Part shown: positions 1-64,000 of the stretch, in pieces
How the letters are laid out: every line of letters starts with the position of its first letter
Numbering within the stretch: position 1 is the first letter of the stretch
Source of the DNA: a virus
Lineage: Duplodnaviria; Heunggongvirae; Uroviricota; Caudoviricetes
Virus record (IMG/VR): IMGVR_UViG_3300047281_000124
Reading direction: 5' to 3' (one strand)
DNA length: 64,000 nt
Program-made: the position numbers and the translations under genes
Notes under the pieces: model-generated
The model's input: the letters and a program-made list of their open reading frames with translations, nothing else
Database searches by the model: none
Told to the model about the DNA's origin: nothing

Positions 1-184
1 TTCTTATATTATACTAGATACCTGTAATAGTATAGATTTATCTACAAAAGAAGTACAGTGGATATCAGAATTTGATTCTTATGCTAACGGATATAATCTA
101 ACTACTGCTGAAGATCTTAACGGGCATGGTACGAGCCATTCTGCCTCATTATATACTAAATTTCAAATATTGAAAGTATTTAGT

Positions 185-550
185 ATGCTGTATAAAGGAT
201 TATATAGTTTTAAACAAATAAGCTTTAGAACGGGTGTTAAAATAGCTTCAATAAACGCTATATGTAAAGGCATAAACCATACGTGGCTGTCTCACTACTT
301 AGATAAATATAATAAAATGCTTAGTATAGAGAGACTATCTATTAATAAAAAACCAAAAAGAGAAGATTATACTAAAATATTGGGTAAGTATCCTCAAGTA
401 ATGTCGCCAATAGGTACCATTTATACTATTGCTAAATATGGTTCAAAAGCTTTTGCTATACTACATAACTTAAATCCTAAGAGATTAAATGAGTTATTGC
501 ATGGAGATTGTAAGACACATAAGGGGTGGTATGTATATTTAGACAAATAA
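185..550 (+). CDS. hypothetical protein; start uncertain because the ORF-track start at 170 is TTG
   Basis: Six-frame ORF; the first ATG is at 185. No recognisable motif. Confidence 0.35.
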   Translation: MLYKGLYSFKQISFRTGVKIASINAICKGINHTWLSHYLDKYNKMLSIERLSINKKPKREDYTKILGKYPQVMSPIGTIYTIAKYGSKAFAILHNLNPKRLNELLHGDCKTHKGWYVYLDK

Positions 551-636
551 TAGGTGCCTAAGTTCATAGCTTAAAAAATTTATCTCTTTACAAAGTATGC
601 CGTGTGTGGTATACTTGTTCGAAATAAAGGGCTTTC

Positions 637-819
637 ATGCAACTTTCACATAATTACGTCAAAGAGCTAGAACTATTAATTCTAGACACCTTACTGCCTG
701 TTTATGAAAAACATCAGAAACAAAAGGGCATAATTGACCCACTAAAAGGCATTAACCCTGACCTTTTAGCACAAATAAAAAGCAAGAAAAAACTTCCTGC
801 TTTACTGCGTGAAAAATAG
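637..819 (+). CDS. small hypothetical protein
   Basis: 60-aa ORF with an ATG start. Confidence 0.3.
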   Translation: MQLSHNYVKELELLILDTLLPVYEKHQKQKGIIDPLKGINPDLLAQIKSKKKLPALLREK

Positions 820-821
820 AC

Positions 822-850
822 TTGACCCTAAGCCTAAGTTAATGTATAAT
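822..850 (+). promoter_or_regulatory. sigma70-like promoter: TTGACC, 17-nt spacer, TATAAT
   Basis: TTGACC at 822-827 and TATAAT at 845-850. The same TTGACCCTAAG -35 variant recurs at 10400 and 21620. Confidence 0.6.
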
Positions 851-876
851 ATACACTTAACAGCGATAAACATATT

Positions 877-1530
877 ATGACGTACAAACTAGAAGAAACA
901 CACTTTTGGGGCGGCAAAGCCTCCGTTCAAGCTAAGACAGCTCCACGTTTCCCTAAAAGTTATTATGAGATTATACCTAAAGTAATCGACCATACTGCGG
1001 AAGAAGACGAAGCTTTCTCTGCCGTGAAATACCCAGCAGATAACGGGTATCCAACTGCGGAACAGATGAAAGCAATGGCTGACGAGCTTGTATGTCGTGG
1101 CGGAAGAAAGTTATCTGAACTCACCGAATCTGCACAAAACGCAGTTGAGCAAGACATTATCAACACAGCAGGTGCTAAAATTGATAAAGATGTTCGAGAA
1201 GGTCTTATCAAAGGCCCGATGAAGTTTGATGACGGTAAGCGCGACTGGAGCCTGTTGCCCTACGATTCAATCGAAGAAATCGCTAAAGTCTTAGAGTTCG
1301 GCAAGATTAAGTATGCTGCCTGGAACTGGACTGAAGGTGGTGGATTCAAATACACTAGAGTCTTTAATGCGTCTATGCGTCACCTCTTAGCATTTATGCG
1401 CGGTGAAGACAAAGACCCTGACTCTGGACTATCACACATTGCTCACTTAGGCTGCAATGTGTTGTTCCTACTACACTTTATCCTAAATAAAGAGAAATAC
1501 AACACCTGCGATGACCGACGTGTACCCTAA
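877..1530 (+). CDS. putative dATP/dGTP diphosphohydrolase-like protein
   Basis: The KFDDGKRDWSLLP...VLEFGKIKY...RH..A..RGE..D.DSGLSHIAHL.CNVLFL pattern recalls the phage dNTP pyrophosphohydrolase N-terminal domain family. Confidence 0.4.
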   Translation: MTYKLEETHFWGGKASVQAKTAPRFPKSYYEIIPKVIDHTAEEDEAFSAVKYPADNGYPTAEQMKAMADELVCRGGRKLSELTESAQNAVEQDIINTAGAKIDKDVREGLIKGPMKFDDGKRDWSLLPYDSIEEIAKVLEFGKIKYAAWNWTEGGGFKYTRVFNASMRHLLAFMRGEDKDPDSGLSHIAHLGCNVLFLLHFILNKEKYNTCDDRRVP

Positions 1531-1750
1531 ACTGAATAAAGTGCTTAACCGCACTAGAGATAGCCTTGCTAGTACTTGCCATCAACTTGGCATTGACCCT
1601 AGCCTAGTAGACATAGATAAGCTCGATGTAGTAGCTTGCGATAATTGCTCTTATTGGGTAATGTTTGGTCTATTAGATACAGATATATCAGGTACTAGGT
1701 TTTGTCCTGCGTGTGTAATAGAAGAAGACTATAATGATGATAACTACTAA
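1511..1750 (+). CDS. small Cys-rich (zinc-ribbon-like) protein
   Basis: CDNCSYW...FCPACV cysteine pairs; start overlaps the upstream stop. Confidence 0.4.
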   Translation: MTDVYPKLNKVLNRTRDSLASTCHQLGIDPSLVDIDKLDVVACDNCSYWVMFGLLDTDISGTRFCPACVIEEDYNDDNY

Positions 1751-2129
1751 AAATGACCAAATCTTTGAATTAAGTGCACCTTATGCTAATGAGTATCAAG
1801 GGCACTGGCACAGGGCATTGTATGTCTGCAGCGCAGGTATGCTACGTTCTGCTACAGCCGCTTATGTAGGCCATCAATTGGGCCAGAATACACGTGCTTG
1901 CGGTAGCGAGAACTACGCGCTTATCCCTCTTAGCCTGAACTTAATTAACTGGGCAGAGACTATCTACTTTGTTAATGAGTTCAACTTTCTATCAGCTAAA
2001 GACACATTCTTCGGCATGGAAGGCGTAGGGCAGATGTTAGACCGTAAGTCAGTAATCTGGGACATTGAAGATGTTTATAACTATCGTGACCCTAAACTGG
2101 TGCAAATCATCACAGATTTATTGTCTTGA
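1734..2129 (+). CDS. low-molecular-weight phosphatase / ArsC-like protein
   Basis: A CX5R P-loop (VCSAGMLRS) near the N-terminus, in a 131-aa protein. Confidence 0.45.
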   Translation: MMITTKNDQIFELSAPYANEYQGHWHRALYVCSAGMLRSATAAYVGHQLGQNTRACGSENYALIPLSLNLINWAETIYFVNEFNFLSAKDTFFGMEGVGQMLDRKSVIWDIEDVYNYRDPKLVQIITDLLS

Positions 2130-2154
2130 TTTAGTAATCCGTTTGTTGTATAAT
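2126..2154 (+). promoter_or_regulatory. conserved early promoter: TTGATT, 17-nt spacer, TATAAT, then a TTAATACTTAAAC box
   Basis: A member of the repeated promoter family (see findings). Confidence 0.6.
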
Positions 2155-2176
2155 TAATACTTAAACGGAGAATAAC

Positions 2177-2320
2177 ATGGTAGATGACGACGAAAACAGC
2201 ACATACCCTAGCTTCGAACCCGAGGACTGCGAATCTTGTGGTTGCCCTGCAGGTGATTTTAGCGATGAAGACTGGGATTCTGGTCACTATAAATGTCCTG
2301 AGTGTGGCTGCGTCTGCTAA
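2177..2320 (+). CDS. small acidic Cys-rich protein (47 aa)
   Basis: ATG at 2177 with an RBS GGAG; CESCGC...CPECGC motifs; too short for the ORF track. Confidence 0.35.
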   Translation: MVDDDENSTYPSFEPEDCESCGCPAGDFSDEDWDSGHYKCPECGCVC

Positions 2321-2796
2321 TGAACATATTTTACCTTGACCGTGATATACAGAAATGCGCTCAAGCGCACTGTGATAAGCACGTTAATAAAATGATACTC
2401 GAAGGCGCACAGCTATTAGCTAGTGCGATTCACCTCACTCGCCCAGACGCATTAGAGATTCCAACTTTATACCGTTTAACACATAAAAATCATCCTGATG
2501 CTGTCTGGGTTCGTACTTCGATTAATCATTATCTATATCTAATGGATTTAATGGATGCCCTCAATGAAGAATGTCAATACCGCTACGAGCATAGTAGAGA
2601 CCACGTCTCACTCGCTAAAGTCCATGATTGGGGATACCCAGACCTACCAGATACCCCCTTTGTCGAACCGCCCAAGTGCGTTCACGATGACTGGAAGCAG
2701 GTACCAGATACTGTTGACGCTTATCGGAACTATTACCGACGAGACAAAAGAGAAATTGCTGGATGGACTAAAAGGGAACAACCCGAATGGTTTTAA
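2320..2796 (+). CDS. hypothetical protein with conserved Cys/His residues (YLDRDIQKCAQAHCDKH)
   Basis: The ATG at 2320 overlaps the upstream stop (TAATG); the track's earlier start is GTG. Confidence 0.45.
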   Translation: MNIFYLDRDIQKCAQAHCDKHVNKMILEGAQLLASAIHLTRPDALEIPTLYRLTHKNHPDAVWVRTSINHYLYLMDLMDALNEECQYRYEHSRDHVSLAKVHDWGYPDLPDTPFVEPPKCVHDDWKQVPDTVDAYRNYYRRDKREIAGWTKREQPEWF

Positions 2797-2963
2797 CTAA
2801 AGCTGAAATAGAGATTACAGAGTTTTACCGAGAAGGTATGACTGCACGAGATATTGCAGACTGTACTGGATACAGAATATATTGGATTAAAAAACTATTA
2901 GCTAATGAGCCTGAGTTCAGAGCTATTGGTTACATCTTCCGCAACCTTCCGGCCATAGTATAA
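2787..2963 (+). CDS. small HTH-like protein (58 aa)
   Basis: The ATG at 2787 overlaps the upstream stop; the 3' end overlaps tRNA-Arg. Confidence 0.25.
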   Translation: MVLTKAEIEITEFYREGMTARDIADCTGYRIYWIKKLLANEPEFRAIGYIFRNLPAIV

Positions 2964-3023
2964 CGGATAATACAGCGGTCTTCTACACCGTGAATGTGGG
3001 TTCGATTCCTACTGGCCGGACCA
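2949..3023 (+). tRNA. tRNA-Arg (anticodon TCT), CCA encoded
   Basis: Perfect 7-bp acceptor stem (CCGGCCA/TGGCCGG), D arm GTAT/ATAC, anticodon loop CTTCTAC, T loop TTCGATT. Confidence 0.8.
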
Positions 3024-3037
3024 TTAGAATTATTCAT

Positions 3038-3066
3038 TTGATTTGAGAACTTTTCTTTGTTATAAT
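3038..3066 (+). promoter_or_regulatory. conserved early promoter: ATTCATTTGATT, 17-nt spacer, TATAAT
   Basis: -35 at 3038-3043 and -10 at 3061-3066. Confidence 0.6.
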
Positions 3067-3089
3067 AATTACTTAGAAAAGGAAATAAT

Positions 3090-3407
3090 ATGTCACAATA
3101 CACACCAGAGCGTTGGGTCGTACTAGAGTTTACGCATCCTGAGCACGGAGTCTTTCGTAAAGTCTTTGCAGGCTGGTACGGCGGATTTGCTGCTGGCGAC
3201 TCGTGGAAACTTAACTCAGGTATCACATTTACTCGAATTGAAGGTAACTTTTACGAGTTTGACGGCTACAGCGGTAGCACATATATCTGCCGTAGAGGTG
3301 CCTACGGAATGAGCGGCTATATGGCCCACGTATTAGCAGGCTGGCGTGAAAAGTCTCCCTATCTAGAGATTAAAGAAATTGATCTTGAAGATATTGTGGC
3401 TTCGTGA
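3090..3407 (+). CDS. hypothetical protein
   Basis: ORF with an RBS AAAGGAAAT upstream. Confidence 0.45.
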   Translation: MSQYTPERWVVLEFTHPEHGVFRKVFAGWYGGFAAGDSWKLNSGITFTRIEGNFYEFDGYSGSTYICRRGAYGMSGYMAHVLAGWREKSPYLEIKEIDLEDIVAS

Positions 3408-3436
3408 TATAATAATTACTTAGAATAAGGAATAAC

Positions 3437-3646
3437 ATGGGATATAGCAGAGAGTTTTTGATTGATGCGTTCCTGTGGAGGTATACTGATATACTGTTAG
3501 CAGGTTCCACCGAAGAACAAGACAGCTATGTCTCTATGGTTACAAAATACTACGATGAAGTAGGCAGGGATACTTTTAGAATCTATGCAAGTTTAGACGC
3601 CGCTGAGTTACAAAAATTTAAACTTGCAACTGGTCGCAAATCATAG
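3437..3646 (+). CDS. hypothetical protein
   Basis: ORF with an RBS AAGGAAT upstream. Confidence 0.4.
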   Translation: MGYSREFLIDAFLWRYTDILLAGSTEEQDSYVSMVTKYYDEVGRDTFRIYASLDAAELQKFKLATGRKS

Positions 3647-3659
3647 TATAATAGATACT
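3618..3659 (+). repeat. 42-bp direct repeat, copy 1 (contains the promoter TTGCAA, 17-nt spacer, TATAAT)
   Basis: Identical apart from 1 mismatch to 3829-3870. Confidence 0.8.
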
Positions 3660-3828
3660 TATTCGATAGATTACCGCGTAGTGCTATAAATCAGGACGGC
3701 AATATGTTGTGAAAAATGTATTTAGTACATTACCAGTATAATCAATTGATTCGGGAGCTTGCTACCCAACTGATGCATCCAAGCCCAGTTAGCCCACTAT
3801 AGAGCCAAACGTAAGGACTATCGAATAT

Positions 3829-3870
3829 TTAAACTTGCAACTGGTCGTAAATCATAGTATAATAGATACT
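3829..3870 (+). repeat. 42-bp direct repeat, copy 2 (duplicated promoter)
   Basis: TTAAACTTGCAACTGGTCG(C/T)AAATCATAGTATAATAGATACT. Confidence 0.8.
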
Positions 3871-4088
3871 CAGAACAAAGAAACCGTGAAGCACGGGTCT
3901 TTAATAAAAAGCTAAGGCTATTGCCGTAGTTAGTGTGTTGAAAGCAAAGTCGGCTCGAAGCGTTAAGACAACCCCAGGATAATCCCTAAGTACATAGACG
4001 GCAAATCTATCGAAAAAGGTAACGTCGTAAGGCTCTTAGGCAATTAGGGTAATTTAGACGAGTAAACATACGTTTAGCTTTTTATTAA

Positions 4089-4174
4089 GGATGTTTATAC
4101 CGTTAAGGAGACGGTTCCGGCTGTAACCCGGACGCTTTGCGGCTCTGATGGATCGTTACCATCAACATCCACCA
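4089..4174 (+). tRNA. tRNA-Tyr (anticodon GTA), type II with long variable arm, CCA encoded
   Basis: Acceptor GGATGTT/AACATCC; anticodon arm TCCGG-CTGTAAC-CCGGA; T stem GATGG/CCATC with an unusual ATCGTTA T loop. Confidence 0.65.
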
Positions 4175-4377
4175 AACCCCAAGATCAGACCAACTAGAAA
4201 CCGACGGCACTGTGCGTCGGAACTTTTAGCGGTGGCATAACAACTGACTGAACTAGGCTGTTGCCTTGACCTAGTTCCCATATATTAGTATTCACACATA
4301 CGTGCCGTAATTAGGCTGATAATCTATATATTCGGTGTAGGTTAATCGCTACTGTGTTTAAGTGAGTATTAATATAT

Positions 4378-4460
4378 GGGCTGCTGGCATATACAAATTG
4401 GTACAGTTTCTCGCCTTAGAAGCGAGGCTTTTCCCGGTTCGAGTCCGGGGCAGCCCACCA
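4378..4460 (+). tRNA. atypical tRNA-like gene (83 nt); anticodon loop CTTAGAA suggests Leu-TAG
   Basis: Perfect acceptor GGGCTGC/GCAGCCC plus A plus CCA; canonical T arm CCCGG-TTCGAGT-CCGGG. The D region is over-long and does not fold canonically. Confidence 0.45.
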
Positions 4461-4523
4461 AAATTTTGAACTTGATAATTTGGTAGTCATGTGTTATAAT
4501 ATACTCATGACAAGGAAAATTAT

Positions 4524-5189
4524 ATGTTTACAGAATTAGTATTAAATAAACTTGAGCTATCCTATAGTGATATAGCTAAGAAAAAACACGGTAGTGCAAG
4601 AGAGTTCTCTTATGGAGAAGTAATTAGTAGGATATTAGCTAATCATGGTTGTTCTGCGTACAAGTTGTTCCCAGAAATTGGAGAGCAGACATTTTTTCGA
4701 ATGATGAAAAAAGCGTTCCCATTAGTATCTCTTGCAGGCGGTGAACAGACTTGGCACTATTACTTTTTATCTTTGATAAACTATAAGTATTGTGGCTCCT
4801 GTAGTACCGTTAAATGCTTCAATGATTATGCTAATAATAAGCTTAATACGCTTGGCATTGCAAGTCATTGTAAAGTTTGTAGAAATAAAGCACAAGAAGG
4901 TAGTTATGATAAGTATTTTGATTCACATCAAAAATCGTATATTAAGAATTATGGTAAGATTCGTGAAAGACAAAATCACTATAAAGGCGAGCGTACCTTA
5001 CGTATACCGCTTTGGTCTCAAACTGAGCTAATAGCTGAGTTTTATGATAGATGTCCAGAAGGTTACCAGGTAGACCATATAATACCACTAAGAGGTGAGT
5101 TAGTTAGCGGACTGCACGTAATAGATAACCTACAGTACCTTACCGTTTTAGAAAACTCAAGCAAAAGCAATAAATATGAAATACTTTAA
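4524..5189 (+). CDS. HNH homing/nicking endonuclease (paralog 1 of 3)
   Basis: C-terminal YQVDHIIPL...GLHVIDNLQYLT...N..K HNH motif; N-terminal Cys-rich region. Paralogous to 13399-14010 and 19965-20570. Confidence 0.75.
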   Translation: MFTELVLNKLELSYSDIAKKKHGSAREFSYGEVISRILANHGCSAYKLFPEIGEQTFFRMMKKAFPLVSLAGGEQTWHYYFLSLINYKYCGSCSTVKCFNDYANNKLNTLGIASHCKVCRNKAQEGSYDKYFDSHQKSYIKNYGKIRERQNHYKGERTLRIPLWSQTELIAEFYDRCPEGYQVDHIIPLRGELVSGLHVIDNLQYLTVLENSSKSNKYEIL

Positions 5190-5406
5190 TACAATTACTC
5201 AAATCACCGTAGGTAGAGCTAACGAGAACCCTGTCTATGGAGACTGCGTTCGCGTAAAGCTAGAAGACGAGTGCGGCGGAATGTTTCTAGTGTTTGAGCA
5301 ATCTGGCGAAGACGACCGCGAACATGAGGTTCGTATCTCCTTCGAAGAGTGGGATAACATCTGCCAAGCTGTTCAGATGCTAAAGAGTCAAGACTTAGTT
5401 AAGTAA
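5176..5406 (+). CDS. hypothetical acidic protein
   Basis: 76-aa ORF. Confidence 0.4.
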   Translation: MKYFNTITQITVGRANENPVYGDCVRVKLEDECGGMFLVFEQSGEDDREHEVRISFEEWDNICQAVQMLKSQDLVK

Positions 5407-5464
5407 TCATTAAACCCTAAATTGGAGAAAATTATGCGAATGTAAAACTACATAGGAGCATAGT

Positions 5465-5740
5465 ATGTCTAGAACATATAAAGATCGTCCCTCTAAAGTC
5501 AGGTTTCCTGAAGTGTATCCATATTGGGTAGACGTAGAGAAGACAAAGAAAAGTCGTAATGTTGATACTGAGTGGCATTGGATGAGTACACCTAACTGGT
5601 GGATTCATATCTGGATGACTCGACCTCAACGTCGCGCAGGCAATGTTTGGGAACATATCGTTACTCAGACTGCCGTAGAAGAAATTGACTTACTAGATGT
5701 CCCTAGTGTTAGTCGTAAACCCCACATATATTATTGGTAA
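5465..5740 (+). CDS. hypothetical protein
   Basis: ORF with an RBS AGGAGC. Confidence 0.4.
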   Translation: MSRTYKDRPSKVRFPEVYPYWVDVEKTKKSRNVDTEWHWMSTPNWWIHIWMTRPQRRAGNVWEHIVTQTAVEEIDLLDVPSVSRKPHIYYW

Positions 5741-5744
5741 TCAA

Positions 5745-5939
5745 ATGAAACAACTATTCCTAGCTCTCGCTGCTTTCGCAGTTATCGTATCAGCCCAAGC
5801 AACTGCTGTTGTTACTCCCGTTGCTAAAGCTTCTGCTGTTGGTACACCTTTGCCAGCTGCATCTGCTCCAGTAACTGCCACAGTTAAAGCTAAGCAAGTT
5901 GCTAAAAAGCCTGAAGTTGCTGCATCTGCCCCTAAGTAG
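5745..5939 (+). CDS. small secreted Ala/Val/Thr-rich protein (signal peptide)
   Basis: MKQLFLALAAFAVIVSAQA signal-like N-terminus followed by a low-complexity A/V/T/P region. Confidence 0.4.
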   Translation: MKQLFLALAAFAVIVSAQATAVVTPVAKASAVGTPLPAASAPVTATVKAKQVAKKPEVAASAPK

Positions 5940-5950
5940 TAAAATTGTGT

Positions 5951-6721
5951 ATGTTTTTTGATACGTACCCTGAGTTTGTAGATAAAGACGTGAGAAAAGA
6001 TAGGGCTGTTTTACAAGTTACGTCAGAGTCTCTATCTAAAAGGTGTGCTTCAATACTCCCCCTTAATATAGTTAGTGGGGCCACTATTTTAGACCTAGGT
6101 TCTGCTCTTGGTGCAATGGGGCACTACGGTTTAACTATGGGTGCTTCTAGGTACACTGGTGTAGAAATACAGCAGCACTATAGAAACAGCTCTTTTGAAC
6201 TTCTTGGTAAGTATCACACAGCCAGTTCTTGGAATATATTAGAGACCGTTACCCAAGTATCGGGTGTCTATGATGTGGTTTTAGCTTGTGGGTTTTTACA
6301 CGGCTTTATAGACATTTTTGGTACTATAGAACGGGTTTGCAAACTTTCCAGTAAATACGTTATTATAGAGACTACAAGACCTACTATAGCATCTTTTGTC
6401 AAAGATAGCTCAGTTGGATATAAAAACGTAGGGCCTTCAATAGTTTTTATTGATAACGTTACAATGGTAAAAAATACTGGATATTATTCAAATTATAGTG
6501 GAGTATCTTCTTTAGCTAATAAAGAAGCCATAGACTTAATAATGTTGTTAAATGGGTTTCATGAAGACCACGATGCCCGTCCTGCTCCTATTATAGATAG
6601 TCATGATGCATACCAGGAAAATGCTGGTATGCATTCTCGCTTTATTACTAGGTATCTAAAAAAATTACCTATGGCCTCCTTAGAAAGTAGTATCAAGCAT
6701 GATAACTTGGGAATTCAATAA
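5951..6721 (+). CDS. CmoB-like class I SAM-dependent enzyme (tRNA U34 carboxymethyltransferase family)
   Basis: Motif I ILDLGSALG; YDVVLACGFLHG and KYVIIETT blocks align with E. coli CmoB FDTVFSMGVLYH and GELVLETL (from memory). Confidence 0.5.
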   Translation: MFFDTYPEFVDKDVRKDRAVLQVTSESLSKRCASILPLNIVSGATILDLGSALGAMGHYGLTMGASRYTGVEIQQHYRNSSFELLGKYHTASSWNILETVTQVSGVYDVVLACGFLHGFIDIFGTIERVCKLSSKYVIIETTRPTIASFVKDSSVGYKNVGPSIVFIDNVTMVKNTGYYSNYSGVSSLANKEAIDLIMLLNGFHEDHDARPAPIIDSHDAYQENAGMHSRFITRYLKKLPMASLESSIKHDNLGIQ

Positions 6722-7319
6722 AGACGTTGCTAGTAGATTTCTTAGTGAGGCAAGTAACCATATTCCGGATTATTTTAAAGTTATTCAGATATGCTTAGAG
6801 TATGCACAATTTTACCCAAAAAGCGCTACTATTTTAGATATAGGTAGCGCTTTAGGTGAGACTGTTTTTACTTTTAAAAATAGCGGATACTTCAATACTT
6901 ACGGTGTAGATTCAAGTATTGATATGATACGTGCTTCCAGGTATCCAGATAGCACTATTCACTCCAGCACTATGCCCAAAATTTTATGTGACTTAGTTTT
7001 ATTTAATTGGACACTACACTTTATTAAGGAAAAGCAGGAGTATTTAAGAGATGTTTTTAACAATCTCCATACAAACGGAACGCTTATTTTAACGGATAAA
7101 ACAGCTCAAACTGCAAATATTAAAAATCTGTACTATTCTTTTAAACAAAAGAACGGTGTTACCGACAATTATATTCTTGAAAAAGAAAAAATGCTTGTAC
7201 ATAGTATGTATATTAAAGATTTTTCTTGGTATACTGAAACTTTACATGAAATAGGCTTTGCTAGTGTGGAAGTCGTAAATGCTAAGTACGGTTTTGTTAC
7301 TTTTGTATGCCAGAAATAA
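6699..7319 (+). CDS. CmoA-like carboxy-SAM synthase family protein
   Basis: W.F..V...F...IP.Y...I....E.A, then ATILDIGSALG (CmoA has VYDLGCSLGAATL), FNWTLHFI (CmoA has LNFTLQFL), then a C-terminal GF..VE block. Confidence 0.55.
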   Translation: MITWEFNKDVASRFLSEASNHIPDYFKVIQICLEYAQFYPKSATILDIGSALGETVFTFKNSGYFNTYGVDSSIDMIRASRYPDSTIHSSTMPKILCDLVLFNWTLHFIKEKQEYLRDVFNNLHTNGTLILTDKTAQTANIKNLYYSFKQKNGVTDNYILEKEKMLVHSMYIKDFSWYTETLHEIGFASVEVVNAKYGFVTFVCQK

Positions 7320-7491
7320 GCAGTAAAAATTTAAACTTGTTTCGGTAACTGTTTACTGTTATAATTATATCTCTGGCGAAATAGACAATCTAGTCTAAGC
7401 AGCATGAACTGGCGAATCTTAACAGAATCAATAAAGCCATAAAAACACCCACCAGATTGGAACGCTCTGGATTAACAAAAGTTACCATCAT

Positions 7492-7569
7492 CTGTGCGTG
7501 AGAAAGTCTGGTTAATCTACTCGCCTTGGAAGTGAGAAATCGTAGGTTCGAATCCTACCGCACAGACCA
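7492..7569 (+). tRNA. tRNA-Pro (anticodon TGG), CCA encoded
   Basis: Perfect acceptor CTGTGCG/CGCACAG; anticodon arm CTCGC-CTTGGAA-GTGAG; T arm GTAGG-TTCGAAT-CCTAC. The D arm is slightly irregular. Confidence 0.7.
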
Positions 7570-7754
7570 CTTAATTTAGTACTATCTAGCAGCCATATTA
7601 GTTGGGGCTTTGCAGACCAATACGAATAAGGGTACCCGGCCGGTATATCCCTAATGAGGTCTATGTCTATTGATAGGGGCGTCGAAAACCCTGAACCTTA
7701 GTCTATGCGGAAACGTAGGTAGAATGATAGTATTAAATTAAATGGAGAAATAAT

Positions 7755-8195
7755 ATGTTAGTAGATAATATGAAGGTGCTTTTAGCATCAAGTTTTAGTT
7801 TGTATCTAAAGGCGTCCAACTTTCATTGGAATGTAGAAGGCCCAAACTTCCCACAGTATCACAGCTTTCTCGGAGATTTTTACAGCGACATTTATGGGAC
7901 TGTAGATACTACTGCCGAGTACATTCGTGCTCTTGATAGCTATACTCCTGGCAGCTTGGCTCGTTTTCAGGAACTTACATTCATTCAAGACTGCACAGAA
8001 CAGTTGTTACCAATGGATCAATTTTCTGAGCTACTAAAAGATAGTAATCTATTCTTAGAGTATTTGAATGGAACCTTCATGCTAGCTTCTGCTGAGAATC
8101 AGCAAGGTATTGCAAACTTCCTAGCCGAACGTATTGACGCAATGCAAAAACATAACTGGATGCTTCGTAGCATTCTTAAAACATCAAAGATGTAA
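7755..8195 (+). CDS. Dps-like ferritin (DNA-binding ferritin-like protein)
   Basis: NFHWNVEGPNF..YHSFLGDFY...VDTTAEY matches the Dps ferroxidase-centre signature (HW-N-x-G-x-NF...H...D..E). Confidence 0.6.
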   Translation: MLVDNMKVLLASSFSLYLKASNFHWNVEGPNFPQYHSFLGDFYSDIYGTVDTTAEYIRALDSYTPGSLARFQELTFIQDCTEQLLPMDQFSELLKDSNLFLEYLNGTFMLASAENQQGIANFLAERIDAMQKHNWMLRSILKTSKM

Positions 8196-8203
8196 ACACT
8201 TTC

Positions 8204-8279
8204 GGGGGTGTAGCTCAGCTGGGAGAGCGGCTGCTTTGCAAGCAGTAGGTAGCGGGTTCGAGTCCTGTCATCTCCACCA
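8204..8279 (+). tRNA. tRNA-Ala (anticodon TGC), CCA encoded
   Basis: Acceptor GGGGGTG with a G3:U70 wobble pair (the Ala identity element); D arm GCTC/GAGC; anticodon loop TTTGCAA. Confidence 0.8.
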
Positions 8280-8427
8280 AATAACGAAGACTGAAATCGG
8301 ATCACCGATGGATAAAGTGGACGACACGTTAGCGTGTAGGCTGTCTTCACCAATAATAAGGGTTCCTATGAAACGTATATTTAATTCGACTATTTCATCC
8401 ACATAAGATACCCTTATTTCCTCAAAT

Positions 8428-8458
8428 TAAAGGGGCTTCGGCCCCTTTACTTTTATAT
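8428..8458 (+). terminator. rho-independent terminator
   Basis: AGGGGC-TTCG-GCCCCT followed by a T-rich tract. Confidence 0.6.
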
Positions 8459-8472
8459 CAAAGAATATTGAC

Positions 8473-8501
8473 TTGATGTTCGCAGTGTTCTTTGATATAA
8501 T
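8473..8501 (+). promoter_or_regulatory. promoter: TTGATG, 17-nt spacer, TATAAT
   Basis: Member of the promoter family. Confidence 0.55.
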
Positions 8502-8524
8502 TATTCTTTAAAGAGAGAAATCAC

Positions 8525-8728
8525 ATGAAAGTATGGGAAGCAATCCAAATGCTTGAAGCAATGGATCAAACTAAAGAAGTTACTATTACCTTTGGTAAGC
8601 CTGCAAAAACTGTAGAGCAAATGTATAACCGTGACTATGTAATTAACAAAGAACAATGGGTTAATCGTGATTGGCCCGTGAATACTATTACTGCTAAAAG
8701 TCAGGAACTACAAGGATATTTGCTTTGA
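8525..8728 (+). CDS. hypothetical protein
   Basis: ORF with an RBS AGAGAGAAAT. Confidence 0.4.
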   Translation: MKVWEAIQMLEAMDQTKEVTITFGKPAKTVEQMYNRDYVINKEQWVNRDWPVNTITAKSQELQGYLL

Positions 8729-8958
8729 AACCTATCGTAGACATTAAAGACTGCTATATTATTACCGACTCTTTAAACAGAGAACGTCTTAAAGGTATTG
8801 TGCTTAACTATCCAGAAGACCACAAGATTAATTACTTTAAAGATGGTGATACAGTAATCACTTCTCCAATCGTTAAGAAAAGCGATTGGACTATAGAAAC
8901 AACGCGCACGAACTATCGTGTAGTAAATTGGATACATGATGAAAACACGAAAACCTAG
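8725..8958 (+). CDS. hypothetical protein (TTG start overlapping the upstream stop)
   Basis: ORF present; no ATG near the start. Confidence 0.3.
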   Translation: MKPIVDIKDCYIITDSLNRERLKGIVLNYPEDHKINYFKDGDTVITSPIVKKSDWTIETTRTNYRVVNWIHDENTKT

Positions 8959-9063
8959 GAATCACGTTGCAATCGCTTTAAGTAAGCGTAGCGGCAGTGG
9001 TTCTCATACAAAAACAAACAAACAAAAGCGTGCAGCACTCAAGAGTGAGGGCTGGGACGGCTA

Positions 9064-9138
9064 AGGGTGTGTAATTCAACGGTTAGAATAGCGGACTTTT
9101 AATCCGTTTATCATGGTTCGATTCCATGTACACCCACC
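9064..9138 (+). tRNA. tRNA-Lys (anticodon TTT), CCA encoded
   Basis: Acceptor GGGTGTG/TACACCC; D arm ATTC/GAAT; anticodon loop CTTTTAA; T arm CATGG-TTCGATT-CCATG. Confidence 0.8.
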
Positions 9139-9592
9139 ATATTTTAGTACTTTGACGGGAGTCCTGCTGCCATCGTGCGGCGGTAGTTCCGGTAGCTTTG
9201 ACGAGCTGCGAAAAACCTAGCGTCAACTAGGTGGATATTAAAGTATTAAAATATGGTTGTAGCAGACAGGGGTTCGAAACCTTGAATCGACTAGGAATAA
9301 ATTAGTAACTACCGGACTGTTCCGACCGGCAACCAGCTAAAAATTAGTCCCGCCAAGCCTACATAGACGTATCCCTAGTTTGTGTGGCTCAAATTGGTCG
9401 AGGTAGGTGCAAGCCCTATCATTAAAAATGTACATACTGAATGGCGTGGTATGGCACGGATTTCTAGCCTGAGGATCGTCGTCCAAGAGTAGCAAGACAA
9501 TATGTACCCATCTTAGGGGGTGGGGTCATATTAAAGCATACTTGATATACTCATAGTATATAGAGACACTAGAAACGTGAGTATGTTTTAAT

Positions 9593-9745
9593 ATGGTATC
9601 AAAACTATGGAAAATATGGGCAAAGGCTCTAGGAGAGAAATCTGACTATGAGCCTAATAAGGTCGCCGTTGTAAGAACCTTAATTGTGGCTTGTTACGTT
9701 GTAACAAATCTAGTAATCATCGCCGGTGTTATAAGACATTGGTAA
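9593..9745 (+). CDS. small membrane protein (50 aa)
   Basis: ATG at 9593; one hydrophobic helix VAVVRTLIVACYVVTNLVIIAGVI; below the ORF-track cutoff. Confidence 0.3.
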   Translation: MVSKLWKIWAKALGEKSDYEPNKVAVVRTLIVACYVVTNLVIIAGVIRHW

Positions 9746-9761
9746 ACACACACAACACACT

Positions 9762-9992
9762 ATGAAATCACCATTTGAAATCCGCGCAGACCTGCTTAAA
9801 CAGGCTCAAGAGCTTCTTGAAGCTCAGTACAAAGCCAATGTACATTTTGCTACTGATGCCTTCTATAAACTTCTTAAAGACGGTACTGTAACTGCTGAAA
9901 CTTACAAAGACTTCGTGCCTAAGTTTCCCACAACTGAAGAAATTTTGACTAAAGCTAAAGAGTTTTACTCTTTCGTTAATACAAGCAAATGA
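9762..9992 (+). CDS. hypothetical protein
   Basis: 76-aa ORF. Confidence 0.4.
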   Translation: MKSPFEIRADLLKQAQELLEAQYKANVHFATDAFYKLLKDGTVTAETYKDFVPKFPTTEEILTKAKEFYSFVNTSK

Positions 9993-10155
9993 ATTATTTA
10001 AACATCCTGAAAGGGCTGTTTAAAGACAAGCCCTCACTAGAGGACTTCATTGCTGCACATGAACCAACCGACATTTATCAAGTAGAACATCTCGAAAGAG
10101 AGTATGCTAGATTTATGCAAAGCAAGAATTTCTGGGGTTCAATTCAATAAAATAC

Positions 10156-10230
10156 TGGGCTATAGTGTAATTGGCAACACAACACACTTTGACTGTGTCG
10201 TTCTAGGTTCGAGTCCTAGTAGCCCTGCCA
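10156..10230 (+). tRNA. tRNA-Gln (anticodon TTG), CCA encoded
   Basis: A U1/U72 position-1 mismatch with G73 (a weak 1:72 pair, as in Gln tRNAs); D arm GTGT/ACAC; anticodon arm ACACA-CTTTGAC-TGTGT. Confidence 0.75.
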
Positions 10231-10313
10231 TTTTTCTTAGTTTTTAAAACTTCGTGTATCAGACAGTTAGTACACAAATCTAACACCGGACCTGTAACCG
10301 GTACTAATAATAT

Positions 10314-10389
10314 TCCTCAGTAGCACAGCGGTAGTTGCACTTGACTGTTAATCAAGTTGTCCGTGGTTCGATCCCACGCTGAGGAGCCA
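10314..10389 (+). tRNA. tRNA-Asn (anticodon GTT), CCA encoded
   Basis: Acceptor TCCTCAG/CTGAGGA; anticodon arm CTTGA-CTGTTAA-TCAAG; T arm CGTGG-TTCGATC-CCACG. Confidence 0.8.
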
Positions 10390-10434
10390 AATTTCAGACT
10401 TGACCCTAAACCTCATTTACGTTATAATTATAGC

Positions 10435-10944
10435 ATGAACACAATACTTAAACAATTTCTTCAAGTTATCGACCTTAAAATCACTGGCGGTGAAGACTAT
10501 CATTGGGGCTGTTACGGTTCTAATGCTCGCTTTCTTGAGTCAGATTATTCAGTTGCTAATGGGTACTCTTGTACAGCTATCTTTGATTCCGAAAGTCAAA
10601 CAGTTTACGAACTGGAAGCACATGACTTTAATAATGAGCGCAGCTATCGCTGGATTAATCCAGACTATGAGTTCTTGATGATTGCAGAAGCTAATAAGCG
10701 AGGAATTAATAAAGATAATGCCTATGATGGCGTTGAATTTGTTGATGTGATCTTGGAAGACTTCTTCGAAAAAGCTTCTGCCATCGTTAATGGTGATGAG
10801 TATGATACTCGTGTAATTGTACCAGTTGACTTTGATGACGCTACGTTTATGTTTATTGCTAAAGCTGCTCACGCAAAAGATATTACTTTCAATAAGTTTG
10901 TTGAAGGTGTAATGCTTGAACAAATCGCTAGAATGAAAGTTTAG
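10435..10944 (+). CDS. hypothetical acidic protein
   Basis: The ATG at 10435 lies just 7 nt after a TATAAT, so the mRNA may be leaderless; the track's earlier start overlaps tRNA-Asn. Confidence 0.45.
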   Translation: MNTILKQFLQVIDLKITGGEDYHWGCYGSNARFLESDYSVANGYSCTAIFDSESQTVYELEAHDFNNERSYRWINPDYEFLMIAEANKRGINKDNAYDGVEFVDVILEDFFEKASAIVNGDEYDTRVIVPVDFDDATFMFIAKAAHAKDITFNKFVEGVMLEQIARMKV

Positions 10945-10945
10945 T

Positions 10946-11146
10946 ATGCCTTGTATGAAATGCGCTAATGGTAAGTGGAAGTACGGTGCAGGCGGTAGCT
11001 GTGTATTTGATACACTAGCTGCTTGTAAAGCAGCGGCTGCTGCAATCCATATTCCTAAAGAAATGACACCTTTACCAGGTGTAGAAGTAGAGCCAGGTTG
11101 TCATCGTGAAGACATGACGTCTGCTCTAGCAGCACAGTATAAATAA
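10946..11146 (+). CDS. small Cys-rich protein
   Basis: 66-aa ORF containing CMKCANGKW...C. Confidence 0.4.
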   Translation: MPCMKCANGKWKYGAGGSCVFDTLAACKAAAAAIHIPKEMTPLPGVEVEPGCHREDMTSALAAQYK

Positions 11147-11234
11147 GGAAGATTGGCCGATCGGTTAAGGCAACGGCTTGCTAAGCCGTCATTTAGAAAT
11201 AGGTGGGTAGGTTCGATTCCTACATCTTCCGCCA
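11147..11234 (+). tRNA. tRNA-Ser (anticodon GCT), type II, CCA encoded
   Basis: Acceptor GGAAGAT/ATCTTCC; anticodon arm ACGGC-TTGCTAA-GCCGT; long variable arm. Confidence 0.8.
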
Positions 11235-11239
11235 AATAA

Positions 11240-11314
11240 ACCCGAATAGTATAACGGTTATTACATCCGCTTGATAAGCGGTCAACCCTAGTTCGATTCT
11301 AGGTTCGGGTACCA
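11240..11314 (+). tRNA. tRNA-Ile (anticodon GAT), CCA encoded
   Basis: Acceptor ACCCGAA/TTCGGGT; anticodon loop TTGATAA; T arm CCTAG-TTCGATT-CTAGG. Confidence 0.75.
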
Positions 11315-11318
11315 ATAT

Positions 11319-11392
11319 TACTCACTAGTGTAATGGCAGCACTATGTTCTCCAAAAGCATCAGTCAAGGTTCGAGTCCTTGGTGAGTAGCCA
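11319..11392 (+). tRNA. tRNA-Trp (anticodon CCA), CCA encoded
   Basis: Acceptor TACTCAC/GTGAGTA; anticodon arm ATGTT-CTCCAAA-AGCAT; T arm CAAGG-TTCGAGT-CCTTG. Confidence 0.75.
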
Positions 11393-11402
11393 AACAAAAT
11401 AT

Positions 11403-11477
11403 CGCGGGTTATGTCAGTGGTAGACGACTAGGCTCATAACCTAGAGGCCGGAGGTTCGAATCCTTCACCCGCAACCA
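11403..11477 (+). tRNA. tRNA-Met (anticodon CAT), probable initiator (C1/A72 mismatch)
   Basis: Acceptor CGCGGGT/ACCCGCA with position 1:72 unpaired; anticodon loop CTCATAA. Confidence 0.75.
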
Positions 11478-11481
11478 ACAA

Positions 11482-11572
11482 GGAAGTGCAACCCAATTGG
11501 CGATGGGATCAGTCTTGAAAACTGCCGAGTGCTAATACCGCCTTGAGAGTTCGACTCTCTCCGCTTCCGCCA
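11482..11572 (+). tRNA. tRNA-Ser (anticodon TGA), type II, CCA encoded
   Basis: Acceptor GGAAGTG/CGCTTCC; anticodon loop CTTGAAA; long variable arm; T arm GAGAG-TTCGACT-CTCTC. Confidence 0.75.
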
Positions 11573-11672
11573 AGTTTTATATCAGGTTAGCCAAGTGTCT
11601 AGGCAGTTGACTGCAAATCTTCTTAGATTGGTTAAAATCCAATACCTGATTCCACCCACCTTAAAGGTAACA

Positions 11673-12299
11673 ATGTCAGAAACCAAGAACAACCTAGAAT
11701 TAGACTTTGGTACACGTGCTAAGGGAATGCTCCCTAGTAAGTCTACAGCTAGTATTCACGAATTTTACCTTTCTGGTACTATTGAAGAACCGGATACATA
11801 TATTGATTGGTTTGACACTATTCGTCATGCTCGCCCATCTGATAGTATTAAGATTTATATCAATAGTTGTGGTGGTGATCTTTATACAGCTATTCAGTTT
11901 ATGCGGGTATTGTACGATACTGAAGCAACTATCACTTGTTCAGTAGAAGGCGCTTGTATGAGTGCAGCTACTATGATCTTTATGTGTGCTGATGAGTACG
12001 AAGTTACACCTCACTCAACCTTTATGTTCCACAACTATAGTGGTGGTACATTCGGTAAGGGCGGTGAGATGATTGACCAACTTCAGCATGAGCGTAAGTG
12101 GTCTGCTAAACTTATGACCGATATTTATAAAGACTTCCTTACTGAAGCTGAGATCACTTCTATCCTAGATAGTCGTGATATTTGGATGGATGGTGAAGAA
12201 GTTGTATTGCGTATGACTATTCGTTCAGAAGCAATGGAAGAAGAAATGCTTGCTGAAATGGAAGCTATGCGTAAAGCTGAAAAGAAAAAGAAAGATTAA
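11673..12299 (+). CDS. ClpP-like serine protease
   Basis: INSCGGDLYTAIQF...MSAATMIFM resembles the ClpP INSPGG...S...M active-site region. The ATG at 11673 has an RBS AAAGG; the track's earlier start runs into the tRNA. Confidence 0.55.
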   Translation: MSETKNNLELDFGTRAKGMLPSKSTASIHEFYLSGTIEEPDTYIDWFDTIRHARPSDSIKIYINSCGGDLYTAIQFMRVLYDTEATITCSVEGACMSAATMIFMCADEYEVTPHSTFMFHNYSGGTFGKGGEMIDQLQHERKWSAKLMTDIYKDFLTEAEITSILDSRDIWMDGEEVVLRMTIRSEAMEEEMLAEMEAMRKAEKKKKD

Positions 12300-12300
12300 T

Positions 12301-12483
12301 ATGAAAGCATTTTTCGTAATTGTATTGCTCGTGCTAATTATAGTAATCGGTCCATTGTTAGCTGTTTGGGCACTTAATACTTTGTTTCCTGTATTAGCTA
12401 TTCCTTATAATATATACACTTGGGCCGCAGTAGGCATATTGGCCAGCTATGGTCGTGCTAAGTATCCTGTAAAGGTAAATTAA
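12301..12483 (+). CDS. small hydrophobic membrane protein
   Basis: ATG at 12301; two predicted transmembrane helices. Confidence 0.45.
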   Translation: MKAFFVIVLLVLIIVIGPLLAVWALNTLFPVLAIPYNIYTWAAVGILASYGRAKYPVKVN

Positions 12484-12549
12484 CTCAGTTGGTAGAGTAG
12501 CTGCTTCATACGCAGTCTGTCGCAGGTTCGAATCCTGCATTTACCACCA
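12474..12549 (+). tRNA. tRNA-Met or tRNA-Ile2 (anticodon CAT), CCA encoded
   Basis: Acceptor GGTAAAT/ATTTACC; D arm ACTC/GAGT; anticodon loop TTCATAC; T arm GCAGG-TTCGAAT-CCTGC. Confidence 0.75.
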
Positions 12550-12551
12550 GT

Positions 12552-12626
12552 CTCTCCTTAGTACAATGGAAAGTACATAGCGCTACGAACGCTAGGATGT
12601 GTGTTCGATTCATGCAGGAGAGGCCA
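12552..12626 (+). tRNA. tRNA-Arg (anticodon ACG), CCA encoded
   Basis: Acceptor CTCTCCT/AGGAGAG; D arm GTAC/GTAC; anticodon arm TAGCG-CTACGAA-CGCTA. Confidence 0.75.
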
Positions 12627-12700
12627 TAAGTAAACACACGGGTGTGGCACATCCATTAAATCACGCTGGTTTGAGTCCGGCAGCCTTAGTGTGTTTTCTT

Positions 12701-12979
12701 ATGGCAAAATCATTTTCAAACATTAAAAAATCGCTTGGACTATTAGATATAATCCAATTTGGCAAATACAAAGGCTGTAGAGTTGATTCTATTATAGAAC
12801 AGGACGACGAGTATCTTCGCTATATGCAAACACACGGTATCAAGTTTGATGCAGATGTAATGAGTGCTTTGACTAATAAGTTCTTAGCTACTTCCAATAT
12901 AGTAAATGCAGAAGATGACGCATCCTACTTTAGTGGTAACACCTACGATATTATTATATTTGATGAAATCCCATTCTAA
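12701..12979 (+). CDS. DUF3820-like protein with an SSB-tail-like C-terminus
   Basis: An FGKYKG...DDEYLRYM motif, and a C-terminal IIIFDEIPF that resembles the E. coli SSB tip DDDIPF. Confidence 0.45.
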   Translation: MAKSFSNIKKSLGLLDIIQFGKYKGCRVDSIIEQDDEYLRYMQTHGIKFDADVMSALTNKFLATSNIVNAEDDASYFSGNTYDIIIFDEIPF

Positions 12980-12980
12980 T

Positions 12981-13056
12981 GGTAAGAATAGTGTACCGGA
13001 GCGCACGCCTGACTGTGAATCAGGTAGACAGGGTTCGACTCCCGTTCATTACCCCA
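12981..13056 (+). tRNA. tRNA-His (anticodon GTG) with G-1 and C73; weak acceptor and T stems
   Basis: Anticodon arm CCTGA-CTGTGAA-TCAGG is perfect; an extra 5' G pairs with C73. The acceptor has 2 mismatches and the T stem only 3 bp. Confidence 0.55.
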
Positions 13057-13068
13057 AGAATTATTCAT

Positions 13069-13097
13069 TTGCGGCCGAGCTGATTCTTTGATATAAT
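13069..13097 (+). promoter_or_regulatory. promoter: ATTCATTTGCGG, 17-nt spacer, TATAAT
   Basis: Member of the promoter family. Confidence 0.55.
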
Positions 13098-13103
13098 TAT
13101 CAC

Positions 13104-13328
13104 ATGAAAAAGAAATTCAATATTCAATCAGTTTCACCAGAAATGGGCACTTCAAGAACTACAACACGGCCACCTAGCCTTGTTACTCCTGGAGGCTCTA
13201 CTGCGATGAAAGAAATTCCAAAGTATACCGGTACAGAAATGATCGGTATTTCAATTATTCACAAGAGCTGCTTGCAGCCAGTATTTAGCAAAGAAGCTGC
13301 AATTGATGTAGCTTCAATGCGTCGTTAA
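13104..13328 (+). CDS. hypothetical protein
   Basis: 74-aa ORF immediately downstream of a promoter. Confidence 0.4.
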   Translation: MKKKFNIQSVSPEMGTSRTTTRPPSLVTPGGSTAMKEIPKYTGTEMIGISIIHKSCLQPVFSKEAAIDVASMRR

Positions 13329-13398
13329 GGAACAAAAAATTGTACTTGTAATTTCGAGTCTGTTGAGGTATAATTAAAACATACCAAAAAGGGTGACT

Positions 13399-14010
13399 AT
13401 GGAATTATTAATAATCAATGCTCTAGGGCTGGATCCTACTATGCCTTTAAAGAAAGCTATTCGAGGATTACCGGGATATAATATTAAGGAACTTATATAT
13501 TCTTTAGTGTCTACTGCTTCTATAACAGAAGCAGCTACTTTATTAGGTTATACAGATAATCCTATAAAACAGTCTATAAAACAAATATTACAACCTTTAT
13601 TCCCTAATAGAGGTACCTTTAGCACTAAAGGTAATAGCAGCCACACCTCTTGGAGGTTAACCTTACTAGCAGTTATTAAACATAAATATTGTAGTAGTTG
13701 CTCTATTGTAAAACCTTTCTCAGGGTTCCACATAAATAAAAATATTTCTGATGGTATAGAAAGCGAGTGTGCTAGTTGCAAGAATTTTCGTAATACATTG
13801 GATAGGGAGTATATTGCTAAGCGTACTCCGGCATGGTCTGAGCTACTAGAAATATCTATATTTTATAATAAATGTCCTGATAATTATCATGTAGATCATA
13901 TAATTCCTTTAAGAGGTACATCTGTATCAGGATTACACGTACTAAGTAATCTACAGTATTTATCTGCTAAGGATAATATGTCTAAAGGTAATAGATATAT
14001 TCAAGAATAA
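13399..14010 (+). CDS. HNH homing/nicking endonuclease (paralog 2 of 3)
   Basis: YHVDHIIPLRGTSVSGLHVLSNLQYLSAKDNMSKGN. Confidence 0.75.
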   Translation: MELLIINALGLDPTMPLKKAIRGLPGYNIKELIYSLVSTASITEAATLLGYTDNPIKQSIKQILQPLFPNRGTFSTKGNSSHTSWRLTLLAVIKHKYCSSCSIVKPFSGFHINKNISDGIESECASCKNFRNTLDREYIAKRTPAWSELLEISIFYNKCPDNYHVDHIIPLRGTSVSGLHVLSNLQYLSAKDNMSKGNRYIQE

Positions 14011-14012
14011 TT

Positions 14013-14086
14013 GCATCTTTAGTTTAATGGTAAAACTCCTTCCTTCCAAGTAGGTGTCGTCAGTTCGATTCTGACAAGATGCTCCA
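14013..14086 (+). tRNA. tRNA-Gly (anticodon TCC), CCA encoded
   Basis: Acceptor GCATCTT/AAGATGC; D arm GTTT/AAAC; anticodon loop CTTCCAA; T arm GTCAG-TTCGATT-CTGAC. Confidence 0.75.
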
Positions 14087-14091
14087 AATTT

Positions 14092-14166
14092 GCCTCGATA
14101 GTTTAACGGTTAGAACAATGCCTTTACACGGCGTAGATGGGAGTTCGATTCTCCACCGAGGTACCA
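14092..14166 (+). tRNA. tRNA-Val (anticodon TAC), CCA encoded
   Basis: Acceptor GCCTCGA/CCGAGGT (one mismatch); anticodon arm ATGCC-TTTACAC-GGCGT. Confidence 0.7.
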
Positions 14167-14319
14167 AGTTTTGTAGTTTAGTCGGTGAGGCTATGGTAAA
14201 GGCGTTGCGGGACTTAAATGACGTTAAACATCGAAGCGCAACTTAATGATAATGTGTGCAGCCTACTACAAATTATTTACTTGAAATCTTACTTAAATCA
14301 TTGTATAATTAACGCTTAA

Positions 14320-14478
14320 ATGATAAAAATCATATTAATCTTATTGACCCTAAGCTGTATTATCTATGCAGGTTACGTGATCATTAAACAGTTTAAACCC
14401 TATAAATTAATCCTTACAGGCTTAGCCTTTGTAAGTATCGCAGCTATCCTTTTAACAACAATTACCTTACTATTCTAA
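14320..14478 (+). CDS. small membrane protein (52 aa)
   Basis: ATG at 14320 after the promoter TTGAAA, 17-nt spacer, TATAAT; two hydrophobic segments. Confidence 0.35.
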   Translation: MIKIILILLTLSCIIYAGYVIIKQFKPYKLILTGLAFVSIAAILLTTITLLF

Positions 14479-15278
14479 TGAACAAATTCTTCAAAATCTC
14501 TGCTATTCTCGCTGCCGTAGTTCTCGCAACCGGCTGTACTCGTATCGAAACCGGCGAAGTCGGTGTGCGATTGAACGCATCTAAGCAGATCGAAGGTACT
14601 GAACTGCAACCAGGCGGTTTCTACCAAACCTTGGTAGGTTCTGTATTGACATTTCCAGTTAAGGACTTGTCAATCAATATCGAGAATAAGTCTCCTATGG
14701 CTAGTGATAACTCGGCCTTGGCAGACTTCGACATGACTGTGGTTTATGCAATTAATCCAACTTCTGTATCTGAGCTGTACTCTAGCAAGTCGCGCGCTTT
14801 TCATTCCGAGTCTAAGGGCGATATTTTCCTCATGTACAACTATATGACAACTCTAGCCAATAACGCGGCTTATAAAGTTGTGCGTCAGTACAAGTCCTTG
14901 GAAGTTGCTGATAATCGTGCTAAGATTGAATCAGAGATTCGTGACGCAGTTCACGAGCAGTTGAAAGCTGAGAAGTTGGACACAGCTCTTAGCCTGACAG
15001 TTGTGCAAGTTCGTAGTATCTTGCCTAATGCTGAAATCTTGAAGTCTGCTACTGAGTACGTTAAAGCTCAAAATGAGTTGAAGATCAAAGAGACTGAAGT
15101 TGCTATCGCTAAGAAAGAGTCTGAGCGTATGGCTGCATTGAGTGCGAACTCCGCCACTTCTATTGCATATATGAGTGCTCAGGCTAATATGTTGATCGCT
15201 AAAGGTATTAGCGAAGGTAAAGTACATACTATTGTTGTTCCTATGGACTTCAAAGGTATGGTTAACGTAGGTAAGTAA
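14478..15278 (+). CDS. SPFH/band-7-like lipoprotein
   Basis: Lipobox LATGC; SPFH-like core with a coiled-coil region (QYKSLEVADNRAKIESEIRDAV). Confidence 0.5.
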   Translation: MNKFFKISAILAAVVLATGCTRIETGEVGVRLNASKQIEGTELQPGGFYQTLVGSVLTFPVKDLSINIENKSPMASDNSALADFDMTVVYAINPTSVSELYSSKSRAFHSESKGDIFLMYNYMTTLANNAAYKVVRQYKSLEVADNRAKIESEIRDAVHEQLKAEKLDTALSLTVVQVRSILPNAEILKSATEYVKAQNELKIKETEVAIAKKESERMAALSANSATSIAYMSAQANMLIAKGISEGKVHTIVVPMDFKGMVNVGK

Positions 15279-15322
15279 TTTGTTTAGTACGCTGTGTAAA
15301 TTACAGCGTACTAAATATTCAT

Positions 15323-15351
15323 TTGATTTGGCTCTTAAAGTTTGTTATAAT
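15323..15351 (+). promoter_or_regulatory. promoter: ATTCATTTGATT, 17-nt spacer, TATAAT
   Basis: Member of the promoter family. Confidence 0.6.
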
Positions 15352-15376
15352 TATTTATAGATTAAGAGAGAACCAA

Positions 15377-15670
15377 ATGCGTAAAATTGTTATTTGTATG
15401 GATGCTGGTATAGCGGGCAGTGATGCTTATGAGTTTTGGGAATTTCCTGATAGTGTAACTACTAAAGAATTAGACACTTTTGCTTGGGAAGCCGGAGTAG
15501 AGCACGCTGATATGTATGGTATTTACCCTGAGTATCAATACACAGAAGAAGACATAGAAGACGACCCAGAAAGTTATTCTGGTAATATTGAAGGTTACTG
15601 GGAATACTATGATTCTGAAAAACACGACGGCCACTCAATGACAGGCATTCCAGAGTGGAAACAAGCATAA
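15377..15670 (+). CDS. highly acidic, aromatic-rich small protein (candidate DNA mimic)
   Basis: 97 aa with a strong D/E/Y/W bias. Confidence 0.45.
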   Translation: MRKIVICMDAGIAGSDAYEFWEFPDSVTTKELDTFAWEAGVEHADMYGIYPEYQYTEEDIEDDPESYSGNIEGYWEYYDSEKHDGHSMTGIPEWKQA

Positions 15671-15746
15671 GCCAGGATAGCTCAGTCGGTAGAGCAGCGG
15701 ATTGAAAATCCGTGTGTGGGCGGTTCGATCCCGTCTCCTGGTACCA
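15671..15746 (+). tRNA. tRNA-Phe (anticodon GAA), CCA encoded
   Basis: GCCAGGATAGCTCAGTCGGTAGAGC...; anticodon loop TTGAAAA. Confidence 0.85.
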
Positions 15747-15751
15747 AATAT

Positions 15752-15861
15752 GCGCGATGTAGGCGAGAGGGGAAGCGGAAACGGCCCTAAACTGTATCGG
15801 GTGAAGGCGTCCACCTAGCAGTATCCTTTATCGTTGGTTCGATTCCAACCATCGCGCTCCA
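15752..15861 (+). ncRNA. atypical 110-nt tRNA-like element
   Basis: Perfect 7-bp acceptor GCGCGAT/ATCGCGC plus T plus CCA; canonical T arm GTTGG-TTCGATT-CCAAC. The roughly 85-nt interior does not fold as a standard D/anticodon region. Confidence 0.35.
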
Positions 15862-16216
15862 AAATTTAAAATATAATAAGACACGGGTTCGAGTCCCTTA
15901 ATGCTCGTATAAAGTCGTGCATTTAGCTTAGATGGACAAAGCAATATATTTTAAATACATATCGAAATTCCTGGACGAATATGTATTGTTAGAGCAACAT
16001 CTCTATCGTCAAAGTAGTTCCTAGTTGCAACTAGGGCTATTGGTTAAGTATATAATAGACTGCTAAACTTTATTCCACTATCCTCTAGTTAGGTTTGTGT
16101 GTAACTAACACATCCCATTCTCTAGTTATAGGCGCGAATGTCTTTTACACTCGATAAAGAGGGTACAAACCTAGCTAGTTACTAGGTTCAGGGCCACTTT
16201 TATATATTTAACCAAT

Positions 16217-16291
16217 GGCTTCAAAGTGTTCACGGACGCACACGGCACTGTCACTGCCGAAGAAGGGGATCGTTACCCCTTGAAGCCGCCA
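16217..16291 (+). tRNA. tRNA-Asp (anticodon GTC), CCA encoded
   Basis: Perfect acceptor GGCTTCA/TGAAGCC; anticodon arm CGGCA-CTGTCAC-TGCCG; T stem AGGGG/CCCCT with an unusual ATCGTTA loop. Confidence 0.65.
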
Positions 16292-16297
16292 AATTAT

Positions 16298-16386
16298 TCT
16301 CTGGTTGACGAATTGGTAAAGTCACTATATACGCGTTAGTAAAATAGCCCAAAGCTAAAATGGTTCGAATCCATTCCAGAGAGCCA
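16298..16386 (+). tRNA. atypical type-II tRNA-like gene (89 nt); anticodon not determinable
   Basis: Perfect acceptor TCTCTGG/CCAGAGA plus G plus CCA; T arm AATGG-TTCGAAT-CCATT; variable-arm hairpin TAGC-CCAAA-GCTA. The anticodon arm folds only as a 4-bp stem with a 9-nt loop. Confidence 0.45.
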
Positions 16387-16420
16387 ATTACAGACCCCGC
16401 CTAGAGCGGGTTTAATTATT

Positions 16421-16948
16421 ATGTCTAATATTTATCTATCAAGTGACCCTCACTTTGGGCATGAAAATATACTAAAGTTCACTAAGAGTGATGGAAGTCC
16501 TCTTAGAGTATTTGAAGATGCTGTTCATATGAACGAGTACATGGTTATGCAACACAATAGAGTTGTGCAACCCAATGACAAGTGGTATTGCTTGGGTGAC
16601 TTAGCGATGCACAAAAAGTTCCTACCGATCCTAAACCGCATGAATGGAGAAAAAATCCTAATTCGCGGAAATCACGACACTGAGAGTGCCAGCGAGTATC
16701 TAAAGTATTTCAAAGATGTACGAGGCAGTCATCAGCTAGAAGGTCTGCTACTTACACACATCCCTATTCATCCTGAAAGCCTTAGCCGATGGAAAGCAAA
16801 CGTGCATGGGCATCTGCATTCTAATAGAGTAATGTTAGATGGTAAGATTGATCCTAGGTATTACTCGGTATGTATGGAACAACTCGATGACTATACTCCA
16901 GTGAGTATCGAACAGGTTAAGAAAAACATACTTGAAGCTCTTTCTTAA
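16421..16948 (+). CDS. calcineurin-like metallophosphoesterase (Ser/Thr phosphatase-like)
   Basis: The metallophosphoesterase DPHFGH, GNHD and GHLH motifs are present. Confidence 0.7.
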   Translation: MSNIYLSSDPHFGHENILKFTKSDGSPLRVFEDAVHMNEYMVMQHNRVVQPNDKWYCLGDLAMHKKFLPILNRMNGEKILIRGNHDTESASEYLKYFKDVRGSHQLEGLLLTHIPIHPESLSRWKANVHGHLHSNRVMLDGKIDPRYYSVCMEQLDDYTPVSIEQVKKNILEALS

Positions 16949-16960
16949 ATTTGTTATAAT
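16932..16960 (+). promoter_or_regulatory. promoter: TTGAAG, 17-nt spacer, TATAAT, then TTAATACTTAGAA
   Basis: Overlaps the stop codon of the upstream gene. Confidence 0.55.
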
Positions 16961-16984
16961 TAATACTTAGAAAGCAATAATACT

Positions 16985-17452
16985 ATGACTGAACAACAAG
17001 AACTTTGGCCCTTCCCGCAAGTTATGCCCGAAAAAATGGCTATCTCCCTCGAAACCTTACTTAAAGCACTAGACGACATGGAAACAAATACTAAAGCAGA
17101 ACAACGTCAACGTGACGAAGACTACCGCCTTGATCTTATGGCTAAGGCTACTATCCTAGGTGTTGGCCTTGTGCACATCTATGATACTGAGAATCACAAA
17201 GGTGGTTTGACTGTAGCCTTCCGTAAAGTTTCTCAATTCGGCTCTGGTAAGATGGTGCAGTGCGCTGTGAATACCTGCTCTAATAAAGATTCTTTTAGCA
17301 AGAAAATCGGTGCTAAAGGTGCTCTTGAGAAGTTCTTCAATGGCGAGACTATTGAGCTTCCAATCCTTGAAATTTGGCCGGAGGCTGAGCTGAACTGGGC
17401 TGTGAAAACTTCCTTTACTAATCTTTACGCTGTGCTTAGCCGCAGCTGGTAA
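16985..17452 (+). CDS. hypothetical protein
   Basis: 155-aa ORF. Confidence 0.45.
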   Translation: MTEQQELWPFPQVMPEKMAISLETLLKALDDMETNTKAEQRQRDEDYRLDLMAKATILGVGLVHIYDTENHKGGLTVAFRKVSQFGSGKMVQCAVNTCSNKDSFSKKIGAKGALEKFFNGETIELPILEIWPEAELNWAVKTSFTNLYAVLSRSW

Positions 17453-17460
17453 TTAAATTT

Positions 17461-17546
17461 GTCCCTGTGGCGTAATTGGTAGCCGCATCAGACTTAAAAT
17501 CTGAAGTCGTAATGGCGTGCCGGTTCGACTCCGGCCAGGGACACCA
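17461..17546 (+). tRNA. tRNA-Leu (anticodon TAA), type II, CCA encoded
   Basis: Acceptor GTCCCTG/CAGGGAC; anticodon arm TCAGA-CTTAAAA-TCTGA; T arm GCCGG-TTCGACT-CCGGC. Confidence 0.8.
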
Positions 17547-17553
17547 CTACATC

Positions 17554-17627
17554 GGGCCGATAGCTTAATGGTAAAGCTTCCGACTCATAATCGGCGGAGT
17601 CTTGGTTCAATTCCAAGTCGGCCCACC
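17554..17627 (+). tRNA. tRNA-Met or tRNA-Ile2 (anticodon CAT), CCA encoded
   Basis: Acceptor GGGCCGA/TCGGCCC; D arm GCTT/AAGC; anticodon loop CTCATAA; T arm CTTGG-TTCAATT-CCAAG. Confidence 0.75.
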
Positions 17628-17656
17628 ACTTTTAGCGTATTGTGTCAGCCTTTATC

Positions 17657-17750
17657 AGAGTTGACGACTTTGAGTACGCTAACTAATTGTTGTAATTCCT
17701 TCAAAATGAAGGCATCTAAGACGCGGGTTCGACTCCCGCCAGCTCCACCA
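17657..17750 (+). other. degenerate tRNA-like element or tRNA pseudogene
   Basis: Canonical T arm GCGGG-TTCGACT-CCCGC plus CAGCTCC plus A plus CCA at the 3' end. Only a 6 of 7 acceptor match is found upstream, and no clean cloverleaf forms. Confidence 0.3.
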
Positions 17751-18019
17751 AAAACACATTAAAGCTACTAGTCGCTGTGGGACACATTCCCTCTTTAAGT
17801 GTAATGTGTTTCTGATGGGGCTGACCCGGCTTTCGATTGGGTGACATAGTAGCGACGGCAACACGGTAGGCGATGACCGTTAATCAAGCAAACTAAGTAA
17901 ACGCAAACGACACACAGTTCGCATTAGCTGCCTAAACTCAGCTTAGGGTTTTGATAGGTTTTCCTCGTAACAGAATAAACCTATCCCTTATTTTTATTCC
18001 CTAAACTAAAGCAAACTAA

Positions 18020-18301
18020 ATGAAATTTCTTATCTGCCCCTCATGCCCTGAACAAATCGAAAACGGTGAGACCGAAGGGCTTTTCCAAGATGGTTATGGT
18101 ACATTCTATAACTACTCTGTCAAATTTGATGAAGACGAAATGATTACTATCACTGATTCAGTGGGTCGTTATGTTCCTCTTGATATTGTAGAAGTTGCTG
18201 GTCTTGCTAATATTCTTAATCGCATTGTGCGTTACCAGCGCGGCAAGGCTCTTGCCGAACAGTATCTCGTAGATGAGTTGGTTGATGGCGCTACGTTCTA
18301 A
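18020..18301 (+). CDS. hypothetical protein
   Basis: 93-aa ORF. Confidence 0.4.
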   Translation: MKFLICPSCPEQIENGETEGLFQDGYGTFYNYSVKFDEDEMITITDSVGRYVPLDIVEVAGLANILNRIVRYQRGKALAEQYLVDELVDGATF

Positions 18302-18542
18302 CCCAATTCCAGCGATTTTAGATCTAGTACCGTATGAAGATACAGTACTAGATGTACTACTCTGCGATCAGATGTGCAAAGTACTTATTCCTGCTGTAAA
18401 GCATAAAGTAAGTAATAGTATGTTATGCTTACTATTAGCACATCTAGCAGAGTATAAACTCATAACAATGACAGAACTAACTTGGCCTAGTACCAAGGGT
18501 AGTGTTTTAATACTTAAAAGGATTCCAGATGGCAACGTCTAA
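18273..18542 (+). CDS. hypothetical protein
   Basis: 89-aa ORF. Confidence 0.35.
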   Translation: MSWLMALRSNPIPAILDLVPYEDTVLDVLLCDQMCKVLIPAVKHKVSNSMLCLLLAHLAEYKLITMTELTWPSTKGSVLILKRIPDGNV

Positions 18543-18924
18543 AGGTGGCTCTAAAGCCAATCAAGCAGCATCATACAAAGCCAACAAGCGTTGGGAGTCT
18601 AATCGTAAGCGTCGTCTTGAGCGTACCTTGAAGGCCCAGCCTACTAACCAACAAGTCATTAATGCCTTGAAAGGTGGTATGGTTTATCGTCGTAAGACCC
18701 CGACTAATGCTACATGGTCTGCAAGCTGGATTCGTGTTGCTAAGATCATGAAGGAATTTACCGGTCGATTTGATCCAGTAATCATGGGTTCTAATATTGA
18801 TGCGGCTAAAGCGGCTCTGTCTCGCCCCGGCCCTCGGTCACAGGAAGTCAACAAGTTTAAAGCAGGCTCTGATAAGGGCTTCTTCACTCTTGAGACTCGA
18901 CTGTATAAAGGCCCTAAGGCATGA
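18529..18924 (+). CDS. basic (K/R-rich) hypothetical protein, possibly nucleic-acid binding
   Basis: KANKRWESNRKRRLERT basic N-terminus. Confidence 0.4.
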   Translation: MATSKGGSKANQAASYKANKRWESNRKRRLERTLKAQPTNQQVINALKGGMVYRRKTPTNATWSASWIRVAKIMKEFTGRFDPVIMGSNIDAAKAALSRPGPRSQEVNKFKAGSDKGFFTLETRLYKGPKA

Positions 18925-19163
18925 TTTGGTATGCCATATTCGCTCTTGCAACTGCACTAACTGCTATATATGAGATTTTATACCCAGTTATGTTGCATGA
19001 GCGTATGTCTGAGGGCACTGTAGAGAGTCAGAAGATGATATACTTTGTATTCTTCTGTATTGTACTATTAGTCGCCCCTGTAGTATTTCTTAGCTGCATT
19101 ATCCCTTCGATGGGCGAACGCTTCAGAAATTCTTTAGCTAAGGGCTTGTTCCCTAAGGAATGA
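18921..19163 (+). CDS. small membrane protein
   Basis: Two hydrophobic helices. Confidence 0.4.
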   Translation: MIWYAIFALATALTAIYEILYPVMLHERMSEGTVESQKMIYFVFFCIVLLVAPVVFLSCIIPSMGERFRNSLAKGLFPKE

Positions 19164-19255
19164 AATTTTGCAGTTGTTTTGTTCTTCAAAAGACTGTATA
19201 ATACATACTTAGACAGCGATAAAGCAGTTATTGCTTTGATTCAAGAAATATACAC

Positions 19256-19284
19256 TTGAATGATACATCAAATCGCTGTATAAT
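19256..19284 (+). promoter_or_regulatory. promoter: TTGAAT, 17-nt spacer, TATAAT, then TTAATACTTAAAC; a second promoter-like site lies about 75 nt upstream
   Basis: Member of the promoter family. Confidence 0.55.
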
Positions 19285-19313
19285 TAATACTTAAACAAGC
19301 AATATAACACATC

Positions 19314-19589
19314 ATGAATATCATTACATTTACATACACAAAAGCAGACGGCAAAGTATCTCAACGAGTTCTCGTGCCACTTATTACTCCTAATAAAATG
19401 TATGAAGGTATTGATATTTCAGAGTTGGGCGAGGTCGTAGATCAAGTTCAGTTTACATTAGATATGGAAGCTGCACGCAATAAGTATCTCGAAGAAATCG
19501 CTAAAATCGAGGCACAGTACGATGTTAAGAATCAGTACCGTCGCTTTGACCCAGCTAAAATGACAAATATTGTCGTGGATGTGATTTAA
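19314..19589 (+). CDS. hypothetical protein
   Basis: 91-aa ORF. Confidence 0.4.
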   Translation: MNIITFTYTKADGKVSQRVLVPLITPNKMYEGIDISELGEVVDQVQFTLDMEAARNKYLEEIAKIEAQYDVKNQYRRFDPAKMTNIVVDVI

Positions 19590-19622
19590 GCCTAAGGTAA
19601 GCAGGCTCTAACTGCTTCCAAG

Positions 19623-19698
19623 TGCCCTCATAGCTCATCTGGTAGAGCAACCGCCTTGTAAGCGGTAGGTGACCTGTTCAAGTCGGGTTGAGGGCACC
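19623..19698 (+). tRNA. tRNA-Thr (anticodon TGT), CCA encoded
   Basis: GCCCTCATAGCTCATCTGGTAGAGC...; anticodon arm ACCGC-CTTGTAA-GCGGT. Confidence 0.85.
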
Positions 19699-19805
19699 AT
19701 ATCTTAGCATACTATTCGCCACTTAATCAATATATGTGGAGTAGCCTGCAGCAATTACTTTCCACGGGTAATCGGGAGCACCCGACATGGGTAGTATGCT
19801 AAGAT
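19699..19805 (+). ncRNA. large structured element closed by a perfect 15-bp inverted repeat
   Basis: TATCTTAGCATACTA at 19699-19713 pairs with TAGTATGCTAAGATA at 19791-19805; internal hairpins in the 77-nt loop. Confidence 0.4.
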
Positions 19806-19964
19806 ATGGTGTTATGCGTCCTACCCCCGTAGAATAACAACTTAATTGAGAGCGAAGCTACTCTCAGCCTACTTAATATACTTAGTTAGGACAACAGGTC
19901 AAGAAAATTGAGTTTGTAATTTTTTCACATATATGTTATAATTATTTATTGATTAGGACATATT

Positions 19965-20570
19965 ATGAAAAATATATTGATGACAATTTGCCAAGAGTAC
20001 GGGTACAAAGATCCGCCCAATAAATCAGGTATTACCCTAGAGATGCTAATAGACGGAGATCTTTCAGGCAGTACTATAGCTTACGTAAGAGCCTTAACGG
20101 GTTGTGCAAAAGATGCTGTTACTCGTGCTACTAAAAATACTTTTATAGATAGACCTATATCTAATTCCAGTATACATAAGTTCTTACTAGCTAAATGGGA
20201 TTTACGAAACTGTGCTTGCTGTAATACTATAAAAGATATAGTTGAGTTTTATAGCAATAAGGATAAAGGTGACGGTATAGGTACCTCCTGTAAGGATTGT
20301 AATAAACAAGCAAGAAAAGATACCTATGCTAAAGACCCTTCTAAAGAACTTGTTGCTAATAGCATACGTAGTCACAGGGTACATTTGCATCAAACCCCTC
20401 CTTGGGCAAATTTAGATAAGATAAAAGATATTTATCTAAATAGGCCTGAAGGGTATCACGTAGATCACATAATACCCTTAAATGGCGTTAATGTTAGCGG
20501 TCTTCATGTAGAAAATAATCTACAGTACCTTACAGAGGCAGCTAACCTTAGTAAGGGTAACAAATTTTAA
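19965..20570 (+). CDS. HNH homing/nicking endonuclease (paralog 3 of 3)
   Basis: YHVDHIIPLNGVNVSGLHVENNLQYLTEAANLSKGN. Confidence 0.75.
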   Translation: MKNILMTICQEYGYKDPPNKSGITLEMLIDGDLSGSTIAYVRALTGCAKDAVTRATKNTFIDRPISNSSIHKFLLAKWDLRNCACCNTIKDIVEFYSNKDKGDGIGTSCKDCNKQARKDTYAKDPSKELVANSIRSHRVHLHQTPPWANLDKIKDIYLNRPEGYHVDHIIPLNGVNVSGLHVENNLQYLTEAANLSKGNKF

Positions 20571-20644
20571 CTGCGTTCTTCTAGTGGTTCGGAATACGGG
20601 TTTTCATCCCGTCAACAGGGGTTCGATTCCCCTACGCAGTACCA
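20570..20644 (+). tRNA. tRNA-Glu (anticodon TTC), CCA encoded
   Basis: Acceptor ACTGCGT/ACGCAGT; anticodon arm ACGGG-TTTTCAT-CCCGT; T arm AGGGG-TTCGATT-CCCCT. Confidence 0.75.
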
Positions 20645-20655
20645 AAAATATTCAT

Positions 20656-20684
20656 TTGAATATGCAATTAATTTATTGTATAAT
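20656..20684 (+). promoter_or_regulatory. promoter: ATTCATTTGAAT, 17-nt spacer, TATAAT
   Basis: Member of the promoter family. Confidence 0.6.
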
Positions 20685-20713
20685 TAATCTTTAAACAAAA
20701 CTAGGAAATCAAA

Positions 20714-21076
20714 ATGGCTTGGACTGACACAGACAAACAAAACGCAATCGACACTTACACTGCTGGTAATCCAACTCCAGAAAACTCAACTGAGTTGATT
20801 AAGCAAATTGCTGAAGATATGGAACAGTCTGCAAATGGCGTTCGTATGGTACTTGTGCAAGCGGGTGTGTACGTTAAGAAAGACGCTACAGCAACTGCTA
20901 CCAAAACTAAAACAGGCTCCGCCACTACGGGCGACAAAGCTCCTCGCGTTTCCAAAGAATCGCAGATCGCTGATCTGCGTGCTTTGATCGAAGCCAAGGG
21001 TGCTGAAATTGATGACGACGTTCTCTCAAAGCTGACTGGCAAAGCCGCAGCTTACTTTGCCAAAGTATTGGCATAA
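20714..21076 (+). CDS. hypothetical protein
   Basis: 120-aa ORF. Confidence 0.45.
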   Translation: MAWTDTDKQNAIDTYTAGNPTPENSTELIKQIAEDMEQSANGVRMVLVQAGVYVKKDATATATKTKTGSATTGDKAPRVSKESQIADLRALIEAKGAEIDDDVLSKLTGKAAAYFAKVLA

Positions 21077-21081
21077 ATAAA

Positions 21082-21106
21082 CAGGCAGCTTCGGCTGCCT
21101 TTTTCA
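21082..21106 (+). terminator. rho-independent terminator
   Basis: GGCAGC-TTCG-GCTGCC followed by TTTTTC. Confidence 0.7.
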
Positions 21107-21108
21107 TT

Positions 21109-21348
21109 ATGAACTTCTGTAAAAATTGTAAACATTTTACCAGTAACTATAACTATGCTAGTACGGAAAGATGTAAAAAGCATATTCTTTGTACTGAGTT
21201 AGTTAATGGTAAGCACTTATATCGCTCCTGTCATGAAGCCAGATTTCTTAGCAACTTATGCGGGTATCATGGTAAAGACTTCGACCCTAAACCAACCCTA
21301 ACCCAGCGTATAGTCCAGTTTTTTAAACCTGCGCCAAACTCCAAATAA
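21109..21348 (+). CDS. Cys/His-rich small protein
   Basis: CKNCKH...C..H..C...C.YH. Confidence 0.4.
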   Translation: MNFCKNCKHFTSNYNYASTERCKKHILCTELVNGKHLYRSCHEARFLSNLCGYHGKDFDPKPTLTQRIVQFFKPAPNSK

Positions 21349-21354
21349 TACACC

Positions 21355-21618
21355 ATGTTTATTGTATATTCCAAACCCAATTGCCCTTTCTGCGTTCAAG
21401 CTAAGGGCTTACTAAAGTTCCATGGCAAAGAGTACTTTGAACTCATGCTAGATCTCGGACAGAAAAAAGACGAGAACTTTAACTATGTGCTACTAAAAGA
21501 CCTGGAAGCATTCTTACCAGGCGTTAAGTCTGTACCTCAAATCTTTGAGAAGACCGGTACTCATATGAAACACGTTGGCGGATTTGCTGAGTTGCGTGAA
21601 TACTTGAAAAAAGACTGA
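21355..21618 (+). CDS. glutaredoxin (NrdH-like)
   Basis: CPFC active site near the N-terminus of an 87-aa protein. Confidence 0.7.
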   Translation: MFIVYSKPNCPFCVQAKGLLKFHGKEYFELMLDLGQKKDENFNYVLLKDLEAFLPGVKSVPQIFEKTGTHMKHVGGFAELREYLKKD

Positions 21619-21619
21619 C

Positions 21620-21648
21620 TTGACCCTAAGCCGTAATTATTGTATAAT
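21620..21648 (+). promoter_or_regulatory. promoter: TTGACCCTAAG variant, 17-nt spacer, TATAAT
   Basis: The same -35 variant as at 822 and 10400. Confidence 0.55.
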
Positions 21649-21670
21649 TATTACTTAAACGGAGAATACA

Positions 21671-21904
21671 ATGAATATCTATCTATTAAGCCAAGATGAC
21701 CGCCGTGGGTACGACACTTACGATTCTTGCGTAGTTTACGCAGAATCAGAAGATGCAGCTAGACTTATCATGCCTAGTAGGTATGCCGAGTTTGGTGGTG
21801 GTTCATGGGCAAGCTCCTCTGTCGGTGTAGAAGTAGACTATTTAGGAACAGACGCTAAAGCTACAAGAGCAGGACTAATTTTAGCATCATTTAACGCAGG
21901 ATAA
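21671..21904 (+). CDS. hypothetical protein
   Basis: 77-aa ORF. Confidence 0.4.
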   Translation: MNIYLLSQDDRRGYDTYDSCVVYAESEDAARLIMPSRYAEFGGGSWASSSVGVEVDYLGTDAKATRAGLILASFNAG

Positions 21905-21908
21905 TAAC

Positions 21909-22517
21909 ATGGCAACACGCGCAACAAAAGAAAATGAACTGCTAACACCGGCTAATCTCGATCGCGTGATTGCCGGATTCGAAGCTACCCCTAAGATGAC
22001 TAAGAAAGATGCGTGTGCTATTATCGGCATCGCATATAACACAACTCGTCTAGATTCCCTAATCGAGAAATATCTTGAAAAGAATGCTAGGGACGCGGCT
22101 CGCCGTGCTGCCCTTCGTGGCAAACCCGCTACCTCAGAAGAAATCACATACGTTATCCAAGAATACTTAGAAGGAGCTACAGTAGATGCTATTAGCAAAT
22201 CAACATTCCGAGGATCAACATTTATTAAAGCAATACTTGAGAAGTACTCTGTACCAGTACGACAATCAAGTGCAGACTACTTTCGACCAGAACTCATCCC
22301 TGACGGAGCAGTACGAGATAAGTTCACTGTTGGCGAAGTTGTCTACTCTGCTAGATACGATTCTATTGCGCGAATCGACACTGAGCAACTAACTAAAGAT
22401 CATGGCTGGGTCTATCGTATTTGGCTTATTGCTGATAAGTGGAAACAGTCTGCGTATCAAGAAGCTACTGAGCTTGCGTCGCTAGAGCACTTGCGTAAAC
22501 TTGGTGTTCGTATTTAA
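21909..22517 (+). CDS. hypothetical protein (possible HTH regulator)
   Basis: 202-aa ORF. Confidence 0.4.
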   Translation: MATRATKENELLTPANLDRVIAGFEATPKMTKKDACAIIGIAYNTTRLDSLIEKYLEKNARDAARRAALRGKPATSEEITYVIQEYLEGATVDAISKSTFRGSTFIKAILEKYSVPVRQSSADYFRPELIPDGAVRDKFTVGEVVYSARYDSIARIDTEQLTKDHGWVYRIWLIADKWKQSAYQEATELASLEHLRKLGVRI

Positions 22518-22889
22518 ATGATAGCATGGCCTAGTATTGCATTCGGGCCTATTAACCTATGGAGTATGCCCAGGATGGCTATGGAAGAACCCCAATCAGA
22601 TGACCTTTATGAAAAGCTCATCTATGACAATCAAGATAAATTTTATCAGCTACGTCTAGTAGTTAATGAATTTCGAGGAAAGCAGTATATCCACATTCGT
22701 AAGTATTTTATGACTTACGAAGGCGATTACCAAGCTAGTCGTGAAGGTATTTCGATGGAAGCTTCGATGAACAATATCTTTAGCCTACTAGATGGGTTGA
22801 TGGAGATTTGCTCTAAAGAAGAATCCGTCGAGACTATCAATAAGTACTTTAGCGACAAACTTTTAGACTTGCAGAAGCCTGCCCAATGA
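22518..22889 (+). CDS. hypothetical protein
   Basis: 123-aa ORF. Confidence 0.4.
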   Translation: MIAWPSIAFGPINLWSMPRMAMEEPQSDDLYEKLIYDNQDKFYQLRLVVNEFRGKQYIHIRKYFMTYEGDYQASREGISMEASMNNIFSLLDGLMEICSKEESVETINKYFSDKLLDLQKPAQ

Positions 22890-22904
22890 TGTATAATATA
22901 GACT

Positions 22905-23858
22905 ATGAACAAGATTAAACAATACCTCGATCAAGCCTCCGCATCTTACTATGCTGGAAATCCCTTCATTACTGATGAGGTCTTTGATCGTCTTGCTGAT
23001 TCAATCGGATATTCAGAGTTGGGTGCTAAGCAACATGAGAATGTCAAGAAGCACTTTAACAAAATGTTTAGTTTGCAGAAGTATTATGAAGATGAAGGTG
23101 CAGCTCCGCTGGCTGGAATCAAAGATATTACTACAACCCCTAAACTTGACGGCGCAGCCGTATCCCTTCTCTATGTAGAAGGTAACTTGGTGCAGGTTCT
23201 CACTCGTGGAGACGGCATCGAAGGCACTGATATTACTAATAAGTTTTTAGCTCGCAAAGACCTCGTGCCTACAAGCACAGACCGTCTAGGAGTTTATCAA
23301 GTTATTGGTGAGATCGTTGCTCCTAAGGATGTTCCTAATAGCCGTAACTACGCAGCAGGTTCCTTGAATCTCAAAGATGTAGAGGAGTTTAAGACTCGGG
23401 CTATTAGCTTCTATGCTTATGGTGTGTTCCCTAGCGAAAATCGTACATATACTCAAGATATGGAGATGTTAGCTGCTCAAGGGTTCGAGACTATCTATGC
23501 TAATGATTTGCATAATATCTATCCTTGTGATGGCCTTGTATTCCGTATTAATGACAATGCTCATTTTATGGAATTAGGTTTTACAGCAAAGCATCCTCGT
23601 GGTGCCTACGCTAAGAAAGATCGTCAAGAGGCTGTTGAGACAGAGTTGCTAGATGTAGAATGGCAAGTAGGCAAATCAGGAAAAGTTACTCCCGTAGCTA
23701 TCTTGAAGCCTGTTATGATTGGCGATAAGTTGGTCAGCCGAGCTACATTGAATAACCAAGGTTTCATTGAAACTCTTGGAATCTGCATCGGGGACACAGT
23801 AGCAATTGCGTTGGCAGGGATGATTATCCCTCAGGTACTTCATAAAGTAGACGCTTAA
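22905..23858 (+). CDS. NAD-dependent DNA ligase, N-terminal (adenylation) part
   Basis: KLDG adenylation lysine motif and the LigA Ia/adenylation architecture. Confidence 0.7.
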   Translation: MNKIKQYLDQASASYYAGNPFITDEVFDRLADSIGYSELGAKQHENVKKHFNKMFSLQKYYEDEGAAPLAGIKDITTTPKLDGAAVSLLYVEGNLVQVLTRGDGIEGTDITNKFLARKDLVPTSTDRLGVYQVIGEIVAPKDVPNSRNYAAGSLNLKDVEEFKTRAISFYAYGVFPSENRTYTQDMEMLAAQGFETIYANDLHNIYPCDGLVFRINDNAHFMELGFTAKHPRGAYAKKDRQEAVETELLDVEWQVGKSGKVTPVAILKPVMIGDKLVSRATLNNQGFIETLGICIGDTVAIALAGMIIPQVLHKVDA

Positions 23859-23891
23859 AATTCGCTTGCCCTCAGGATAGAAAAAATAGAC

Positions 23892-23920
23892 TTGTGCTGC
23901 GAACCCTTTTGGGTTATAAT
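23892..23920 (+). promoter_or_regulatory. promoter between the two ligase ORFs: TTGTGC, 17-nt spacer, TATAAT
   Basis: Lies in the gap at 23859-23942. Confidence 0.5.
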
Positions 23921-23942
23921 TAATACATAAACCGAAACAACT

Positions 23943-24704
23943 ATGCAAAAGATTAAAATTCCAACGACGTGCCCTTGCTGTGATTACAAACTTGAAACTG
24001 TCAACGAACAGTTGTTCTGCCGAAACACAGCTTGTACTGCTCAGTTGGGAAAGAAGTTAGAGCATTTTTGTAAAGTTTTGCAGATCAAAGGCTTTGGGCC
24101 TAAGACTATTGAGAAGCTAAATCTGGCTGACATTACCGAACTATTCTATCTTGATCGAGATTCTGTAGTGGAAGCTCTTGGAGAGAAAGTAGCAGATAAA
24201 CTCTTAGATGAAATCGAAAGAGCAAAGTCAGCAGATTTAGCAACTGTAATTGCTGCGTTTTCCATCACATTGGTGGGTGCAACAGCAGCAGGCAAGATAG
24301 CCGCAGTAGTTAGTTCAATAGAAGAAATCAATCAGGAAACTTGCAAGATAGCAGGTCTCGGAGAAAAAGTTACAGCTAATCTGTTAGAATGGATTAGCAT
24401 AGATTATCCTGAAATGAAAGAGTTCCTACCCTTTAGTTTCAAGAGTTCTAAAGTAAAGATTAGTAATCCAGATGCCAAGCGTGTCTGTATCACTGGTAAG
24501 TTAAAGTCCTTTAAGAAGAAAGCCGACGCTGAATCCTCTCTCTCAGCCGCAGGTTTCATTCTAGTAGACTCTGTAACCAAAACTACAGACTATCTGGTAG
24601 ACGAAGAAGGCAAAATGTCAAGTAAGAGAGAAAAAGCCGTATCCTACGGTATCACAATTATAACTGATCTAAATGATCTACTGAAAGAAAAACAAAATGA
24701 CTGA
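23943..24704 (+). CDS. NAD-dependent DNA ligase, C-terminal part (Zn finger, HhH, BRCT-like)
   Basis: CPCC...C..C zinc finger followed by HhH-like repeats. Confidence 0.65.
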   Translation: MQKIKIPTTCPCCDYKLETVNEQLFCRNTACTAQLGKKLEHFCKVLQIKGFGPKTIEKLNLADITELFYLDRDSVVEALGEKVADKLLDEIERAKSADLATVIAAFSITLVGATAAGKIAAVVSSIEEINQETCKIAGLGEKVTANLLEWISIDYPEMKEFLPFSFKSSKVKISNPDAKRVCITGKLKSFKKKADAESSLSAAGFILVDSVTKTTDYLVDEEGKMSSKREKAVSYGITIITDLNDLLKEKQND

Positions 24705-25440
24705 AAAAGCTAAAAAATGGTCTGACGAAACTGTTGCTCAACTCTTGGCTATCGCCGGAAGTTCAAGCCCCGTTAGCGTCGCGCGAGTTGAGCAAGCAGC
24801 CGAAACATTGGGCGTGACAGTACGTTCAGTGGCTTCCAAACTGCGTCAACTAGACCGTGAAGTTGCTTCAATGGCAAAAGAAAAAGTGTCCGCTTTTACA
24901 GCAGATCAAGGTCATGACCTTGCTGACTTCGTAAATGCTAATGCAGGCGCTTATACATATAAAGAAATCGCTGAACAGTTCAATGCTGGTTCTTTCTCTG
25001 CTAAACAAATCCAAGGTAAGTTGCTTGCCTTGGAATTGACTGGTAGTGTTAAGCCTGCTGAGAAAGTTGAAGCTGCTCGTACTTACTCCGAAGCTGAAGA
25101 AGCCACTTTTATCAAGATGGCTCAGAACGGTAAATTCATCGAAGAAATCGCTTTGACTTTAGGTAAAAGCATTCCTTCAGTGCGTGGTAAGGCTCTCAGC
25201 TTAACTCGTAAAAATCAGATCGATAAGATCCCAGCTCAGAAAGATAGCCACGCTAAGAACACTGTTGATCCAGTGGTTGCTCTTGGTTCTGCTATTGCTA
25301 CAATGACAGTTGCTGAAATCGCTGTTGCTGTGGACAAAACAGAACGTGGTCTGAAGACTTTGCTGACTCGCCGTGGTATTGCAGTTAAAGACTACGATGG
25401 CGCTGCTAAGAAAGCCAAAGCAGAAGCCAAAGCTGCTTAA
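24697..25440 (+). CDS. hypothetical protein
   Basis: 247-aa ORF. Confidence 0.4.
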   Translation: MTEKAKKWSDETVAQLLAIAGSSSPVSVARVEQAAETLGVTVRSVASKLRQLDREVASMAKEKVSAFTADQGHDLADFVNANAGAYTYKEIAEQFNAGSFSAKQIQGKLLALELTGSVKPAEKVEAARTYSEAEEATFIKMAQNGKFIEEIALTLGKSIPSVRGKALSLTRKNQIDKIPAQKDSHAKNTVDPVVALGSAIATMTVAEIAVAVDKTERGLKTLLTRRGIAVKDYDGAAKKAKAEAKAA

Positions 25441-25458
25441 TCTTCTAGATTAGATATA

Positions 25459-25492
25459 GGCCGGTAGTTCCCAGTAGCTACCGGCCTTTTTC
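25459..25492 (+). terminator. rho-independent terminator
   Basis: GGCCGGTAG...CTACCGGCC followed by TTTTTC. Confidence 0.7.
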
Positions 25493-25502
25493 AATTTATA
25501 CT

Positions 25503-25802
25503 ATGAAAATTACATTAACGTATTACGACACTGAAGCCCTTACTGCTGAAGAAGTAGTTAGACAAGCATCCCATAATTATGGTAAATCCGTTAAAGTAGA
25601 TATTATGCCTGAGAGTACTAAGCCTCATGACCTTATATACTTTGGACTACAGCAAATTATTACACATCAGCAATTAGGTTTACTATTTGATGATAAGTTT
25701 GGCTATCAAGCCAACATACAAAAACTTCGTAACGAGACTCTCTATAAGATACAGGAGATTCTTGACCAAGTAATTATTGACAATGAAAGTAAGGTAGTTT
25801 AA
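25503..25802 (+). CDS. hypothetical protein
   Basis: 99-aa ORF. Confidence 0.4.
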   Translation: MKITLTYYDTEALTAEEVVRQASHNYGKSVKVDIMPESTKPHDLIYFGLQQIITHQQLGLLFDDKFGYQANIQKLRNETLYKIQEILDQVIIDNESKVV

Positions 25803-27193
25803 TGGATATTAGCGCAGTTGTCATTAATAAGTTACTAACAGAGAAGAATCTAGATGTTTGGGCTAAGCTCAAGCTCGCCTTCCTTGACCCTGCCTATTCC
25901 TCGGTTTACAGCCTTATTACTAAGTACTATGATAAGTACAGTACTATCCCTTCGTTTGATGACTTAGACGCTGTGAGCAGAGAGGGGCTGGCGCAAAAGA
26001 CTCTAGCAACACTACGTCTAATTGATGAAACAGACATTAGTGCAGAAGTAGCTTTAGATGCTCTTATTGACCAGTACACTCAGAATCAAACTATCTTATT
26101 GCTAGACAAGTTTATTGATAAACTCCCTTTATACGATAGTACAGAAATTAAAGAAAATCTAGCTGGTATAGTACTAAGCCTAGATGAAAAAACTCTTACA
26201 ACCGAAGGCGTATACACCATGAGTGATATCATGGTTTTTGTGCGTCCTGATGAATTGGCTAAAAATCGTGTCCATCTGGGTCTTAATAATACTTTTGATT
26301 CTGTATTGGGCGGTGTAGCTCGACAAGAATTGATTCTAATTGGCGGTAAACGTGGTTCTGGTAAGTCTATTACTTGTAGTAATATTATGATTAACCAGTA
26401 CGAGATCGGTAATGCTAGTATCTATTTTACAATTGAGATGGAAGCCCATGAGACGCTACAGCGTAATATGAGTATTCTAGCTAATGTAAATCATCAGAAC
26501 TTAAAGAACGGTACGCTTACTGATGCAGAAATGCTACAAGTAATCAAAGCTCGTGCAGATATGTTTATGGACTCCGATAGGCTGGTAAAAGAGTTTGTCA
26601 AAGACCGCGACCCATTTAAGTTTGAAGAATCTTTAGTACGCGAATGTGCACTAAAAGAGACTAACCAGATGGTTATTGTTGATGATCGTGCCCTGACCCT
26701 AACCAGTATCGACTTACACCTTGGTAAGATGAAAGCTCGCTTCGGAGACAAGTTTACAGTTTGTGTAGTAGATTACTTAAATCAGATCGTTGTTGAAGGA
26801 GCTTCACAGTTCGATTGGCAGCCTCAGATCGTAATCTCGAAAAAGTTGAAAGAACTTGCTCGGAAGTACGAGATTGTAATGATCTCTCCTTATCAGATTG
26901 ATGATAAAGGTGAGACTCGCTTTGCTAAGGGTATTCTAGATGCAGCAGACATTGCTTTGCTAATGGAAGCCAATGCTAAAGAAGATAATGCTATGAGTTT
27001 CGAGACTACTAAGATTCGTGGTGCTAAGGAAATGAAATTCACTAGTGGCATGGATTGGGACACACTTCGTATTAGCCCTGTGTCAATCGAGAAGCCTGTA
27101 GCAGTAGAAAAAGAAAAGCCAAAAGATAAAATGAAACGCGCTGGTTCCGATAAGATTCAAGAAGGTGCCAGCGACCTACCTTGGGACGCATAA
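25802..27193 (+). CDS. DnaB-family replicative helicase
   Basis: Walker A GGKRGSGKS and the DnaB-like C-terminal domain. Confidence 0.7.
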   Translation: MDISAVVINKLLTEKNLDVWAKLKLAFLDPAYSSVYSLITKYYDKYSTIPSFDDLDAVSREGLAQKTLATLRLIDETDISAEVALDALIDQYTQNQTILLLDKFIDKLPLYDSTEIKENLAGIVLSLDEKTLTTEGVYTMSDIMVFVRPDELAKNRVHLGLNNTFDSVLGGVARQELILIGGKRGSGKSITCSNIMINQYEIGNASIYFTIEMEAHETLQRNMSILANVNHQNLKNGTLTDAEMLQVIKARADMFMDSDRLVKEFVKDRDPFKFEESLVRECALKETNQMVIVDDRALTLTSIDLHLGKMKARFGDKFTVCVVDYLNQIVVEGASQFDWQPQIVISKKLKELARKYEIVMISPYQIDDKGETRFAKGILDAADIALLMEANAKEDNAMSFETTKIRGAKEMKFTSGMDWDTLRISPVSIEKPVAVEKEKPKDKMKRAGSDKIQEGASDLPWDA

Positions 27194-27364
27194 TGTCAGA
27201 TAATTTAAGTGTAATGTTACTTGCTATGCTAGGGTCGGAAGACCTTAGCCAGAAGTGGTGGGGTAGCCCTAATAAGGCTTTCGACGACCTCCGACCTTAT
27301 GACATGTATGCTACTGACCCTCAAAGAGTATACAACTACGTTTTCTCCTACTTACAAAAATAAT

Positions 27365-28216
27365 ATGTCAGATCCAGTACTAGAACTTCTTAAAGAAAAA
27401 GGCGTAGCCTTCTCAATCTCTGGGAAGGACTACGTTACTCAATGTTTTAATCCAGAGCATAACGACTCTAATCCTAGCTTTCGTATTGACAAAGCCACAG
27501 GCATAGCACATTGCTTTAGCTGTGGGTATAAGATGAACATCTTTAAGTTCTATGGGCTTCTTACTAATAACATCTCGATTCGCGTCGTGAAGTTGAAGGA
27601 GAAGCTCAAAGCTCTCAAGGAGAACACCAATGGACTTGACCCGCTTGACGGCGCCAAACCAGTCACTTCTGCGTTTCGTGGGATTAGTTCACAGACTCTT
27701 AAGCACTTCGGTGCATTTGATACTACTAGTGTAGAACAGATGGTAGATAGAATTATCTTTCCTGTTACTGATGTACGTGGAAAGACAGTTGCATACGTAG
27801 GACGTCATGCTATGAGTAATGGTAATCCTAGATATGTGAACTATCCTGCTGGTGCTAGTCTTCCACTGTTTCCTGCTCGCTTCCAAGAGCATCACCGCAA
27901 TATCGTATTAGTGGAAGGCGTATTTGATATGCTAAACTGTTACGATAAGGGTTTGAGGAATACAGTATGTACCTTTGGTACTTCAAAATTACTAAATGAA
28001 GTTCCACAGAAAATGCTTAGTTATAAAGTTATGGGTATCGAGAAGGTGTTCATCCTTTATGACGGCGACGAGGCAGGCAGAGAAGCCGCTAAAAAGATTC
28101 AACCCTTAATTGAAGAAGCCGGATTCATCGTGGAAATTATTAACTTGCCAGAAGGTACTGATCCCGGTATAATTACACAAGAAGACGTAAACAGTTTAAT
28201 AGAATACACCAAATGA
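27365..28216 (+). CDS. DNA primase (zinc-binding plus Toprim)
   Basis: C..H...CFSCG zinc ribbon and Toprim EGVFDML. The ATG at 27365 is preferred over the track's 27299. Confidence 0.65.
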   Translation: MSDPVLELLKEKGVAFSISGKDYVTQCFNPEHNDSNPSFRIDKATGIAHCFSCGYKMNIFKFYGLLTNNISIRVVKLKEKLKALKENTNGLDPLDGAKPVTSAFRGISSQTLKHFGAFDTTSVEQMVDRIIFPVTDVRGKTVAYVGRHAMSNGNPRYVNYPAGASLPLFPARFQEHHRNIVLVEGVFDMLNCYDKGLRNTVCTFGTSKLLNEVPQKMLSYKVMGIEKVFILYDGDEAGREAAKKIQPLIEEAGFIVEIINLPEGTDPGIITQEDVNSLIEYTK

Positions 28217-28390
28217 ATATCCAACAAATATACGATACACTTAATACACAGCAAAAAGAATTACATAATGCCGTTAACTCGCATAGTAATCGTAATAACT
28301 CAGCTTTCCAGATTGAAGCATTAGCACAGCAAATAGCTTATCTCGGTGGCGCTATTGCCTTAATCCTAAAAGCCCTTGGAGCCAAAACAC

Positions 28391-30676
28391 ATGAGTAAAA
28401 TTTGTATCATTGATAAAGCTCCTAGTCGTAACAAGTACGAAACATACTTTAACTTCGACTTTGAGCTTTTTCATATGAGTCAAGTTCCAATTACCAAGCT
28501 ACTCAAGAAAGATGTAGACTTAGATATTGATCTTGACCCATATGACTTCGTTATTCTAGTAGGTTCCGAAGCTGCTAAAGAGTATGCTAAGATTAGTTCT
28601 ATTACTAACTATGCCGGACAACTAATGCACGAGAAATTCATCTGCATTAGTAATCCGGCTATGCTGCATTTTAAACCAGAAGGTAAGCCTGACTTCCAAC
28701 GTGCCGTTGACCGTATTCATAAGTACATCGACGGTTCAGTAACAAGTGCTAAGTCTACAGGCGATTACCTAGGTATTATCCATTCAGTAGATGCTCTATG
28801 CTTTCTTACTCAAGTTTATGAAAAAGCAGAAGGCTTTGTAGCTTGGGATACTGAGACTACTTGCCTATATCCTCGTGATGGATATGTGTTGGGTCTTTCC
28901 ATGAGTTACAAATCTAAACATGGTGCTTATATTAGCACAGATTGTTTAGATGAGCAGTGTATGGATATGCTAGAAAAGATTATTAAGAAGTACCACGCGG
29001 TATTCCATAATATGAAATTCGACATTAAGATGATTGAGTATCATCTTGGACTGAAGTTTGATCGTAGTCGGGTTCATGATACTATGCTAATGCACTATGT
29101 ATTAGACGAGAATGACTCCCACGGCTTGAAGCCTCTGGCTTTAAAATATACAGACTACGGTGACTATGACTCAGAGCTAGATGCTTTCAAGAAGGCTTAT
29201 TGTGCAGCTAATGGAGTTTCTACGGATGACTTCACTTATGATCTTATCCCGTTTGATGTAATCTCCAAGTATGCTGCAATTGATACAGCGGTTACTATTG
29301 ACTTATTCTTTAAGTTCTGGCCTGCTGTTCAGAAGAATCTGAAGCTACTCAATGTCTACAACACATTGCTAATACCGGGTACATTGTTCTTGATGGACAT
29401 GGAAGAAGTAGGTATTCCAATTCATAAAGAGCGTATGGTCGCAGCTGAGGTCTACCTTGATAAGTGGATTCTCGAAGCTAAACAGGAAGTATATGCTTTT
29501 CAAGCAGTAAAGGATTTTGAGTCAGATGCAGGTATTATCTTCAACCCAAATTCAGTCCAGCAACTACGAAAAGTTCTATTCGACTATGTTAAACTTACAC
29601 CAACAGGTAAGAAAACAGGAACTGGAGCAATCTCCACAGACGTTGAAGTTCTTACAGAATTGTCTGAAGAACACCCTCTCCCTGCCGCTATCCTTAAAGT
29701 ACGGCAGTTAGGTAAAATCAAGAATACTTACATTAGTAAGATTCTTCCCGAGTTAGACAAAGATGAACGAATTAGAACAAATTTTAATCTTATTTTTACC
29801 ACATCTGGGCGTCTGTCCTCTAGCGGTAAGTTCAATGCTCAGCAGATACCGCGAGATGATCCAATCATTAAAGGATGTATCTCAGCTCCACCTGGGTACA
29901 AAATAGTTTCTCAGGATTTGGCAACTGCTGAGATGTACTATGCTGCTGTTCTTAGTGGCGATAAGAATCTTCAACAGGTGTTTATTAACAAAGGCGACTT
30001 CCACAGTACAATTGCTAAGATGGTTTTCGATCTAGTATGTGAGGTTGATGATGTTAAAAAGCTATTCGGTTCTATGCGACAGTCTGCAAAGGCTATTTCC
30101 TTTGGAATCTTATACGGGTCAGGGCCGCAAAAGGTTTCCGACACAGTTAGTAAAGCGACAGGAGAGTACTATGGTCTCGATCGAGCAAAGGACGATATTA
30201 AGTCCTATTTCGATAAATTTAGCAAACTTAAAGGCTGGCTTAAAACTCGTAAAGAGTTCATTGAAGCTAATGGCTATACTTACAGCTTCTTTGGTCGTAA
30301 GCGTCGCCTTGTCAATGTCTTTAGCTCGGACAAAGGGATCGCTGCTCACGAGGTTCGATCAGGTATTAACGCCGAGATCCAGTCAATCGCCTCTGACGTA
30401 AACTTATTAGCAGCTATTGATACTGCTAATGAAATTGCAGATAAGAAGTTAGATGCAAAAATCTTTATGCTAGTACACGATTCAATTGTGGCTTTAGTCA
30501 AGGACGAAGATGTGGTGGAATACTGCGAGATTCTAGCTAAGAATACACAAAAAGATCGTGGTTGCTCTATTAAAGGTGCTCCTATCGGTATTGACCAAGA
30601 AATAGGACAGGATTATAGCTTTGGAAAATTTGATAAACGCTACGAGCTTATCGGAGATAGTCTTTCCCATATTTAA
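28391..30676 (+). CDS. family A DNA polymerase with 3'-5' exonuclease
   Basis: Exo motif DTETT...YAAID; Pol A motifs RR.VNVF and LVHDSIV. The ATG at 28391 is preferred over the track's TTG at 28376. Confidence 0.8.
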   Translation: MSKICIIDKAPSRNKYETYFNFDFELFHMSQVPITKLLKKDVDLDIDLDPYDFVILVGSEAAKEYAKISSITNYAGQLMHEKFICISNPAMLHFKPEGKPDFQRAVDRIHKYIDGSVTSAKSTGDYLGIIHSVDALCFLTQVYEKAEGFVAWDTETTCLYPRDGYVLGLSMSYKSKHGAYISTDCLDEQCMDMLEKIIKKYHAVFHNMKFDIKMIEYHLGLKFDRSRVHDTMLMHYVLDENDSHGLKPLALKYTDYGDYDSELDAFKKAYCAANGVSTDDFTYDLIPFDVISKYAAIDTAVTIDLFFKFWPAVQKNLKLLNVYNTLLIPGTLFLMDMEEVGIPIHKERMVAAEVYLDKWILEAKQEVYAFQAVKDFESDAGIIFNPNSVQQLRKVLFDYVKLTPTGKKTGTGAISTDVEVLTELSEEHPLPAAILKVRQLGKIKNTYISKILPELDKDERIRTNFNLIFTTSGRLSSSGKFNAQQIPRDDPIIKGCISAPPGYKIVSQDLATAEMYYAAVLSGDKNLQQVFINKGDFHSTIAKMVFDLVCEVDDVKKLFGSMRQSAKAISFGILYGSGPQKVSDTVSKATGEYYGLDRAKDDIKSYFDKFSKLKGWLKTRKEFIEANGYTYSFFGRKRRLVNVFSSDKGIAAHEVRSGINAEIQSIASDVNLLAAIDTANEIADKKLDAKIFMLVHDSIVALVKDEDVVEYCEILAKNTQKDRGCSIKGAPIGIDQEIGQDYSFGKFDKRYELIGDSLSHI

Positions 30677-30689
30677 GATTGGTATTCAC

Positions 30690-30713
30690 AAGCCCCAGGT
30701 AGATCAGGGGCTT
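30690..30713 (+). other. 7-bp hairpin immediately after the polymerase stop
   Basis: AAGCCCC-AGGTAGATC-AGGGGCTT. Confidence 0.4.
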
Positions 30714-31181
30714 GTGTTCTACTATTACGAACGCGAGGAAGAAACCGATGAAGGTACACTTACCTCTACTAAGTATAAGATAGTAGATGATCGAAATCTG
30801 TCTGGTACGACCCTAAGCCGTCGCAGGCTACAGCTTACAGTAGAAGAAGTAAACCTAGCCAAGCTAGGGCAAGCCGTCTACTTCTTGGGCGATCTAGTAA
30901 AACTTGCTACAAGCGAGATATGGTTTATTGACAGCATGGGAAAGATATTCAATTATAAGAAGTCTACAAGAGCTCGACTAAAGTTCTATAAAATTTCTAA
31001 CTTGATTCCTATCCCAACTGGTGGTATAATTGTTGAAGCAGAGGGAGTTATGCAAAGATTCAAATCGCTTTATAAACCCACTCCTGATAAACTTTATGTA
31101 GGCTTGCTACACTTTGGAATGTCAGTAGTGCTTTACGGCTTCTACTCTGAAAAACACGATGAAACATGGAGAATGGTATGA
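30714..31181 (+). CDS. hypothetical protein (GTG start inferred)
   Basis: Coding-like frame continues from 30714; the first in-frame ATG is only at 30936. Confidence 0.3.
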   Translation: MFYYYEREEETDEGTLTSTKYKIVDDRNLSGTTLSRRRLQLTVEEVNLAKLGQAVYFLGDLVKLATSEIWFIDSMGKIFNYKKSTRARLKFYKISNLIPIPTGGIIVEAEGVMQRFKSLYKPTPDKLYVGLLHFGMSVVLYGFYSEKHDETWRMV

Positions 31182-31360
31182 TAGCAGCAGTTTGTGTAAT
31201 TCAAAAAAGCATTAAAGAGCGAGAAAAGGCGCTAGAGGGATTCGAGAGCGTGTACAAAAGGATTAAAGAGACTCTTATAGGCACTAGTGCATCAATAGAT
31301 GCAGTCTCTTTAGAGATATATGAACTAAAGCGAGCACTAGAAGTTATTAAAAATGCCTAA
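31166..31360 (+). CDS. hypothetical protein
   Basis: 64-aa ORF. Confidence 0.35.
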   Translation: MENGMIAAVCVIQKSIKEREKALEGFESVYKRIKETLIGTSASIDAVSLEIYELKRALEVIKNA

Positions 31361-32645
31361 AGCAATACTTTCAAACCGAATATACCTAGATGCTACCCCT
31401 GAGTTAATCTATACTTTAACAAAAGCTCTCACTTATAAAATTAAGAAAAATATCCCTGGTGCCACACACTTCTCTCAATTTGAAATTATTAAAAATTATA
31501 AATTGATAGGCAAAAGTGTTATCTCCATTCCAATCGGTAGACAGGATTTAATTCCTGCGGACTTTGAAGTCATTGATAAACGGAGTTTACATGAATTGCC
31601 ATTTCCAACTCCAAAATTGGATTTGCGTGAATCACAACAAGAAGTGTTTGACCAAGTAGATGATACTTGTTTTATTAATGCGATGGTGGGTTGGGGTAAA
31701 ACTTACACGGCATTGCATATTGCTCGTAAGCTAGGTCAAAAGACTCTAGTAGTATGTCACAATACTATGCTACGAGATCAGTGGGGCGAAGACGTTGAGA
31801 AACTCTTTGGAATGAAAGCTGGAGTAATTGGCTCCGGCCACTTTGATATTGACCATAGCATTGTAGTGGGTAATATTCAAACACTAACCAAGATGATACC
31901 TCAGATTGCTAAAGAGTTTGGTACAATCATTATTGATGAGGCACACCACTGTCCTGCCACTACTTTTACTGCTTTTATTGACGGTATGTACGCTAGATAT
32001 AAAATTGGCCTTAGTGGTACTATGATGCGTAAAGATGGTAAGCACATCTTATTCAAAGACTTCTTCGGCCCTAAGCTGTATCAGCCTCCTCAGTCTCATA
32101 CGCTAGTACCTACCGTGCGTATCGTAAAGACCGGAATTGCCCTGGCACAGGGCGAACCTTGGGTCAAGAAGATGAATATTCTTCTTTATGATCCAGACTA
32201 TCAGAAGTTCATTGCTCATGCTGCTCGTATGCAGATTGAGCTAGGACATAAGGTACTAATTATCGCTGACCGTGTAGAATTTTTACAACAAGTAGGAGAA
32301 TTAATTGGCGAAAACTGTGTGTGCATTACTGGTGGTACAACCTATGAAGAACGTACAGAGCTTAAGCGACAGATCGAAGAAGGTGAAAAAGATTGCATTG
32401 CTGGAAGCCGTCAAATCTTCTCCGAGGGTATCTCAATCAATATCCTTAGCTGTGTCATCTTAGCTGGCCCAATTGCTAATGATGCTTTACTAGAACAGAT
32501 TATTGGCCGCATTCAACGTATGCACGAAGGCAAACTCTCTCCTCTAGTAATAGATATGAACTTTAGTGGTGCTAGTGATCGCAAACAAAACCGTGATCGA
32601 CAGGCGTTTTATGCTCGTAAGGGTTGGGAAGTACAGGGATTATAA
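31353..32645 (+). CDS. SF2 DEAD/DEAH-box helicase
   Basis: Walker A GWGKT and DEAH box IIIDEAHH. Confidence 0.7.
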   Translation: MPKAILSNRIYLDATPELIYTLTKALTYKIKKNIPGATHFSQFEIIKNYKLIGKSVISIPIGRQDLIPADFEVIDKRSLHELPFPTPKLDLRESQQEVFDQVDDTCFINAMVGWGKTYTALHIARKLGQKTLVVCHNTMLRDQWGEDVEKLFGMKAGVIGSGHFDIDHSIVVGNIQTLTKMIPQIAKEFGTIIIDEAHHCPATTFTAFIDGMYARYKIGLSGTMMRKDGKHILFKDFFGPKLYQPPQSHTLVPTVRIVKTGIALAQGEPWVKKMNILLYDPDYQKFIAHAARMQIELGHKVLIIADRVEFLQQVGELIGENCVCITGGTTYEERTELKRQIEEGEKDCIAGSRQIFSEGISINILSCVILAGPIANDALLEQIIGRIQRMHEGKLSPLVIDMNFSGASDRKQNRDRQAFYARKGWEVQGL

Positions 32646-32725
32646 GCATTGCTTGAAATTGATTAAAAATTTTACACTTGTACTTCATTCCGTTTTTTGA
32701 TATAATAGTATTCTCCAAAGGTAAT

Positions 32726-33100
32726 ATGGCTCTCTTCTTTAACCTACAAACTTTAGAGTCCCAATCTGATAATGACTCTAATAAGTTTATGGCTATGTTA
32801 GAGTACCATTTCTCAAAGAGACTTCCTTCAAAATATTCTAAGTACAAACCTTCTAAAGTCTCTTTAGCTGGTGGAAGTTATTTATTAAATCCGGCTGATT
32901 TGTTTAGCGACAAGTCTACGGATATATTATTTAAAATCCAGTACGTTAAGTTAGCCGGTCGTAGAGATTATAGCCTTTATAAGCTATACCGATATAAAGC
33001 TCTACAGCTCTCGTATTATCCCGATATATTACTAGATGTAATTAAACACAATCCGTTATTAAACATAACACAATCAGAAATACTCTTTAAATATGAGTAG
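32726..33100 (+). CDS. hypothetical protein
   Basis: The ATG at 32726 follows a promoter and an RBS AAAGG. Confidence 0.4.
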   Translation: MALFFNLQTLESQSDNDSNKFMAMLEYHFSKRLPSKYSKYKPSKVSLAGGSYLLNPADLFSDKSTDILFKIQYVKLAGRRDYSLYKLYRYKALQLSYYPDILLDVIKHNPLLNITQSEILFKYE

Positions 33101-33130
33101 TATTCTTTAATTTTAAATAAAAGGCAAATC

Positions 33131-33766
33131 ATGGCATTAGCATTCTCAGCAACTAAAGGCAAAGCAGTTAAAAATTCTCACGAGTCTTACGCATACAAAG
33201 ACGGTGAAAATACAGTTCGTATCGTAGGCGGTATTCTGCCACGTTATGTTTACTGGCTCAAAGGTAGCAATAACAAAGATATTCCAGTTGAGTGCTTGGC
33301 ATTTGACCGTGAAAAAGAAAAGTTTACCAATGCCGAAGTCGATCACGTTCCAGCTTTCTTCCCAGATAAGAAGTGCTCATGGAGCTACAGCGTTAACGCT
33401 CTAGTCGATGGTAAAGTAGTTGTTCTAAATCTGAAAAAGAAGTTGTTTGAGCAGATTTGCTCTGCTGCTGAAGACTTGGGCGATCCTACAGATACTAAAG
33501 AGGGTTGGGATGTAGTATTCAAGCGTCAAAAGACCGGCCCACTGCCGTTCAATGTTGAGTACACTTTGAGTGTATTGCGTTGTAAAAAGCGTGCTCTCTC
33601 TGCTGCCGAACTGGCTGCTGTAGCTGAAGCAATCACTATTGATGCTAAGTTCATTCGTGCTACTCCTGAGGAAGTTAAGACTACTCTAGAGCGTATTACC
33701 GCAGGTGCTGAAGAAGAAGAATCTTCGGGTACTGATGCAGAATCTGTAGCCGATCTTTCCGCCTAA
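33131..33766 (+). CDS. hypothetical protein with an acidic C-terminal tail (possible ssDNA-binding protein)
   Basis: C-terminus EEEESSGTDAESVADLSA. Confidence 0.35.
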   Translation: MALAFSATKGKAVKNSHESYAYKDGENTVRIVGGILPRYVYWLKGSNNKDIPVECLAFDREKEKFTNAEVDHVPAFFPDKKCSWSYSVNALVDGKVVVLNLKKKLFEQICSAAEDLGDPTDTKEGWDVVFKRQKTGPLPFNVEYTLSVLRCKKRALSAAELAAVAEAITIDAKFIRATPEEVKTTLERITAGAEEEESSGTDAESVADLSA

Positions 33767-33775
33767 ATAACATCA

Positions 33776-33806
33776 GCCCCTCATAGAAATATGCAGGGGC
33801 TTTTTG
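33776..33806 (+). terminator. rho-independent terminator
   Basis: GCCCCT...AGGGGC followed by TTTTT. Confidence 0.65.
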
Positions 33807-33810
33807 CACT

Positions 33811-33993
33811 ATGAAAAACACTATTAAAGAATTATTAAAAAAGCAACGAGCAGCCGAAAAAGTCGTTACTAATTATAAAGAAGCTGTAGAAGCATTGCAA
33901 GAAGTGTGTGAGCATGACTGGCAGTATGAAGGGCATGGCCATAATGATAGTCTGTATATTTGTAATATATGCAATAAAGAGGAATGGCGATGA
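33811..33993 (+). CDS. small zinc-ribbon protein
   Basis: CEHDW...CNICNK. Confidence 0.4.
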   Translation: MKNTIKELLKKQRAAEKVVTNYKEAVEALQEVCEHDWQYEGHGHNDSLYICNICNKEEWR

Positions 33994-34946
33994 AAGTTCT
34001 ATTCACAGCGGATTTGCACATTAAGCTAGGTCAAAAGAATGTGCCAGTTGAGTGGGCTAAACGACGATACGAAATGTTTATATCACAGCTATCAGTACTT
34101 CAAAGAGATTGCGATCTTTTAGTACTAGGTGGTGATGTTTTTGACCGTATGCCTACAATGGATGAACTAGAAGTTTACTTTGACCTAGTAGCATCTATCT
34201 CCATCCCTTGCATTATCTATGCAGGAAATCACGAAGCTTTGAAGAAAGATACTACATTCTTTACATATCTAAAGAAAAGTACTACTAGACTTAATAAGCT
34301 GGTCACAGTCATTGATGACTATCATAGCATTGATAATATGGACTTTATTCCGTATAACAAGCTAAAGGAGTTTGAAAAAGCTCCACACCTAACACACGGT
34401 AATATCTGCTTTACTCATGTACGCGGAGAAATACCACCACACGTTAAGCCAGAAATGGACTTAGACTTGTTTAACCGCTGGGATGTTGTTCTAGCCGGAG
34501 ACTTACACAGTTATGAAAATTCTCAACGCAATATACTCTATCCGGGCAGTCCTTGTACTACTAGCTTTCACAGGAATGTGGTGGATACTGGCGTTATTAT
34601 CCTCGATAGCGAGACGCTTACGCACTCTTGGGTTAAACTCCAACTCCCGCAACTAATACGTAAGACTATTCAGGCTGGAGACGATATGCCTGCTACAGAT
34701 TATCATCATACAATCTATGAGATTGAAGGTGATATGGCTGAGTTAGGTGCTTTAGCTGATAGTAGCTTAATCGACAAGAAAGTTGTTAAGCGTGAGACTG
34801 ATACAGCTCTAATACTTGACCCTAAAATGACGATACAAGAAGAAGTTAGAGAGTACCTCTCCTACATTCTTCAATTGTCGGATAATACAGTAGAAGACGT
34901 ACTTCAGGTATTAAATAATAATATGAATAAGATTGTCGTAGAATGA
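33984..34946 (+). CDS. SbcD/Mre11-like nuclease
   Basis: TADLHI and GNHE metallophosphoesterase motifs. Confidence 0.7.
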   Translation: MAMKVLFTADLHIKLGQKNVPVEWAKRRYEMFISQLSVLQRDCDLLVLGGDVFDRMPTMDELEVYFDLVASISIPCIIYAGNHEALKKDTTFFTYLKKSTTRLNKLVTVIDDYHSIDNMDFIPYNKLKEFEKAPHLTHGNICFTHVRGEIPPHVKPEMDLDLFNRWDVVLAGDLHSYENSQRNILYPGSPCTTSFHRNVVDTGVIILDSETLTHSWVKLQLPQLIRKTIQAGDDMPATDYHHTIYEIEGDMAELGALADSSLIDKKVVKRETDTALILDPKMTIQEEVREYLSYILQLSDNTVEDVLQVLNNNMNKIVVE

Positions 34947-36748
34947 TTATATTTCAACAACTTAGATGGGGTAACGCGTTCTCCTACGGCCCCGCTAATA
35001 TTATTCAGTTAGACGGTAGCCCTCTAACGCAGATCGTAGGTAAGAATGGGCACGGCAAGAGTTCCATAGCTTTGATAATCGAAGAAGTTTTGTACAACCA
35101 GAACTCCAAGAAGATTAAGAAGGCTGACATTCTTAACCGATATACTAAAGATAAAAATTACTTTATTGAACTAGACTTTGATAAAGATGGAGTAAGTTAT
35201 GGAATTAGGACAACTAGGACCAGTACTTCTAGTACTATCAAGCTCACCCGGAGTGGTGTTGATATTAGTAGCCATACTGCGACTGCTACCTACAAAACTA
35301 TTGAACAAGTCTTAGGTTACGATCATAAGACTTTTAGCCAAATCGTTTATCAAAGTAGTGTTTCGTCGCTAGAGTTCTTGACCGCAACTGACACAGCTCG
35401 TAAGAAGTTCTTAATCGAATTACTTAACTTAGGTGTGTATACTAAGGCTGCTGATACATTTAAAGAACTTGCGTCAGGTTTATCGAAAGAAGTAGATAAG
35501 CTAGAAGCTAAAGTTAGCACGGTACGTGCCTGGCTGCTGAAGTACGAAAAGGAAGATTTGAATCTCTGGGAACTAAAGGAGGAGATGGAATCTCCTATAT
35601 CCTTAGTAACTGAGGTAGCTAATAAATCTACGGAACTTGCTAATATTGAAGCCACTAATAAGAAGATTACTCAGAATAATAAGTATCAGGAACTTCTTAG
35701 TAAGATTACAGTAGGTAGTACCCCTCCTACTCCCCCTAGTACTGATTCTATTACTAATCTTAAAGTACAGCTTGCTACTAAGCAAAAGAGCCTTAAAGAT
35801 GGAAAGTCATTAGCTGCTAAGTGTGACGGCCCTACTAGTACCTGTTCTACTTGTACTCAGTCTATTGATAATAGTACCATGTATAATATGGTTAAGCAGT
35901 TTGAGTTTACAAGGCTAGTTCTTGAGGACGAGATTGCTAAGCTGTTAGAAGAAATACTTGTTGCAGGTATGGCTACAGTTACTTGGACGGAGTATAGTAC
36001 TAAAGTTTTAGAAGTAGAAAAGTATCATGCTTTAATTGATACTACTATGAGTACGACATTACTAGATAGAGTTATTCTTACTAAAGAAATATCTGCTTTA
36101 GAAGCAATGATTACTAGCACTAATACTGCTATTACTAAGATCAAAGCACAGAATAAACTAGCTACAGATCATAATTCTAAAGTTACCGTTATATCTGAGC
36201 AGATGCAAGATATGCGTGATGAACTAGACGCACATATTACAGTTCTTGGTGTTAAAGCTACTGAACTTTCACACCTTCAGGTACTTGTAAAAGCATTTTC
36301 AACTACAGGCTTAGTAGCTTATAAGATTGAGTGCTTGGTTAAGGATTTAGAAGAATTAACTAATGAGTACTTAGGAGAACTTGCTGATGGCAGATTCCAA
36401 CTTAGTTTTAAAATTGCGTCTGCGGATAAGCTAAATGTGGTCATTACTGACAATAGTCATGACGTGGACATCATTGCTCTTTCTAGTGGGGAGCGCGCTC
36501 GGGTTAATGTGGCTACTCTGCTCGCTATCCGTAAGCTTATGCAAACGCTTAGTAACTCGCGTACTAACCTTCTTATCCTTGATGAAACCGTAGAGAACCT
36601 CGACGCGGAAGGTAAGGAGAAACTAATTGAGGTATTGTTACGAGAAGAAAATCTCAATACATTCCTTATTAGTCACGGGTTTAGTCACCCACTATTGGAG
36701 AAATTACAAGTGGTAAAAGATAAGAATATGTCAAGGATTGAGGCGTAA
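34943..36748 (+). CDS. SbcC/Rad50-like ATPase
   Basis: Walker A GKNGHGKSS, long coiled coil, CxxC zinc hook, Walker B LILDET. Confidence 0.7.
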   Translation: MIIFQQLRWGNAFSYGPANIIQLDGSPLTQIVGKNGHGKSSIALIIEEVLYNQNSKKIKKADILNRYTKDKNYFIELDFDKDGVSYGIRTTRTSTSSTIKLTRSGVDISSHTATATYKTIEQVLGYDHKTFSQIVYQSSVSSLEFLTATDTARKKFLIELLNLGVYTKAADTFKELASGLSKEVDKLEAKVSTVRAWLLKYEKEDLNLWELKEEMESPISLVTEVANKSTELANIEATNKKITQNNKYQELLSKITVGSTPPTPPSTDSITNLKVQLATKQKSLKDGKSLAAKCDGPTSTCSTCTQSIDNSTMYNMVKQFEFTRLVLEDEIAKLLEEILVAGMATVTWTEYSTKVLEVEKYHALIDTTMSTTLLDRVILTKEISALEAMITSTNTAITKIKAQNKLATDHNSKVTVISEQMQDMRDELDAHITVLGVKATELSHLQVLVKAFSTTGLVAYKIECLVKDLEELTNEYLGELADGRFQLSFKIASADKLNVVITDNSHDVDIIALSSGERARVNVATLLAIRKLMQTLSNSRTNLLILDETVENLDAEGKEKLIEVLLREENLNTFLISHGFSHPLLEKLQVVKDKNMSRIEA

Positions 36749-37206
36749 TGGCGGTCGACCCTAGGGCTAAAGGAGCCCGAGCGGAGACCCTAATTAGAGA
36801 TCAGCTCCGCTTACTCACTAACTTGCAATGGGAAAGGGTACCTAGCTCAGGTGCCTTAGACCCTAAACATGGGCTAAAGGGCGATCTCTATGTGCCTAAT
36901 GAGAAGAATCTTTACGCGGTAGAGGTTAAGCACTATGAGGAAGATCACTTAACTAGTGCAATTTTGACAGGTAAGAGCCCTCAGTTCTTTGAATGGTGGG
37001 ATCAAGCTGTGCGTCAAGGTAAGCAGGTAGGAAAGATTCCATTGCTCATCTTTAAATTTGATCGTTCAAAGACATTCTGCGCCTTCGAGGAGATGCCGAA
37101 TGCTGACTATAGATACTTCTTCATTAGTGCCTTAGGTCATGAAGTTTATGTATCTCTGCTAGACGACTTTGTCAAGCATGAGCAGCCTAAATTTATACTT
37201 GTATGA
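36748..37206 (+). CDS. Hjc-like Holliday junction resolvase / PD-(D/E)xK nuclease
   Basis: KGARAE...R.PSSG..D...D...EVK pattern. Confidence 0.45.
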   Translation: MAVDPRAKGARAETLIRDQLRLLTNLQWERVPSSGALDPKHGLKGDLYVPNEKNLYAVEVKHYEEDHLTSAILTGKSPQFFEWWDQAVRQGKQVGKIPLLIFKFDRSKTFCAFEEMPNADYRYFFISALGHEVYVSLLDDFVKHEQPKFILV

Positions 37207-37233
37207 TGCCTTTAAATTTGATATAATACACTT

Positions 37234-37416
37234 ATGAACAAATTATACACCCTTCTCATTATCGTTTTTCTTACTGGCTGTAGTCCTGCATATTCTTCAT
37301 ATAACTCTGCTAGTAGAGCGTTTATACAGATATGTAACTCAAACTCTATTGAAAGTGCTATTAATAGTGAAGGCACTAATATGACTTTTATTGCTAAATG
37401 CGTTAAAGAAAAATGA
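37234..37416 (+). CDS. small lipoprotein
   Basis: Lipobox LTGCS. Confidence 0.45.
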   Translation: MNKLYTLLIIVFLTGCSPAYSSYNSASRAFIQICNSNSIESAINSEGTNMTFIAKCVKEK

Positions 37417-37616
37417 CAGAAATAGAAAAATTATATACCCGCATTAACGCTATTAATGATGCTATTAATAGCGTTAAGAACGCTAGTACTATAGATCGTA
37501 ATCTTAGTCACGCAAAACATCCTAGTGAGCATTTTATTAAAGCATTAGATGAATTAGTAAGTATCCGCTCACAGTTATTTAATCTTAAAATTAGAGCGTT
37601 AGTTATAGGCAGATAA
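37413..37616 (+). CDS. hypothetical protein
   Basis: 67-aa ORF. Confidence 0.35.
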   Translation: MTEIEKLYTRINAINDAINSVKNASTIDRNLSHAKHPSEHFIKALDELVSIRSQLFNLKIRALVIGR

Positions 37617-38464
37617 TGATTAAAACTTTCAAACAAATGAATACTAGCGATGAAAGTTCGCTAATGATTGTAGACTCTTTAAACTTGGCCTTCAGATACA
37701 AACATAGCGGTGCAGTAGACTTCTGTACTGACTATATGCGTACCGTAGACAGCTTGAAGAAGTCTTACAAATCTACTAAACTTATTATAGCAGGCGACAT
37801 GGGGTCATCCTCATTTCGCAAAGGCATTTACCCTGAATATAAACAGAACCGTAAGGATAAACATGCAGACCAAACCGAAGCGGAGAAAGAAGCTTTTGAA
37901 TTGTTTTTCGCAGAAGTCCAAGGCATACTCTCTACATATGAGACAGAGGGCAAGTATCCAGTCGCTCGCTTCCCGGGCGTTGAAGCGGATGACATTGCTG
38001 CTTATATTGTCTCTAAAAGAAAGAAGTATGCTTTAGAGCAAATCTGGCTGATCTCTAGCGATAAGGATTGGGATTTGCTAGTAGCAGACGGAGTTTCTCG
38101 ATTCTCCTATGTTACCCGTAAGGAAGTAACCGAGAGCAACTGGAGCGATCATTACGATTGCACACAAGATGAATATATTAGTATTAAATGTCTTACTGGT
38201 GATAGTGGAGATAACGTCTTTGGTGTGCCTGGTATTGGACCGAAACGAGCTCTCCAATTGGTACAAGACTACGGTAGTGCCTATGATATTATTACAGCTC
38301 TACCTATCTCTAGCAAGTATAAATACATTACTGCACTAAATGAATTTGGTAGTGATGGTCTAATGCTTAACTACCAGTTAATGGATCTAGTAACCTTTTG
38401 TGCTGACGCAATTGGTGAAGACAATTGTAAAACCCTTGACAAAATGATGGACGACTATCTATGA
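37616..38464 (+). CDS. 5'-3' exonuclease / flap endonuclease (T5 D15-type)
   Basis: Clear similarity to the T5 5'-exonuclease: MIVD..NL.FR.KH, EYK.NR, GVEADD.AAYIV, WLIS.D.DWD.L, and the helical arch and H3TH regions. Confidence 0.85.
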   Translation: MIKTFKQMNTSDESSLMIVDSLNLAFRYKHSGAVDFCTDYMRTVDSLKKSYKSTKLIIAGDMGSSSFRKGIYPEYKQNRKDKHADQTEAEKEAFELFFAEVQGILSTYETEGKYPVARFPGVEADDIAAYIVSKRKKYALEQIWLISSDKDWDLLVADGVSRFSYVTRKEVTESNWSDHYDCTQDEYISIKCLTGDSGDNVFGVPGIGPKRALQLVQDYGSAYDIITALPISSKYKYITALNEFGSDGLMLNYQLMDLVTFCADAIGEDNCKTLDKMMDDYL

Positions 38465-38949
38465 CCAATAATGTATTTAAAGAAGCACCAAAGCATATGC
38501 AGCCCACAGTACTGATTAAACTTGAAGACACACGGGCTAAGCCCCTTCGGGCGCACGCTAGTGATGCTGGGGCAGACCTATTCTCTAATGCGGAAGTAGC
38601 AATCTACCCAGGCGAGACTAAAATGATTGATACTGGAGTCGCTATTAAGATTCCAGTCGGATATGTTGGCTTAGTGTATAATCGCTCAAGTCAAGGAAAG
38701 ATTCATGTAGTAATTCCTCATTCAGTTGGGGTAATTGATGCAGATTATCGTGGCAATATTAAAGTGTTGCTAACAAATAACGGAGAAGACCCATACTTTA
38801 TCTCTAGATTCTCCACTAGAGTGGCACAACTTGTAATTTCTCCAGTCGTACTCGTTGAGTTCAGAAGCTGGGACGCGACAACAGAAGCATGGGATGATAC
38901 AGATCGTGGAACCGGCGGATTCGGTAGCACTAATAAAGGAAATAAATAA
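38461..38949 (+). CDS. dut: dUTPase
   Basis: Trimeric dUTPase motifs AGADL and GVIDADYRG. Confidence 0.75.
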   Translation: MTNNVFKEAPKHMQPTVLIKLEDTRAKPLRAHASDAGADLFSNAEVAIYPGETKMIDTGVAIKIPVGYVGLVYNRSSQGKIHVVIPHSVGVIDADYRGNIKVLLTNNGEDPYFISRFSTRVAQLVISPVVLVEFRSWDATTEAWDDTDRGTGGFGSTNKGNK

Positions 38950-40908
38950 ATGACAGTAAGTACACGCGCACAAGTTATTACACGCAGAACCTATAACAGA
39001 CCCCTATCCGATGATGGTAAAGTCTTTGAAACATGGGAGCAGACAGTAGCTCGTGTTATCGACCACCAACAATGGTTGTGGGAACGCGCAGCAGGTCGTG
39101 ATCTAGAAGATAAAGAGTTTGCTGAGTTATATGATCTAGAACAATTGATGTTAGATCGTAAAGTCTCTATGTCAGGGCGCTCGCTTTGGTTGGGTGGTAC
39201 TACAGTTGCCAAAACCCGCGAAGCAAGTCAATTTAATTGTAGTTTCACAAATGTTGAAACAATTTATGACACCGTAGATGTGTTGTGGCTATTACTCCAA
39301 GGCTGTGGTGTTGGATTTAAACCTATTGTCGGAACCCTTAACGGCTTCTCGAAAGCCATAAAAAATATTAGGGTAGTACATAGTACACGCACTGGTAAAG
39401 GTGGATTAGAGCATAACGTCGAGACATTTAAAGAGGGTGTTTGGACTATCCAAGTCGGAGACTCTGCTGAAGCATGGGCCAAGTCAATTGGTAAATTGAT
39501 GGCCGGTAAGTATCCTGCTAAAGAGCTGGTACTTGATTTTAGTCAACTACGCCCAGCGGGTGAAAGGTTAAAAGGATATGGATGGATTTCGTCTGGCGAT
39601 TCGGCTATTAGTACTGCGTACGTGGCTATCGCTAAAATTCTTAACGGCCGAGCTGATAGTCTGCTCACTAGAATGGATATTCTTGATATTGTCAATCATT
39701 TGGGTACTATTCTTTCCAGTCGTCGGTCTGCTGAAATTGCTCTCTTCGAGTATGGTCAACCGGAGTGGGAAGAATTCGCGGTAGCTAAAAAGGATTGGTG
39801 GTTGCACGGCAATTCGCAACGTCAGCAATCTAATAATTCATTAGTGTTTAAGGAGAAACCTCTTTATGCTGACCTTCGAAGAATCTTCGACCTTATGCAG
39901 GATGCTGGAGGCTCAGAGCCAGGATTTATTAACGCGGTGGAGGCTACTAGACGAGCTCCTTGGTTCGCAGGATGCAATCCTTGTGTGGAAATCTTACTTG
40001 GAAACAAGTCTTTCTGCAACCTCACAGAGACCGACATTGGAAAATTCAAAGGCGATACGGCTGGCTTACACGAGGCTATTAAACTTGCTTCCCGTGCCAA
40101 CTATCGTCAAACCTGCGTAAATTTAAATGACGGCATACTTCAAGAATCTTGGCATCTTAATAACTACTTCTTACGTCTATGCGGTGTTGGGCTTACTGGC
40201 ATTGCCAAGCGTCCTGATATGGGTGGTTACGATTATGAGTATCTCAAGCGTACTGCTACTGCTGCTGCCATTGGTATGGCTGATGAACTTGGCTTACCAA
40301 GTCCTAAGAATATTACTTGTGTTAAACCCTCTGGCACGCTTAGTAAGATCATGGATACCACAGAAGGCATCCATAAACCCTTAGGAAAGTATATCTTTAA
40401 CAATGTACAATTTAGTAAACATGATCCGGTCGTTGATAAGTTGCGGGCTTCTAACTACAATATTATTAATCATCCAACCGATGATTCTGGTGTTTTGGTT
40501 ACTTTTCCTGTCAAGTGGGATGACGTACCATTTGCTAAAGTCAATGGAGTCGAAGTTAATCTTGATACGGCGCTCGATCAGCTCGAAAAGTATAAGTTAA
40601 TTCAGACTAGCTGGACACAACAAAATACTTCAGTAACTATTAGTTATTCACTAGATGAAGTAGAAGATATTATTGCATGGTTGCTTAATAATTGGGATTG
40701 CTATGTGGGTGTAAGTTTCTTGTACCGCACTGACCCTACTATGACAGCTAAAGATCTTGGTTATTTATATCTTCCACAGGAAGTTGTAAGTGAGCAGGCG
40801 TATAACGACTATGTAGCTACTCTCAAGCCTGTAAGTCTTGAAGATGCTAATAGTTTTGATGAAATTATGGGTGAAGAGTGCTCTACTGGCGCTTGCCCAA
40901 TCCGTTAA
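38950..40908 (+). CDS. ribonucleotide reductase, single-chain, class II-like
   Basis: Active-site NPC.E block (GCNPCVEILLG) and a C-terminal CSTGACP redox pair. The class assignment is tentative. Confidence 0.55.
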   Translation: MTVSTRAQVITRRTYNRPLSDDGKVFETWEQTVARVIDHQQWLWERAAGRDLEDKEFAELYDLEQLMLDRKVSMSGRSLWLGGTTVAKTREASQFNCSFTNVETIYDTVDVLWLLLQGCGVGFKPIVGTLNGFSKAIKNIRVVHSTRTGKGGLEHNVETFKEGVWTIQVGDSAEAWAKSIGKLMAGKYPAKELVLDFSQLRPAGERLKGYGWISSGDSAISTAYVAIAKILNGRADSLLTRMDILDIVNHLGTILSSRRSAEIALFEYGQPEWEEFAVAKKDWWLHGNSQRQQSNNSLVFKEKPLYADLRRIFDLMQDAGGSEPGFINAVEATRRAPWFAGCNPCVEILLGNKSFCNLTETDIGKFKGDTAGLHEAIKLASRANYRQTCVNLNDGILQESWHLNNYFLRLCGVGLTGIAKRPDMGGYDYEYLKRTATAAAIGMADELGLPSPKNITCVKPSGTLSKIMDTTEGIHKPLGKYIFNNVQFSKHDPVVDKLRASNYNIINHPTDDSGVLVTFPVKWDDVPFAKVNGVEVNLDTALDQLEKYKLIQTSWTQQNTSVTISYSLDEVEDIIAWLLNNWDCYVGVSFLYRTDPTMTAKDLGYLYLPQEVVSEQAYNDYVATLKPVSLEDANSFDEIMGEECSTGACPIR

Positions 40909-40993
40909 TAGCAATAAAAAAATTGTCTTGAATCCGCGTTCAACTTATTGTATAATATAGGTTGAACGCATCCTTTAACCCTCGGAAATAAAA

Positions 40994-41185
40994 ATGAACG
41001 AAAATCCAGTCCTAACTTTTGAAGTAACCCTTAACGAAGCCAACGCAATCCTCGCAGGTTTGCAAGAGCTGCCAGGTAAAGTATGTAATCCTTTGAGTCA
41101 GAAGATTACAGAACAAGCTAAGGAGCAAATTGCAGCAATGCAAGCTGCTGCTCCTGAAATTGTTACTGACGTAGAAGTTAAGTAA
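40994..41185 (+). CDS. hypothetical protein
   Basis: 63-aa ORF; last gene of the rightward module. Confidence 0.4.
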   Translation: MNENPVLTFEVTLNEANAILAGLQELPGKVCNPLSQKITEQAKEQIAAMQAAAPEIVTDVEVK

Positions 41186-41226
41186 AAGAAAAGCCCCTAA
41201 ACATTGCTGTTTAGGGGCTTTTCTCA
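41186..41226. terminator. bidirectional terminator between convergent modules
   Basis: AAAAGCCCCTAAAC...GTTTAGGGGCTTTT. Confidence 0.7.
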
Positions 41227-41493
41227 TTTAAGAGCTTTATTTGTTGTATTAATAAACGTCATGAATTCATCGGCTAAAGAATGCACTGCATGCTTGCCTG
41301 TATCTGTTTTAAAGAATGTAGTTAGTTTATCTAAGTTATTAGATACACAGACTTGCTGTGATGTTGTCATTGCCTGCCCTAAACTAGAGTAAGCTTCAAA
41401 CTTTTGAAGAGCCGCTTGTACAACCTTTGGATTACCTCTAATAGCTGCTGCAAGTGCATCTGGAGTGATAATTCTAAGTAAGTCTGTTAACAT
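41224..41493 (-). CDS. hypothetical protein
   Basis: 89-aa ORF. Confidence 0.4.
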   Translation of the reverse strand: MLTDLLRIITPDALAAAIRGNPKVVQAALQKFEAYSSLGQAMTTSQQVCVSNNLDKLTTFFKTDTGKHAVHSLADEFMTFINTTNKALK

Positions 41494-41540
41494 TTTATAT
41501 TCCCTGATTTTTATTGTTATTTAGCGTGGTGCGCTAATTA

Positions 41541-42086
41541 TTATACTACGTTCCAGTTAGTTCCACGGAAGATGAGGCTAGCACTTGCATTGGCTGCAAA
41601 AGCTAGTACAAAGCCTGCTGGAGTAACTAGACCCTCAACTGTCTCGCCTATAACGTTACCAACAATGGTTATGTTACCTAAGTTCCCAAACTCAGACTTA
41701 ATTACGTACTCATCTCCATCAGCACCGGCTGGTAAAGTTAGTACGACCGGGGCTGCTGCGATTACGCCAACATAATAGTCGGTAGTAAGTACTGGCCCCG
41801 TTGCCGCTACTAATCTAGTAGCTACAGGAGGGGTTGCAGTTGCATTAATCGTTAGACTTGGTGCAACTCCTGTAATCGTTACGTTCGTACCGGCTGTTAG
41901 AGTAGTGATCACACGATTACCCGTGTCAGTTACTGCTCCAGTACTAGTTAACGTTGCAAACGTCGGGTTTGCTGTTAACGCAACGCTTTGGGGTAGGTCA
42001 ACTACACCTGCTACTACGTCAATATTTGTTCCAACTTCTACAACGCCGAAGTTAGTTTTGGAGGCTAATGGGGTATTATATGCCAT
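41541..42086 (-). CDS. small tail-fibre-like protein (paralog family member)
   Basis: T/V/A/G-rich beta-rich sequence; N-terminus MAYNTPLASKTNFGVVEVGT shared with 42401-42964. Confidence 0.5.
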   Translation of the reverse strand: MAYNTPLASKTNFGVVEVGTNIDVVAGVVDLPQSVALTANPTFATLTSTGAVTDTGNRVITTLTAGTNVTITGVAPSLTINATATPPVATRLVAATGPVLTTDYYVGVIAAAPVVLTLPAGADGDEYVIKSEFGNLGNITIVGNVIGETVEGLVTPAGFVLAFAANASASLIFRGTNWNVV

Positions 42087-42095
42087 TTGTTTTCC

Positions 42096-42401
42096 TTATG
42101 AAATTATTTTCCAATTAGTGCCATCGTATATAACTTGTATATGCGAGTAACCACCGTTTAATATAGCAAAAGATACGCCGTCTATGGTTTTTCCACCTGC
42201 TGAAGTAATCGTAACAGGGTTTACACCCGCATTACCTGAAAAATCTTTGATGAAGTATGATCTCTTTTTGCTACCGTCTGTACCTGATGCAGGTAGTACT
42301 ACTGAGCTAGGTCCAGCAACATTTATAAATAGTACATCATCATTGTTTAGTACACTATAAGGAGTCGTTGTAACTATTTTAGTTTCTAAGTTTAGGGACA
42401 T
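42096..42401 (-). CDS. small tail-fibre-associated protein
   Basis: 101-aa ORF sharing the ...ITIVA/VTIT...DG...Y phrases. Confidence 0.4.
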   Translation of the reverse strand: MSLNLETKIVTTTPYSVLNNDDVLFINVAGPSSVVLPASGTDGSKKRSYFIKDFSGNAGVNPVTITSAGGKTIDGVSFAILNGGYSHIQVIYDGTNWKIIS

Positions 42402-42964
42402 TATGAAATCCTTGTTAGCGTTACTTTAACACTATCACCAGTAGGTCTAATGGGCCCAACTGCTGCGGGTAAGGCAGATAATACAACTGTAGTATCTGCG
42501 CTTGACCAACACATTTGAATATTACTACCGGCAAGCATATCTAAAGTATAATTACCGCTAGTAAATATTTGTGCTAAAGTATTAGTTAAGTCAAGGTCTT
42601 GTCTAGACCCTGGTATATCTACCCCATCTAGTCGTAGCCATATACTTATAGAACTTGTTCCACCGCTAGTTTTTGAAATAACGGTGGTAAACATTTTTGT
42701 GTATACACCAGCATTAACTACAGTAATATCGCTACCGCCTACTACACTTATACCGTTTGAAGGCCCCGTATTATTAAGAGTAACTATATTAATTGCACTA
42801 GCAACAGGATTAGTTTGTGTACCGTCAGTAAAGAAGCCGTAATTTAGTAAACCTAGAGTAGCTGATATAGTACCATTAGTAGCAGTTAAGCCGGTACCAA
42901 TCTTTGCTACACCAAATTCTGTTGTTGAGGCTAAGGGTGCTGCATAACTCATACTACATTCCAT
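42401..42964 (-). CDS. small tail-fibre-like protein (paralog family member)
   Basis: N-terminus MSYAAPLASTTEFGVAKIGT. Confidence 0.5.
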   Translation of the reverse strand: MECSMSYAAPLASTTEFGVAKIGTGLTATNGTISATLGLLNYGFFTDGTQTNPVASAINIVTLNNTGPSNGISVVGGSDITVVNAGVYTKMFTTVISKTSGGTSSISIWLRLDGVDIPGSRQDLDLTNTLAQIFTSGNYTLDMLAGSNIQMCWSSADTTVVLSALPAAVGPIRPTGDSVKVTLTRIS

Positions 42965-43422
42965 TCTATACCATTGTATACTAAGGTAACACTGGACCAG
43001 TCTATATTAAGTATATAGTTAGCTGCTCCGTCAATTGTCGAGCCAGTAGCTACAATCGTAATAGGATTCGTGTTACTGTCGCCGATACTATCTTTGACAA
43101 CATAAACCTTGCCAAGAGTACCAGCCGGTAGTGTGATTGTGACTGTTCCGTCATATATGACCCCTAGAAAGTACTCATCTAAAGTTGGAGCATACGTTGC
43201 TACATCAACTAAAGTAACTGGTACATCTGCTAAAGTACCTGGAGGGCCGGGCGGTCCTGGCGGTCCTGGCGGTCCTGGTGGTCCTGGTGGTCCTGGTAGC
43301 GTACAAGACCTATAATTGATAAATAAATCACGATCATCTATAAACGGTGGTATAAATTGAGATTGAGACTGATTTAACCCAAACGCCCAAGGGCCGATAT
43401 TTTGTGCTTGTGTTTGTAACAT
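42949..43422 (-). CDS. collagen-like-repeat tail-fibre protein
   Basis: (PGP)n collagen-like tract; C-terminus similar to the neighbours. Confidence 0.55.
   Translation of the reverse strand: MLQTQAQNIGPWAFGLNQSQSQFIPPFIDDRDLFINYRSCTLPGPPGPPGPPGPPGPPGPPGTLADVPVTLVDVATYAPTLDEYFLGVIYDGTVTITLPAGTLGKVYVVKDSIGDSNTNPITIVATGSTIDGAANYILNIDWSSVTLVYNGIEWNVV
43238..43298. repeat. 9-bp tandem repeat (GGTCCTGGN, about 6 copies) encoding the Gly-Pro-Pro tract
   Basis: Seen directly in the sequence. Confidence 0.85.
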
Positions 43423-43435
43423 AAGTAATCCTTAT

Positions 43436-43470
43436 AAAAGCCCCTTGTGGCTTATGACTACAAGGGGCTT
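43436..43470 (-). terminator. hairpin / terminator
   Basis: GCCCCTTGT...ACAAGGGGC with a T-rich tract on the - strand. Confidence 0.5.
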
Positions 43471-43475
43471 AATAA

Positions 43476-44600
43476 TTAACGAATACTGGTGTTAGTATTT
43501 GTTGGATTAGCTGTTTGTGTTCCGCTACCAACGTTGATCGCACCATTGGTAATATTTTGACCTAAGCCCCAAATCATATTAGCCAATTGGTTATACTGTT
43601 GTTGTTGCTGAGACTGTTGCTGCATCTGGTTGATGTTATTGGTATTAGTAAGAGTAATACCTGCAGCAGCGCTTTGTAAACCATTATTACCACGTAGTTC
43701 AATAATCTGTGCATTAGCATCAGCTAATTGACGTTGTAGATTTAGTTCGTATTGACTTGTGATCAATGCACGGGTCTTTTCACCGTCGTTAGAAATATCT
43801 TTAGACAGTTCATAACGGTTTTCCATGATATTTTGATTGATAACTGCTTGACCTTGCATTAGTGCTACTGAATTAGCATTAACAATGTCTTTTAGATTAT
43901 CAGTACGTGCAGCTAAAGAGCTTGCTACGTTATTTAGCTGAGTTGTAATACCTAAAGTTTGGGTAGCTTGTGAAGCTTCCATAGTAGAGGTAGAAATAGC
44001 TACAGACTTATCTACGGCTCCAATAGCAGCCATCAAATCCATGTTTGCTTGATTCTGTTCTGGTGGATTACGTAGAGTTGCTCCTAGTGCTGCCCCTGCT
44101 CCGTCTCCGTTCAAGCCATTTAGCCCATTACGTCCAAATAGTGCTGTTCCTAAAAGTCCGCCTACTAGACCTGCTCCGAGACCTGCTCCCATAGCTCCGC
44201 CTTGACCAGCTCCGCCCATTGGGTTGCTGAATAAATTGATTGTATCTTGTGGTGTCATATCATCTTCCTCTGTTGTTGTTTCGCTAATAATCGCGAGTGG
44301 TTCGCCTTCTAGGGCAATTACTTTGCTCATTTGAGCGTCTGAAACTTTTCCAGGTAGCATAATTACGTCGCTAACGTCTTCATACATAATTCCTATAGGA
44401 GTTTCGCCCTTTTTATAGTTTGTTAATTTAAAATAAACGGTATCGCCTGCTTTCACAGCAACCTGTTGTGTTGGAGTCATTGCATCATTAACATAAGCAT
44501 TTACTCTAGCAGTATCAGGTTTTGATATAGTAATAACGCCATCTCGCGGCACTACTACTTTATTCGTACTATTATTAACAGCGTCTTCTAGTGTCCACAT
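43476..44600 (-). CDS. Gly- and Gln/Asn-rich structural protein
   Basis: GGAGQGGAMGAGLGAGLVGG segment and a Q/N-rich coiled C-terminal half. Confidence 0.4.
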   Translation of the reverse strand: MWTLEDAVNNSTNKVVVPRDGVITISKPDTARVNAYVNDAMTPTQQVAVKAGDTVYFKLTNYKKGETPIGIMYEDVSDVIMLPGKVSDAQMSKVIALEGEPLAIISETTTEEDDMTPQDTINLFSNPMGGAGQGGAMGAGLGAGLVGGLLGTALFGRNGLNGLNGDGAGAALGATLRNPPEQNQANMDLMAAIGAVDKSVAISTSTMEASQATQTLGITTQLNNVASSLAARTDNLKDIVNANSVALMQGQAVINQNIMENRYELSKDISNDGEKTRALITSQYELNLQRQLADANAQIIELRGNNGLQSAAAGITLTNTNNINQMQQQSQQQQQYNQLANMIWGLGQNITNGAINVGSGTQTANPTNTNTSIR

Positions 44601-44799
44601 TGCTGTCCTTCCTTTAAATGACCCTAAATTGAGTCAGCTTTTCGGTGCACCAATTTAGTGCGTCCGCTGTGCCCCGATTTGGTACTACCATACTGAGCGC
44701 ATGTATATATTATACTATGAAAGGTACTGCTGCTCAAGTTCAAAAAGGCTTTTCCACCAGTATTTTTTGGATAAAAATTACTTCCCAAATTATGAACGC

Positions 44800-44838
44800 A
44801 AAAAAGCCCCCCAATCGTAACAATTGAGGGGCTTTTTC
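44800..44838. terminator. bidirectional terminator
   Basis: AAAAAAGCCCCCC...GAGGGGCTTTTTC. Confidence 0.6.
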
Positions 44839-44861
44839 ATTGGCTACCGAATTTTTGGATA

Positions 44862-45134
44862 TTATTCAGTTTGGGGCATCGTAGTAATTTCGATTTTTGG
44901 GGTTTCCGGCTCTTTTGGCATAGGCTCAATAATATGGTCCCCCATTTTCAGTTCTAGCATAGTTCCTACTAGAGCATCTAAACAAGGTATTCTATCTTTA
45001 GTGTACATGCCTTCGACAGTTATAATATAACCTTCTACTGGTACTGTCATGCTGCCCATTGTTTTGTATATATACATAGTGTTTCCTTTAAATGATACTA
45101 TTATACTAGGTAAGGTATATTTTAGCAAGTACAA
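44862..45134 (-). CDS. hypothetical protein
   Basis: 90-aa ORF. Confidence 0.4.
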   Translation of the reverse strand: MYLLKYTLPSIIVSFKGNTMYIYKTMGSMTVPVEGYIITVEGMYTKDRIPCLDALVGTMLELKMGDHIIEPMPKEPETPKIEITTMPQTE

Positions 45135-45170
45135 AAAACCCCCTAAGTCTTCCGATTTAGGGGGTAAATT
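45133..45170 (-). terminator. terminator
   Basis: CCCCCTAAG...CTTAGGGGG flanked by an A/T tract. Confidence 0.6.
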
Positions 45171-45172
45171 TA

Positions 45173-45937
45173 TTAATCGCGATACGCCATAATAATCTTC
45201 TTACAGATAGCAGAACGTACAATGTCCTCGTCTAAGAACTCAATTACCTCAATCCCGCTAATGCCTTCAAGACGGGTTACAGCGTCTTCTAGTCCACTAT
45301 TAGGAATATCAGACTGCTCGGTATCACCAGAAAGAATCATCTTGCAGTTCTTACCAATACGTGACAATAACATTTTCATTTCTTCTTTTGAGCAGTTCTG
45401 TGCCTCATCCACTAGCACAATACAGTTATCAAAAGTAGTACCTCTTAGGAATCCTAATGGAGTTGGTTCAATATCCTTATTTTTAAGACAATACTCATAA
45501 AAGCCCTTACCAAGTGCTTTAGTGAAAATACTATCAAAAGGTAGTAAATAAGGTGCATACTTTTCTTCGAGAGTACCGGGTAAGAAGCCTAAGCCTCTGC
45601 CTGTCTCTACATTGGGCCGTGTCAAAATTACCTTATCGATTCTACGATGAAATAACTCTGAGGCTGCATAGCTTGCAGCAATAAAAGTTTTGCCGGTACC
45701 TGCACTGCCAATACCAAAAACAATATCATTATGCTTAATCGCATCTAAGTATTCTCCTTGAATAAAGTTTAGTGGCTCTACCTCTTTAAACGTATAGTTT
45801 CTATTGGCAGTAGTTACTACTACTTCCTCTTTAGAACTACGTCTAGCTTCAGATTTCTCTGCTTGACTAGGCTTATAACTATCACGTTTAGCCGGGAATG
45901 TACGCGCTTTTTTACCGCTGCCTGAACTTCTTGCCAT
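45173..45937 (-). CDS. phoH: PhoH-like ATPase
   Basis: Walker A GSAGTGKT and VLVDEAQN. Confidence 0.75.
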   Translation of the reverse strand: MARSSGSGKKARTFPAKRDSYKPSQAEKSEARRSSKEEVVVTTANRNYTFKEVEPLNFIQGEYLDAIKHNDIVFGIGSAGTGKTFIAASYAASELFHRRIDKVILTRPNVETGRGLGFLPGTLEEKYAPYLLPFDSIFTKALGKGFYEYCLKNKDIEPTPLGFLRGTTFDNCIVLVDEAQNCSKEEMKMLLSRIGKNCKMILSGDTEQSDIPNSGLEDAVTRLEGISGIEVIEFLDEDIVRSAICKKIIMAYRD

Positions 45938-46143
45938 ATGTTTGTATCCTTGATTATTAAAGAAGTGATATTACTTCTTTTTAGCTTGCTGGGGTACTTT
46001 CGTTCCTTGTAACTTTTTGTGTATCTTAATGGTCTTGCATTTCTGCTTGGCATTACATACTACTTTAGTTCTAGGAGCTTCTTTTGCTTCAATAGGTGTA
46101 AATAGTAATGGCAACACTACACATAGCACCCAAAATAGTTTCT

Positions 46144-46452
46144 TCATAAGGCTTCATCCTTTTGAACTGGTACTACTTTACCAGGTTTAACGGTAGCATT
46201 ATGCGCTCCGATTAATTTTTCTTGTGTTCTACCAAAAGCTGCAATACCTAGTACCGCACCCATAGCAATGTGAAACAGCCCTGCACCTTGTAGGGTTAAA
46301 GGCTGCCACTGTGTTAAAGGCTGTTTTGTTACTGTTTGTAGCAAACTCCACAAAATAGGGAATAGTACAAAGTCCGTTGTACATGATAGCATATACATCC
46401 AACCCATAGCAGGTCGCCACTTAGCATTTAGCCAATCTTCTTTTTCATCCAT
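46144..46452 (-). CDS. holin-like membrane protein
   Basis: Two transmembrane helices in 102 aa, adjacent to the lysis genes. Confidence 0.4.
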   Translation of the reverse strand: MDEKEDWLNAKWRPAMGWMYMLSCTTDFVLFPILWSLLQTVTKQPLTQWQPLTLQGAGLFHIAMGAVLGIAAFGRTQEKLIGAHNATVKPGKVVPVQKDEAL

Positions 46453-46460
46453 AGTGTCTC

Positions 46461-46949
46461 CTAGTTAGTAAAGTTATACGCTAGGGCTATACACCCAAAT
46501 ATAACTATTGCTAATAGTATTAAAGCGAAGAACGTTTGTATACCTTCAATTATTAAAGCCCGCTTCTCTTTAGCAGCAGCTTCAGCTCTACGTATTTCAG
46601 TTTTCTGTTCTACTATTAGTCTAGTACGCTCTTCTAACATCTGCTCCCATAAATGGCCATTACCAGTATAGATAAAGAGCTCTTTTAGCTCTTTTTCTTG
46701 GACCCTAAGCTTGTTAGCTGCCATGACTGTATCTAGTGCTTGTGCTCCTAGTTCGGCTTTTGTCTTAGGTTTCTTAAGTTTAACACCCGCACCTTGTGCG
46801 CTGTATACTGTAGCTGAGGAGCTAAAGAAGGTGCTTAACTCTCCGCCCATTTCCGAAACGTCCTTGCCGAGCTTTATAGCTGCTTTTATGGTTTTTACGG
46901 CAGTTTGCGCAGCTGCGAATGCTACACTAATAGAGATTGGATCTATCAT
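46461..46949 (-). CDS. membrane-anchored coiled-coil protein (lysis-associated)
   Basis: C-terminal transmembrane helix; coiled-coil middle. Confidence 0.35.
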   Translation of the reverse strand: MIDPISISVAFAAAQTAVKTIKAAIKLGKDVSEMGGELSTFFSSSATVYSAQGAGVKLKKPKTKAELGAQALDTVMAANKLRVQEKELKELFIYTGNGHLWEQMLEERTRLIVEQKTEIRRAEAAAKEKRALIIEGIQTFFALILLAIVIFGCIALAYNFTN

Positions 46950-47518
46950 TTGGTTTCCTCAAATATTTTCTTTTGTTGAAAATACCAAGTCTGCCACCCC
47001 TCTAGTTGTGCTGCTACTTCGTAATAGGTTCCGTAATTTTCGGTAACTGTTCGTAATACGTCGCTTGCTTTAATTTCGGTGGAGGCTTTAAGAGTAATTC
47101 CGGCGCTTCCGGAAACTTCATTTTGACTGGCACGGTCGTGGAGCATGACGGCAGCAGGAGTAAACTTGCAGCTAGGGTCAAGGTCTTTAGCAACATATTC
47201 AGTGATATATTTTTGATTTGCATTTGTTGTTTCCTTGACCAATTTGATTTTGGTTAGGGTCTTTGTTATTACTTCAGTATTAACTACTTGGGACTTGGCC
47301 TCAGCTAATAGTACTTTAGCTTCCATGTCTTTAACACGAGCTTGCCAGGCTTTATCGTTTTCGATGCCGCCTATAAACCAAGTTGATGCCCAGATTAATA
47401 AGCATCCAATGATTTGGGCGCTACGTAAATTTATTACGCTTGCGCCTACCGCCAATATAACGCCTAAACTAAGTGTTCCGTAGAACACCCAGTGTGGTAA
47501 AGAATTTAGGAGCCACAT
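46946..47518 (-). CDS. i-spanin (Rz-like)
   Basis: N-terminal membrane segments plus a periplasmic coiled coil; contains an embedded +1-frame lipoprotein ORF. Confidence 0.5.
   Translation of the reverse strand: MWLLNSLPHWVFYGTLSLGVILAVGASVINLRSAQIIGCLLIWASTWFIGGIENDKAWQARVKDMEAKVLLAEAKSQVVNTEVITKTLTKIKLVKETTNANQKYITEYVAKDLDPSCKFTPAAVMLHDRASQNEVSGSAGITLKASTEIKASDVLRTVTENYGTYYEVAAQLEGWQTWYFQQKKIFEETK
47014..47223 (-). CDS. o-spanin (Rz1-like), embedded in the i-spanin gene
   Basis: Lipobox LLPSCS; proline-rich 69-aa protein. Confidence 0.55.
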   Translation of the reverse strand: MQIKNISLNMLLKTLTLAASLLLLPSCSTTVPVKMKFPEAPELLLKPPPKLKQATYYEQLPKITEPITK

Positions 47519-48120
47519 AGTACTTCAAGGGCATGATTATAGTGTTTAATTCTATTCTCTAGCCCAATTGTACCACCGTTGATGCGTTTAGTCAAGGCTA
47601 AAATATCTTGAGCATCTGCGAGGTCATTCAAATTATTGGTCTCCCAGAACCAGCATGCTGATTGTACGGCACCTTCAAAGGTTGCTAGATATTCGGGTAA
47701 ATCCTCAATACTGCCTTCCATGCTATCGGCAAAAGCTTGATAGTTATCATGTCCAGTTAGTTGAATAAGCCCTCTACCACAATATTTAAAGCCATCACCT
47801 GATTCTTCATCACCGTTACCCATGCGATTAGCATACACACGATTAGCAATCATTTCTTGGTTATGTGCGTATTCTTCGGCTTGGTCTGTAGTTTTAAAGT
47901 ATTTTGGGAATACCTTTAGTAGACTAGCAGACTTGTAGTTCAAATTCTCTTTAATTGCCTTAAAGTTATTTGATTCGTGAGCGCATTGAGCTAAAAAGGC
48001 TGCGATGCGGTGCGTAGTATTAATTTCGTAATCTGGTAAAATATCGCAGAGGGCTTGGTGCCACTCTGCGACGTTTTGATTACCAGGTAGAATTTCTTTT
48101 AACTGGCTTTCTGTTAACAT
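47506..48120 (-). CDS. endolysin, glycoside hydrolase family 19 (chitinase-like lysozyme)
   Basis: F.AQC.HES, YCGRGLIQLTGHDNY and GG..G GH19 motifs. Confidence 0.7.
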   Translation of the reverse strand: MLTESQLKEILPGNQNVAEWHQALCDILPDYEINTTHRIAAFLAQCAHESNNFKAIKENLNYKSASLLKVFPKYFKTTDQAEEYAHNQEMIANRVYANRMGNGDEESGDGFKYCGRGLIQLTGHDNYQAFADSMEGSIEDLPEYLATFEGAVQSACWFWETNNLNDLADAQDILALTKRINGGTIGLENRIKHYNHALEVLCGS

Positions 48121-48121
48121 A

Positions 48122-48487
48122 TTAAACTGGTGCTGGAGGCATTTCAGTAGGAGCTTCTATTACAGGTGCCCAAGGCATTGGTGTAGTAACTAGTGTAGCA
48201 GCTGCGACTTGCTTATCTAACACATATTGAATATGTGCTTTAAAGGCTTGCATTCTATCTTCATGAGTTTCAATCCAAGCAGTAACAGTTTCTGATGTTA
48301 AACTAGCTAACGGAATAAACCCAGCTTCAGTTGGATCTGGGACAATTGTAGTCTGTGGCAGTTCGAAGGTTTGACCTTCTAATTCACCTTTTAGAGTCCA
48401 GTCAATTTGTTTTACTGCGTCTGCAATTCCGTTAACGGTTGCTGTTTTGATACCATTGATCATAATGGTGAATGTTGCTTGTGTCAT
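48122..48487 (-). CDS. hypothetical protein
   Basis: 121-aa ORF. Confidence 0.4.
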   Translation of the reverse strand: MTQATFTIMINGIKTATVNGIADAVKQIDWTLKGELEGQTFELPQTTIVPDPTEAGFIPLASLTSETVTAWIETHEDRMQAFKAHIQYVLDKQVAAATLVTTPMPWAPVIEAPTEMPPAPV

Positions 48488-48489
48488 GA

Positions 48490-51162
48490 TTATCCTTCTA
48501 TTAATTTTGATACCAGAGCTTCAAGTCTGGCGATACGAGCATTTAAGCTCACTACTTCTTTTGCTAACTCAACTGCCGATGCAAGTGCTGCATTGCCGTA
48601 TGCTACCGATAAGTACTCGCCATCAATAACTGCTTCTGGCATTAGGTTTTTTAAACTTTGTGCGGATACGCCTACTTGTCGCTCGTTACTATCTATTCGT
48701 GTATACGTACCTACTTTTACTAAAGAAAGTTGTTGTACAAAGTCAGAGGGTAACAAGCTCCAGTCTTTCTTAAGGCGCTCATCTGAGTAAGCCGTAATAT
48801 TACTATTCATAGTTAAGGCACCCGCCGAGGAAATAGATCCAATTTGACCTAGCGCTCCGTTACCGAAAATCATACCCCCTGTACCGGAGTAGAAATTTAA
48901 ATACATCGCCTTATCTGAACCAGAATCTAAATGCAGATTACCATTTGTAGTAACTACAGATGCTATCGTTGCAGTTCTAGTGATAGCATTAACACCATCT
49001 CCACCAACTTGTAAGGTAGAAGCCCAGGTTGGGTTTGGCCCAAATCGAATATAATTACTTGTACCGATTGTTGTAGAACCAGTCATTGTACCGCCACTTA
49101 ATGGAAGTGCATATGAGCTGTAATTACTCGAATCAAGAACTTTTACCCAACTAGTAAATCCACTATTATACGCACGCGTCCAAAGACCTTGGGCACCATT
49201 GAACATATTGCAAGCAATTTGAAAACCGTATGACTGATCACTGGGATGCGAACCTATATCAATACCAGTGGTATATGTAGAATCTGATGGCGCTCCCCCG
49301 CCAGCCCCTGCTCCGCCCCAGTTGTAGAACGGTGCCATACCTGTGCCAACTCGAACATACCCTGAATTACTGGAAGTTTTCGAAGCAGTTGCTGCGTTAC
49401 CTGTAGTTGAAGCTGATGAGCCTGTAATACTAATACCCCAAGTACCAGAAGCTGAATCACCTGTTAGTGTTGGAGAGTATGAGGTGTAGTTACTAGAATC
49501 AAGAACTGTTCTCCATGCTTGCCAAGTGCCAGAATTCTTACCACGAACTGCAATCTGACCAGACCTAAAATCACCGTAGATTTGATGATACCAAGCGGTG
49601 CTATATCCTGCTGAGTATAATCCACCATCACCTTGAGAAAATGGTAAACCAGCCTGAGAACAATAGCCAATAACGTCAAGGGTTACTGGTGAATCCACAT
49701 TAGATGGATTTGCTGAAGTAGTTGCAGTAAAATTAGCTACAGTAGCCGCCACAATAACATCACCGCTTCCAATAATAGAGCTACCATTAATTGTTTTTAA
49801 GCCTCCGGTTACTGAAGTTGCACTGCCTGCAATATTCATCGCCTGACCAGAAAGCGCCGCTGCTACTGCTGCTGGAGTAGTACGAACCATTTGATTTGTA
49901 GCCGGGTACATTGATACTAGAACTGTTGGTGTTACAGCACTTAGTCCAGAACTTAGTACAATCTCTCGTGCTGAAATGTCTCCTGCAGCGTCACGGTAAA
50001 CTATTGTACTTGCAGTAGGAGCAGTAACTGGATTATTAAAACCAGATATTGAACCTGAAGTGCCTGTAACTGAAATACCCCAAGTACCACTAGCTGAACC
50101 ACCTGTTAGGGTTGGAGAGTAAGAGTTATAGTTATTGTCATGTAGCAAGTTACGCCAAGGGTTAATAGTCCCCGCATCGCCATTTTTAGTCCTAAACGAA
50201 ATATTATTACCACCGCCACTATAACTGGCACTTAACCACATATCATAATTAGTATTAGCACTAAATCTTACAATAGGTCCAGTACACGGAGCATTATTCG
50301 AGTAACTAAATCCTGTCGAATTAGGCGACATTGTATTTGCGTCAAGAGTAAACCCTTCGTAATACATTACCTGTGATTTGCCAGATAGCGAATCGGCACT
50401 AGCCGAACTATCCGAGCGCCCTACTCTTACGGGAGCGCCATGATTAGAAGTTTGAGACCAGTAAGTACCGTCCCAATTATTAACGGTGTAATAATCTGTT
50501 GGATGTGACGCTGACCAAAATTTAACTCCACCATCAGATCTGCCCGTAACAGCAATTGGCCATGTACCAGTAGGCGTCCCACCCATTGTGATGGTGCCTG
50601 TAGTAGTAATTGTACCACCAGTTAAAGTCAATCCACCATAACCGCCGCTTGTTGCTACTGATGTAACCGTGCCTAGATTAGTCGTATACGCGGTAGTATC
50701 TAGCGTCCAAGTGTCTGCAGCAGTCTTCTTTAGTAATCCAGTTGTTCCAGTTAAACCACCAATAGCTAATAAGTCACCGTCTGCGGCTTGATAACTATGT
50801 GTGTGGCCAGAAGCAGCCGCCCCAATGGTAGAATAATCTACTGTTAGTACTGCCGCACCAGTATAAGTAGACCCTGCTGCGGCACCTCCACTAGAAGTAA
50901 AAGTTACTGCATTTGCATTAGGCAATGTAGTTGGAATCGTTTGATCGCCAGTGTTAGAACCAGATAAAGTTGAGATACCCAACTTAGTTTTGATAGTTGC
51001 TGTAGTTTCACCACCAATAGTACTAATAGTAGTACCATCTGCCTTTTTATAATACAGTAACCCGTCTTGGTAATTTAACGCTAACTCCCCAAACGCCAAA
51101 TCCCCCACTACTGGCACACGCGCAGCAACAGAGGATTTTTTGAGAATAACTTGACTTGCCAT
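48490..51162 (-). CDS. L-shaped tail fibre-like protein with a C-terminal intramolecular chaperone (peptidase S74) domain
   Basis: Conserved fibre N-terminus; Gly/Ser/Thr-rich repeats; C-terminal ...YSDERLKKDW...LSVAYG... auto-cleaving chaperone domain. Confidence 0.7.
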   Translation of the reverse strand: MASQVILKKSSVAARVPVVGDLAFGELALNYQDGLLYYKKADGTTISTIGGETTATIKTKLGISTLSGSNTGDQTIPTTLPNANAVTFTSSGGAAAGSTYTGAAVLTVDYSTIGAAASGHTHSYQAADGDLLAIGGLTGTTGLLKKTAADTWTLDTTAYTTNLGTVTSVATSGGYGGLTLTGGTITTTGTITMGGTPTGTWPIAVTGRSDGGVKFWSASHPTDYYTVNNWDGTYWSQTSNHGAPVRVGRSDSSASADSLSGKSQVMYYEGFTLDANTMSPNSTGFSYSNNAPCTGPIVRFSANTNYDMWLSASYSGGGNNISFRTKNGDAGTINPWRNLLHDNNYNSYSPTLTGGSASGTWGISVTGTSGSISGFNNPVTAPTASTIVYRDAAGDISAREIVLSSGLSAVTPTVLVSMYPATNQMVRTTPAAVAAALSGQAMNIAGSATSVTGGLKTINGSSIIGSGDVIVAATVANFTATTSANPSNVDSPVTLDVIGYCSQAGLPFSQGDGGLYSAGYSTAWYHQIYGDFRSGQIAVRGKNSGTWQAWRTVLDSSNYTSYSPTLTGDSASGTWGISITGSSASTTGNAATASKTSSNSGYVRVGTGMAPFYNWGGAGAGGGAPSDSTYTTGIDIGSHPSDQSYGFQIACNMFNGAQGLWTRAYNSGFTSWVKVLDSSNYSSYALPLSGGTMTGSTTIGTSNYIRFGPNPTWASTLQVGGDGVNAITRTATIASVVTTNGNLHLDSGSDKAMYLNFYSGTGGMIFGNGALGQIGSISSAGALTMNSNITAYSDERLKKDWSLLPSDFVQQLSLVKVGTYTRIDSNERQVGVSAQSLKNLMPEAVIDGEYLSVAYGNAALASAVELAKEVVSLNARIARLEALVSKLIEG

Positions 51163-51183
51163 TGTGGCTCCTAATAAGGTTAA

Positions 51184-51210
51184 GCCCCGCTATAGAGCGG
51201 GGCGTTTAAT
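51184..51210. other. intergenic hairpin
   Basis: CCCCGC-TATAGA-GCGGGG. Confidence 0.4.
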
Positions 51211-51211
51211 T

Positions 51212-52867
51212 TTAGTATGTTCCGCCGTCTACCATTTTAACTGTAACAGCACCTGCTGTAACATTAAACTCTGCAGTAGCAAAAGAAGCTAGACCTAATA
51301 CTGTTGTAGTCGCGGTAGGTATCGCTGTAGTACTAGCTGCAGTGATAAGACCTTTAGCATTAACTGTGAAACTTGGTACTGATGTGGAGGTTCCAAAGCT
51401 TCCAACGTTACTATTAACAGTAGCTAAGGTAAGTGCAAAACTTGTTGTACCTGAGCCAGTTGCATCACCAGTAACACTAATTGTTTGATTAGCAGTTAAA
51501 TACGCAGTATTCGAGCCAGCAGTCACTAAACCCTTGCCGTTAACTGTTACGTTATTCCAAGTACCTACATTAGCATTTACAGTTGCTAGTGTAAGTGCTG
51601 CCGATACATTTGCAGAGCCATCTACAGCAGTTAGAGTAGCTGTACCGTCGCCAGATAAAGATAAATTACGAGCAGTTTGCCAAGTTGTAGCAGTTGTTGC
51701 ATTACCGCTTAAAGCACCGTATACGGTAGCTACGGTCAAAGCTTTATTTAAGTTCCAACGATCATCTGCAGATGAGTATAGTAATGTAGCAGGTACTGTA
51801 GGGCCATTAACTGTTAAACCCGCACCATTTGCAGCTACAGCAGTTACAGCATCTTTGGCTACAGTAATATTAAGATCGGTTACTGATAAGTTAGTAGCAT
51901 TAATAGTAGTTGTAGTACCATTAACTGTTAAGTTACCTGTAATTACGGCATCACCATCTACATTAACTGAAGTAGCTGTAATATCGTTAGAGTATAATTT
52001 ACCGCTAACTGTTACGTCATTGAAAGTAACATTTGAGGTAGTTGCTACAGCTTGACCAATTGCAAAGCTAACTTGGTTATTTGTAACAGTAGTTGCTACA
52101 CCAGTTCCACCAGCAAAAGTTAGAGTATCTGTTCCGATACTAACTGCATCTGTACCAGTTCCACCAGCAATACTTAAAGTACTAGAAATTGCTGCAGTAG
52201 TTACTGAAGTTACTAGACCTTTGGCATTTACAGTTACGATAGGTATTGCGGTTGCAGAACCATATACCCCTGGAGTAGCATTAACAGTAGCTAAAGTAAG
52301 TGCAAAACTTGTATTACCTGTACCAGTTACATCACCGGTATGAGTAATTGTTTGATTAGCAGTTAAATACGCAGTATTAGAACCACCAGTCACTAAACCT
52401 TTACCATTAACTGTTACATTATTCCAAGTACCTACATTAGCATTAACGGTTGCTAACGTTGCAGCTGCCGTAACATTACCACTACCATCAAAACTTGGGG
52501 AAGTATATGTAATATCTCCACTTAAGCTAAGTGTTCGTCCGGATGCCCAAGTCGATGCAGTTGAGGCGTTTCCTAAAATTGCGGCGGTAATTACATTGGC
52601 TGTAAAGTTACCACTAGCATCACGCTTTACTAATGTTGAAACTGTATTAACATTAGTAGCTGCGGTAATCATATCAGTAAAATACTTACCACCAATAATT
52701 ACGTGATTTACAGCATTACCGGCAGTTTCAGTACCCATACCAATGTATAGACGATCACCACCATTTGAACCATTATCCGTTAAGCCTGAATAAGCTAACT
52801 CACCTGCGCCCAATACGGAAGGATTACCACCCGTGTCAGATCTTTTAATCTTTATACTAGATGCCAT
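51212..52867 (-). CDS. tail fibre protein
   Basis: N-terminus MASSIKIKRSDTGGNP..LGAGELAYS...LYIG (conserved fibre N-terminal domain), then T/V/N/G-rich repeats. Confidence 0.6.
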   Translation of the reverse strand: MASSIKIKRSDTGGNPSVLGAGELAYSGLTDNGSNGGDRLYIGMGTETAGNAVNHVIIGGKYFTDMITAATNVNTVSTLVKRDASGNFTANVITAAILGNASTASTWASGRTLSLSGDITYTSPSFDGSGNVTAAATLATVNANVGTWNNVTVNGKGLVTGGSNTAYLTANQTITHTGDVTGTGNTSFALTLATVNATPGVYGSATAIPIVTVNAKGLVTSVTTAAISSTLSIAGGTGTDAVSIGTDTLTFAGGTGVATTVTNNQVSFAIGQAVATTSNVTFNDVTVSGKLYSNDITATSVNVDGDAVITGNLTVNGTTTTINATNLSVTDLNITVAKDAVTAVAANGAGLTVNGPTVPATLLYSSADDRWNLNKALTVATVYGALSGNATTATTWQTARNLSLSGDGTATLTAVDGSANVSAALTLATVNANVGTWNNVTVNGKGLVTAGSNTAYLTANQTISVTGDATGSGTTSFALTLATVNSNVGSFGTSTSVPSFTVNAKGLITAASTTAIPTATTTVLGLASFATAEFNVTAGAVTVKMVDGGTY

Positions 52868-52880
52868 TTATAGGGCTCCT

Positions 52881-53159
52881 TTAATATTGCCCGCTTTCGA
52901 GGACTTGTTTATCTAAAATAGTAGTAGACTTCCACTTGGCGAACTCTGCTTGATATATAAGCATAGCCCCGTCTGTTAATCCATCTAAGTTTATATCAGT
53001 TAACCCTGATAAGGTTTGTGAACCTGCGATACCTTGAGGCCCTTGAGCCGCTGAAATGATAGGTTCATGTACTTCTATAACTTGAGTAATAAAGTTACTA
53101 GTAGGTGTAGCTATAACTTCTATAACGGTACTTGTTACTGCTATATTATTATTGCTCAT
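52881..53159 (-). CDS. hypothetical protein
   Basis: 92-aa ORF. Confidence 0.4.
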   Translation of the reverse strand: MSNNNIAVTSTVIEVIATPTSNFITQVIEVHEPIISAAQGPQGIAGSQTLSGLTDINLDGLTDGAMLIYQAEFAKWKSTTILDKQVLESGQY

Positions 53160-53746
53160 CTAGTTACCTCTTTTACTAAGGTTAGATTGCCTCCAATAAA
53201 GGGAGTAACTTGTCCTCCACTAGATACCATTTCTAAGCTATATACTGCAGTACTAAAGGTGAAGCCTGCTGTAGTTATAGCAGGTATATTAAGAGCAATA
53301 GTCTTTTTAATATTATCTATAAAGATTCCTGAATTTTCAGTTGTTAGTTCTAAGATAATATCAGATGAGTCTACTTTAGCTCTTATCTGCATTCTAGCAG
53401 TATAGTCTGCTGTATCTACTGGCTTATTATACTCTACTACACCACCTGTAGTATAAGATTTAAACCCTAAACTATTAACACTGTTGATGGTGATAGTATC
53501 TGTAGTAACAGAGGATACTTGGTGATATGTACTATCGGAGTTTAAGTCTGCCATGCCTGCAATGTTAGTAAATTTTACACGCCATTCTACGGGTATACCG
53601 TGAGCTGGCGCAGTTACTACTAAAGGCGCTGATTTTGTAATATCTGTAATAGGTACATATACTCTTACAGAAGACTCCCAACGTAGTACTTCATTGAATG
53701 TAGCACCTTGGTAGATTTTAAAATTTAGTTTTGCCGGAGCACTCAT
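53156..53746 (-). CDS. hypothetical structural protein
   Basis: 196-aa ORF. Confidence 0.4.
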   Translation of the reverse strand: MSAPAKLNFKIYQGATFNEVLRWESSVRVYVPITDITKSAPLVVTAPAHGIPVEWRVKFTNIAGMADLNSDSTYHQVSSVTTDTITINSVNSLGFKSYTTGGVVEYNKPVDTADYTARMQIRAKVDSSDIILELTTENSGIFIDNIKKTIALNIPAITTAGFTFSTAVYSLEMVSSGGQVTPFIGGNLTLVKEVTR

Positions 53747-54084
53747 ACTGTCTCCTTTTGAGTAATAAAGCCGTGTAATCTAATAATCTCTGTATTAAGA
53801 TTAGCAACTTCTAATTGTAACTTTTGGTTTTCTATAGTTAGAGTAGTTAGCTGTGTGCTAAGCTTAACTAACTCAAGTTGTAGTTTACCTATTTCCTGAG
53901 ATAGAGTACTATTTTGTGCACTCATGCGCTCTAATTCTTCGTGCATCATCTTTAATAAGGCTGATTCAGTATTTGCGCTTTTGAAATTTTTAACAAGTAG
54001 TTGTATGCCAATGGCTACACTAGTAAGGGCTAAAAAGGCTGCCGCAAGCCATTCGGGTACACTGGTTGGTATCACTGACTCCAT
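53743..54084 (-). CDS. membrane-anchored coiled-coil protein
   Basis: N-terminal transmembrane helix, then heptad-like LQLE repeats. Confidence 0.4.
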   Translation of the reverse strand: MESVIPTSVPEWLAAAFLALTSVAIGIQLLVKNFKSANTESALLKMMHEELERMSAQNSTLSQEIGKLQLELVKLSTQLTTLTIENQKLQLEVANLNTEIIRLHGFITQKETV

Positions 54085-54175
54085 CGGTCGTCTCCTCTGT
54101 AAAGCAATTTTTGTAGCATCTGAATTTCAGACGCTTATATGGTTTTCATATATTATATCACATAGGCAGCTTAGG

Positions 54176-54240
54176 GTCAAGACAAAAAAATCCCGACCCT
54201 ACTTTAGTTTAGGGTCGGGATTTTTTTTTTTTGTCTTAAG
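54176..54240. terminator. strong bidirectional terminator
   Basis: A7-ATCCCGACCCT...AGGGTCGGGAT-T12. Confidence 0.75.
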
Positions 54241-55123
54241 GGGAGAGAATGTCTTGTAAATATAATTTTGGAGATACATTGATATGGTCTAATTGAATAT
54301 CTAATTTTTTTCTCATAACTTCCGAGCTTTTGTCTAATAAGTAGGCTTTTACCTCTTTTTGGATATTATCTATAACAATAGGGTTAGCACTGTTATTGGC
54401 CCAAAGAAATATATTATTATAGTATCTATATTCTCTGGAAGTAATAAACCCCAACTCTTTTAAAGTAGGCGTATTGGTAAAAATATTAGATCTTTTATTA
54501 GAAACTACAGCTAAAGGTATTAACTTATTTAAAGATACTTGAGAAGATATTGCATCAGGAGTACTAATACCAATGTCTAAGTGTCCCCCTAAGACTGCTG
54601 TTACAACAGGCGCTCCGCCGTGGTAAAGTACCTCTATCAGATTAGTACCTAAAGAATACTTTTTCATTAAAGGTACAAATACTGAAGTTCCAGAGATACC
54701 ATAAGATACATCTTTATACTTACTATACTCAATAACCGAACTATAACTATAAAAAGAACTACTAGAGTTACTAAATATCACAGAAGGCACACTACCTAAA
54801 TAGGCTATAGGCATAATATCATCTACAGAGCTAAAGTTTTTATGCTTAGAGTCTAAAGATTCCCACGAATGTGGGGACCCCAATAGTAAAGATACTTTAT
54901 TTGTTTTAGTAGCTAAGTACTGTGCTGCTAATAAACCTTGAGCACCCGGTTTCGACTCTATTACTACAGGTAGGTTTAAAATTTTACTTAAAAACGGCTG
55001 AAGCTCTAAACTGTACCTATACATTAGGCCCCCTGTAGAGCTTGCCACTATTAAAGGAACCGTCTCGTTAGCATAAGTGCTAATGCTTATAAATATTAAT
55101 AAAGATACAAGTAATTTAGTCAT
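54236..55123 (-). CDS. secreted TctC/Bug-family periplasmic solute-binding protein homolog
   Basis: Signal peptide, then P.VVIESKPGAQGLLAAQYLA....VSLLLGSP, which aligns with the Bug/TctC core (P.VVENRPGAGG...DGYTLLLG). Confidence 0.5.
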   Translation of the reverse strand: MTKLLVSLLIFISISTYANETVPLIVASSTGGLMYRYSLELQPFLSKILNLPVVIESKPGAQGLLAAQYLATKTNKVSLLLGSPHSWESLDSKHKNFSSVDDIMPIAYLGSVPSVIFSNSSSSFYSYSSVIEYSKYKDVSYGISGTSVFVPLMKKYSLGTNLIEVLYHGGAPVVTAVLGGHLDIGISTPDAISSQVSLNKLIPLAVVSNKRSNIFTNTPTLKELGFITSREYRYYNNIFLWANNSANPIVIDNIQKEVKAYLLDKSSEVMRKKLDIQLDHINVSPKLYLQDILSP

Positions 55124-55472
55124 TAATTTTATGAGATATATTATAAGTTACACCGTATTTTTTATAGGTATTATACAGCAGCCTATTTCTTAAAACAACG
55201 ACTTCTGGAGCATTAGATGCTTTTAATATCTCTAAATAGTTAGAAGCGTTATCTCTCGTATCAAATGCTCTAGTAAAAATAGCAATATTTTCAGATATAG
55301 AGCTACTGAAGCCGCTTTCTATATACCCCGGTAGTCGTGAAACAAATACTTCAAAAGGGTCTAATATTTCAGTAATCTCATTAATAGAAAACCAGGAGAT
55401 ACGGCCCTCACCCGTACTAAAAATCCAAGGGTCTTTTTCGGATTTAATTATAGTAGTTACAACTGTTGTCAT
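55116..55472 (-). CDS. hypothetical protein
   Basis: 118-aa ORF within the low-GC island. Confidence 0.4.
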   Translation of the reverse strand: MTTVVTTIIKSEKDPWIFSTGEGRISWFSINEITEILDPFEVFVSRLPGYIESGFSSSISENIAIFTRAFDTRDNASNYLEILKASNAPEVVVLRNRLLYNTYKKYGVTYNISHKIND

Positions 55473-55484
55473 TATTTTTCCATT

Positions 55485-56480
55485 CTAGCTTATAGTATAG
55501 AGATTAGATCGTACAGCTAGTTGTGCCTGTATATCTATCTTTGTAGATGCCCGTTTAAGGCCTTGTTTATAAAAATCAAATATATCACTACTACGGTGTT
55601 TAAGTAGAAACTGATCTCGTAAGCTTATAAAAGCACTCACACTTTTAGGGGATTTATATATCAAAGGCTTTTTTAAGTTATATAAAATCTGTCCGTAAGT
55701 ATTATAATTTTTATAATTAGTTAGTACGTGCAACTGCTTAACTAATATATTTGTATAGTTGGGGTCCCAGTAAAAATTAATTTTATCTATTCCAGGAATT
55801 TTTATGTTACTTCCATAGCTTAAACAAACCATATCATTAAAAACAATACCACTTTTATTGCCTGCATTAAATAAGGTAGTTCTGTCCTTGCCCCAAATAA
55901 GTGCAACTCTTTTATTTTCCATATTACTAGGCACAACATATTTATGTATATCCTCCCAAAACCAGTTATTAGGGCTATACCTTGTACCTATATGTTCAAC
56001 CCACTCAGTGTCATAGTTATATATACTAAAGTTTTTAACGTTCCCGAAATATTCAGAATAGTCGCACACTTGTGTAATAGATTCTAAGCCTAGTTCTTTT
56101 AGGTAAGGAAAAGAGTTATGGTAGAGTTCACCATTGTGATTTTCGTCTACACCAAATGCTGAATCCTGTTTAAACGCTCCAACACATACTACCTTGTCTA
56201 GTTTAATATTATTATAGTGAAAAGTCTCTAAAATATTAGTTGAGTCATATCCCCCACTGTAAAATAGTACTACATAGTCATAGGTATCTCTAATGCGTTG
56301 AGCCTGTTCCCTATAGTAGTAATCTAGTGAGTAATTTGGTTCTGTTTTCCAATTAACGCTAGTGTATATACTATCATAATAGTTATACTTTAGTATTTGA
56401 TTATTGCTATTGCAATATTTAATAGCCTCAAACTTGTTTATGAAGGTAGTATTATCTTCACTATAATAAAAACTACTCAT
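55485..56480 (-). CDS. PP-loop ATP pyrophosphatase family protein (SGGxDS)
   Basis: VVLFYSGGYDSTN motif; N- and Y-rich with low GC. Confidence 0.5.
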   Translation of the reverse strand: MSSFYYSEDNTTFINKFEAIKYCNSNNQILKYNYYDSIYTSVNWKTEPNYSLDYYYREQAQRIRDTYDYVVLFYSGGYDSTNILETFHYNNIKLDKVVCVGAFKQDSAFGVDENHNGELYHNSFPYLKELGLESITQVCDYSEYFGNVKNFSIYNYDTEWVEHIGTRYSPNNWFWEDIHKYVVPSNMENKRVALIWGKDRTTLFNAGNKSGIVFNDMVCLSYGSNIKIPGIDKINFYWDPNYTNILVKQLHVLTNYKNYNTYGQILYNLKKPLIYKSPKSVSAFISLRDQFLLKHRSSDIFDFYKQGLKRASTKIDIQAQLAVRSNLYTIS

Positions 56481-56875
56481 TATGTGTTGTTATTTGTACT
56501 ATTTAACATATTAATAATACTATCTAGTTGTTCCGGTGTTAGTACAGGAGGTGCAGCTTGTGCCATAATTTCAGACACATTAACATTAGGTACCCCTTTC
56601 GGCGTGCTTGCTAACAATAAGTCTGATAAAGCTTGAGCATCTACTTTTGAGGCAATATCTTCAAAATTAGAGGCAGAGGCAACTTCAATTTTTCTTTGAA
56701 GCAGCCACGTAGGGGCTTTTGACTGGATTAGTTCTTCGAGTGCTGTTCCAGTTATGTACTTTCCATCTACAACAGGTACATCTATAGGAAATATACCTAA
56801 GTTATCTCCTTGATATAAGTACATTACCGTGATTGTTCCTGTAGACGCGCCTGCGTTAACTATTTTATATTCCAT
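56480..56875 (-). CDS. hypothetical protein
   Basis: 131-aa ORF. Confidence 0.4.
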   Translation of the reverse strand: MEYKIVNAGASTGTITVMYLYQGDNLGIFPIDVPVVDGKYITGTALEELIQSKAPTWLLQRKIEVASASNFEDIASKVDAQALSDLLLASTPKGVPNVNVSEIMAQAAPPVLTPEQLDSIINMLNSTNNNT

Positions 56876-56887
56876 TATATTTCCTTT

Positions 56888-57826
56888 TTAAGATATTGAA
56901 CCACTGCGTGTACCTGTGGCAGTATACGTAATATTACCATTTCCTACAATTGCAGCACCACCTGCGCCAGGTGCTGCAGTACCTTGCCTACCCCACACAT
57001 TACCCCCGCCAGAACTACCTAAACCTCCTCCGACTCCGCCGTGATTACCATAACGATTATCGCCGTATCCGCCAATATAACCCCCAGGACCTCCAGAGCC
57101 GCCAGCGGTAAGAGTGCCACCACTACCTGCAGTGTTATGGGTGTCATTTTGCTGTGTAGCTCCATAGTTATTTATAGTCACTGTTACGTATCTTTGGGCT
57201 CTCCCACCAAGGCCCGCTGGAAGGCCTGCACCGCCGCCGCCGCCGGAACCTCCAAAGGGGTAATCTCCGTGATACCCCCCACCACCACCGCCGCCACCGC
57301 CGGCTATAGTACCGTTATTTTGTAATGTTAAGGCAACTGTGGCGTTTAAAGCAGGGCCTCCAGCACCTCCTGTAGAAGATAGGCCGCTATACCCAGTACC
57401 TCCGGTATTTTCTGAACCTTGCGCACTAACATAGTGTCCTCTGCCACCTAACCCACCCGCCCCTACTATTGAGTGATTATTAATTAAGGTAACACCATTA
57501 GGGAAAGAACCAGTAACTATTAAAGCGTATGACGACGTATTAGCAGCACCTATATTACCAGAAGTTGTAGCCTGTACCCGTGAAGTACCGTTCCAACCTG
57601 CTGCAATAGCTGCATTACGTAAATCTATACTATAACCAGAAGCTAGGGTAAACACAAAAACATTGCTTTTTCCATGCCCGTTACTCATAGATATAGTTCC
57701 TGAAGCTACCCCAAATAGTGCTCGCACAATCGAGTCATTTAAGCTAAGGCTAAGAGTACCTGTACGATTAAGTTCTACATTTACTTGATTAAATGAGATT
57801 GAATTAGGGGATACGGGTAAAGTCAT
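56888..57826 (-). CDS. glycine-rich tail/fibre-associated protein
   Basis: Long poly-Gly tracts (GGGGGGGGGYHGDYPFGGSGGGGG). Confidence 0.45.
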   Translation of the reverse strand: MTLPVSPNSISFNQVNVELNRTGTLSLSLNDSIVRALFGVASGTISMSNGHGKSNVFVFTLASGYSIDLRNAAIAAGWNGTSRVQATTSGNIGAANTSSYALIVTGSFPNGVTLINNHSIVGAGGLGGRGHYVSAQGSENTGGTGYSGLSSTGGAGGPALNATVALTLQNNGTIAGGGGGGGGGYHGDYPFGGSGGGGGAGLPAGLGGRAQRYVTVTINNYGATQQNDTHNTAGSGGTLTAGGSGGPGGYIGGYGDNRYGNHGGVGGGLGSSGGGNVWGRQGTAAPGAGGAAIVGNGNITYTATGTRSGSIS

Positions 57827-59274
57827 TTAATACCTCTTATTTCTTCACGAAGCTCTTTAATAGCTTCAATTAATAATCCTACCATATTACCATAAGCTAC
57901 TGTTAAGGTTTTATTCTCGTCCTGTAGTTGAACAATAGCTTCAGGTAGCACTTTTTGTACTTCTTGTGCTATTACACCTGTTTGACGGGTTGTAACACGA
58001 TCAGTACGATCAAAAGTATAGCCACCAAGCTGGCATACTTTATCCAAAGCGTTTTCAATTCTAGTGATATTAGTTTTAAGACGAATATCAGAAGGTGCAG
58101 TAGTAGAACCGTACGCTGTAATATTACCTAGCATTACTAAGTCTCCTCCCGGGCCTATGTTACCTGAGTATGTTCCATTATTACTAAAGTTAATATACCC
58201 GTCCAAGGTCCAATAGAGCCCTGTATCAGCAGCCCCCTCAGAGGTAAATGCAAGACTAGGAGAGGCGGCTGTACCATTAGTTAGACTTACTTTTCCTGTT
58301 GAGGTTATAGAGCCAAAAGTAACACCATTACTAGTACCTACACTCTGGTTAATAGTGTAAGCAGTAATATTAGACGAAGTTCCTGTAGTATTTTGGTTTA
58401 GGGTAGGAAAAGTACAATTAGTTAAATTACCTGAACTAGGTGTACCTAGCACAGGAGTTACAAACGTAGGACTAGTAGCTAATACTACAGCCCCTGAGCC
58501 TGTCGAAGTTGTGGTACCCGTACCACCATATCCTACACCAATTGTACTGCCATTATATATTGTACCAGTACCCAAAGTTTTATTAGTTAAACTTTGAGTA
58601 GCTGCCAGTAGTGCAATAGTATCTGAAGTTACTAAAGGTATTGTGTGCCTTTGTGTAGCATTTCCTCCAATAGTTGTAACAATTACACCAGCAGTTGCAT
58701 CTGTAAAACTTACTTGTCCTGATAGGGTGTGATTACCACTAAAAATTCCTGATAACACTCCGGCACTATACGTCTTATTAGTAAACGTTTGAGCGGCTGC
58801 TAATAGTGCTAAGGTATCGGAAGTTACAGAAGGTAAGGTATGTTGAAGTGCGGAAGTTGGGCCTATTTTTGTACTAATAATAGGAGAAGTACCGTTACTA
58901 AAGGTTTGTGCATTTGTAAAAGTATGCGTACCCCCTACAGTAACGATTAAGCTAGCCCCTACTGTAGAAGAAGCCGCAAGGGCGGCCACCCCTGAGGTAC
59001 TAAGCGTAGTAAATGCTCCCGTACTTGTAGTAGTAGCGCCTACGCTCCCGTTAATATTAATGTTATATGCACTAGATAGAGGTGCCCAGGTGCTACCATT
59101 ATACTTTTCCTGATAAAGGCTACTAGCATTCCATCTAATAGCATTTACAGGTAAATTAGTAGCAGCTACGTGAGCCGAATTAAGCCCTAAGGCTATGTCA
59201 TCTAATCTAGCATCTATTTGAGCTAGCACATTAGTGTATGTGCTAGAAACTGTGGGCAAGTTATGATCTGCCAT
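57823..59274 (-). CDS. tail fibre protein with a C-terminal intramolecular chaperone (S74) domain
   Basis: T/S/G-rich repeats; C-terminus ...PSDIRLKTNI...TVAYGNMVGLLIEAIKELREE. Confidence 0.65.
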   Translation of the reverse strand: MADHNLPTVSSTYTNVLAQIDARLDDIALGLNSAHVAATNLPVNAIRWNASSLYQEKYNGSTWAPLSSAYNININGSVGATTTSTGAFTTLSTSGVAALAASSTVGASLIVTVGGTHTFTNAQTFSNGTSPIISTKIGPTSALQHTLPSVTSDTLALLAAAQTFTNKTYSAGVLSGIFSGNHTLSGQVSFTDATAGVIVTTIGGNATQRHTIPLVTSDTIALLAATQSLTNKTLGTGTIYNGSTIGVGYGGTGTTTSTGSGAVVLATSPTFVTPVLGTPSSGNLTNCTFPTLNQNTTGTSSNITAYTINQSVGTSNGVTFGSITSTGKVSLTNGTAASPSLAFTSEGAADTGLYWTLDGYINFSNNGTYSGNIGPGGDLVMLGNITAYGSTTAPSDIRLKTNITRIENALDKVCQLGGYTFDRTDRVTTRQTGVIAQEVQKVLPEAIVQLQDENKTLTVAYGNMVGLLIEAIKELREEIRGIK

Positions 59275-59285
59275 ATTTTATCTCC

Positions 59286-62200
59286 TTAATAACCTTTAAT
59301 AGCCCACGATGCTGGGCCAGAAACCCTTACACCACTAGTATTATATAAATAAATGCGCATACCTTGTGAGTATGAGCTACAATTTCCTGAAGTATTAGCT
59401 GTGGCTATAGATACTGTGTACTGTGTTGTATTAATCACAGAAGAAACTGCGTAAACTCCACTAATTCCAGTACCTGAAGTAAAGTCTAATCTAACCTTTT
59501 GCCCTGAGGCTCCGGTAACATTGCTAAAACCATGAGATACACTGGTAGTTACAGTACAAATATTGCCAGATATAGTGTAGCTAGCAGGTATAACTGTATC
59601 TAAATAATCATATACAGCCATAACAGGGCTGGTACTATTTGGAGATACCGCAATACTTGTTACATCAACAAACTCTCTACTAAAATTAGCTACAGTACCT
59701 AGTGTGTGCGATGAGTCACATACAACACCACCAGCATCGTCTTTAATTTTAGAATCTAAGCGTATATTAACGTAATTTAAAGCATAAATGGCTTTATCAC
59801 TACTAACCTGCGAAACACTGACTCTAACCTTTATATATCTAAAGTTAGATATAAATAATAAGGAAGAAGCACTAATCGGACTATACGTAATGTTGTCTGC
59901 AGAATAACTAACTGTAGTTATAACAACAGGAGTTCCTGATATTACTGTACCTGTAGTAGTTATAGTAACCTGACTACTACCAATTATTGTACCAAAGTCT
60001 ACAAGTTCCTCGTAGTAACCAGAAGCCAGTGAGGGTTGTGAGTATATAGGATAAAGCGCATCAATTTGATTTTGAGGACTAACCCACCCACGAGTATCAA
60101 AGTGTTGTGCTAGCGTAGAAACGGTATCAATAGGCATTGTTACCTGATTTACACCTGTATCTAAATTAGCATCTATTCTAGCATTATTTACAGTACCGGT
60201 GAATTGACTAGTAAAATTACCATTAAATATAAAGTCAGGCGGTTGAGACACAGTTACTGTAAGAGGGTAGGCTAAACCCTCTTTTTTATCTGTATCTACT
60301 GCGGCGATTTCATAAGTATAGGTATTTGCCTGACGTTCAAAAATTGTAGTAAAAGTACCACTTTTTTCGCCTACATTTTCAGGTATAGCAAGAGGTATCC
60401 CCATAATCTTAGTTTTTCTAACTATTACGTGATCGATAGGTAAAGTTGTTCTAACAGGAAGATCCCAGTACAACATAACATTATTATCAATTACATCTGC
60501 TCTAACAGAGCTAATAGCATCAGGCTTTGACTTAGTAATAGTTTTAGCAGTACCTGTAGACTTGTTACCTAATAAATCTACTGTCTTTACCGTAAATACT
60601 TTATCGCCTATCCAGTTTACGGGTAGGGGTGATATGGTTAGAGTATTAGAACTAGTAGTTATAACCGTAGAGTTATAAGACACTTCGTATCCTGATAAAC
60701 CGAAAGCATTTGAAACATCTGCCCAGTTTAGGGTAAGGCTTGCATCGGTTAAACTAGAACCAAAAGTACTATTTAAACTTGGCTCCAATACGTTAGACGG
60801 GGTTGGCACTAAATAAGATACACTTCTAGTAGCAGATACTTGGTTTTTATAGTCTCTGGCTACTAAAGTATAATTTTTAGTTCCTGATATTTCTATCATA
60901 GAAATAGTTGCTTTAGAGACGGTACCTTTCCACGCTAAGGTGGAATCTGAATTATATATTTCATAAAATTCAATAGGTATTTGTGTAATACTTATAGCGT
61001 TATCTGTCCAGTCCAGTACTATGTCGGTACCTGAGATACTTATAGCAGGCAGACTAGGTGTATTTGGTACGTTTAAAGCTAGTACTAAAGTATTGGATAT
61101 GCCTGTGTACTCGTTTCCTACTACGTCAATAGGTACAATAGTTAAAGTAACTGCATTTGCCCAAGTTATTGGAACCTCCCAGTCTGTTGTATCTCTTACG
61201 GTACTAATGGTAGTTAAACCAATACCTGTTAAAGTTACGCGGTAGTTTCTTACAGCGAAACTTCCTGGTACTGCGGCTGTCCATTTAAATAAAGCAGAAG
61301 TTATTCCAGAGTAGGTCGCACTAATATTAGTAGGTGCTGATGGAGCTAATATTGTAAAAGCTTTTACAGTAGAGCTAACACTAAATAAGTTAGTACCGTC
61401 GTACGCTCTAATATACCAGTTTTTACTAATGTCTGCAGGTCCAGGGGTTACCAAACAAGTATTACTATTACCTATAAATAAAGCTCCAGCACCTCCCCAG
61501 GTAGCCTCAACGTCTCTAACTTCATAACCGGCCAGGTCTATTTCAGTATTCTTTGACCACGTTAAGCGTAACTTATCCCCTTCAGGTACTACGGTAATAC
61601 TAGAATCTACTAATGCAGGAGGATTAGTTTTTCCTACAATTGTATGAGTAACTTCTGTAGTCCAAGGCCCTACAAAACCTAAACCACTTGTATATCTTAA
61701 TTGTACAGCATATCTACTACCTTCTAGAACATCTGAAAACGTAATACTCCCTTCGGAGATAAGAACTACATCAGAAGATCTCCAGCTTGTGCTTGTGTCT
61801 ATATCTAAACACAATCTAGCTTCTACATTTGTTATGTTACTTTCTAGATTTGCAGGGTTGCTAAAAGGTATATTAATCTTGTAAACGTAGCTAGCACCAG
61901 ATATTTCCATAACAGACTCGTCACTACGAATATCAGTACTTTGTACTGAGGGCACACTCTTAATATAATTGCGAGCAAAAATTGAGGGTCTAGTTATCTT
62001 AGTGTCAAATGCGGGAATAGGTAAACTATCAGCAGTGTACACGGCGGGTGAATAGTCTACTAAAGTTAATTTTGCTGTTAAATTGCTAGAAGGTTCTACG
62101 CTTGTAACAATTAACTCTACAGACTCTAAATTAGGTAAACCAAGCATTACTAAGTTACCTGCAGCACCTTCAACCGAAGTTATTGGAGAATTTAGTACAA

Positions 62201-64000
62201 TAGTAGAATAGTAGTTTTGTACAGATACTTGAGATACATCTCGTAAAACACTGCCGTTAGCCGCAGTTCTTATTCTAATCTTATAACTAGTATTTGCATC
62301 TAAGAGTATTGGCTCATCTAATACTAATGTAGTGGTATTAACAAAAGACTTGATGCGTCCAGTGCCTGTACCCCACTCAGGTATATCGTGTGCTACTCTT
62401 ACTAGATCTCCTCGGGTACATACAATATATTCCATGTCTGCACTAAGAGTATAAGTTTCGGGGCGAAGACGTGCTTGTGCAAAGTGAAACCGGGCATGTT
62501 TGTGTGCTACAATAGCGGTAGTTACTCCAGGTAACTGTACGGCCTCAAATAAGCTCGCATTATCTACGGAATACCCGTCTTCTATATTATATACCATGAG
62601 TTCTTCACTTTGGTAATCTTTTGCAGAATTAATAAATATTACGCGCAAGGCGTGTGGTATTTGGGACAACTTTTTAGTGGCTTCAAAACCCCATGAGTTA
62701 TGTGGAGTAAAGTGCTGAATAACAGCAGTTCTAGGTCTGTCAATTACAACACTCCATTTTCCGCCAACTAACACAGGGCTGGCTCTTCCAGCAGCACAAA
62801 TATCTCGTAATACTTCAAGTAAGCTTCTTTGTGCAGTTATTACTGCATCATATGTGAAGCCGTTTGTACTACAATAACTATGCCAGTCTTGTAAGGCTGC
62901 TAAATCGATTTTACTAGACACTTCTGAGTCTAGGACCCTCTGTGCGTTACCAGGATGTTGAAGCATGTATCTAAACAAGCTGGCAGGGTTTCTAGTAGGT
63001 GCCTCTACCCAACTACCTGTACTGTAATCTAAACATCTTGAGGTAACTAGTGCGTTAATACCTTCTATAGAACCACTAATTTGATCAGTAGCTTTTATAT
63101 TCATAGCCATTAAAGCTAGTTTTGCGTTTTTTGGTTCTTGGATTACTACTTTTGCAGGGTTAGTTCCTGTTACTAAATAAAGGATAGCTTTATGAAATAA
63201 AACCGGTTTATTTGGCGAACTATCTAGTTCCAGGGCTTGACGTGTGCCCATTCTATTTGTTCTACGTATACGAATCTTGTAATACTTAGTACCAGTAGTA
63301 GAAAAGTCAAAACTAACTGAAAAAGCGTCTTTACGTTGACAAAAGGCTTGGCTATCTAATCCATAAGTTAAATTTACTAAGCTAGACCAGCTCCCTACCT
63401 CAGTTAAAGAGTCCTGCGATATTTCTATAATCTGAGCCTCTCCAGTAAACGCGGTACTAAACGCCTTTCCTGCATTTTCACCCTCTCGGTAGATACCACG
63501 TAAACCTTCAGGAAAGTGTAAAGTAGCTTTAACATTATTACATAATGTAGGTATAGCTATGTATACCCAGTCGTTATTGTGATTACCAACCCAGCCGTTA
63601 GCTTCCGTACCTTGATCATATATAAGTTCTAAGTTAGGGGAAACTTGGAAAGTATCTGGGCCATATATCTTGTATAAGGCTTCTCGATCTGCAAGGGTTT
63701 CAGTAGAAAGACCTTTTACAAGTTTAGAAGTATAGCTATCATAATTTTCTAAAGGTACAGCGCCTACAAGTATGTTTTCTACATCTACTGGCCCATATCC
63801 CCAAGTTAGTAACATTCTTAGATAAGCAGTATCCGTATCTACTTCAAGGTAGTTGATAGCAGCACAAGTAGCCACTACTCGGTATCTACCTAGTATAACA
63901 GGTATAGGTGCATACAGGTTAGCGGAGTTTCTAGAACCTGTTAACATTAACTGGGCACTGGCACTTCCAGCATCAGGGGTAGGATCTGGGGGACGAACTG
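59286..64000 (-). CDS. giant tail tip / central fibre / host-specificity-like protein with FN3-like repeats (N-terminus beyond the window)
   Basis: More than 1553 aa; the frame stays open to the window edge; multiple FN3-like segments. Confidence 0.6.
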   Translation of the reverse strand, partial: VRPPDPTPDAGSASAQLMLTGSRNSANLYAPIPVILGRYRVVATCAAINYLEVDTDTAYLRMLLTWGYGPVDVENILVGAVPLENYDSYTSKLVKGLSTETLADREALYKIYGPDTFQVSPNLELIYDQGTEANGWVGNHNNDWVYIAIPTLCNNVKATLHFPEGLRGIYREGENAGKAFSTAFTGEAQIIEISQDSLTEVGSWSSLVNLTYGLDSQAFCQRKDAFSVSFDFSTTGTKYYKIRIRRTNRMGTRQALELDSSPNKPVLFHKAILYLVTGTNPAKVVIQEPKNAKLALMAMNIKATDQISGSIEGINALVTSRCLDYSTGSWVEAPTRNPASLFRYMLQHPGNAQRVLDSEVSSKIDLAALQDWHSYCSTNGFTYDAVITAQRSLLEVLRDICAAGRASPVLVGGKWSVVIDRPRTAVIQHFTPHNSWGFEATKKLSQIPHALRVIFINSAKDYQSEELMVYNIEDGYSVDNASLFEAVQLPGVTTAIVAHKHARFHFAQARLRPETYTLSADMEYIVCTRGDLVRVAHDIPEWGTGTGRIKSFVNTTTLVLDEPILLDANTSYKIRIRTAANGSVLRDVSQVSVQNYYSTIVLNSPITSVEGAAGNLVMLGLPNLESVELIVTSVEPSSNLTAKLTLVDYSPAVYTADSLPIPAFDTKITRPSIFARNYIKSVPSVQSTDIRSDESVMEISGASYVYKINIPFSNPANLESNITNVEARLCLDIDTSTSWRSSDVVLISEGSITFSDVLEGSRYAVQLRYTSGLGFVGPWTTEVTHTIVGKTNPPALVDSSITVVPEGDKLRLTWSKNTEIDLAGYEVRDVEATWGGAGALFIGNSNTCLVTPGPADISKNWYIRAYDGTNLFSVSSTVKAFTILAPSAPTNISATYSGITSALFKWTAAVPGSFAVRNYRVTLTGIGLTTISTVRDTTDWEVPITWANAVTLTIVPIDVVGNEYTGISNTLVLALNVPNTPSLPAISISGTDIVLDWTDNAISITQIPIEFYEIYNSDSTLAWKGTVSKATISMIEISGTKNYTLVARDYKNQVSATRSVSYLVPTPSNVLEPSLNSTFGSSLTDASLTLNWADVSNAFGLSGYEVSYNSTVITTSSNTLTISPLPVNWIGDKVFTVKTVDLLGNKSTGTAKTITKSKPDAISSVRADVIDNNVMLYWDLPVRTTLPIDHVIVRKTKIMGIPLAIPENVGEKSGTFTTIFERQANTYTYEIAAVDTDKKEGLAYPLTVTVSQPPDFIFNGNFTSQFTGTVNNARIDANLDTGVNQVTMPIDTVSTLAQHFDTRGWVSPQNQIDALYPIYSQPSLASGYYEELVDFGTIIGSSQVTITTTGTVISGTPVVITTVSYSADNITYSPISASSLLFISNFRYIKVRVSVSQVSSDKAIYALNYVNIRLDSKIKDDAGGVVCDSSHTLGTVANFSREFVDVTSIAVSPNSTSPVMAVYDYLDTVIPASYTISGNICTVTTSVSHGFSNVTGASGQKVRLDFTSGTGISGVYAVSSVINTTQYTVSIATANTSGNCSSYSQGMRIYLYNTSGVRVSGPASWAIKGY

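Follow-up and report, generated by a model that had tools for sequence, protein, structure and literature searches.

Gene content of the locus

The window that we analyzed is a 64,000-nucleotide stretch of viral DNA (class Caudoviricetes, IMG/VR record IMGVR_UViG_3300047281_000124). Three closely spaced open reading frames on its plus strand make up the locus of interest:

5697..5939, plus strand: small upstream ORF (80 aa), rich in Ala and Val and hydrophobic at its N-terminus
5951..6721, plus strand: ORF1, 256 aa from ATG; class I transferase of the SAM type from an unnamed family, putative carboxy-SAM-dependent carboxymethyltransferase
6699..7319, plus strand: ORF2, 206 aa; predicted divergent CmoA-type carboxy-SAM synthase

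ORF1 and ORF2 overlap by 23 nt on the same strand, and this placement of the ORF2 ATG ahead of the end of ORF1 suggests translational coupling. ORF1 could alternatively start at a TTG (5945); we took the ATG at 5951 as the start because homologues begin with MFFD. The stop codon of the 80-aa ORF lies 9 nt ahead of this ATG, and because so little separates them, this ORF and ORF1 probably belong to one transcription unit. An independent short contig (L002) carries an identical pair preceded by the same 80-aa ORF, and our promoter and terminator scan returned nothing beyond shuffled expectation. An earlier note on this DNA had described two adjoining ORFs with a common variant of motif I, and we found both the ORFs and the motif, which reads ATILDLGSALGAMG in ORF1 and ATILDIGSALGETV in ORF2 and is near-identical in its core (ATILDLGSALG and ATILDIGSALG, respectively).

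The pair lies among tRNA genes, which we located with ARAGORN and with the Rfam tRNA model (gathering score of 29 bits):

4378..4460, plus strand: tRNA-like element, its anticodon loop carrying UAG and its D arm poor; Rfam 21.6 bits, not called by ARAGORN
7492..7569, plus strand: tRNA-Pro(UGG), ARAGORN and Rfam; 173 nt past the ORF2 stop, nearest candidate substrate if the wobble uridine is targeted
8204..8279, plus strand: tRNA-Ala(UGC), ARAGORN and Rfam; candidate substrate
11482..11569, plus strand: tRNA-Ser(UGA), Rfam 35.9 bits, anticodon read from the sequence, missed by ARAGORN; candidate substrate
14092..14166, plus strand: tRNA-Val(UAC), ARAGORN and Rfam; candidate substrate
19624..19699, plus strand: tRNA-Thr(UGU), ARAGORN and Rfam; candidate substrate

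Thus, from the list of six U34 tRNAs given in the earlier note, we recovered Pro, Ala, Val, Thr, and Ser, while the sixth, Leu(UAG) at 4378, scored below the Rfam threshold, and we did not retain it as a confident tRNA gene. The earlier note also took the match between these anticodons and the cmo5U-bearing tRNAs of Escherichia coli as an argument for cmo5U formation. This argument is weak, because UNN anticodons are the norm in phage tRNA sets that devote a single tRNA to each four-codon box. The window's tRNA array also carries Dps-like, HNH-like, and ClpP-like ORFs.

ORF2 as a divergent CmoA

By both family and fold, ORF2 is a divergent CmoA (TIGR00740; PDB 4GEK/1IM8). The alignment with E. 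coli CmoA reported in the earlier note was borne out by phmmer, profile, hhalign, and Foldseek comparisons alike. ORF2 aligned with CmoA over its whole length (phmmer versus 4GEK, E = 5e-11; hhalign probability of 99.8%), and its family profile matched YecO at E = 5e-30 and CmoA at 2e-28, with the next family at 1.6e-10. A structural model of ORF2 (pLDDT 93) had E. coli CmoA (4GEK) as its top Foldseek match, with a TMq of 0.86. CmoA was also the best NCBIfam match for every member of the ORF2 family that we tested, with scores against TIGR00740 of 54.5 bits for ORF2, 83.6 bits for P0023, and 100.9 bits for P0039, all of them below the curated equivalog cut-off of 193.3 bits. SpCmoA, which has been assayed and is highly active (kcat of 2.3 per s; PMC12783734), falls under the same cut-off (115.6 versus 193.3 bits). 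Given that an active enzyme fails it, we conclude that this cut-off delimits the bacterial orthologue group rather than the activity.

The earlier note had proposed that the ligand-binding residues be compared, and here the outcome was divided, with the SAM contacts kept in ORF2 and Arg199 replaced by Glu. The residues of CmoA that contact SAM are Tyr39, Asp62, Gly64, Asp89, Asn132, Phe137, and Glu164 (PMC3663124). CmoA Y39, D62, G64, and D89 correspond to ORF2 Y25, D47, G49, and D71, and CmoA N132, F137, E164, and K198 correspond to ORF2 N103, F108, D133, and K162. The equivalents of the SAM contacts are invariant or nearly so among 18 family members (D71 being D or E), and K162 is invariant in the family. 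In E. coli CmoA, Arg199 forms a salt bridge with the carboxylate of carboxy-SAM (Cx-SAM) (PMC3663124); the residue at this position is E163 in ORF2 and E, Q, or A across the family, never a basic residue. We considered this change as a disqualifier of ORF2 and dropped it, since the assayed SpCmoA, a sequence 100% identical to the S-B05 protein, has the same one: around Arg199, where E. coli CmoA has K-R-S, both SpCmoA and ORF2 have K-E-K. Because SpCmoA is active with Glu at this position, Arg199 is dispensable for activity. ORF2 additionally retains motifs that are specific to CmoA, namely the N-terminal FD..VA..F....IP.Y as well as NxTLxF, (S/T)(E/D)K, and FK..NG. It is approximately 23 to 27% identical to known phage CmoA proteins, and a tblastn search with ORF2 at E<=1e-5 did not recover SpCmoA. 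Judging from these sequence features, we predict that ORF2 synthesizes Cx-SAM.

ORF1 belongs to a distinct methyltransferase family

ORF1 is a class I methyltransferase, with a motif I of LDLGSALGAMG and with E72 and D108 as the usual ribose and adenine contacts. The earlier note compared it to the catalytic core of CmoB, and this comparison did not prove specific. ORF1 had no match at E<=1 to the Pfam and NCBIfam CmoB models (PF08003 and TIGR00452), the ORF1 family HMM scored only 1.2 bits on E. coli CmoB, and hhalign aligned the family with CmoB at 71% probability over the Rossmann core only. In fold comparisons, dozens of N- and O-methyltransferases that act on small molecules were equally good matches. 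The blocks that had been cited as CmoB-like, YDVVLACGFLHG and KYVIIETT, correspond to motif IV and strand 5, which are generic to class I methyltransferases. CmoB has an N-terminal domain of approximately 100 residues (PMC10491745) for which ORF1 has no counterpart, with approximately 45 residues ahead of motif I (D48) versus approximately 125 in CmoB (D128). We therefore rejected ORF1 as a member of the CmoB family on the grounds of its missing model matches, its missing N-terminal domain, and its unspecific fold, and the identification with CmoB may be kept only as a functional analogy. We also considered whether ORF1 could be a duplicate of ORF2; an hhalign comparison of the two gave a 93% probability over 101 core columns, which is no more specific than the match to CmoB.

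The fused relatives of ORF1, which are described below, come closer to CmoB. PF08003 was matched above threshold in 25/40 of them, at positions ~100 to 260 of 315, with a best E of 2e-11 and scores of 24 to 37 bits against a threshold of 23.8, while E. coli CmoB itself covers the full length of the model. In hhalign, the fused family aligned with CmoB at 96% (E = 5e-9), placing "GViY" opposite GVLY200. CmoB Tyr200 lies opposite H117 in ORF1, which is near invariant (H in 20/21), and the position is Tyr in 25/40 fused relatives.

Several further residues are conserved within the ORF1 family. D13, R15, R18, and R31 are invariant, and R230, kept in 60/61 sequences, opens the last strand, a place taken by R315 in CmoB. 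In CmoB, the carboxylate of Cx-SAM is contacted by Lys91, Tyr200, and Arg315. CmoB K91 and R315 fell outside every alignment, and Lys91 has no aligned equivalent in ORF1. By position rather than by superposition, R230 may be the counterpart of Arg315, and R15 and R18 are, likewise by position, candidates to stand in for Lys91. The isoelectric point was uninformative (5.8 for the ORF1 family and 6.1 for E. coli CmoB). Among known phages, a megablast search with the region and a tblastn search with ORF1 were both empty, and ORF1 had no PHROG. We place ORF1 in a distinct, unnamed methyltransferase family, one that is nearly always paired or fused with a CmoA-like domain.

The two domains are paired or fused across large phages

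The pair matched 756 representative clusters, the best of which were mostly fusions of approximately 480 aa, and the window pair is the split form of this fusion. In a set of 57 dereplicated IMG/VR viral loci, 30 were fused, 19 were split, and 8 had one domain within the flanks, such that both domains were fused or adjoining in 49/57. The order was ORF1 and then ORF2 in 10/10 of the first loci. One locus (L007) contains an in-frame fusion of both domains; a frameshift that it seemed to carry is apparent only, arising from a scaffold gap of Ns. The module is therefore widespread in large phages, usually as one fused protein, and these counts demonstrate that fusion or pairing of the ORF1-type and CmoA-like domains is obligate. 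Split pairs also occur in metagenome-assembled genomes (MAGs) of Patescibacteria (CPR), some of which could be mis-binned phage contigs. Other relatives are multidomain proteins that combine a PP-loop domain, an ORF1-like domain, and a cupin, and some relatives are fused to, or lie beside, PP-loop ligases resembling Asn synthase.

Genomic setting of the module

The module is associated with tRNA arrays. tRNA genes were present in its flanks in 24/57 dereplicated viral loci, within 3 kb in 15/57, within 100 nt in 7/57, and on both sides in 7/57, the window included. In total, 288 tRNAs lay in the 873 kb surrounding the module, compared with none in 872 kb around PhoH and none in 647 kb around cyanophage CmoA (0/80 and 0/80 loci with a tRNA), although each of these controls is a single clade and the enrichment figure ignores phylogeny. 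An early reading from six loci without a nearby tRNA, that the pair is not linked to tRNAs, was overturned by this larger sample. Still, 33/57 loci had no tRNA within 8 kb, and in the split subfamily to which the window belongs, tRNAs were nearby only at the window and at L016, the closest relatives being mostly without them. Over the whole set of loci, the placement near or inside tRNA arrays favors a link between the module and tRNA. tRNA arrays are also known hot spots of unrelated accessory genes.

Other genes recur beside the module as well. In phages, these were a 2OG-Fe(II) oxygenase (16 loci), an alpha/beta hydrolase (9 loci), DUF6356, a class IV aminotransferase, MaoC, a fatty-acid desaturase, and an Asp/Arg hydroxylase, along with an AMP-binding, SDR, and BKACE trio that occurred together in 5 loci. 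In bacteria, the neighbors were Cupin_2 (8 ORFs), Asn synthase, radical SAM, YcaO, and nitroreductase genes, a neighborhood reminiscent of pathways for peptides or small molecules (TglE/TglF, for example). These metabolic and natural-product neighbors point to acceptors other than tRNA. None of the recurrent accessory genes was detected in the window by tblastn; the L003 group, whose pair sits among helicase, exonuclease, and DnaB genes, likewise lacks them.

Proposed activity and acceptor

The pair very probably consists of a carboxy-SAM synthase and a carboxymethyltransferase dedicated to it, the latter from a new family; that ORF1 uses Cx-SAM, and on which acceptor, we infer. ORF2 would convert host SAM and prephenate to S-carboxymethyl-SAH (Cx-SAM), which ORF1 would bind in a standard Rossmann pocket. 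An extra invariant set of basic and polar residues (R15, R18, H117, and R230) could hold the added carboxylate while ORF1 moves the carboxymethyl group to a nucleophile, and the ~480-aa fusion would hand this scarce cofactor straight from synthase to transferase.

The leading candidate for the acceptor is the wobble uridine of tRNA, a preference that we hold tentatively and at somewhat less than an even chance. The substrate would then be 5-hydroxyuridine at position 34 of the phage UNN tRNAs (Pro, Ala, Val, Thr, and Ser) and of host tRNAs, and the product, cmo5U, would allow one tRNA to decode a whole four-codon box. In the window phage, the 5-hydroxyl would come from host TrhO or TrhP, neither of which was found in the window by tblastn; in many related phages, it could come from the adjoining 2OG-Fe(II) oxygenase. 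A TrhP-like U32 gene lies approximately 3.5 kb from the module in one CPR bacterial locus. The fuller proposal, that large phages keep in their tRNA arrays a self-contained wobble-uridine carboxymethylation enzyme of their own, composed of a CmoA-like synthase and a new minimal transferase, is one that we put forward as possible rather than probable.

Alternatively, the same Cx-SAM cascade could act on a small molecule, lipid, or peptide, in which case the module would be auxiliary metabolic or natural-product-like in function. We consider this rather unlikely, although several observations are in its favor: the best fold neighbors of ORF1 are mostly small-molecule or peptide methyltransferases (ToxA, CypM, CcbJ, ChlM, and MtfA) and include sarcosine/dimethylglycine and glycine N-methyltransferases, the metabolic neighbors in phages (oxygenase, hydrolase, aminotransferase, and the AMP-binding/SDR/BKACE genes) and those in bacteria (cupin, Asn synthase, radical SAM, YcaO, and nitroreductase) would suit such a role, as would the PP-loop/ORF1-like/cupin relatives, and there are precedents in TglE/TglF, which act on a peptide thiol, and MccS/MccB-CTD, which act on a peptidyl-cytidylate (PMC10491745). 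However, the strong association with tRNA arrays is left unexplained, and because the accessory genes are absent from both the window and the L003 group, the minimal pair must use an acceptor that every host supplies. Split pairs in CPR MAGs also speak against this alternative, unless these are mis-binned phage contigs, as Patescibacteria are not known to have much secondary or lipid metabolism.

Two further alternatives are less likely still, and about equally so. In one, ORF1 replaces CmoX in phage DNA hypermodification, acting on another atom or base as a defense against restriction. A CmoA homologue is present in 83 phage records, in many cases beside DNA methyltransferase or ParB-like genes, the L003 pair sits amid helicase, exonuclease, and DnaB genes, the Asn-synthase-like ligases of some relatives recall CmoY, and DNA 5-carboxymethylcytosine is the sole characterized role of a phage CmoA (PMC12783734). 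Nevertheless, ORF1 has neither a C5-methyltransferase fold with SPPC nor the (D/N/S)PP(Y/F/W) motif of amino-methyltransferases, its best fold matches include no DNA methyltransferase, and the canonical CmoA loci of the DNA system, with 0 tRNAs in 647 kb, are unlike those of the module. Moreover, Yang et al. reported no CmoA-linked candidates for N6-adenine or N4-cytosine carboxymethyltransferases (PMC12783734). In the other, no Cx-SAM chemistry takes place, and either both proteins are ordinary SAM methyltransferases or ORF2 serves as a regulatory subunit or as one that binds SAM. The Glu at the Arg199 position, the family-wide lack of a basic residue there, and the score of 54.5 against a curated 193.3 bits would fit this alternative, as would structural relatives such as CysG/BelI and MM_2633, which to our knowledge are not Cx-SAM synthases. 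SAM can also serve CmoB as a methyl donor (PMC4482062). Yet SpCmoA turns over at 2.3 per s in spite of its K-E-K and its own sub-cut-off score, CmoA is by far the closest profile family of ORF2 (1e-28 versus 1e-10), the CmoA-specific motifs are kept, and hand-over of a cofactor best accounts for why two methyltransferase folds are obligately fused.

Relation to known carboxy-SAM systems

Carboxy-SAM is a rare cofactor, with known uses in tRNA cmo5U, 3-thiaglutamate, a microcin C variant, and phage DNA 5cxmC. Our data point to a fifth family of Cx-SAM transferases, marked by being obligately fused to or paired with the synthase, with TglF and MccB compared by description only. Like E. coli CmoA/CmoB, the module comprises two adjoining methyltransferase-fold genes, here overlapping, one of them a clear CmoA homologue; it often lies in tRNA gene arrays, and the Rossmann core of its fused relatives matches the CmoB Pfam family, with the GVxY motif containing Tyr200 kept. 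Unlike CmoA/CmoB, the phage pair has the transferase gene first, ORF1 lacks the N-terminal ~100 residues and is missed by CmoB models, ORF2 has Glu for Arg199, and most relatives are single fused polypeptides.

The earlier note had suggested that a phage-encoded pathway of this kind was undescribed for T5-like phages. As regards phage CmoA, this is outdated: in Synechococcus phage S-B43, CmoA supplies carboxy-SAM for DNA 5-carboxymethylcytosine in the CmoA/CmoX/CmoY system (Yang et al. 2025, PMC12783734). In our literature search, we found no description of a phage-encoded cmo5U pathway. The S-B43 system resembles the module in combining a phage CmoA homologue with a dedicated transferase partner (presuming that ORF1 uses Cx-SAM), in having K-E-K at the Arg199 position, and in the association of CmoX with CmoY, which parallels that of some ORF1 relatives with Asn-synthase-like ligases. 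It differs in its transferase and its setting. CmoX is defined by the fold of C5-cytosine methyltransferases, by SPPC as its catalytic motif, and by Arg350 (PMC12783734), whereas ORF1 is not a C5-cytosine methyltransferase homologue and belongs to a different fold subclass; it has no PC or SPPC motif, no DNA methylase Pfam match, and no C5-methyltransferase among its top 50 to 60 folds. The module is likewise found in tRNA arrays and accessory regions rather than in DNA-metabolism clusters. By description, TglE/TglF (3-thiaglutamate) and MccS/MccB-CTD (microcin C-like) are also similar in pairing a Cx-SAM synthase with a transferase, in their case for a non-tRNA acceptor, and bacterial relatives of the module lie beside radical SAM, YcaO, and Asn-synthase genes, although no peptide-maturation genes are near the pair in the window. 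[quoted passage not shown]

If the self-contained wobble-uridine reading is true, the module would represent both the first xo5U pathway encoded by a virus and the first family of Cx-SAM transferases to be defined by its fusion with the synthase, and it would make phage tRNAs four-way decoders without host modification machinery. With tRNA as the acceptor, phages would bring both tRNAs and the enzyme that sets their decoding range, a point of relevance to the old question of why phages have tRNA arrays. If the acceptor is another molecule, the module would offer biotechnology a compact, self-supplying carboxymethylation enzyme. We know of no member of the ORF1-type transferase family that has been studied so far; the family comprises hundreds of proteins, from uncultured phages and from several phyla of bacteria.

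A gene pair in a sparse tRNA region

The two reading frames under study, ORF1 and ORF2, lie on the same strand, with the ATG of ORF2 falling 23 nt within ORF1. We took ATG 5951 rather than TTG 5945 as the ORF1 start because its homologues open with MFFD. Both frames carry an unusual motif I, GSALG (ATILDLGSALGAMG / ATILDIGSALGETV), bearing out the earlier note's description of two adjacent ORFs with a common motif I variant; the E. coli equivalents read GCSLG in CmoA and GCGSG in CmoB. A sparse tRNA region surrounds the pair; between 2949 and 20644, ARAGORN called 24 tRNAs and a permuted tmRNA.

Features of the tRNA region
4378-4460, +, tRNA-like element (7-bp acceptor stem, CCA end, UAG anticodon loop, degenerate D arm)
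4524-5189 and 11595-12299, +, 221-aa and 234-aa ORFs, respectively
5951-6721, +, ORF1, 256 aa
6699-7319, +, ORF2, 206 aa
7755-8195, +, Dps/ferritin-like protein, 146 aa (phmmer E 1.9e-18 to PDB 8FF9, "DNA-binding stress protein")
17647-17990, +, permuted (two-piece) tmRNA (Rfam beta_tmRNA 138.6 bits, tmRNA_permuted 138.5 bits)

The two detection methods did not agree on every tRNA. Three ARAGORN calls (4089-4174, 16217-16291 and 16298-16386), comprising Tyr GUA, Asp GUC and a duplicate, 89 nt long, of the Arg ACG at 12552, fell under the Rfam tRNA gathering score, while tRNA-Ser(UGA) at 11482-11569 was detected by Rfam and missed by ARAGORN. The tRNA-like element at 4378-4460 was not called by ARAGORN and scored a sub-threshold 21.6 bits against Rfam tRNA.

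Protein genes are interspersed among these tRNAs. The 221-aa ORF has a C-terminus that appears HNH-endonuclease-like by eye, and the 234-aa ORF is a homologue of a ClpP-annotated gene of the related viral locus L001; the region therefore gathers unrelated cargo. The Dps/ferritin-like gene, unusual cargo for a phage, sits between tRNA-Pro and tRNA-Ala. The tmRNA, also inside the region, has a predicted tag of ANDTQFALAA, and ARAGORN found permuted tmRNAs with ANDxxFALAA tags in the related loci L001 (14674-15063) and L007 (13295-13739); the permuted tmRNA may hint at a betaproteobacterial host. No nucleotide-level relatives of the window were found among 50,697 deposited phages, and its large ORFs (a DnaB-like helicase, family A DNA polymerase, SbcC-like protein, ribonucleotide reductase and tail fibers) fit a large tailed phage.

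ORF2 is a divergent CmoA

ORF2 matched E. coli CmoA (4GEK, 4IWN) and H. influenzae YecO over its full length by single-sequence phmmer (E ~1e-10), and a profile of 18 homologues reached E values of 5e-30 and 2e-28 to YecO/CmoA, with the next family, MM_2633, at 1.6e-10. Hhalign aligned it with CmoA at 99.8% probability, PHROG 4752 ("tRNA methyltransferase") was matched at 4e-33, and the top PDB match of its AlphaFold model (pLDDT 93.4) was 4GEK (TMq 0.86). Both the alignment with CmoA claimed in the earlier note and the fold and profile comparison it proposed with 4GEK are thus upheld.

The conservation of ligand residues, which that note suggested checking, held in part. Among the cofactor-contacting CmoA residues listed by Byrne et al. 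(PMC3663124), ORF2 keeps equivalents at Y25, D47, G49, D71, N103, F108 and D133, the exception being Arg199, which forms a salt bridge with the carboxylate and aligns with E163. We considered this substitution as a disqualifier and rejected it: the assayed CmoA of Synechococcus phage S-B43 (SpCmoA) has a tenfold higher rate of Cx-SAM (carboxy-SAM) production than its E. coli counterpart (PMC12783734). SpCmoA and the S-B05 protein share 100% identity, and the latter has K-E-K at the Arg199 position, as in ORF2. SpCmoA (115.6 bits) also misses the NCBIfam equivalog cut-off of 193.3 bits, as do ORF2 family members (54.5 to 100.9). We conclude that ORF2 is a divergent CmoA and that this assignment is sound.

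ORF1 and its remote relationship to CmoB

The sole Pfam match of ORF1 was the generic Methyltransf_12, below threshold, and we found no CmoB match in NCBIfam, no PHROG and no tblastn match in deposited phages. The ORF1 family HMM scored 1.2 bits on E. coli CmoB, hhalign gave 71% probability over the Rossmann core only, and profile matches in the PDB were headed by protein arginine methyltransferases (PRMTs), over their N-terminal part (5e-6). About 45 residues precede motif I in ORF1, versus about 125 in CmoB, and the blocks that the earlier note quoted as CmoB-like are generic motif IV and strand 5. Judged by sequence, ORF1 falls outside the CmoB family.

Relatives in which ORF1-like and CmoA-like domains are fused nevertheless point toward CmoB. 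PF08003, which spans the full length of E. coli CmoB, was matched above gathering score in 25 of 40 fused relatives (best E 2e-11), and no other specific family was matched as often. Hhalign placed the fused family against CmoB at 96% (E 5e-9), with the consensus GViY falling on CmoB GVLY200; Tyr200 is one of three CmoB residues touching the Cx-SAM carboxylate (PMC4482062). This position holds Tyr in 25/40 fusions and His in 20/21 split-family members. D13, R15 and R18 are invariant in 61/61 sequences, and R230 is present in 60/61. R31 of ORF1 aligns with a PRMT arginine, which we take to be the binder of the SAM alpha-carboxylate, and, in our own alignment, with CmoB Lys110 at a constant offset of 79; the last strand starts with R230 in ORF1 and with Arg315 in CmoB (KRAVLIARK versus SRFITRYLKK). 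These correspondences are positional, and R15, R18, R230 and the Tyr200 equivalent are candidate residues of a carboxylate site. The label "CmoB-like" survives only as a remote relationship and functional analogy, and of the pair originally proposed, the CmoA half stands and CmoB family membership does not.

The two domains form a functional unit

All ten of the first loci, drawn from three or more unrelated phage backgrounds, had ORF1 and ORF2 homologues side by side and overlapping. Searched exhaustively, the ORF1 family profile matched 756 representative clusters (E<=1e-3); the best were mostly 460-500 aa proteins in which a CmoA-like domain follows an ORF1-like one, and a further search gave 231 or more clusters of such fusions, all metagenomic. 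Of the 57 dereplicated IMG/VR loci, 30 carry a fusion and 19 a split pair, and in the remaining 8 only one domain lies within the flanks. Among bacterial MAGs, fusions occur in Bdellovibrionales, Chromatiales and Myxococcota, and split pairs in Patescibacteria. In L007 the C-terminal half of the ORF1 homologue continues in frame into the CmoA-like domain, an apparent frameshift there being attributable to a scaffold gap.

Kim et al. put the cellular concentration of Cx-SAM at 0.5 uM, versus ~200 uM for SAM (PMC4482062). The simplest explanation for obligate fusion between a cofactor synthase and a second SAM-type fold is product hand-over. We conclude that the pair works as a unit, usually as one protein, and predict that it is probably a cascade of Cx-SAM synthase and transferase. 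This module is widespread, occurring in phages and bacterial MAGs, and would be a variant of known Cx-SAM systems.

In L001 and L011 the module follows PhoH at a distance of 1.2 kb downstream. It is absent from 80/80 loci around close PhoH homologues (L155-L234; 78-92% identity to the L001-type phage), which marks it as a variable accessory insertion in that clade. Other ORF1-like architectures (proteins P0064, P0152, P0170, P0098, P0118 and P0058) include fusion to a PP-loop ATPase weakly similar to TilS/Asn synthase, extension by a further N-terminal domain of ~300 residues and addition of a third methyltransferase domain; TilS was the weak best PDB match (E 0.02) of one ORF1-like plus PP-loop protein. 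PP-loop, ORF1-like and cupin domains occur together in two eukaryote-like proteins of low complexity (1270 and 1569 aa).

Association with tRNA genes

None of the first six loci had nearby tRNAs, a picture that the larger sample overturned. Flanks of 24/57 dereplicated module loci contained tRNAs (288 in 873 kb), versus 0/80 loci around PhoH in the clade of L001 (0 tRNAs in 872 kb) and 0/80 around the cyanophage CmoA of the DNA-modification system (0 in 647 kb), although the loci are phylogenetically non-independent and each control is a single clade. A tRNA lay within 3 kb of the module in 15/57 loci (probability 1e-7 to 2e-3 under assumed chance rates of 5-12%) and within 100 nt in 7/57. tRNAs flank the module on both sides in 7/57 (the window, L039, L040, L043, L047, L054 and L081), with gaps of 9-20 nt separating several modules from tRNA genes on either side. 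Unrelated accessory genes are also drawn to tRNA arrays, which tempers this association, and within the window's own split subfamily nearby tRNAs occur in the window and L016 only. ARAGORN labeled genes in L016 (3990-4066) and L024 (231-306) "tRNA-Pyl"; with CUA anticodons presumed from that label alone, these could be amber-suppressor tRNAs.

Other neighbors and the possible acceptor

Across the 57 loci, recurrent phage neighbors were a 2OG-Fe(II) oxygenase (16, sometimes overlapping the module start), DUF6356 (13), an unknown 375-aa protein (13), an RNase H-like protein (10), alpha/beta hydrolases (9), TctC-like binding proteins (8), radical SAM/SPASM proteins (7) and the AMP-binding/SDR/BKACE trio described below (5), with class IV aminotransferases, fatty-acid desaturases and Asp/Arg hydroxylases also recurring; none of these recurrent genes was found in the window. 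The commonest bacterial neighbors were Cupin_2 (8/123 ORFs), Asn synthase, radical SAM, YcaO and nitroreductase. The recurrent metabolic neighbors point elsewhere than tRNA.

Known Cx-SAM users act on varied substrates: CmoB on tRNA, TglF on a peptide thiol, MccB-CTD on peptidyl-cytidylate (PMC10491745) and phage CmoX on DNA cytosine C5 (PMC12783734). CmoA genes are frequent in phages (83 records, often annotated "tRNA methyltransferase"), and DNA modification is the sole tested role of phage CmoA, with S-B43 lacking a CmoB homologue according to Yang et al. (PMC12783734). Our literature search found no account of the fused ORF1/CmoA-like family or of phage-made cmo5U. We propose that an oxygenase would create a hydroxyl, which the module would carboxymethylate, and that a ligase would sometimes amidate the new carboxylate. 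This logic fits all neighbor settings, whether the acceptor is a nucleobase, peptide or small molecule. The tRNA wobble uridine is a plausible candidate, with independent support from genomic context, and we advance it tentatively.

In five dereplicated large-phage loci (L022, 9450-14091; L024, 4235-7306; L026, L029 and L030), a conserved trio of AMP-binding ligase, short-chain dehydrogenase (SDR) and beta-keto acid cleavage enzyme (BKACE) genes directly adjoins the fused gene, joined in some by radical SAM, MaoC dehydratase or 2OG oxygenase genes. This trio is a putative phage-borne small-molecule pathway.

In the Patescibacteria MAG contigs L108 and L109, the module has a TrhP-like/peptidase U32 gene fragment ~3.5 kb away (~12822-13226, - strand), which over 135 aa is 29% identical to E. 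coli TrhP (E 3e-11). Because TrhP is a prephenate-dependent tRNA U34 hydroxylase, the module and this gene could together form a complete xo5U pathway.

What the first reader, a model, noticed from the sequence alone, without database searches (positions are those of the whole stretch)
54236..56875. Low-GC four-gene island in the tail module: PP-loop ATPase plus secreted TctC/Bug-family binding protein
The segment between the strong bidirectional terminator at 54176-54240 and the Gly-rich fibre gene is noticeably AT-richer than the flanking tail genes. It encodes non-structural-looking proteins: an SGGYDS PP-loop ATP pyrophosphatase (AsnB, QueC, TilS, TtcA superfamily), a signal-peptide protein with clear TctC/Bug-family blocks, and two unknowns. 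A periplasmic solute-binding-protein homolog in a lytic phage tail region is unusual. The PP-loop enzyme could be a nucleic-acid or tRNA modifier or an amidotransferase; TilS-like is one possibility, given the three CAU tRNAs. The cassette looks horizontally acquired.
Basis: partly seen in the sequence, partly recalled or inferred. Interest (0 to 1): 0.7.

Follow-up and report, generated by a model that had tools for sequence, protein, structure and literature searches.

The report
Phage PP-loop enzyme plus TctC cassette
The four genes are real and are a cut-down copy of a widespread, so far undescribed gene cassette of aquatic phages that pairs ATP-using carboxylate-activating enzymes with exported carboxylate-binding proteins and usually sits right behind a glycine-rich tail-fibre tip gene; what it makes is still unknown.

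Summary

Comparative data do. Three distant relatives lack the genes. A close relative (flanks 81-96% identical) carries a seven-gene version whose proteins are only 24-63% identical.

The PP-loop family has about 1,500 clusters at 50% identity, is essentially phage-restricted and is unannotated. In 45 non-redundant loci it co-occurs with paralogous PP-loop proteins, exported TctC proteins, sometimes a TctA permease, and oxygenases. PP-loop and TctC genes form translationally coupled pairs, and 72% of loci follow a Gly-rich Gp38-like adhesin. The 131-aa gene travels with that adhesin; the window keeps only PPa, a small protein and TctC.

Best model, inferred: TctC captures a periplasmic carboxylate for uptake and PPa adenylates and amidates it. 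Adhesin or envelope modification is a rival. One cultured phage, Pseudomonas phage Cygsa01, has a related arrangement.

The parts
56888..57826 (-). Gly-rich (26% Gly) Gp38-like tail-fibre tip adhesin, 312 aa. It ends in the conserved C-terminal motif GNxNITxYxxTGTRxGx(I/V)x.
   Evidence: PHROG tail fiber hits 7.9e-9 and 1.4e-5, and Pfam GP38 below threshold at 0.011. The precomputed GP38 hit is unmarked, which that tool defines as E at most 1e-5. The C-terminal motif is shared with L004, L006 and about 20 lineage-B loci. A Gly-rich protein lies within 4 genes upstream of PPa in 26 of 36 loci, against a 7.9% background.
56480..56875 (-). 131-aa small partner protein: an N-terminal three-stranded sheet plus helix, a disordered linker and a C-terminal amphipathic helix. 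It is a member of the small-protein family (c5/c58) found between the Gly-rich adhesin gene and PPa, and it probably belongs to the adhesin module.
   Evidence: hhalign against the c5/c58 family gives 92.7% probability, E 4.4e-7. The AF2 model has pLDDT 58, about 75 for residues 1-55. Foldseek against the PDB found nothing significant. It occurs next to GP38-like genes without any PP-loop gene in L085/L086, and weakly in L070 and L082. It is co-duplicated with the Gly-rich gene and PPa in L048.
55485..56480 (-). PPa: a 331-aa stand-alone AsnB-type PP-loop synthetase domain, inferred to be a carboxylate-adenylating amidoligase. It has no glutaminase domain. The PP-loop is S75-G-G-Y-D-S80.
55116..55472 (-). 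sm118: a 118-aa small cytoplasmic protein of a conserved cassette family (motifs PW ... LPG[YF] ... FDTxxNA). Its fold was not determined. Its end overlaps the TctC start by 8 nt.
   Evidence: The family cluster is present in 17 loci. The family HMM scores 5e-37. Distant relation to c73, which precedes other PP-loop paralogs: hhalign 83%. Alignment.
54236..55123 (-). 295-aa TctC/Bug-family solute-binding protein with a Sec-type signal peptide (MTKLLVSLLIFISISTYA|NE). The carboxylate 'pincer' loop reads ASSTGGLMY, so the canonical Asp is replaced by Tyr.
   Evidence: Pfam PF03401 3.1e-22. BugD 4e-13, Bug27 6e-12. Signal-peptide-like N-termini occur in 39 of 43 phage TctC proteins and in 0 of 82 PPa proteins. 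Motif comparison with PMC5812351. The best cellular homologs are 26-29% identical.
54184..54227 (.). Strong hairpin (18 bp, A-run and T-run on either side) that ends the fibre/cassette operon. It is conserved in the relative L083.
54152..54180 (-). Near-consensus promoter (TTGACC-17-TATAAT with an extended TG) that restarts transcription for the next tail genes.
   Evidence: 11 of 12 matches. The same element is present in L083.
57823..59274 (-). Context: the distal tail fibre (483 aa) with a C-terminal S74 intramolecular chaperone domain. It precedes the Gly-rich adhesin.
   Evidence: Pfam Peptidase_S74. PHROG long tail fiber distal subunit 2e-43. Homologous to the Cygsa01 531-aa fibre, 1.6e-24.

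Best explanation
The segment combines two things: the small partner gene of a Gly-rich Gp38-like tail-fibre adhesin (131 aa), and a trimmed three-gene copy (PPa, sm118, TctC) of a swappable accessory cassette that is essentially restricted to phages.

The full cassette holds:
- 2-4 paralogous stand-alone PP-loop enzymes (PPa, PPa2, PPb); the AsnB-type fold was shown only for PPa.
- 1-3 exported TctC-family binding proteins, often as translationally coupled PP-loop/TctC gene pairs.
- In some phages a TctA permease, an O2-dependent hydroxylase (FA_hydroxylase or Rieske, in the same slot) and a radical-SAM/SPASM enzyme.

Working model for the window:
- The genes are transcribed late, as the 3' end of the tail-fibre operon.
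- TctC is secreted to the periplasm of a probably betaproteobacterial host. There it binds a carboxylate-bearing compound and hands it to a TTT permease (the host's TctAB here, a phage TctA elsewhere).
- In the cytoplasm PPa adenylates a carboxyl group (ATP to AMP + PPi) and transfers it to ammonia or an amine, trapping or converting the compound as an amide. This resembles uptake coupled to activation.

Shown: the gene families, the fold, the export signals, the gene pairing, the module swapping and the distribution.
Inferred: the catalytic chemistry, that TctC and PPa act on the same compound, the use of a host permease, and the biological pay-off. The ligand and the product are unknown.
For: - Fold and motif of PPa.
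- TctC family membership and homology to solved Bug proteins that bind Asp, nicotinate and other carboxylates.
- Export signals on 39 of 43 phage TctC proteins and on none of the PP-loop proteins.
- TctC is present in 27 of 31 loci and PPb in 28 of 31 loci with enough downstream sequence.
- PP-loop to TctC adjacency is 33 observed against 9.1 +/- 2.6 in gene-order shuffles; 27 of 29 pairs overlap or are at most 10 nt apart.
- Genuine TctA permease genes occur in some cassettes, Pfam 7.4e-39.
- Paralogy of PPa, PPa2 and PPb.
- The close relative L083 has the 7-gene version in the same slot, so the window copy is a reduced one.
- Established knowledge: orphan Bug/TctC proteins share a few TctAB permeases, and TTT genes sit next to enzymes that use the imported carboxylate (PMC5812351).
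- Host clue: a betaproteobacterial-type tmRNA in the window.
- All family-invariant residues are kept in the window protein, and the ORFs are intact and coupled.
Against: - No ligand, product or activity is known.
- No TctA or TctB gene lies in the 64-kb window; the remaining 33 kb of the contig were not seen.
- The window's TctC subfamily has lost the canonical Asp of the carboxylate pincer motif, D to Y/H.
- Late co-transcription with tail-fibre genes is unusual for a nutrient-uptake function.
- The strong preference for a position just behind Gly-rich adhesin genes (72% of loci) and the Cygsa01 arrangement, which has no TctC gene in the stretch examined (about 3.6 kb downstream of the Gly-rich gene), are not explained by an uptake model.
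- The window lacks PPb, PPa2 and any hydroxylase, so it may perform only part of the pathway, or none of it.
Confidence: 0.42

Rival explanations
1. Adhesin maturation or modification. The PP-loop enzymes act on the Gly-rich Gp38-like adhesin, or on its small partner. They would adenylate a side-chain or the strictly positioned C-terminal carboxylate (...TGTRxGx(I/V)x-COOH) to amidate, cyclise or cross-link it, much as lasso-peptide cyclases (AsnB homologs) do. The oxygenases would hydroxylate the Gly-rich or collagen-like repeats.
For: - A Gly-rich protein lies within 4 genes upstream of PPa in 26 of 36 loci, against a 7.9% background, in at least 3 unrelated phage backbones.
- The conserved C-terminus always ends five residues after TGTR.
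- L048 has two Gly-rich genes, two small partners and two PPa genes.
- The cultured phage Cygsa01 has fibre, Gly-rich gene, PP-loop, small ORF, PP-loop, with no TctC gene in the stretch examined.
- The genes lie in the same late operon.
- Lineage-B adhesins carry collagen-like GXY runs next to a P4H-like 2OG oxygenase.
Against: - None of 13 sampled loci encoding relatives of the Gly-rich protein has PP-loop or TctC genes. Other cultured phages with such adhesins also lack them.
- About 28% of cassettes have no Gly-rich neighbour.
- Exported TctC and TctA, which are core partners, have no obvious role in cytoplasmic virion assembly.
- The model of the 131-aa protein gave no RRE-like or any other significant fold match.
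Confidence: 0.22
2. Receptor masking or envelope remodelling linked to the adhesin. The exported TctC-like protein and the PP-loop amidoligases would alter or occupy a carboxylate-bearing envelope component, for example by turning uronic-acid or peptide carboxylates into amides. This would block superinfection or stop progeny from adsorbing to debris. It is analogous in logic to T5 Llp or Cor, which are encoded beside receptor-binding genes.
For: - The position is directly behind receptor-binding genes, and expression is late.
- Signal peptides are present on the TctC proteins.
- Membrane FA_hydroxylase and TctA occur in fuller cassettes.
- In the T4-like lineage the neighbouring genes include an exported beta-barrel protein and a SleB-type hydrolase.
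- From my own knowledge, not tested here: AsnB homologs amidate surface-glycan and peptidoglycan carboxylates in bacteria (WbpS, LtsA/AsnB1).
Against: - No similarity to Llp, Cor or any known exclusion or defence protein; PADLOC gave nothing.
- TctA co-occurrence points to transport.
- There is no glycosyltransferase or nucleotide-sugar gene in the core cassette.
Confidence: 0.13
3. A decaying remnant. The window's three cassette genes are leftovers of the seven-gene version and no longer have a function.
For: The close relative L083 has PPb, PPa2 and a second TctC, all of which the window lacks. The TctC pincer Asp is lost.
Against: - All ORFs are intact, translationally coupled and identical in an independent assembly.
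- The window PPa keeps every family-invariant residue.
- The D-to-H/Y TctC subtype is conserved in L018, L019 and L022, where it scores 2e-49 to 2e-62.
Confidence: 0.1
4. A tRNA or nucleic-acid modifier (TilS, TtcA or QueC-like), as the first reader proposed in connection with the three tRNA-CAU genes.
Against: - Those hits cover only the 145-175-residue core, while AsnB-type enzymes align over 210-248 residues with higher Z.
- There is no ATP_bind_3, tRNA_Me_trans or QueC Pfam hit.
- There is no RNA-binding domain.
- The conserved partners are TctC, TctA and oxygenases.
- The cassette lies more than 34 kb from the tRNA array.
- The 'MnmA' label in Cygsa01 rests on the PP-loop motif alone.
Confidence: 0.03

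Closest known systems
Asparagine synthetase B synthetase domain and its relatives beta-lactam synthetase, carbapenam synthetase CarA and TsnB9 (lasso-peptide cyclases belong to the same branch)
   Different: No detectable sequence similarity, even with a profile. There is no N-terminal Ntn glutaminase domain; the N-terminal 70 residues are family-specific instead. The family is essentially phage-restricted. It comes as 2-4 paralogs paired with TctC genes.
Orphan Bug/TctC solute-binding proteins of Betaproteobacteria (BugD, BugE, Bug27, AdpC) in tripartite tricarboxylate transporters
   Same: Pfam TctC domain, size, signal peptide, the Gly-Gly of the pincer loop and the YxGxAP...LGGxxD block. 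It is encoded without its own permease, like orphan Bugs (PMC5812351).
   Different: It is encoded by a lytic-type phage inside a tail-fibre operon, and is only 26-29% identical to any cellular protein. The pincer Asp is replaced by Tyr. It is translationally coupled to the cassette's small protein here, and to PP-loop enzymes in other phages.
Cyanophage PstS, a phage-encoded periplasmic phosphate-binding protein that works with the host PstCAB permease (from my own knowledge)
   Same: A phage supplies only the exported binding protein of a binding-protein-dependent uptake system.
   Different: A different transporter class (secondary TTT, not ABC) with an unknown ligand. It is coupled to cytoplasmic ATP-dependent enzymes, and it sits in the tail-fibre operon rather than among metabolic genes.
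tctA reported as an unexplained putative auxiliary metabolic gene in SUP05 viruses (PMC4164917; listed in PMC6359870)
   Same: TTT components on phage contigs; TctA is present in several cassettes here.
   Different: Those reports give a domain hit only. They describe no cassette, no TctC and no PP-loop partners.
T2/T6/S16-type Gp38 adhesins with glycine-rich motifs at the tail-fibre tip
   Same: A Gly-rich protein encoded directly after the distal fibre gene, with PHROG tail-fibre hits and a weak GP38 hit.
   Different: The Pfam GP38 score is below threshold in my own scan (16 bits against 25). The protein has a distinct conserved N-terminus and C-terminal TGTR motif, and it is followed by a small partner and the PP-loop/TctC cassette.
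Pseudomonas phage Cygsa01 (PP179332), genes 00008-00012
   Same: Homologous fibre (1.6e-24) and Gly-rich protein (1.6e-14), followed by two SGGxD(S/C)T PP-loop proteins related to PPb/c140, with a 90-aa ORF between them.
   Different: The PP-loop proteins are of the PPb type, not PPa. No TctC gene lies in the stretch examined (about 3.6 kb downstream of the Gly-rich gene). They are annotated 'MnmA', which is unsupported. It is the only such record among 50,697 phage genomes.

Membership tests
PP-loop ATP pyrophosphatase (adenine nucleotide alpha-hydrolase) superfamily | SGGxDS PP-loop motif after the first strand | tested here: met
   S75-G-G-Y-D-S80 is invariant in 33 aligned family members.
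PP-loop ATP pyrophosphatase (adenine nucleotide alpha-hydrolase) superfamily | Rossmann-like alpha/beta nucleotide-binding fold | tested here: met
PP-loop ATP pyrophosphatase (adenine nucleotide alpha-hydrolase) superfamily | ATP cleavage to AMP + PPi with an adenylated substrate intermediate | not testable with these tools
   Needs a biochemical assay.
Asparagine synthetase B family (Pfam Asn_synthase PF00733, class II amidotransferases) | Match to the family HMM | tested here: not met
   No Pfam or NCBIfam hit at E up to 1. A profile search of PDB sequences finds no AsnB-type chain.
Asparagine synthetase B family (Pfam Asn_synthase PF00733, class II amidotransferases) | N-terminal Ntn glutaminase domain with a catalytic Cys | tested here: not met
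   Only about 70 residues precede the PP-loop. Those residues are shared with the PPa2 paralogs. No sequence library detected a glutaminase domain.
Asparagine synthetase B family (Pfam Asn_synthase PF00733, class II amidotransferases) | Synthetase-domain architecture beyond the PP-loop core | tested here: met
TilS (tRNA-Ile lysidine synthetase) | ATP_bind_3 domain plus C-terminal tRNA-binding domains | tested here: not met
TctC/Bug family (TTT solute-binding proteins) | Pfam TctC domain above the gathering score | tested here: met
   79.8 bits against a cut-off of 27, E 3.1e-22, residues 44-258.
TctC/Bug family (TTT solute-binding proteins) | Homology to solved Bug/TctC structures over both lobes | tested here: met
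   BugD 4e-13 (residues 16-277), Bug27 6e-12, and 8 further TTT binding proteins.
TctC/Bug family (TTT solute-binding proteins) | N-terminal export signal | tested here: met
   The N-terminus MTKLLVSLLIFISISTYA|NE passes a simple hydrophobicity/charge rule. 39 of 43 phage homologs pass it too. No dedicated predictor was available.
TctC/Bug family (TTT solute-binding proteins) | Carboxylate 'pincer' motif P-F-x-A-G-G-x-x-D (PMC5812351) | tested here: inconclusive
   The window protein has A-S-S-T-G-G-L-M-Y: GG is kept, while P and D are lost. 27 other phage TctC proteins keep the D, and the window's subtype has H or Y. The review notes that hydroxyl-bearing substitutes occur.
TctC/Bug family (TTT solute-binding proteins) | A TctA/TctB permease to dock on | tested here: not met
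   None in the 64-kb window. TctA (Pfam 7.4e-39) is present in other cassettes. The host genome is unknown.
Gp38-type tail-fibre adhesin (for the upstream 312-aa protein) | GP38 family HMM match, and a position after the distal fibre gene | tested here: inconclusive
   Pfam GP38 scores 16 bits, below the cut-off of 25. The precomputed hit is unmarked. PHROG tail fiber 7.9e-9. The position after an S74-chaperone fibre is as expected.
Lasso-peptide-like RiPP system (AsnB-like cyclase + RRE + leader protease) | PqqD-like RRE partner and a transglutaminase-type protease | tested here: inconclusive
   The 131-aa model has low confidence (pLDDT 58), with no significant PDB match. Among the recurrent clusters that were annotated there is no protease; not every cluster was scanned.
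Compositionally foreign genomic island | Deviant GC and deviant synonymous codon usage | tested here: not met
   GC is low (0.330), but GC3 of 0.25-0.27 equals that of the neighbours. The homologous cassette in L083 shows the same pattern.
Known anti-phage defence or counter-defence components | Match to PADLOC models | tested here: not met
   No hit for 9 cassette proteins.

The most novel reading that the evidence does not exclude
The PP-loop/TctC cassette is a phage-restricted, adhesin-linked chemical toolkit. Paired carboxylate binders and AsnB-type adenylating enzymes, with hydroxylases and a radical-SAM enzyme in the full versions, would build a carboxylate-derived amide compound or modification. 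This would be installed on the Gly-rich tail-fibre adhesin or on the host receptor or envelope, and would so tune host range or exclusion. That would be an enzymatic layer of host recognition with no described precedent.
Probability: 0.18. Interest if true: 0.88.

Novelty: new variant of a known kind. Interest (0 to 1): 0.62.

Why it matters
- The 331-aa protein represents an unannotated and essentially phage-restricted enzyme superfamily of about 1,500 clusters at 50% identity. Its fold points to ATP-dependent carboxylate activation.
- It is systematically paired with exported TTT binding proteins. TTT components have so far only been listed in phages as unexplained 'auxiliary' genes.
- If the uptake-and-activate model holds, phages reprogramme which organic acids an infected cell imports and what it does with them. 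That is relevant to carbon flow in fresh water, where such hosts are abundant.
- If the adhesin-linked model holds, it would reveal enzymatic modification as a new determinant of phage host range.
- Either way there is now a defined cassette, a minimal three-gene version (this window) and one cultured phage (Cygsa01) with related PP-loop genes. The question is therefore experimentally approachable.

Tried and rejected
1. Sequence-library annotation of the 331-, 131- and 118-aa proteins. Pfam, PHROGs, NCBIfam, PADLOC, and PDB searches with phmmer and a profile hmmsearch gave nothing usable.
2. The RRE/lasso-peptide idea for the 131-aa protein. The MSA had only 4 sequences, the AF2 model reached pLDDT 58, and Foldseek against the PDB gave a best E of 0.15. 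The idea is unsupported but not strictly refuted.
3. The TilS/tRNA-modifier reading. Rejected on fold extent, the absence of the expected domains, and gene context.
4. Recent capture of TctC from a host. Rejected, because cellular homologs are at most 29% identical.
5. Codon-usage evidence for foreignness. Rejected, because GC3 is uniform.
6. An obligate link between the Gly-rich adhesin and the PP-loop genes. Rejected in the reverse direction, since none of 13 adhesin-relative loci carries the cassette.
7. Looking for the PP-loop family in cultured phages and in cellular genomes. PPa and PPb gave no hit in 50,697 phage records. The Cygsa01 PP-loop protein matched only its own genome. Among 185,579 species genomes there was a single hit, on a 6.8-kb MAG contig. 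That genome scan relies on two exact peptide patterns, so absence is not proven.
10. Literature searches found no description of this cassette.


Full report
**1. What is in the sequence**

Four minus-strand ORFs occupy 54236-56875: 131 aa (56480-56875), 331 aa (55485-56480), 118 aa (55116-55472) and 295 aa (54236-55123). They are packed for coupled translation. The stop of the 131-aa gene shares one base with the ATG of the 331-aa gene, and the 118- and 295-aa genes overlap by 8 nt (ATGACTAA).

They form the 3' end of an operon that runs from the J-like central fibre (1553 aa; phrog_31, 4e-82) through a 483-aa distal fibre with an S74 chaperone domain and a 312-aa Gly-rich protein. An 18-bp hairpin flanked by A- and T-runs (54184-54227) closes the operon. 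An 11/12 match to the sigma-70 consensus with an extended TG (54180-54152, minus strand) restarts transcription for the next tail genes.

The backbone is a large siphovirus-type phage. It has a DnaB-type helicase, a PolA-type polymerase, SbcC, ribonucleotide reductase, PhoH, a lambda-type tape measure and 24-25 tRNA genes. It has no close relative among 50,697 GenBank phage records.

**2. Composition**

The segment is the lowest-GC 2.64-kb stretch of the window, at 0.330 against 0.397 overall. Only 0.5% of sliding windows are as low, and all of them overlap it.

The deficit lies in codon positions 1 and 2:
- GC3 of the four genes is 0.25-0.27.
- GC3 of the flanking tail genes is 0.17-0.30.
- The mean GC3 of 91 genes is 0.327 +/- 0.072.

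The homologous cassette in a relative shows the same pattern, with cassette GC 0.320, flanks 0.388 and equal GC3. Composition is therefore real but is not evidence of foreign origin.

**3. The proteins**

- *295 aa.* Pfam TctC 3.1e-22, well above the curated cut-off. It matches ten solved TTT binding proteins, led by BugD (4e-13) and Bug27 (6e-12), and the alignment spans both lobes. The N-terminus MTKLLVSLLIFISISTYA|NE looks like a Sec signal. A simple charge and hydrophobicity rule is passed by 39 of 43 phage TctC homologs and by none of 82 PPa or 36 PPb proteins. The family's carboxylate 'pincer' signature P-F-x-A-G-G-x-x-D (PMC5812351) reads A-S-S-T-G-G-L-M-Y here. The closest phage relatives have His or Tyr in place of Asp, while 27 other cassette TctC proteins keep the Asp.
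- *131 aa.* It is homologous to the small proteins that precede PPa in other phages (hhalign 92.7%, E 4.4e-7). Its model is weak (pLDDT 58). It shows an N-terminal three-stranded sheet plus helix, a disordered linker and a C-terminal amphipathic helix, and it has no significant PDB neighbour.
- *118 aa (sm118).* A conserved cassette family found in 17 loci. It is distantly related to the small proteins that precede other PP-loop paralogs (hhalign 83%).

**4. The cassette**

Fifty-one IMG/VR loci plus several metagenome contigs encode PPa relatives. De novo clustering of all neighbouring genes and Pfam scans of representatives define a recurrent cassette, in this order:
- a Gly-rich protein of 300-600 aa;
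- a small protein of about 130 aa;
- PPa;
- PPb, about 270 aa, also with SGGxDS;
- sm118;
- either an FA_hydroxylase of about 147 aa (1e-16) or a Rieske oxygenase, occupying the same slot;
- a radical-SAM/SPASM enzyme, in some loci;
- PPa2, about 390 aa;
- one to three TctC-like proteins;
- TctA (7.4e-39), in some loci;
- 2OG-Fe(II) oxygenases, in some loci.

The paralogy is supported by hhalign: PPa against PPa2 at 100%, PPa against PPb at 96% over the PP-loop core, and TctC against a second TctC-like cluster at 99.6%.

Frequencies among 45 non-redundant loci:
- 29 have at least two PPa-type genes.
- Of 31 loci with at least 6 kb downstream, 28 have PPb, 27 have TctC and 17 have the FA_hydroxylase.
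- Of 36 loci with at least 3 kb upstream, 26 have a protein with at least 13% Gly within four genes upstream. The background is 7.9% of genes, and most of those background genes are these same proteins.

TctC genes are immediately preceded by a same-strand PP-loop gene far more often than chance. There are 33 such adjacencies against 9.1 +/- 2.6 in gene-order shuffles, with a shuffle maximum of 16. The median spacing is -1 nt.

The cassette occurs in at least three unrelated backbones:
- T4-like genomes of about 170-216 kb that carry PhoH;
- a lineage with a fibre protein of about 2,000 aa;
- the window's siphovirus type.

The PP-loop family is essentially phage-restricted:
- None of 50,697 GenBank phage records encodes PPa or PPb.
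- A pattern scan of one genome from each of 185,579 species found a single 6.8-kb contig in an Aquiluna MAG.
- A few database clusters carry NCBI MAG labels.

**5. The Gly-rich neighbour**

The upstream proteins are 13-39% Gly. In about 23 loci, including the window, they end in the same motif with the C-terminus at a fixed distance: GNxNITxYxxTGTRxGx(I/V)x-COOH. The window protein ends ...GNGNITYTATGTRSGSIS. Lineage-B versions also carry collagen-like G-X-Y runs of up to 26 triplets. L048 has two Gly-rich genes, two small partners and two PPa genes.

One cultured phage shows a related layout. In Pseudomonas phage Cygsa01 (166 kb, host P. syringae), a fibre homologous to the window's 483-aa fibre (1.6e-24) and a Gly-rich protein homologous to the 312-aa protein (1.6e-14) are followed by two SGGxD(S/C)T proteins with a 90-aa ORF between them. 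These two proteins are related to PPb and to cluster 140. Their 'MnmA' annotation rests on the PP-loop motif alone, and the paper that describes the phage does not discuss them.

The link is one-directional. Thirteen sampled loci encoding relatives of the Gly-rich protein have no PP-loop or TctC gene. A GP38-like gene followed by a homolog of the 131-aa protein occurs without PPa in L085 and L086. I therefore assign the 131-aa gene to the adhesin module, with moderate confidence. I treat the cassette as an accessory that preferentially sits behind such modules.

**6. Is it an acquired island?**

Yes, but the evidence is comparative, not compositional.
- Three relatives (L056-L058; the 196-aa neighbour is 69% identical) keep the downstream order of 113, 196, 92, 551 and 890 aa. 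They fill the slot after the J-like protein with unrelated genes.
- A close relative, L083, has flanking proteins 81-96% identical and the same terminator and promoter. In that slot it carries a small gene, PPa, PPb, sm118, TctC, PPa2 and a second TctC.
- The L083 cassette proteins are only 63% (PPa), 58% (small partner), 28% (sm118) and 24-28% (TctC) identical to the window's.

The slot therefore exchanges modules, and the window holds a reduced version. The TctC was not taken recently from a host. Cellular homologs are at most 29% identical, whereas phage copies in L018, L019 and L022 score 2e-49 to 2e-62.

**7. How it most likely works**

Shown:
- a cytoplasmic AsnB-type PP-loop enzyme with all family-invariant residues;
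- an exported TctC-family binder;
- tight PP-loop/TctC gene pairing across the family;
- TctA permeases in some cassettes;
- a position at the end of a late tail-fibre operon.

From established knowledge:
- AsnB-type synthetase domains adenylate a carboxylate and pass it to ammonia or an amine.
- Bug/TctC proteins bind carboxylates.
- Orphan Bug/TctC proteins share TctAB permeases and are often encoded next to enzymes that use the imported acid (PMC5812351).

Inferred: TctC captures a carboxylate compound in the periplasm for TTT-mediated uptake, and PPa activates and amidates it in the cytoplasm. The fuller cassettes would add hydroxylation and further amide-forming steps.

A betaproteobacterial host is likely. 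The window encodes a full-length betaproteobacterial-type two-piece tmRNA, and the fibre and adhesin resemble those of Limnohabitans and Sphaerotilus phages.

Weak points:
- The ligand and the product are unknown.
- There is no permease gene in the window.
- The pincer Asp is lost.
- The uptake model explains neither the late expression nor the adhesin-adjacent position.

Those last two points keep two rivals alive: adhesin modification, and receptor or envelope modification. A decayed remnant is less likely, because the ORFs are intact and the invariant residues conserved. The TilS-type reading is not supported.

**8. Novelty and verdict**

TTT genes on phage contigs have been mentioned only as unexplained domain hits (PMC4164917, PMC6359870). 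I found no description of the PP-loop family, of its pairing with TctC, or of its link to Gly-rich adhesins.

The components belong to known superfamilies, so I rate it a new variant of known kinds, not categorically new. It is still a large, coherent and experimentally approachable unknown.

Noticed in passing
window 17647-17990 (+): A full-length betaproteobacterial-type two-piece (permuted) tmRNA sits inside the tRNA array. Rfam RF01850 scores 138.6 bits against a gathering score of 84, E 3e-42, and RF04321 scores 138.5 bits. ARAGORN gives the tag peptide ANDTQFALAA. A phage-borne tmRNA of this type is notable in itself and points to a betaproteobacterial host.
   Followed up: partly
window 2949-20644 (+): An array of 24 tRNA genes by ARAGORN, including three with a CAU anticodon and two tRNA-Arg(ACG). 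Rfam adds one more tRNA-like match at 11482-11569 (35.9 bits) that ARAGORN did not report.
   Followed up: no
L068 (Pseudomonas phage Cygsa01, PP179332) 4879-7028: Two genes annotated 'tRNA-specific 2-thiouridylase MnmA' have no tRNA_Me_trans hit. The only Pfam signal is a sub-threshold match of the PP-loop motif in one of them (Asn_synthase, 0.045); the other has no hit. They are PPb/c140-type cassette proteins placed behind a Gly-rich adhesin gene, so the annotation is probably wrong.
   Followed up: yes
L036 1-2860, L051, L032 and other lineage-B loci (the gene upstream of c5/PPa): The Gly-rich proteins carry collagen-like G-X-Y runs of up to 26 triplets containing Pro. They are encoded near a prolyl-4-hydroxylase-like 2OG-Fe(II) oxygenase (cluster c3, Pfam 2OG-FeII_Oxy_3 1e-14). 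This raises the possibility of hydroxylated collagen-like phage fibres.
   Followed up: partly
L004 12627-13946: The cassette's radical-SAM enzyme has its SPASM domain (residues 8-88) N-terminal to the radical-SAM core (residues 145-320). This is the reverse of the usual order.
   Followed up: no
L007 13126-14409; also L030, L044, L046-L048: Phage contigs encode a full-length TctA permease (Pfam 7.4e-39, about 8 predicted membrane segments) within the cassette. No TctB was recognised.
   Followed up: partly
L008, L010, L014, L018, L046 compared with L015-L017 and the lineage-B loci: A Rieske oxygenase (c30) and a 147-aa FA_hydroxylase occupy the same slot next to PPa and PPb in different lineages, as if they were interchangeable hydroxylases.
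   Followed up: no
L083 1233-2467 compared with L084 1366-2319: In the close relative L083, the position where L084 has an intact 317-aa GP38-like gene holds only 43- and 60-aa called genes. This could be a disrupted adhesin gene or an assembly or frameshift artefact.
   Followed up: no
window 53156-53746 (-): The 196-aa tail-region protein downstream of the cassette (phrog_1084, 2e-22) has a weak match to the ubiquitin-E1 FCCH domain (Pfam 4.7e-6, below threshold). It is conserved in all relatives and was useful as a backbone marker.
   Followed up: no
L019, L022, L015-L017, L024 (downstream of the cassette): In the T4-like lineage the cassette is followed by an exported 186-aa beta-barrel-like protein (c17) and a SleB-type cell-wall hydrolase with an N-terminal hydrophobic segment (c15). 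The cassette therefore sits between the adhesin genes and envelope- or lysis-related genes.
   Followed up: no
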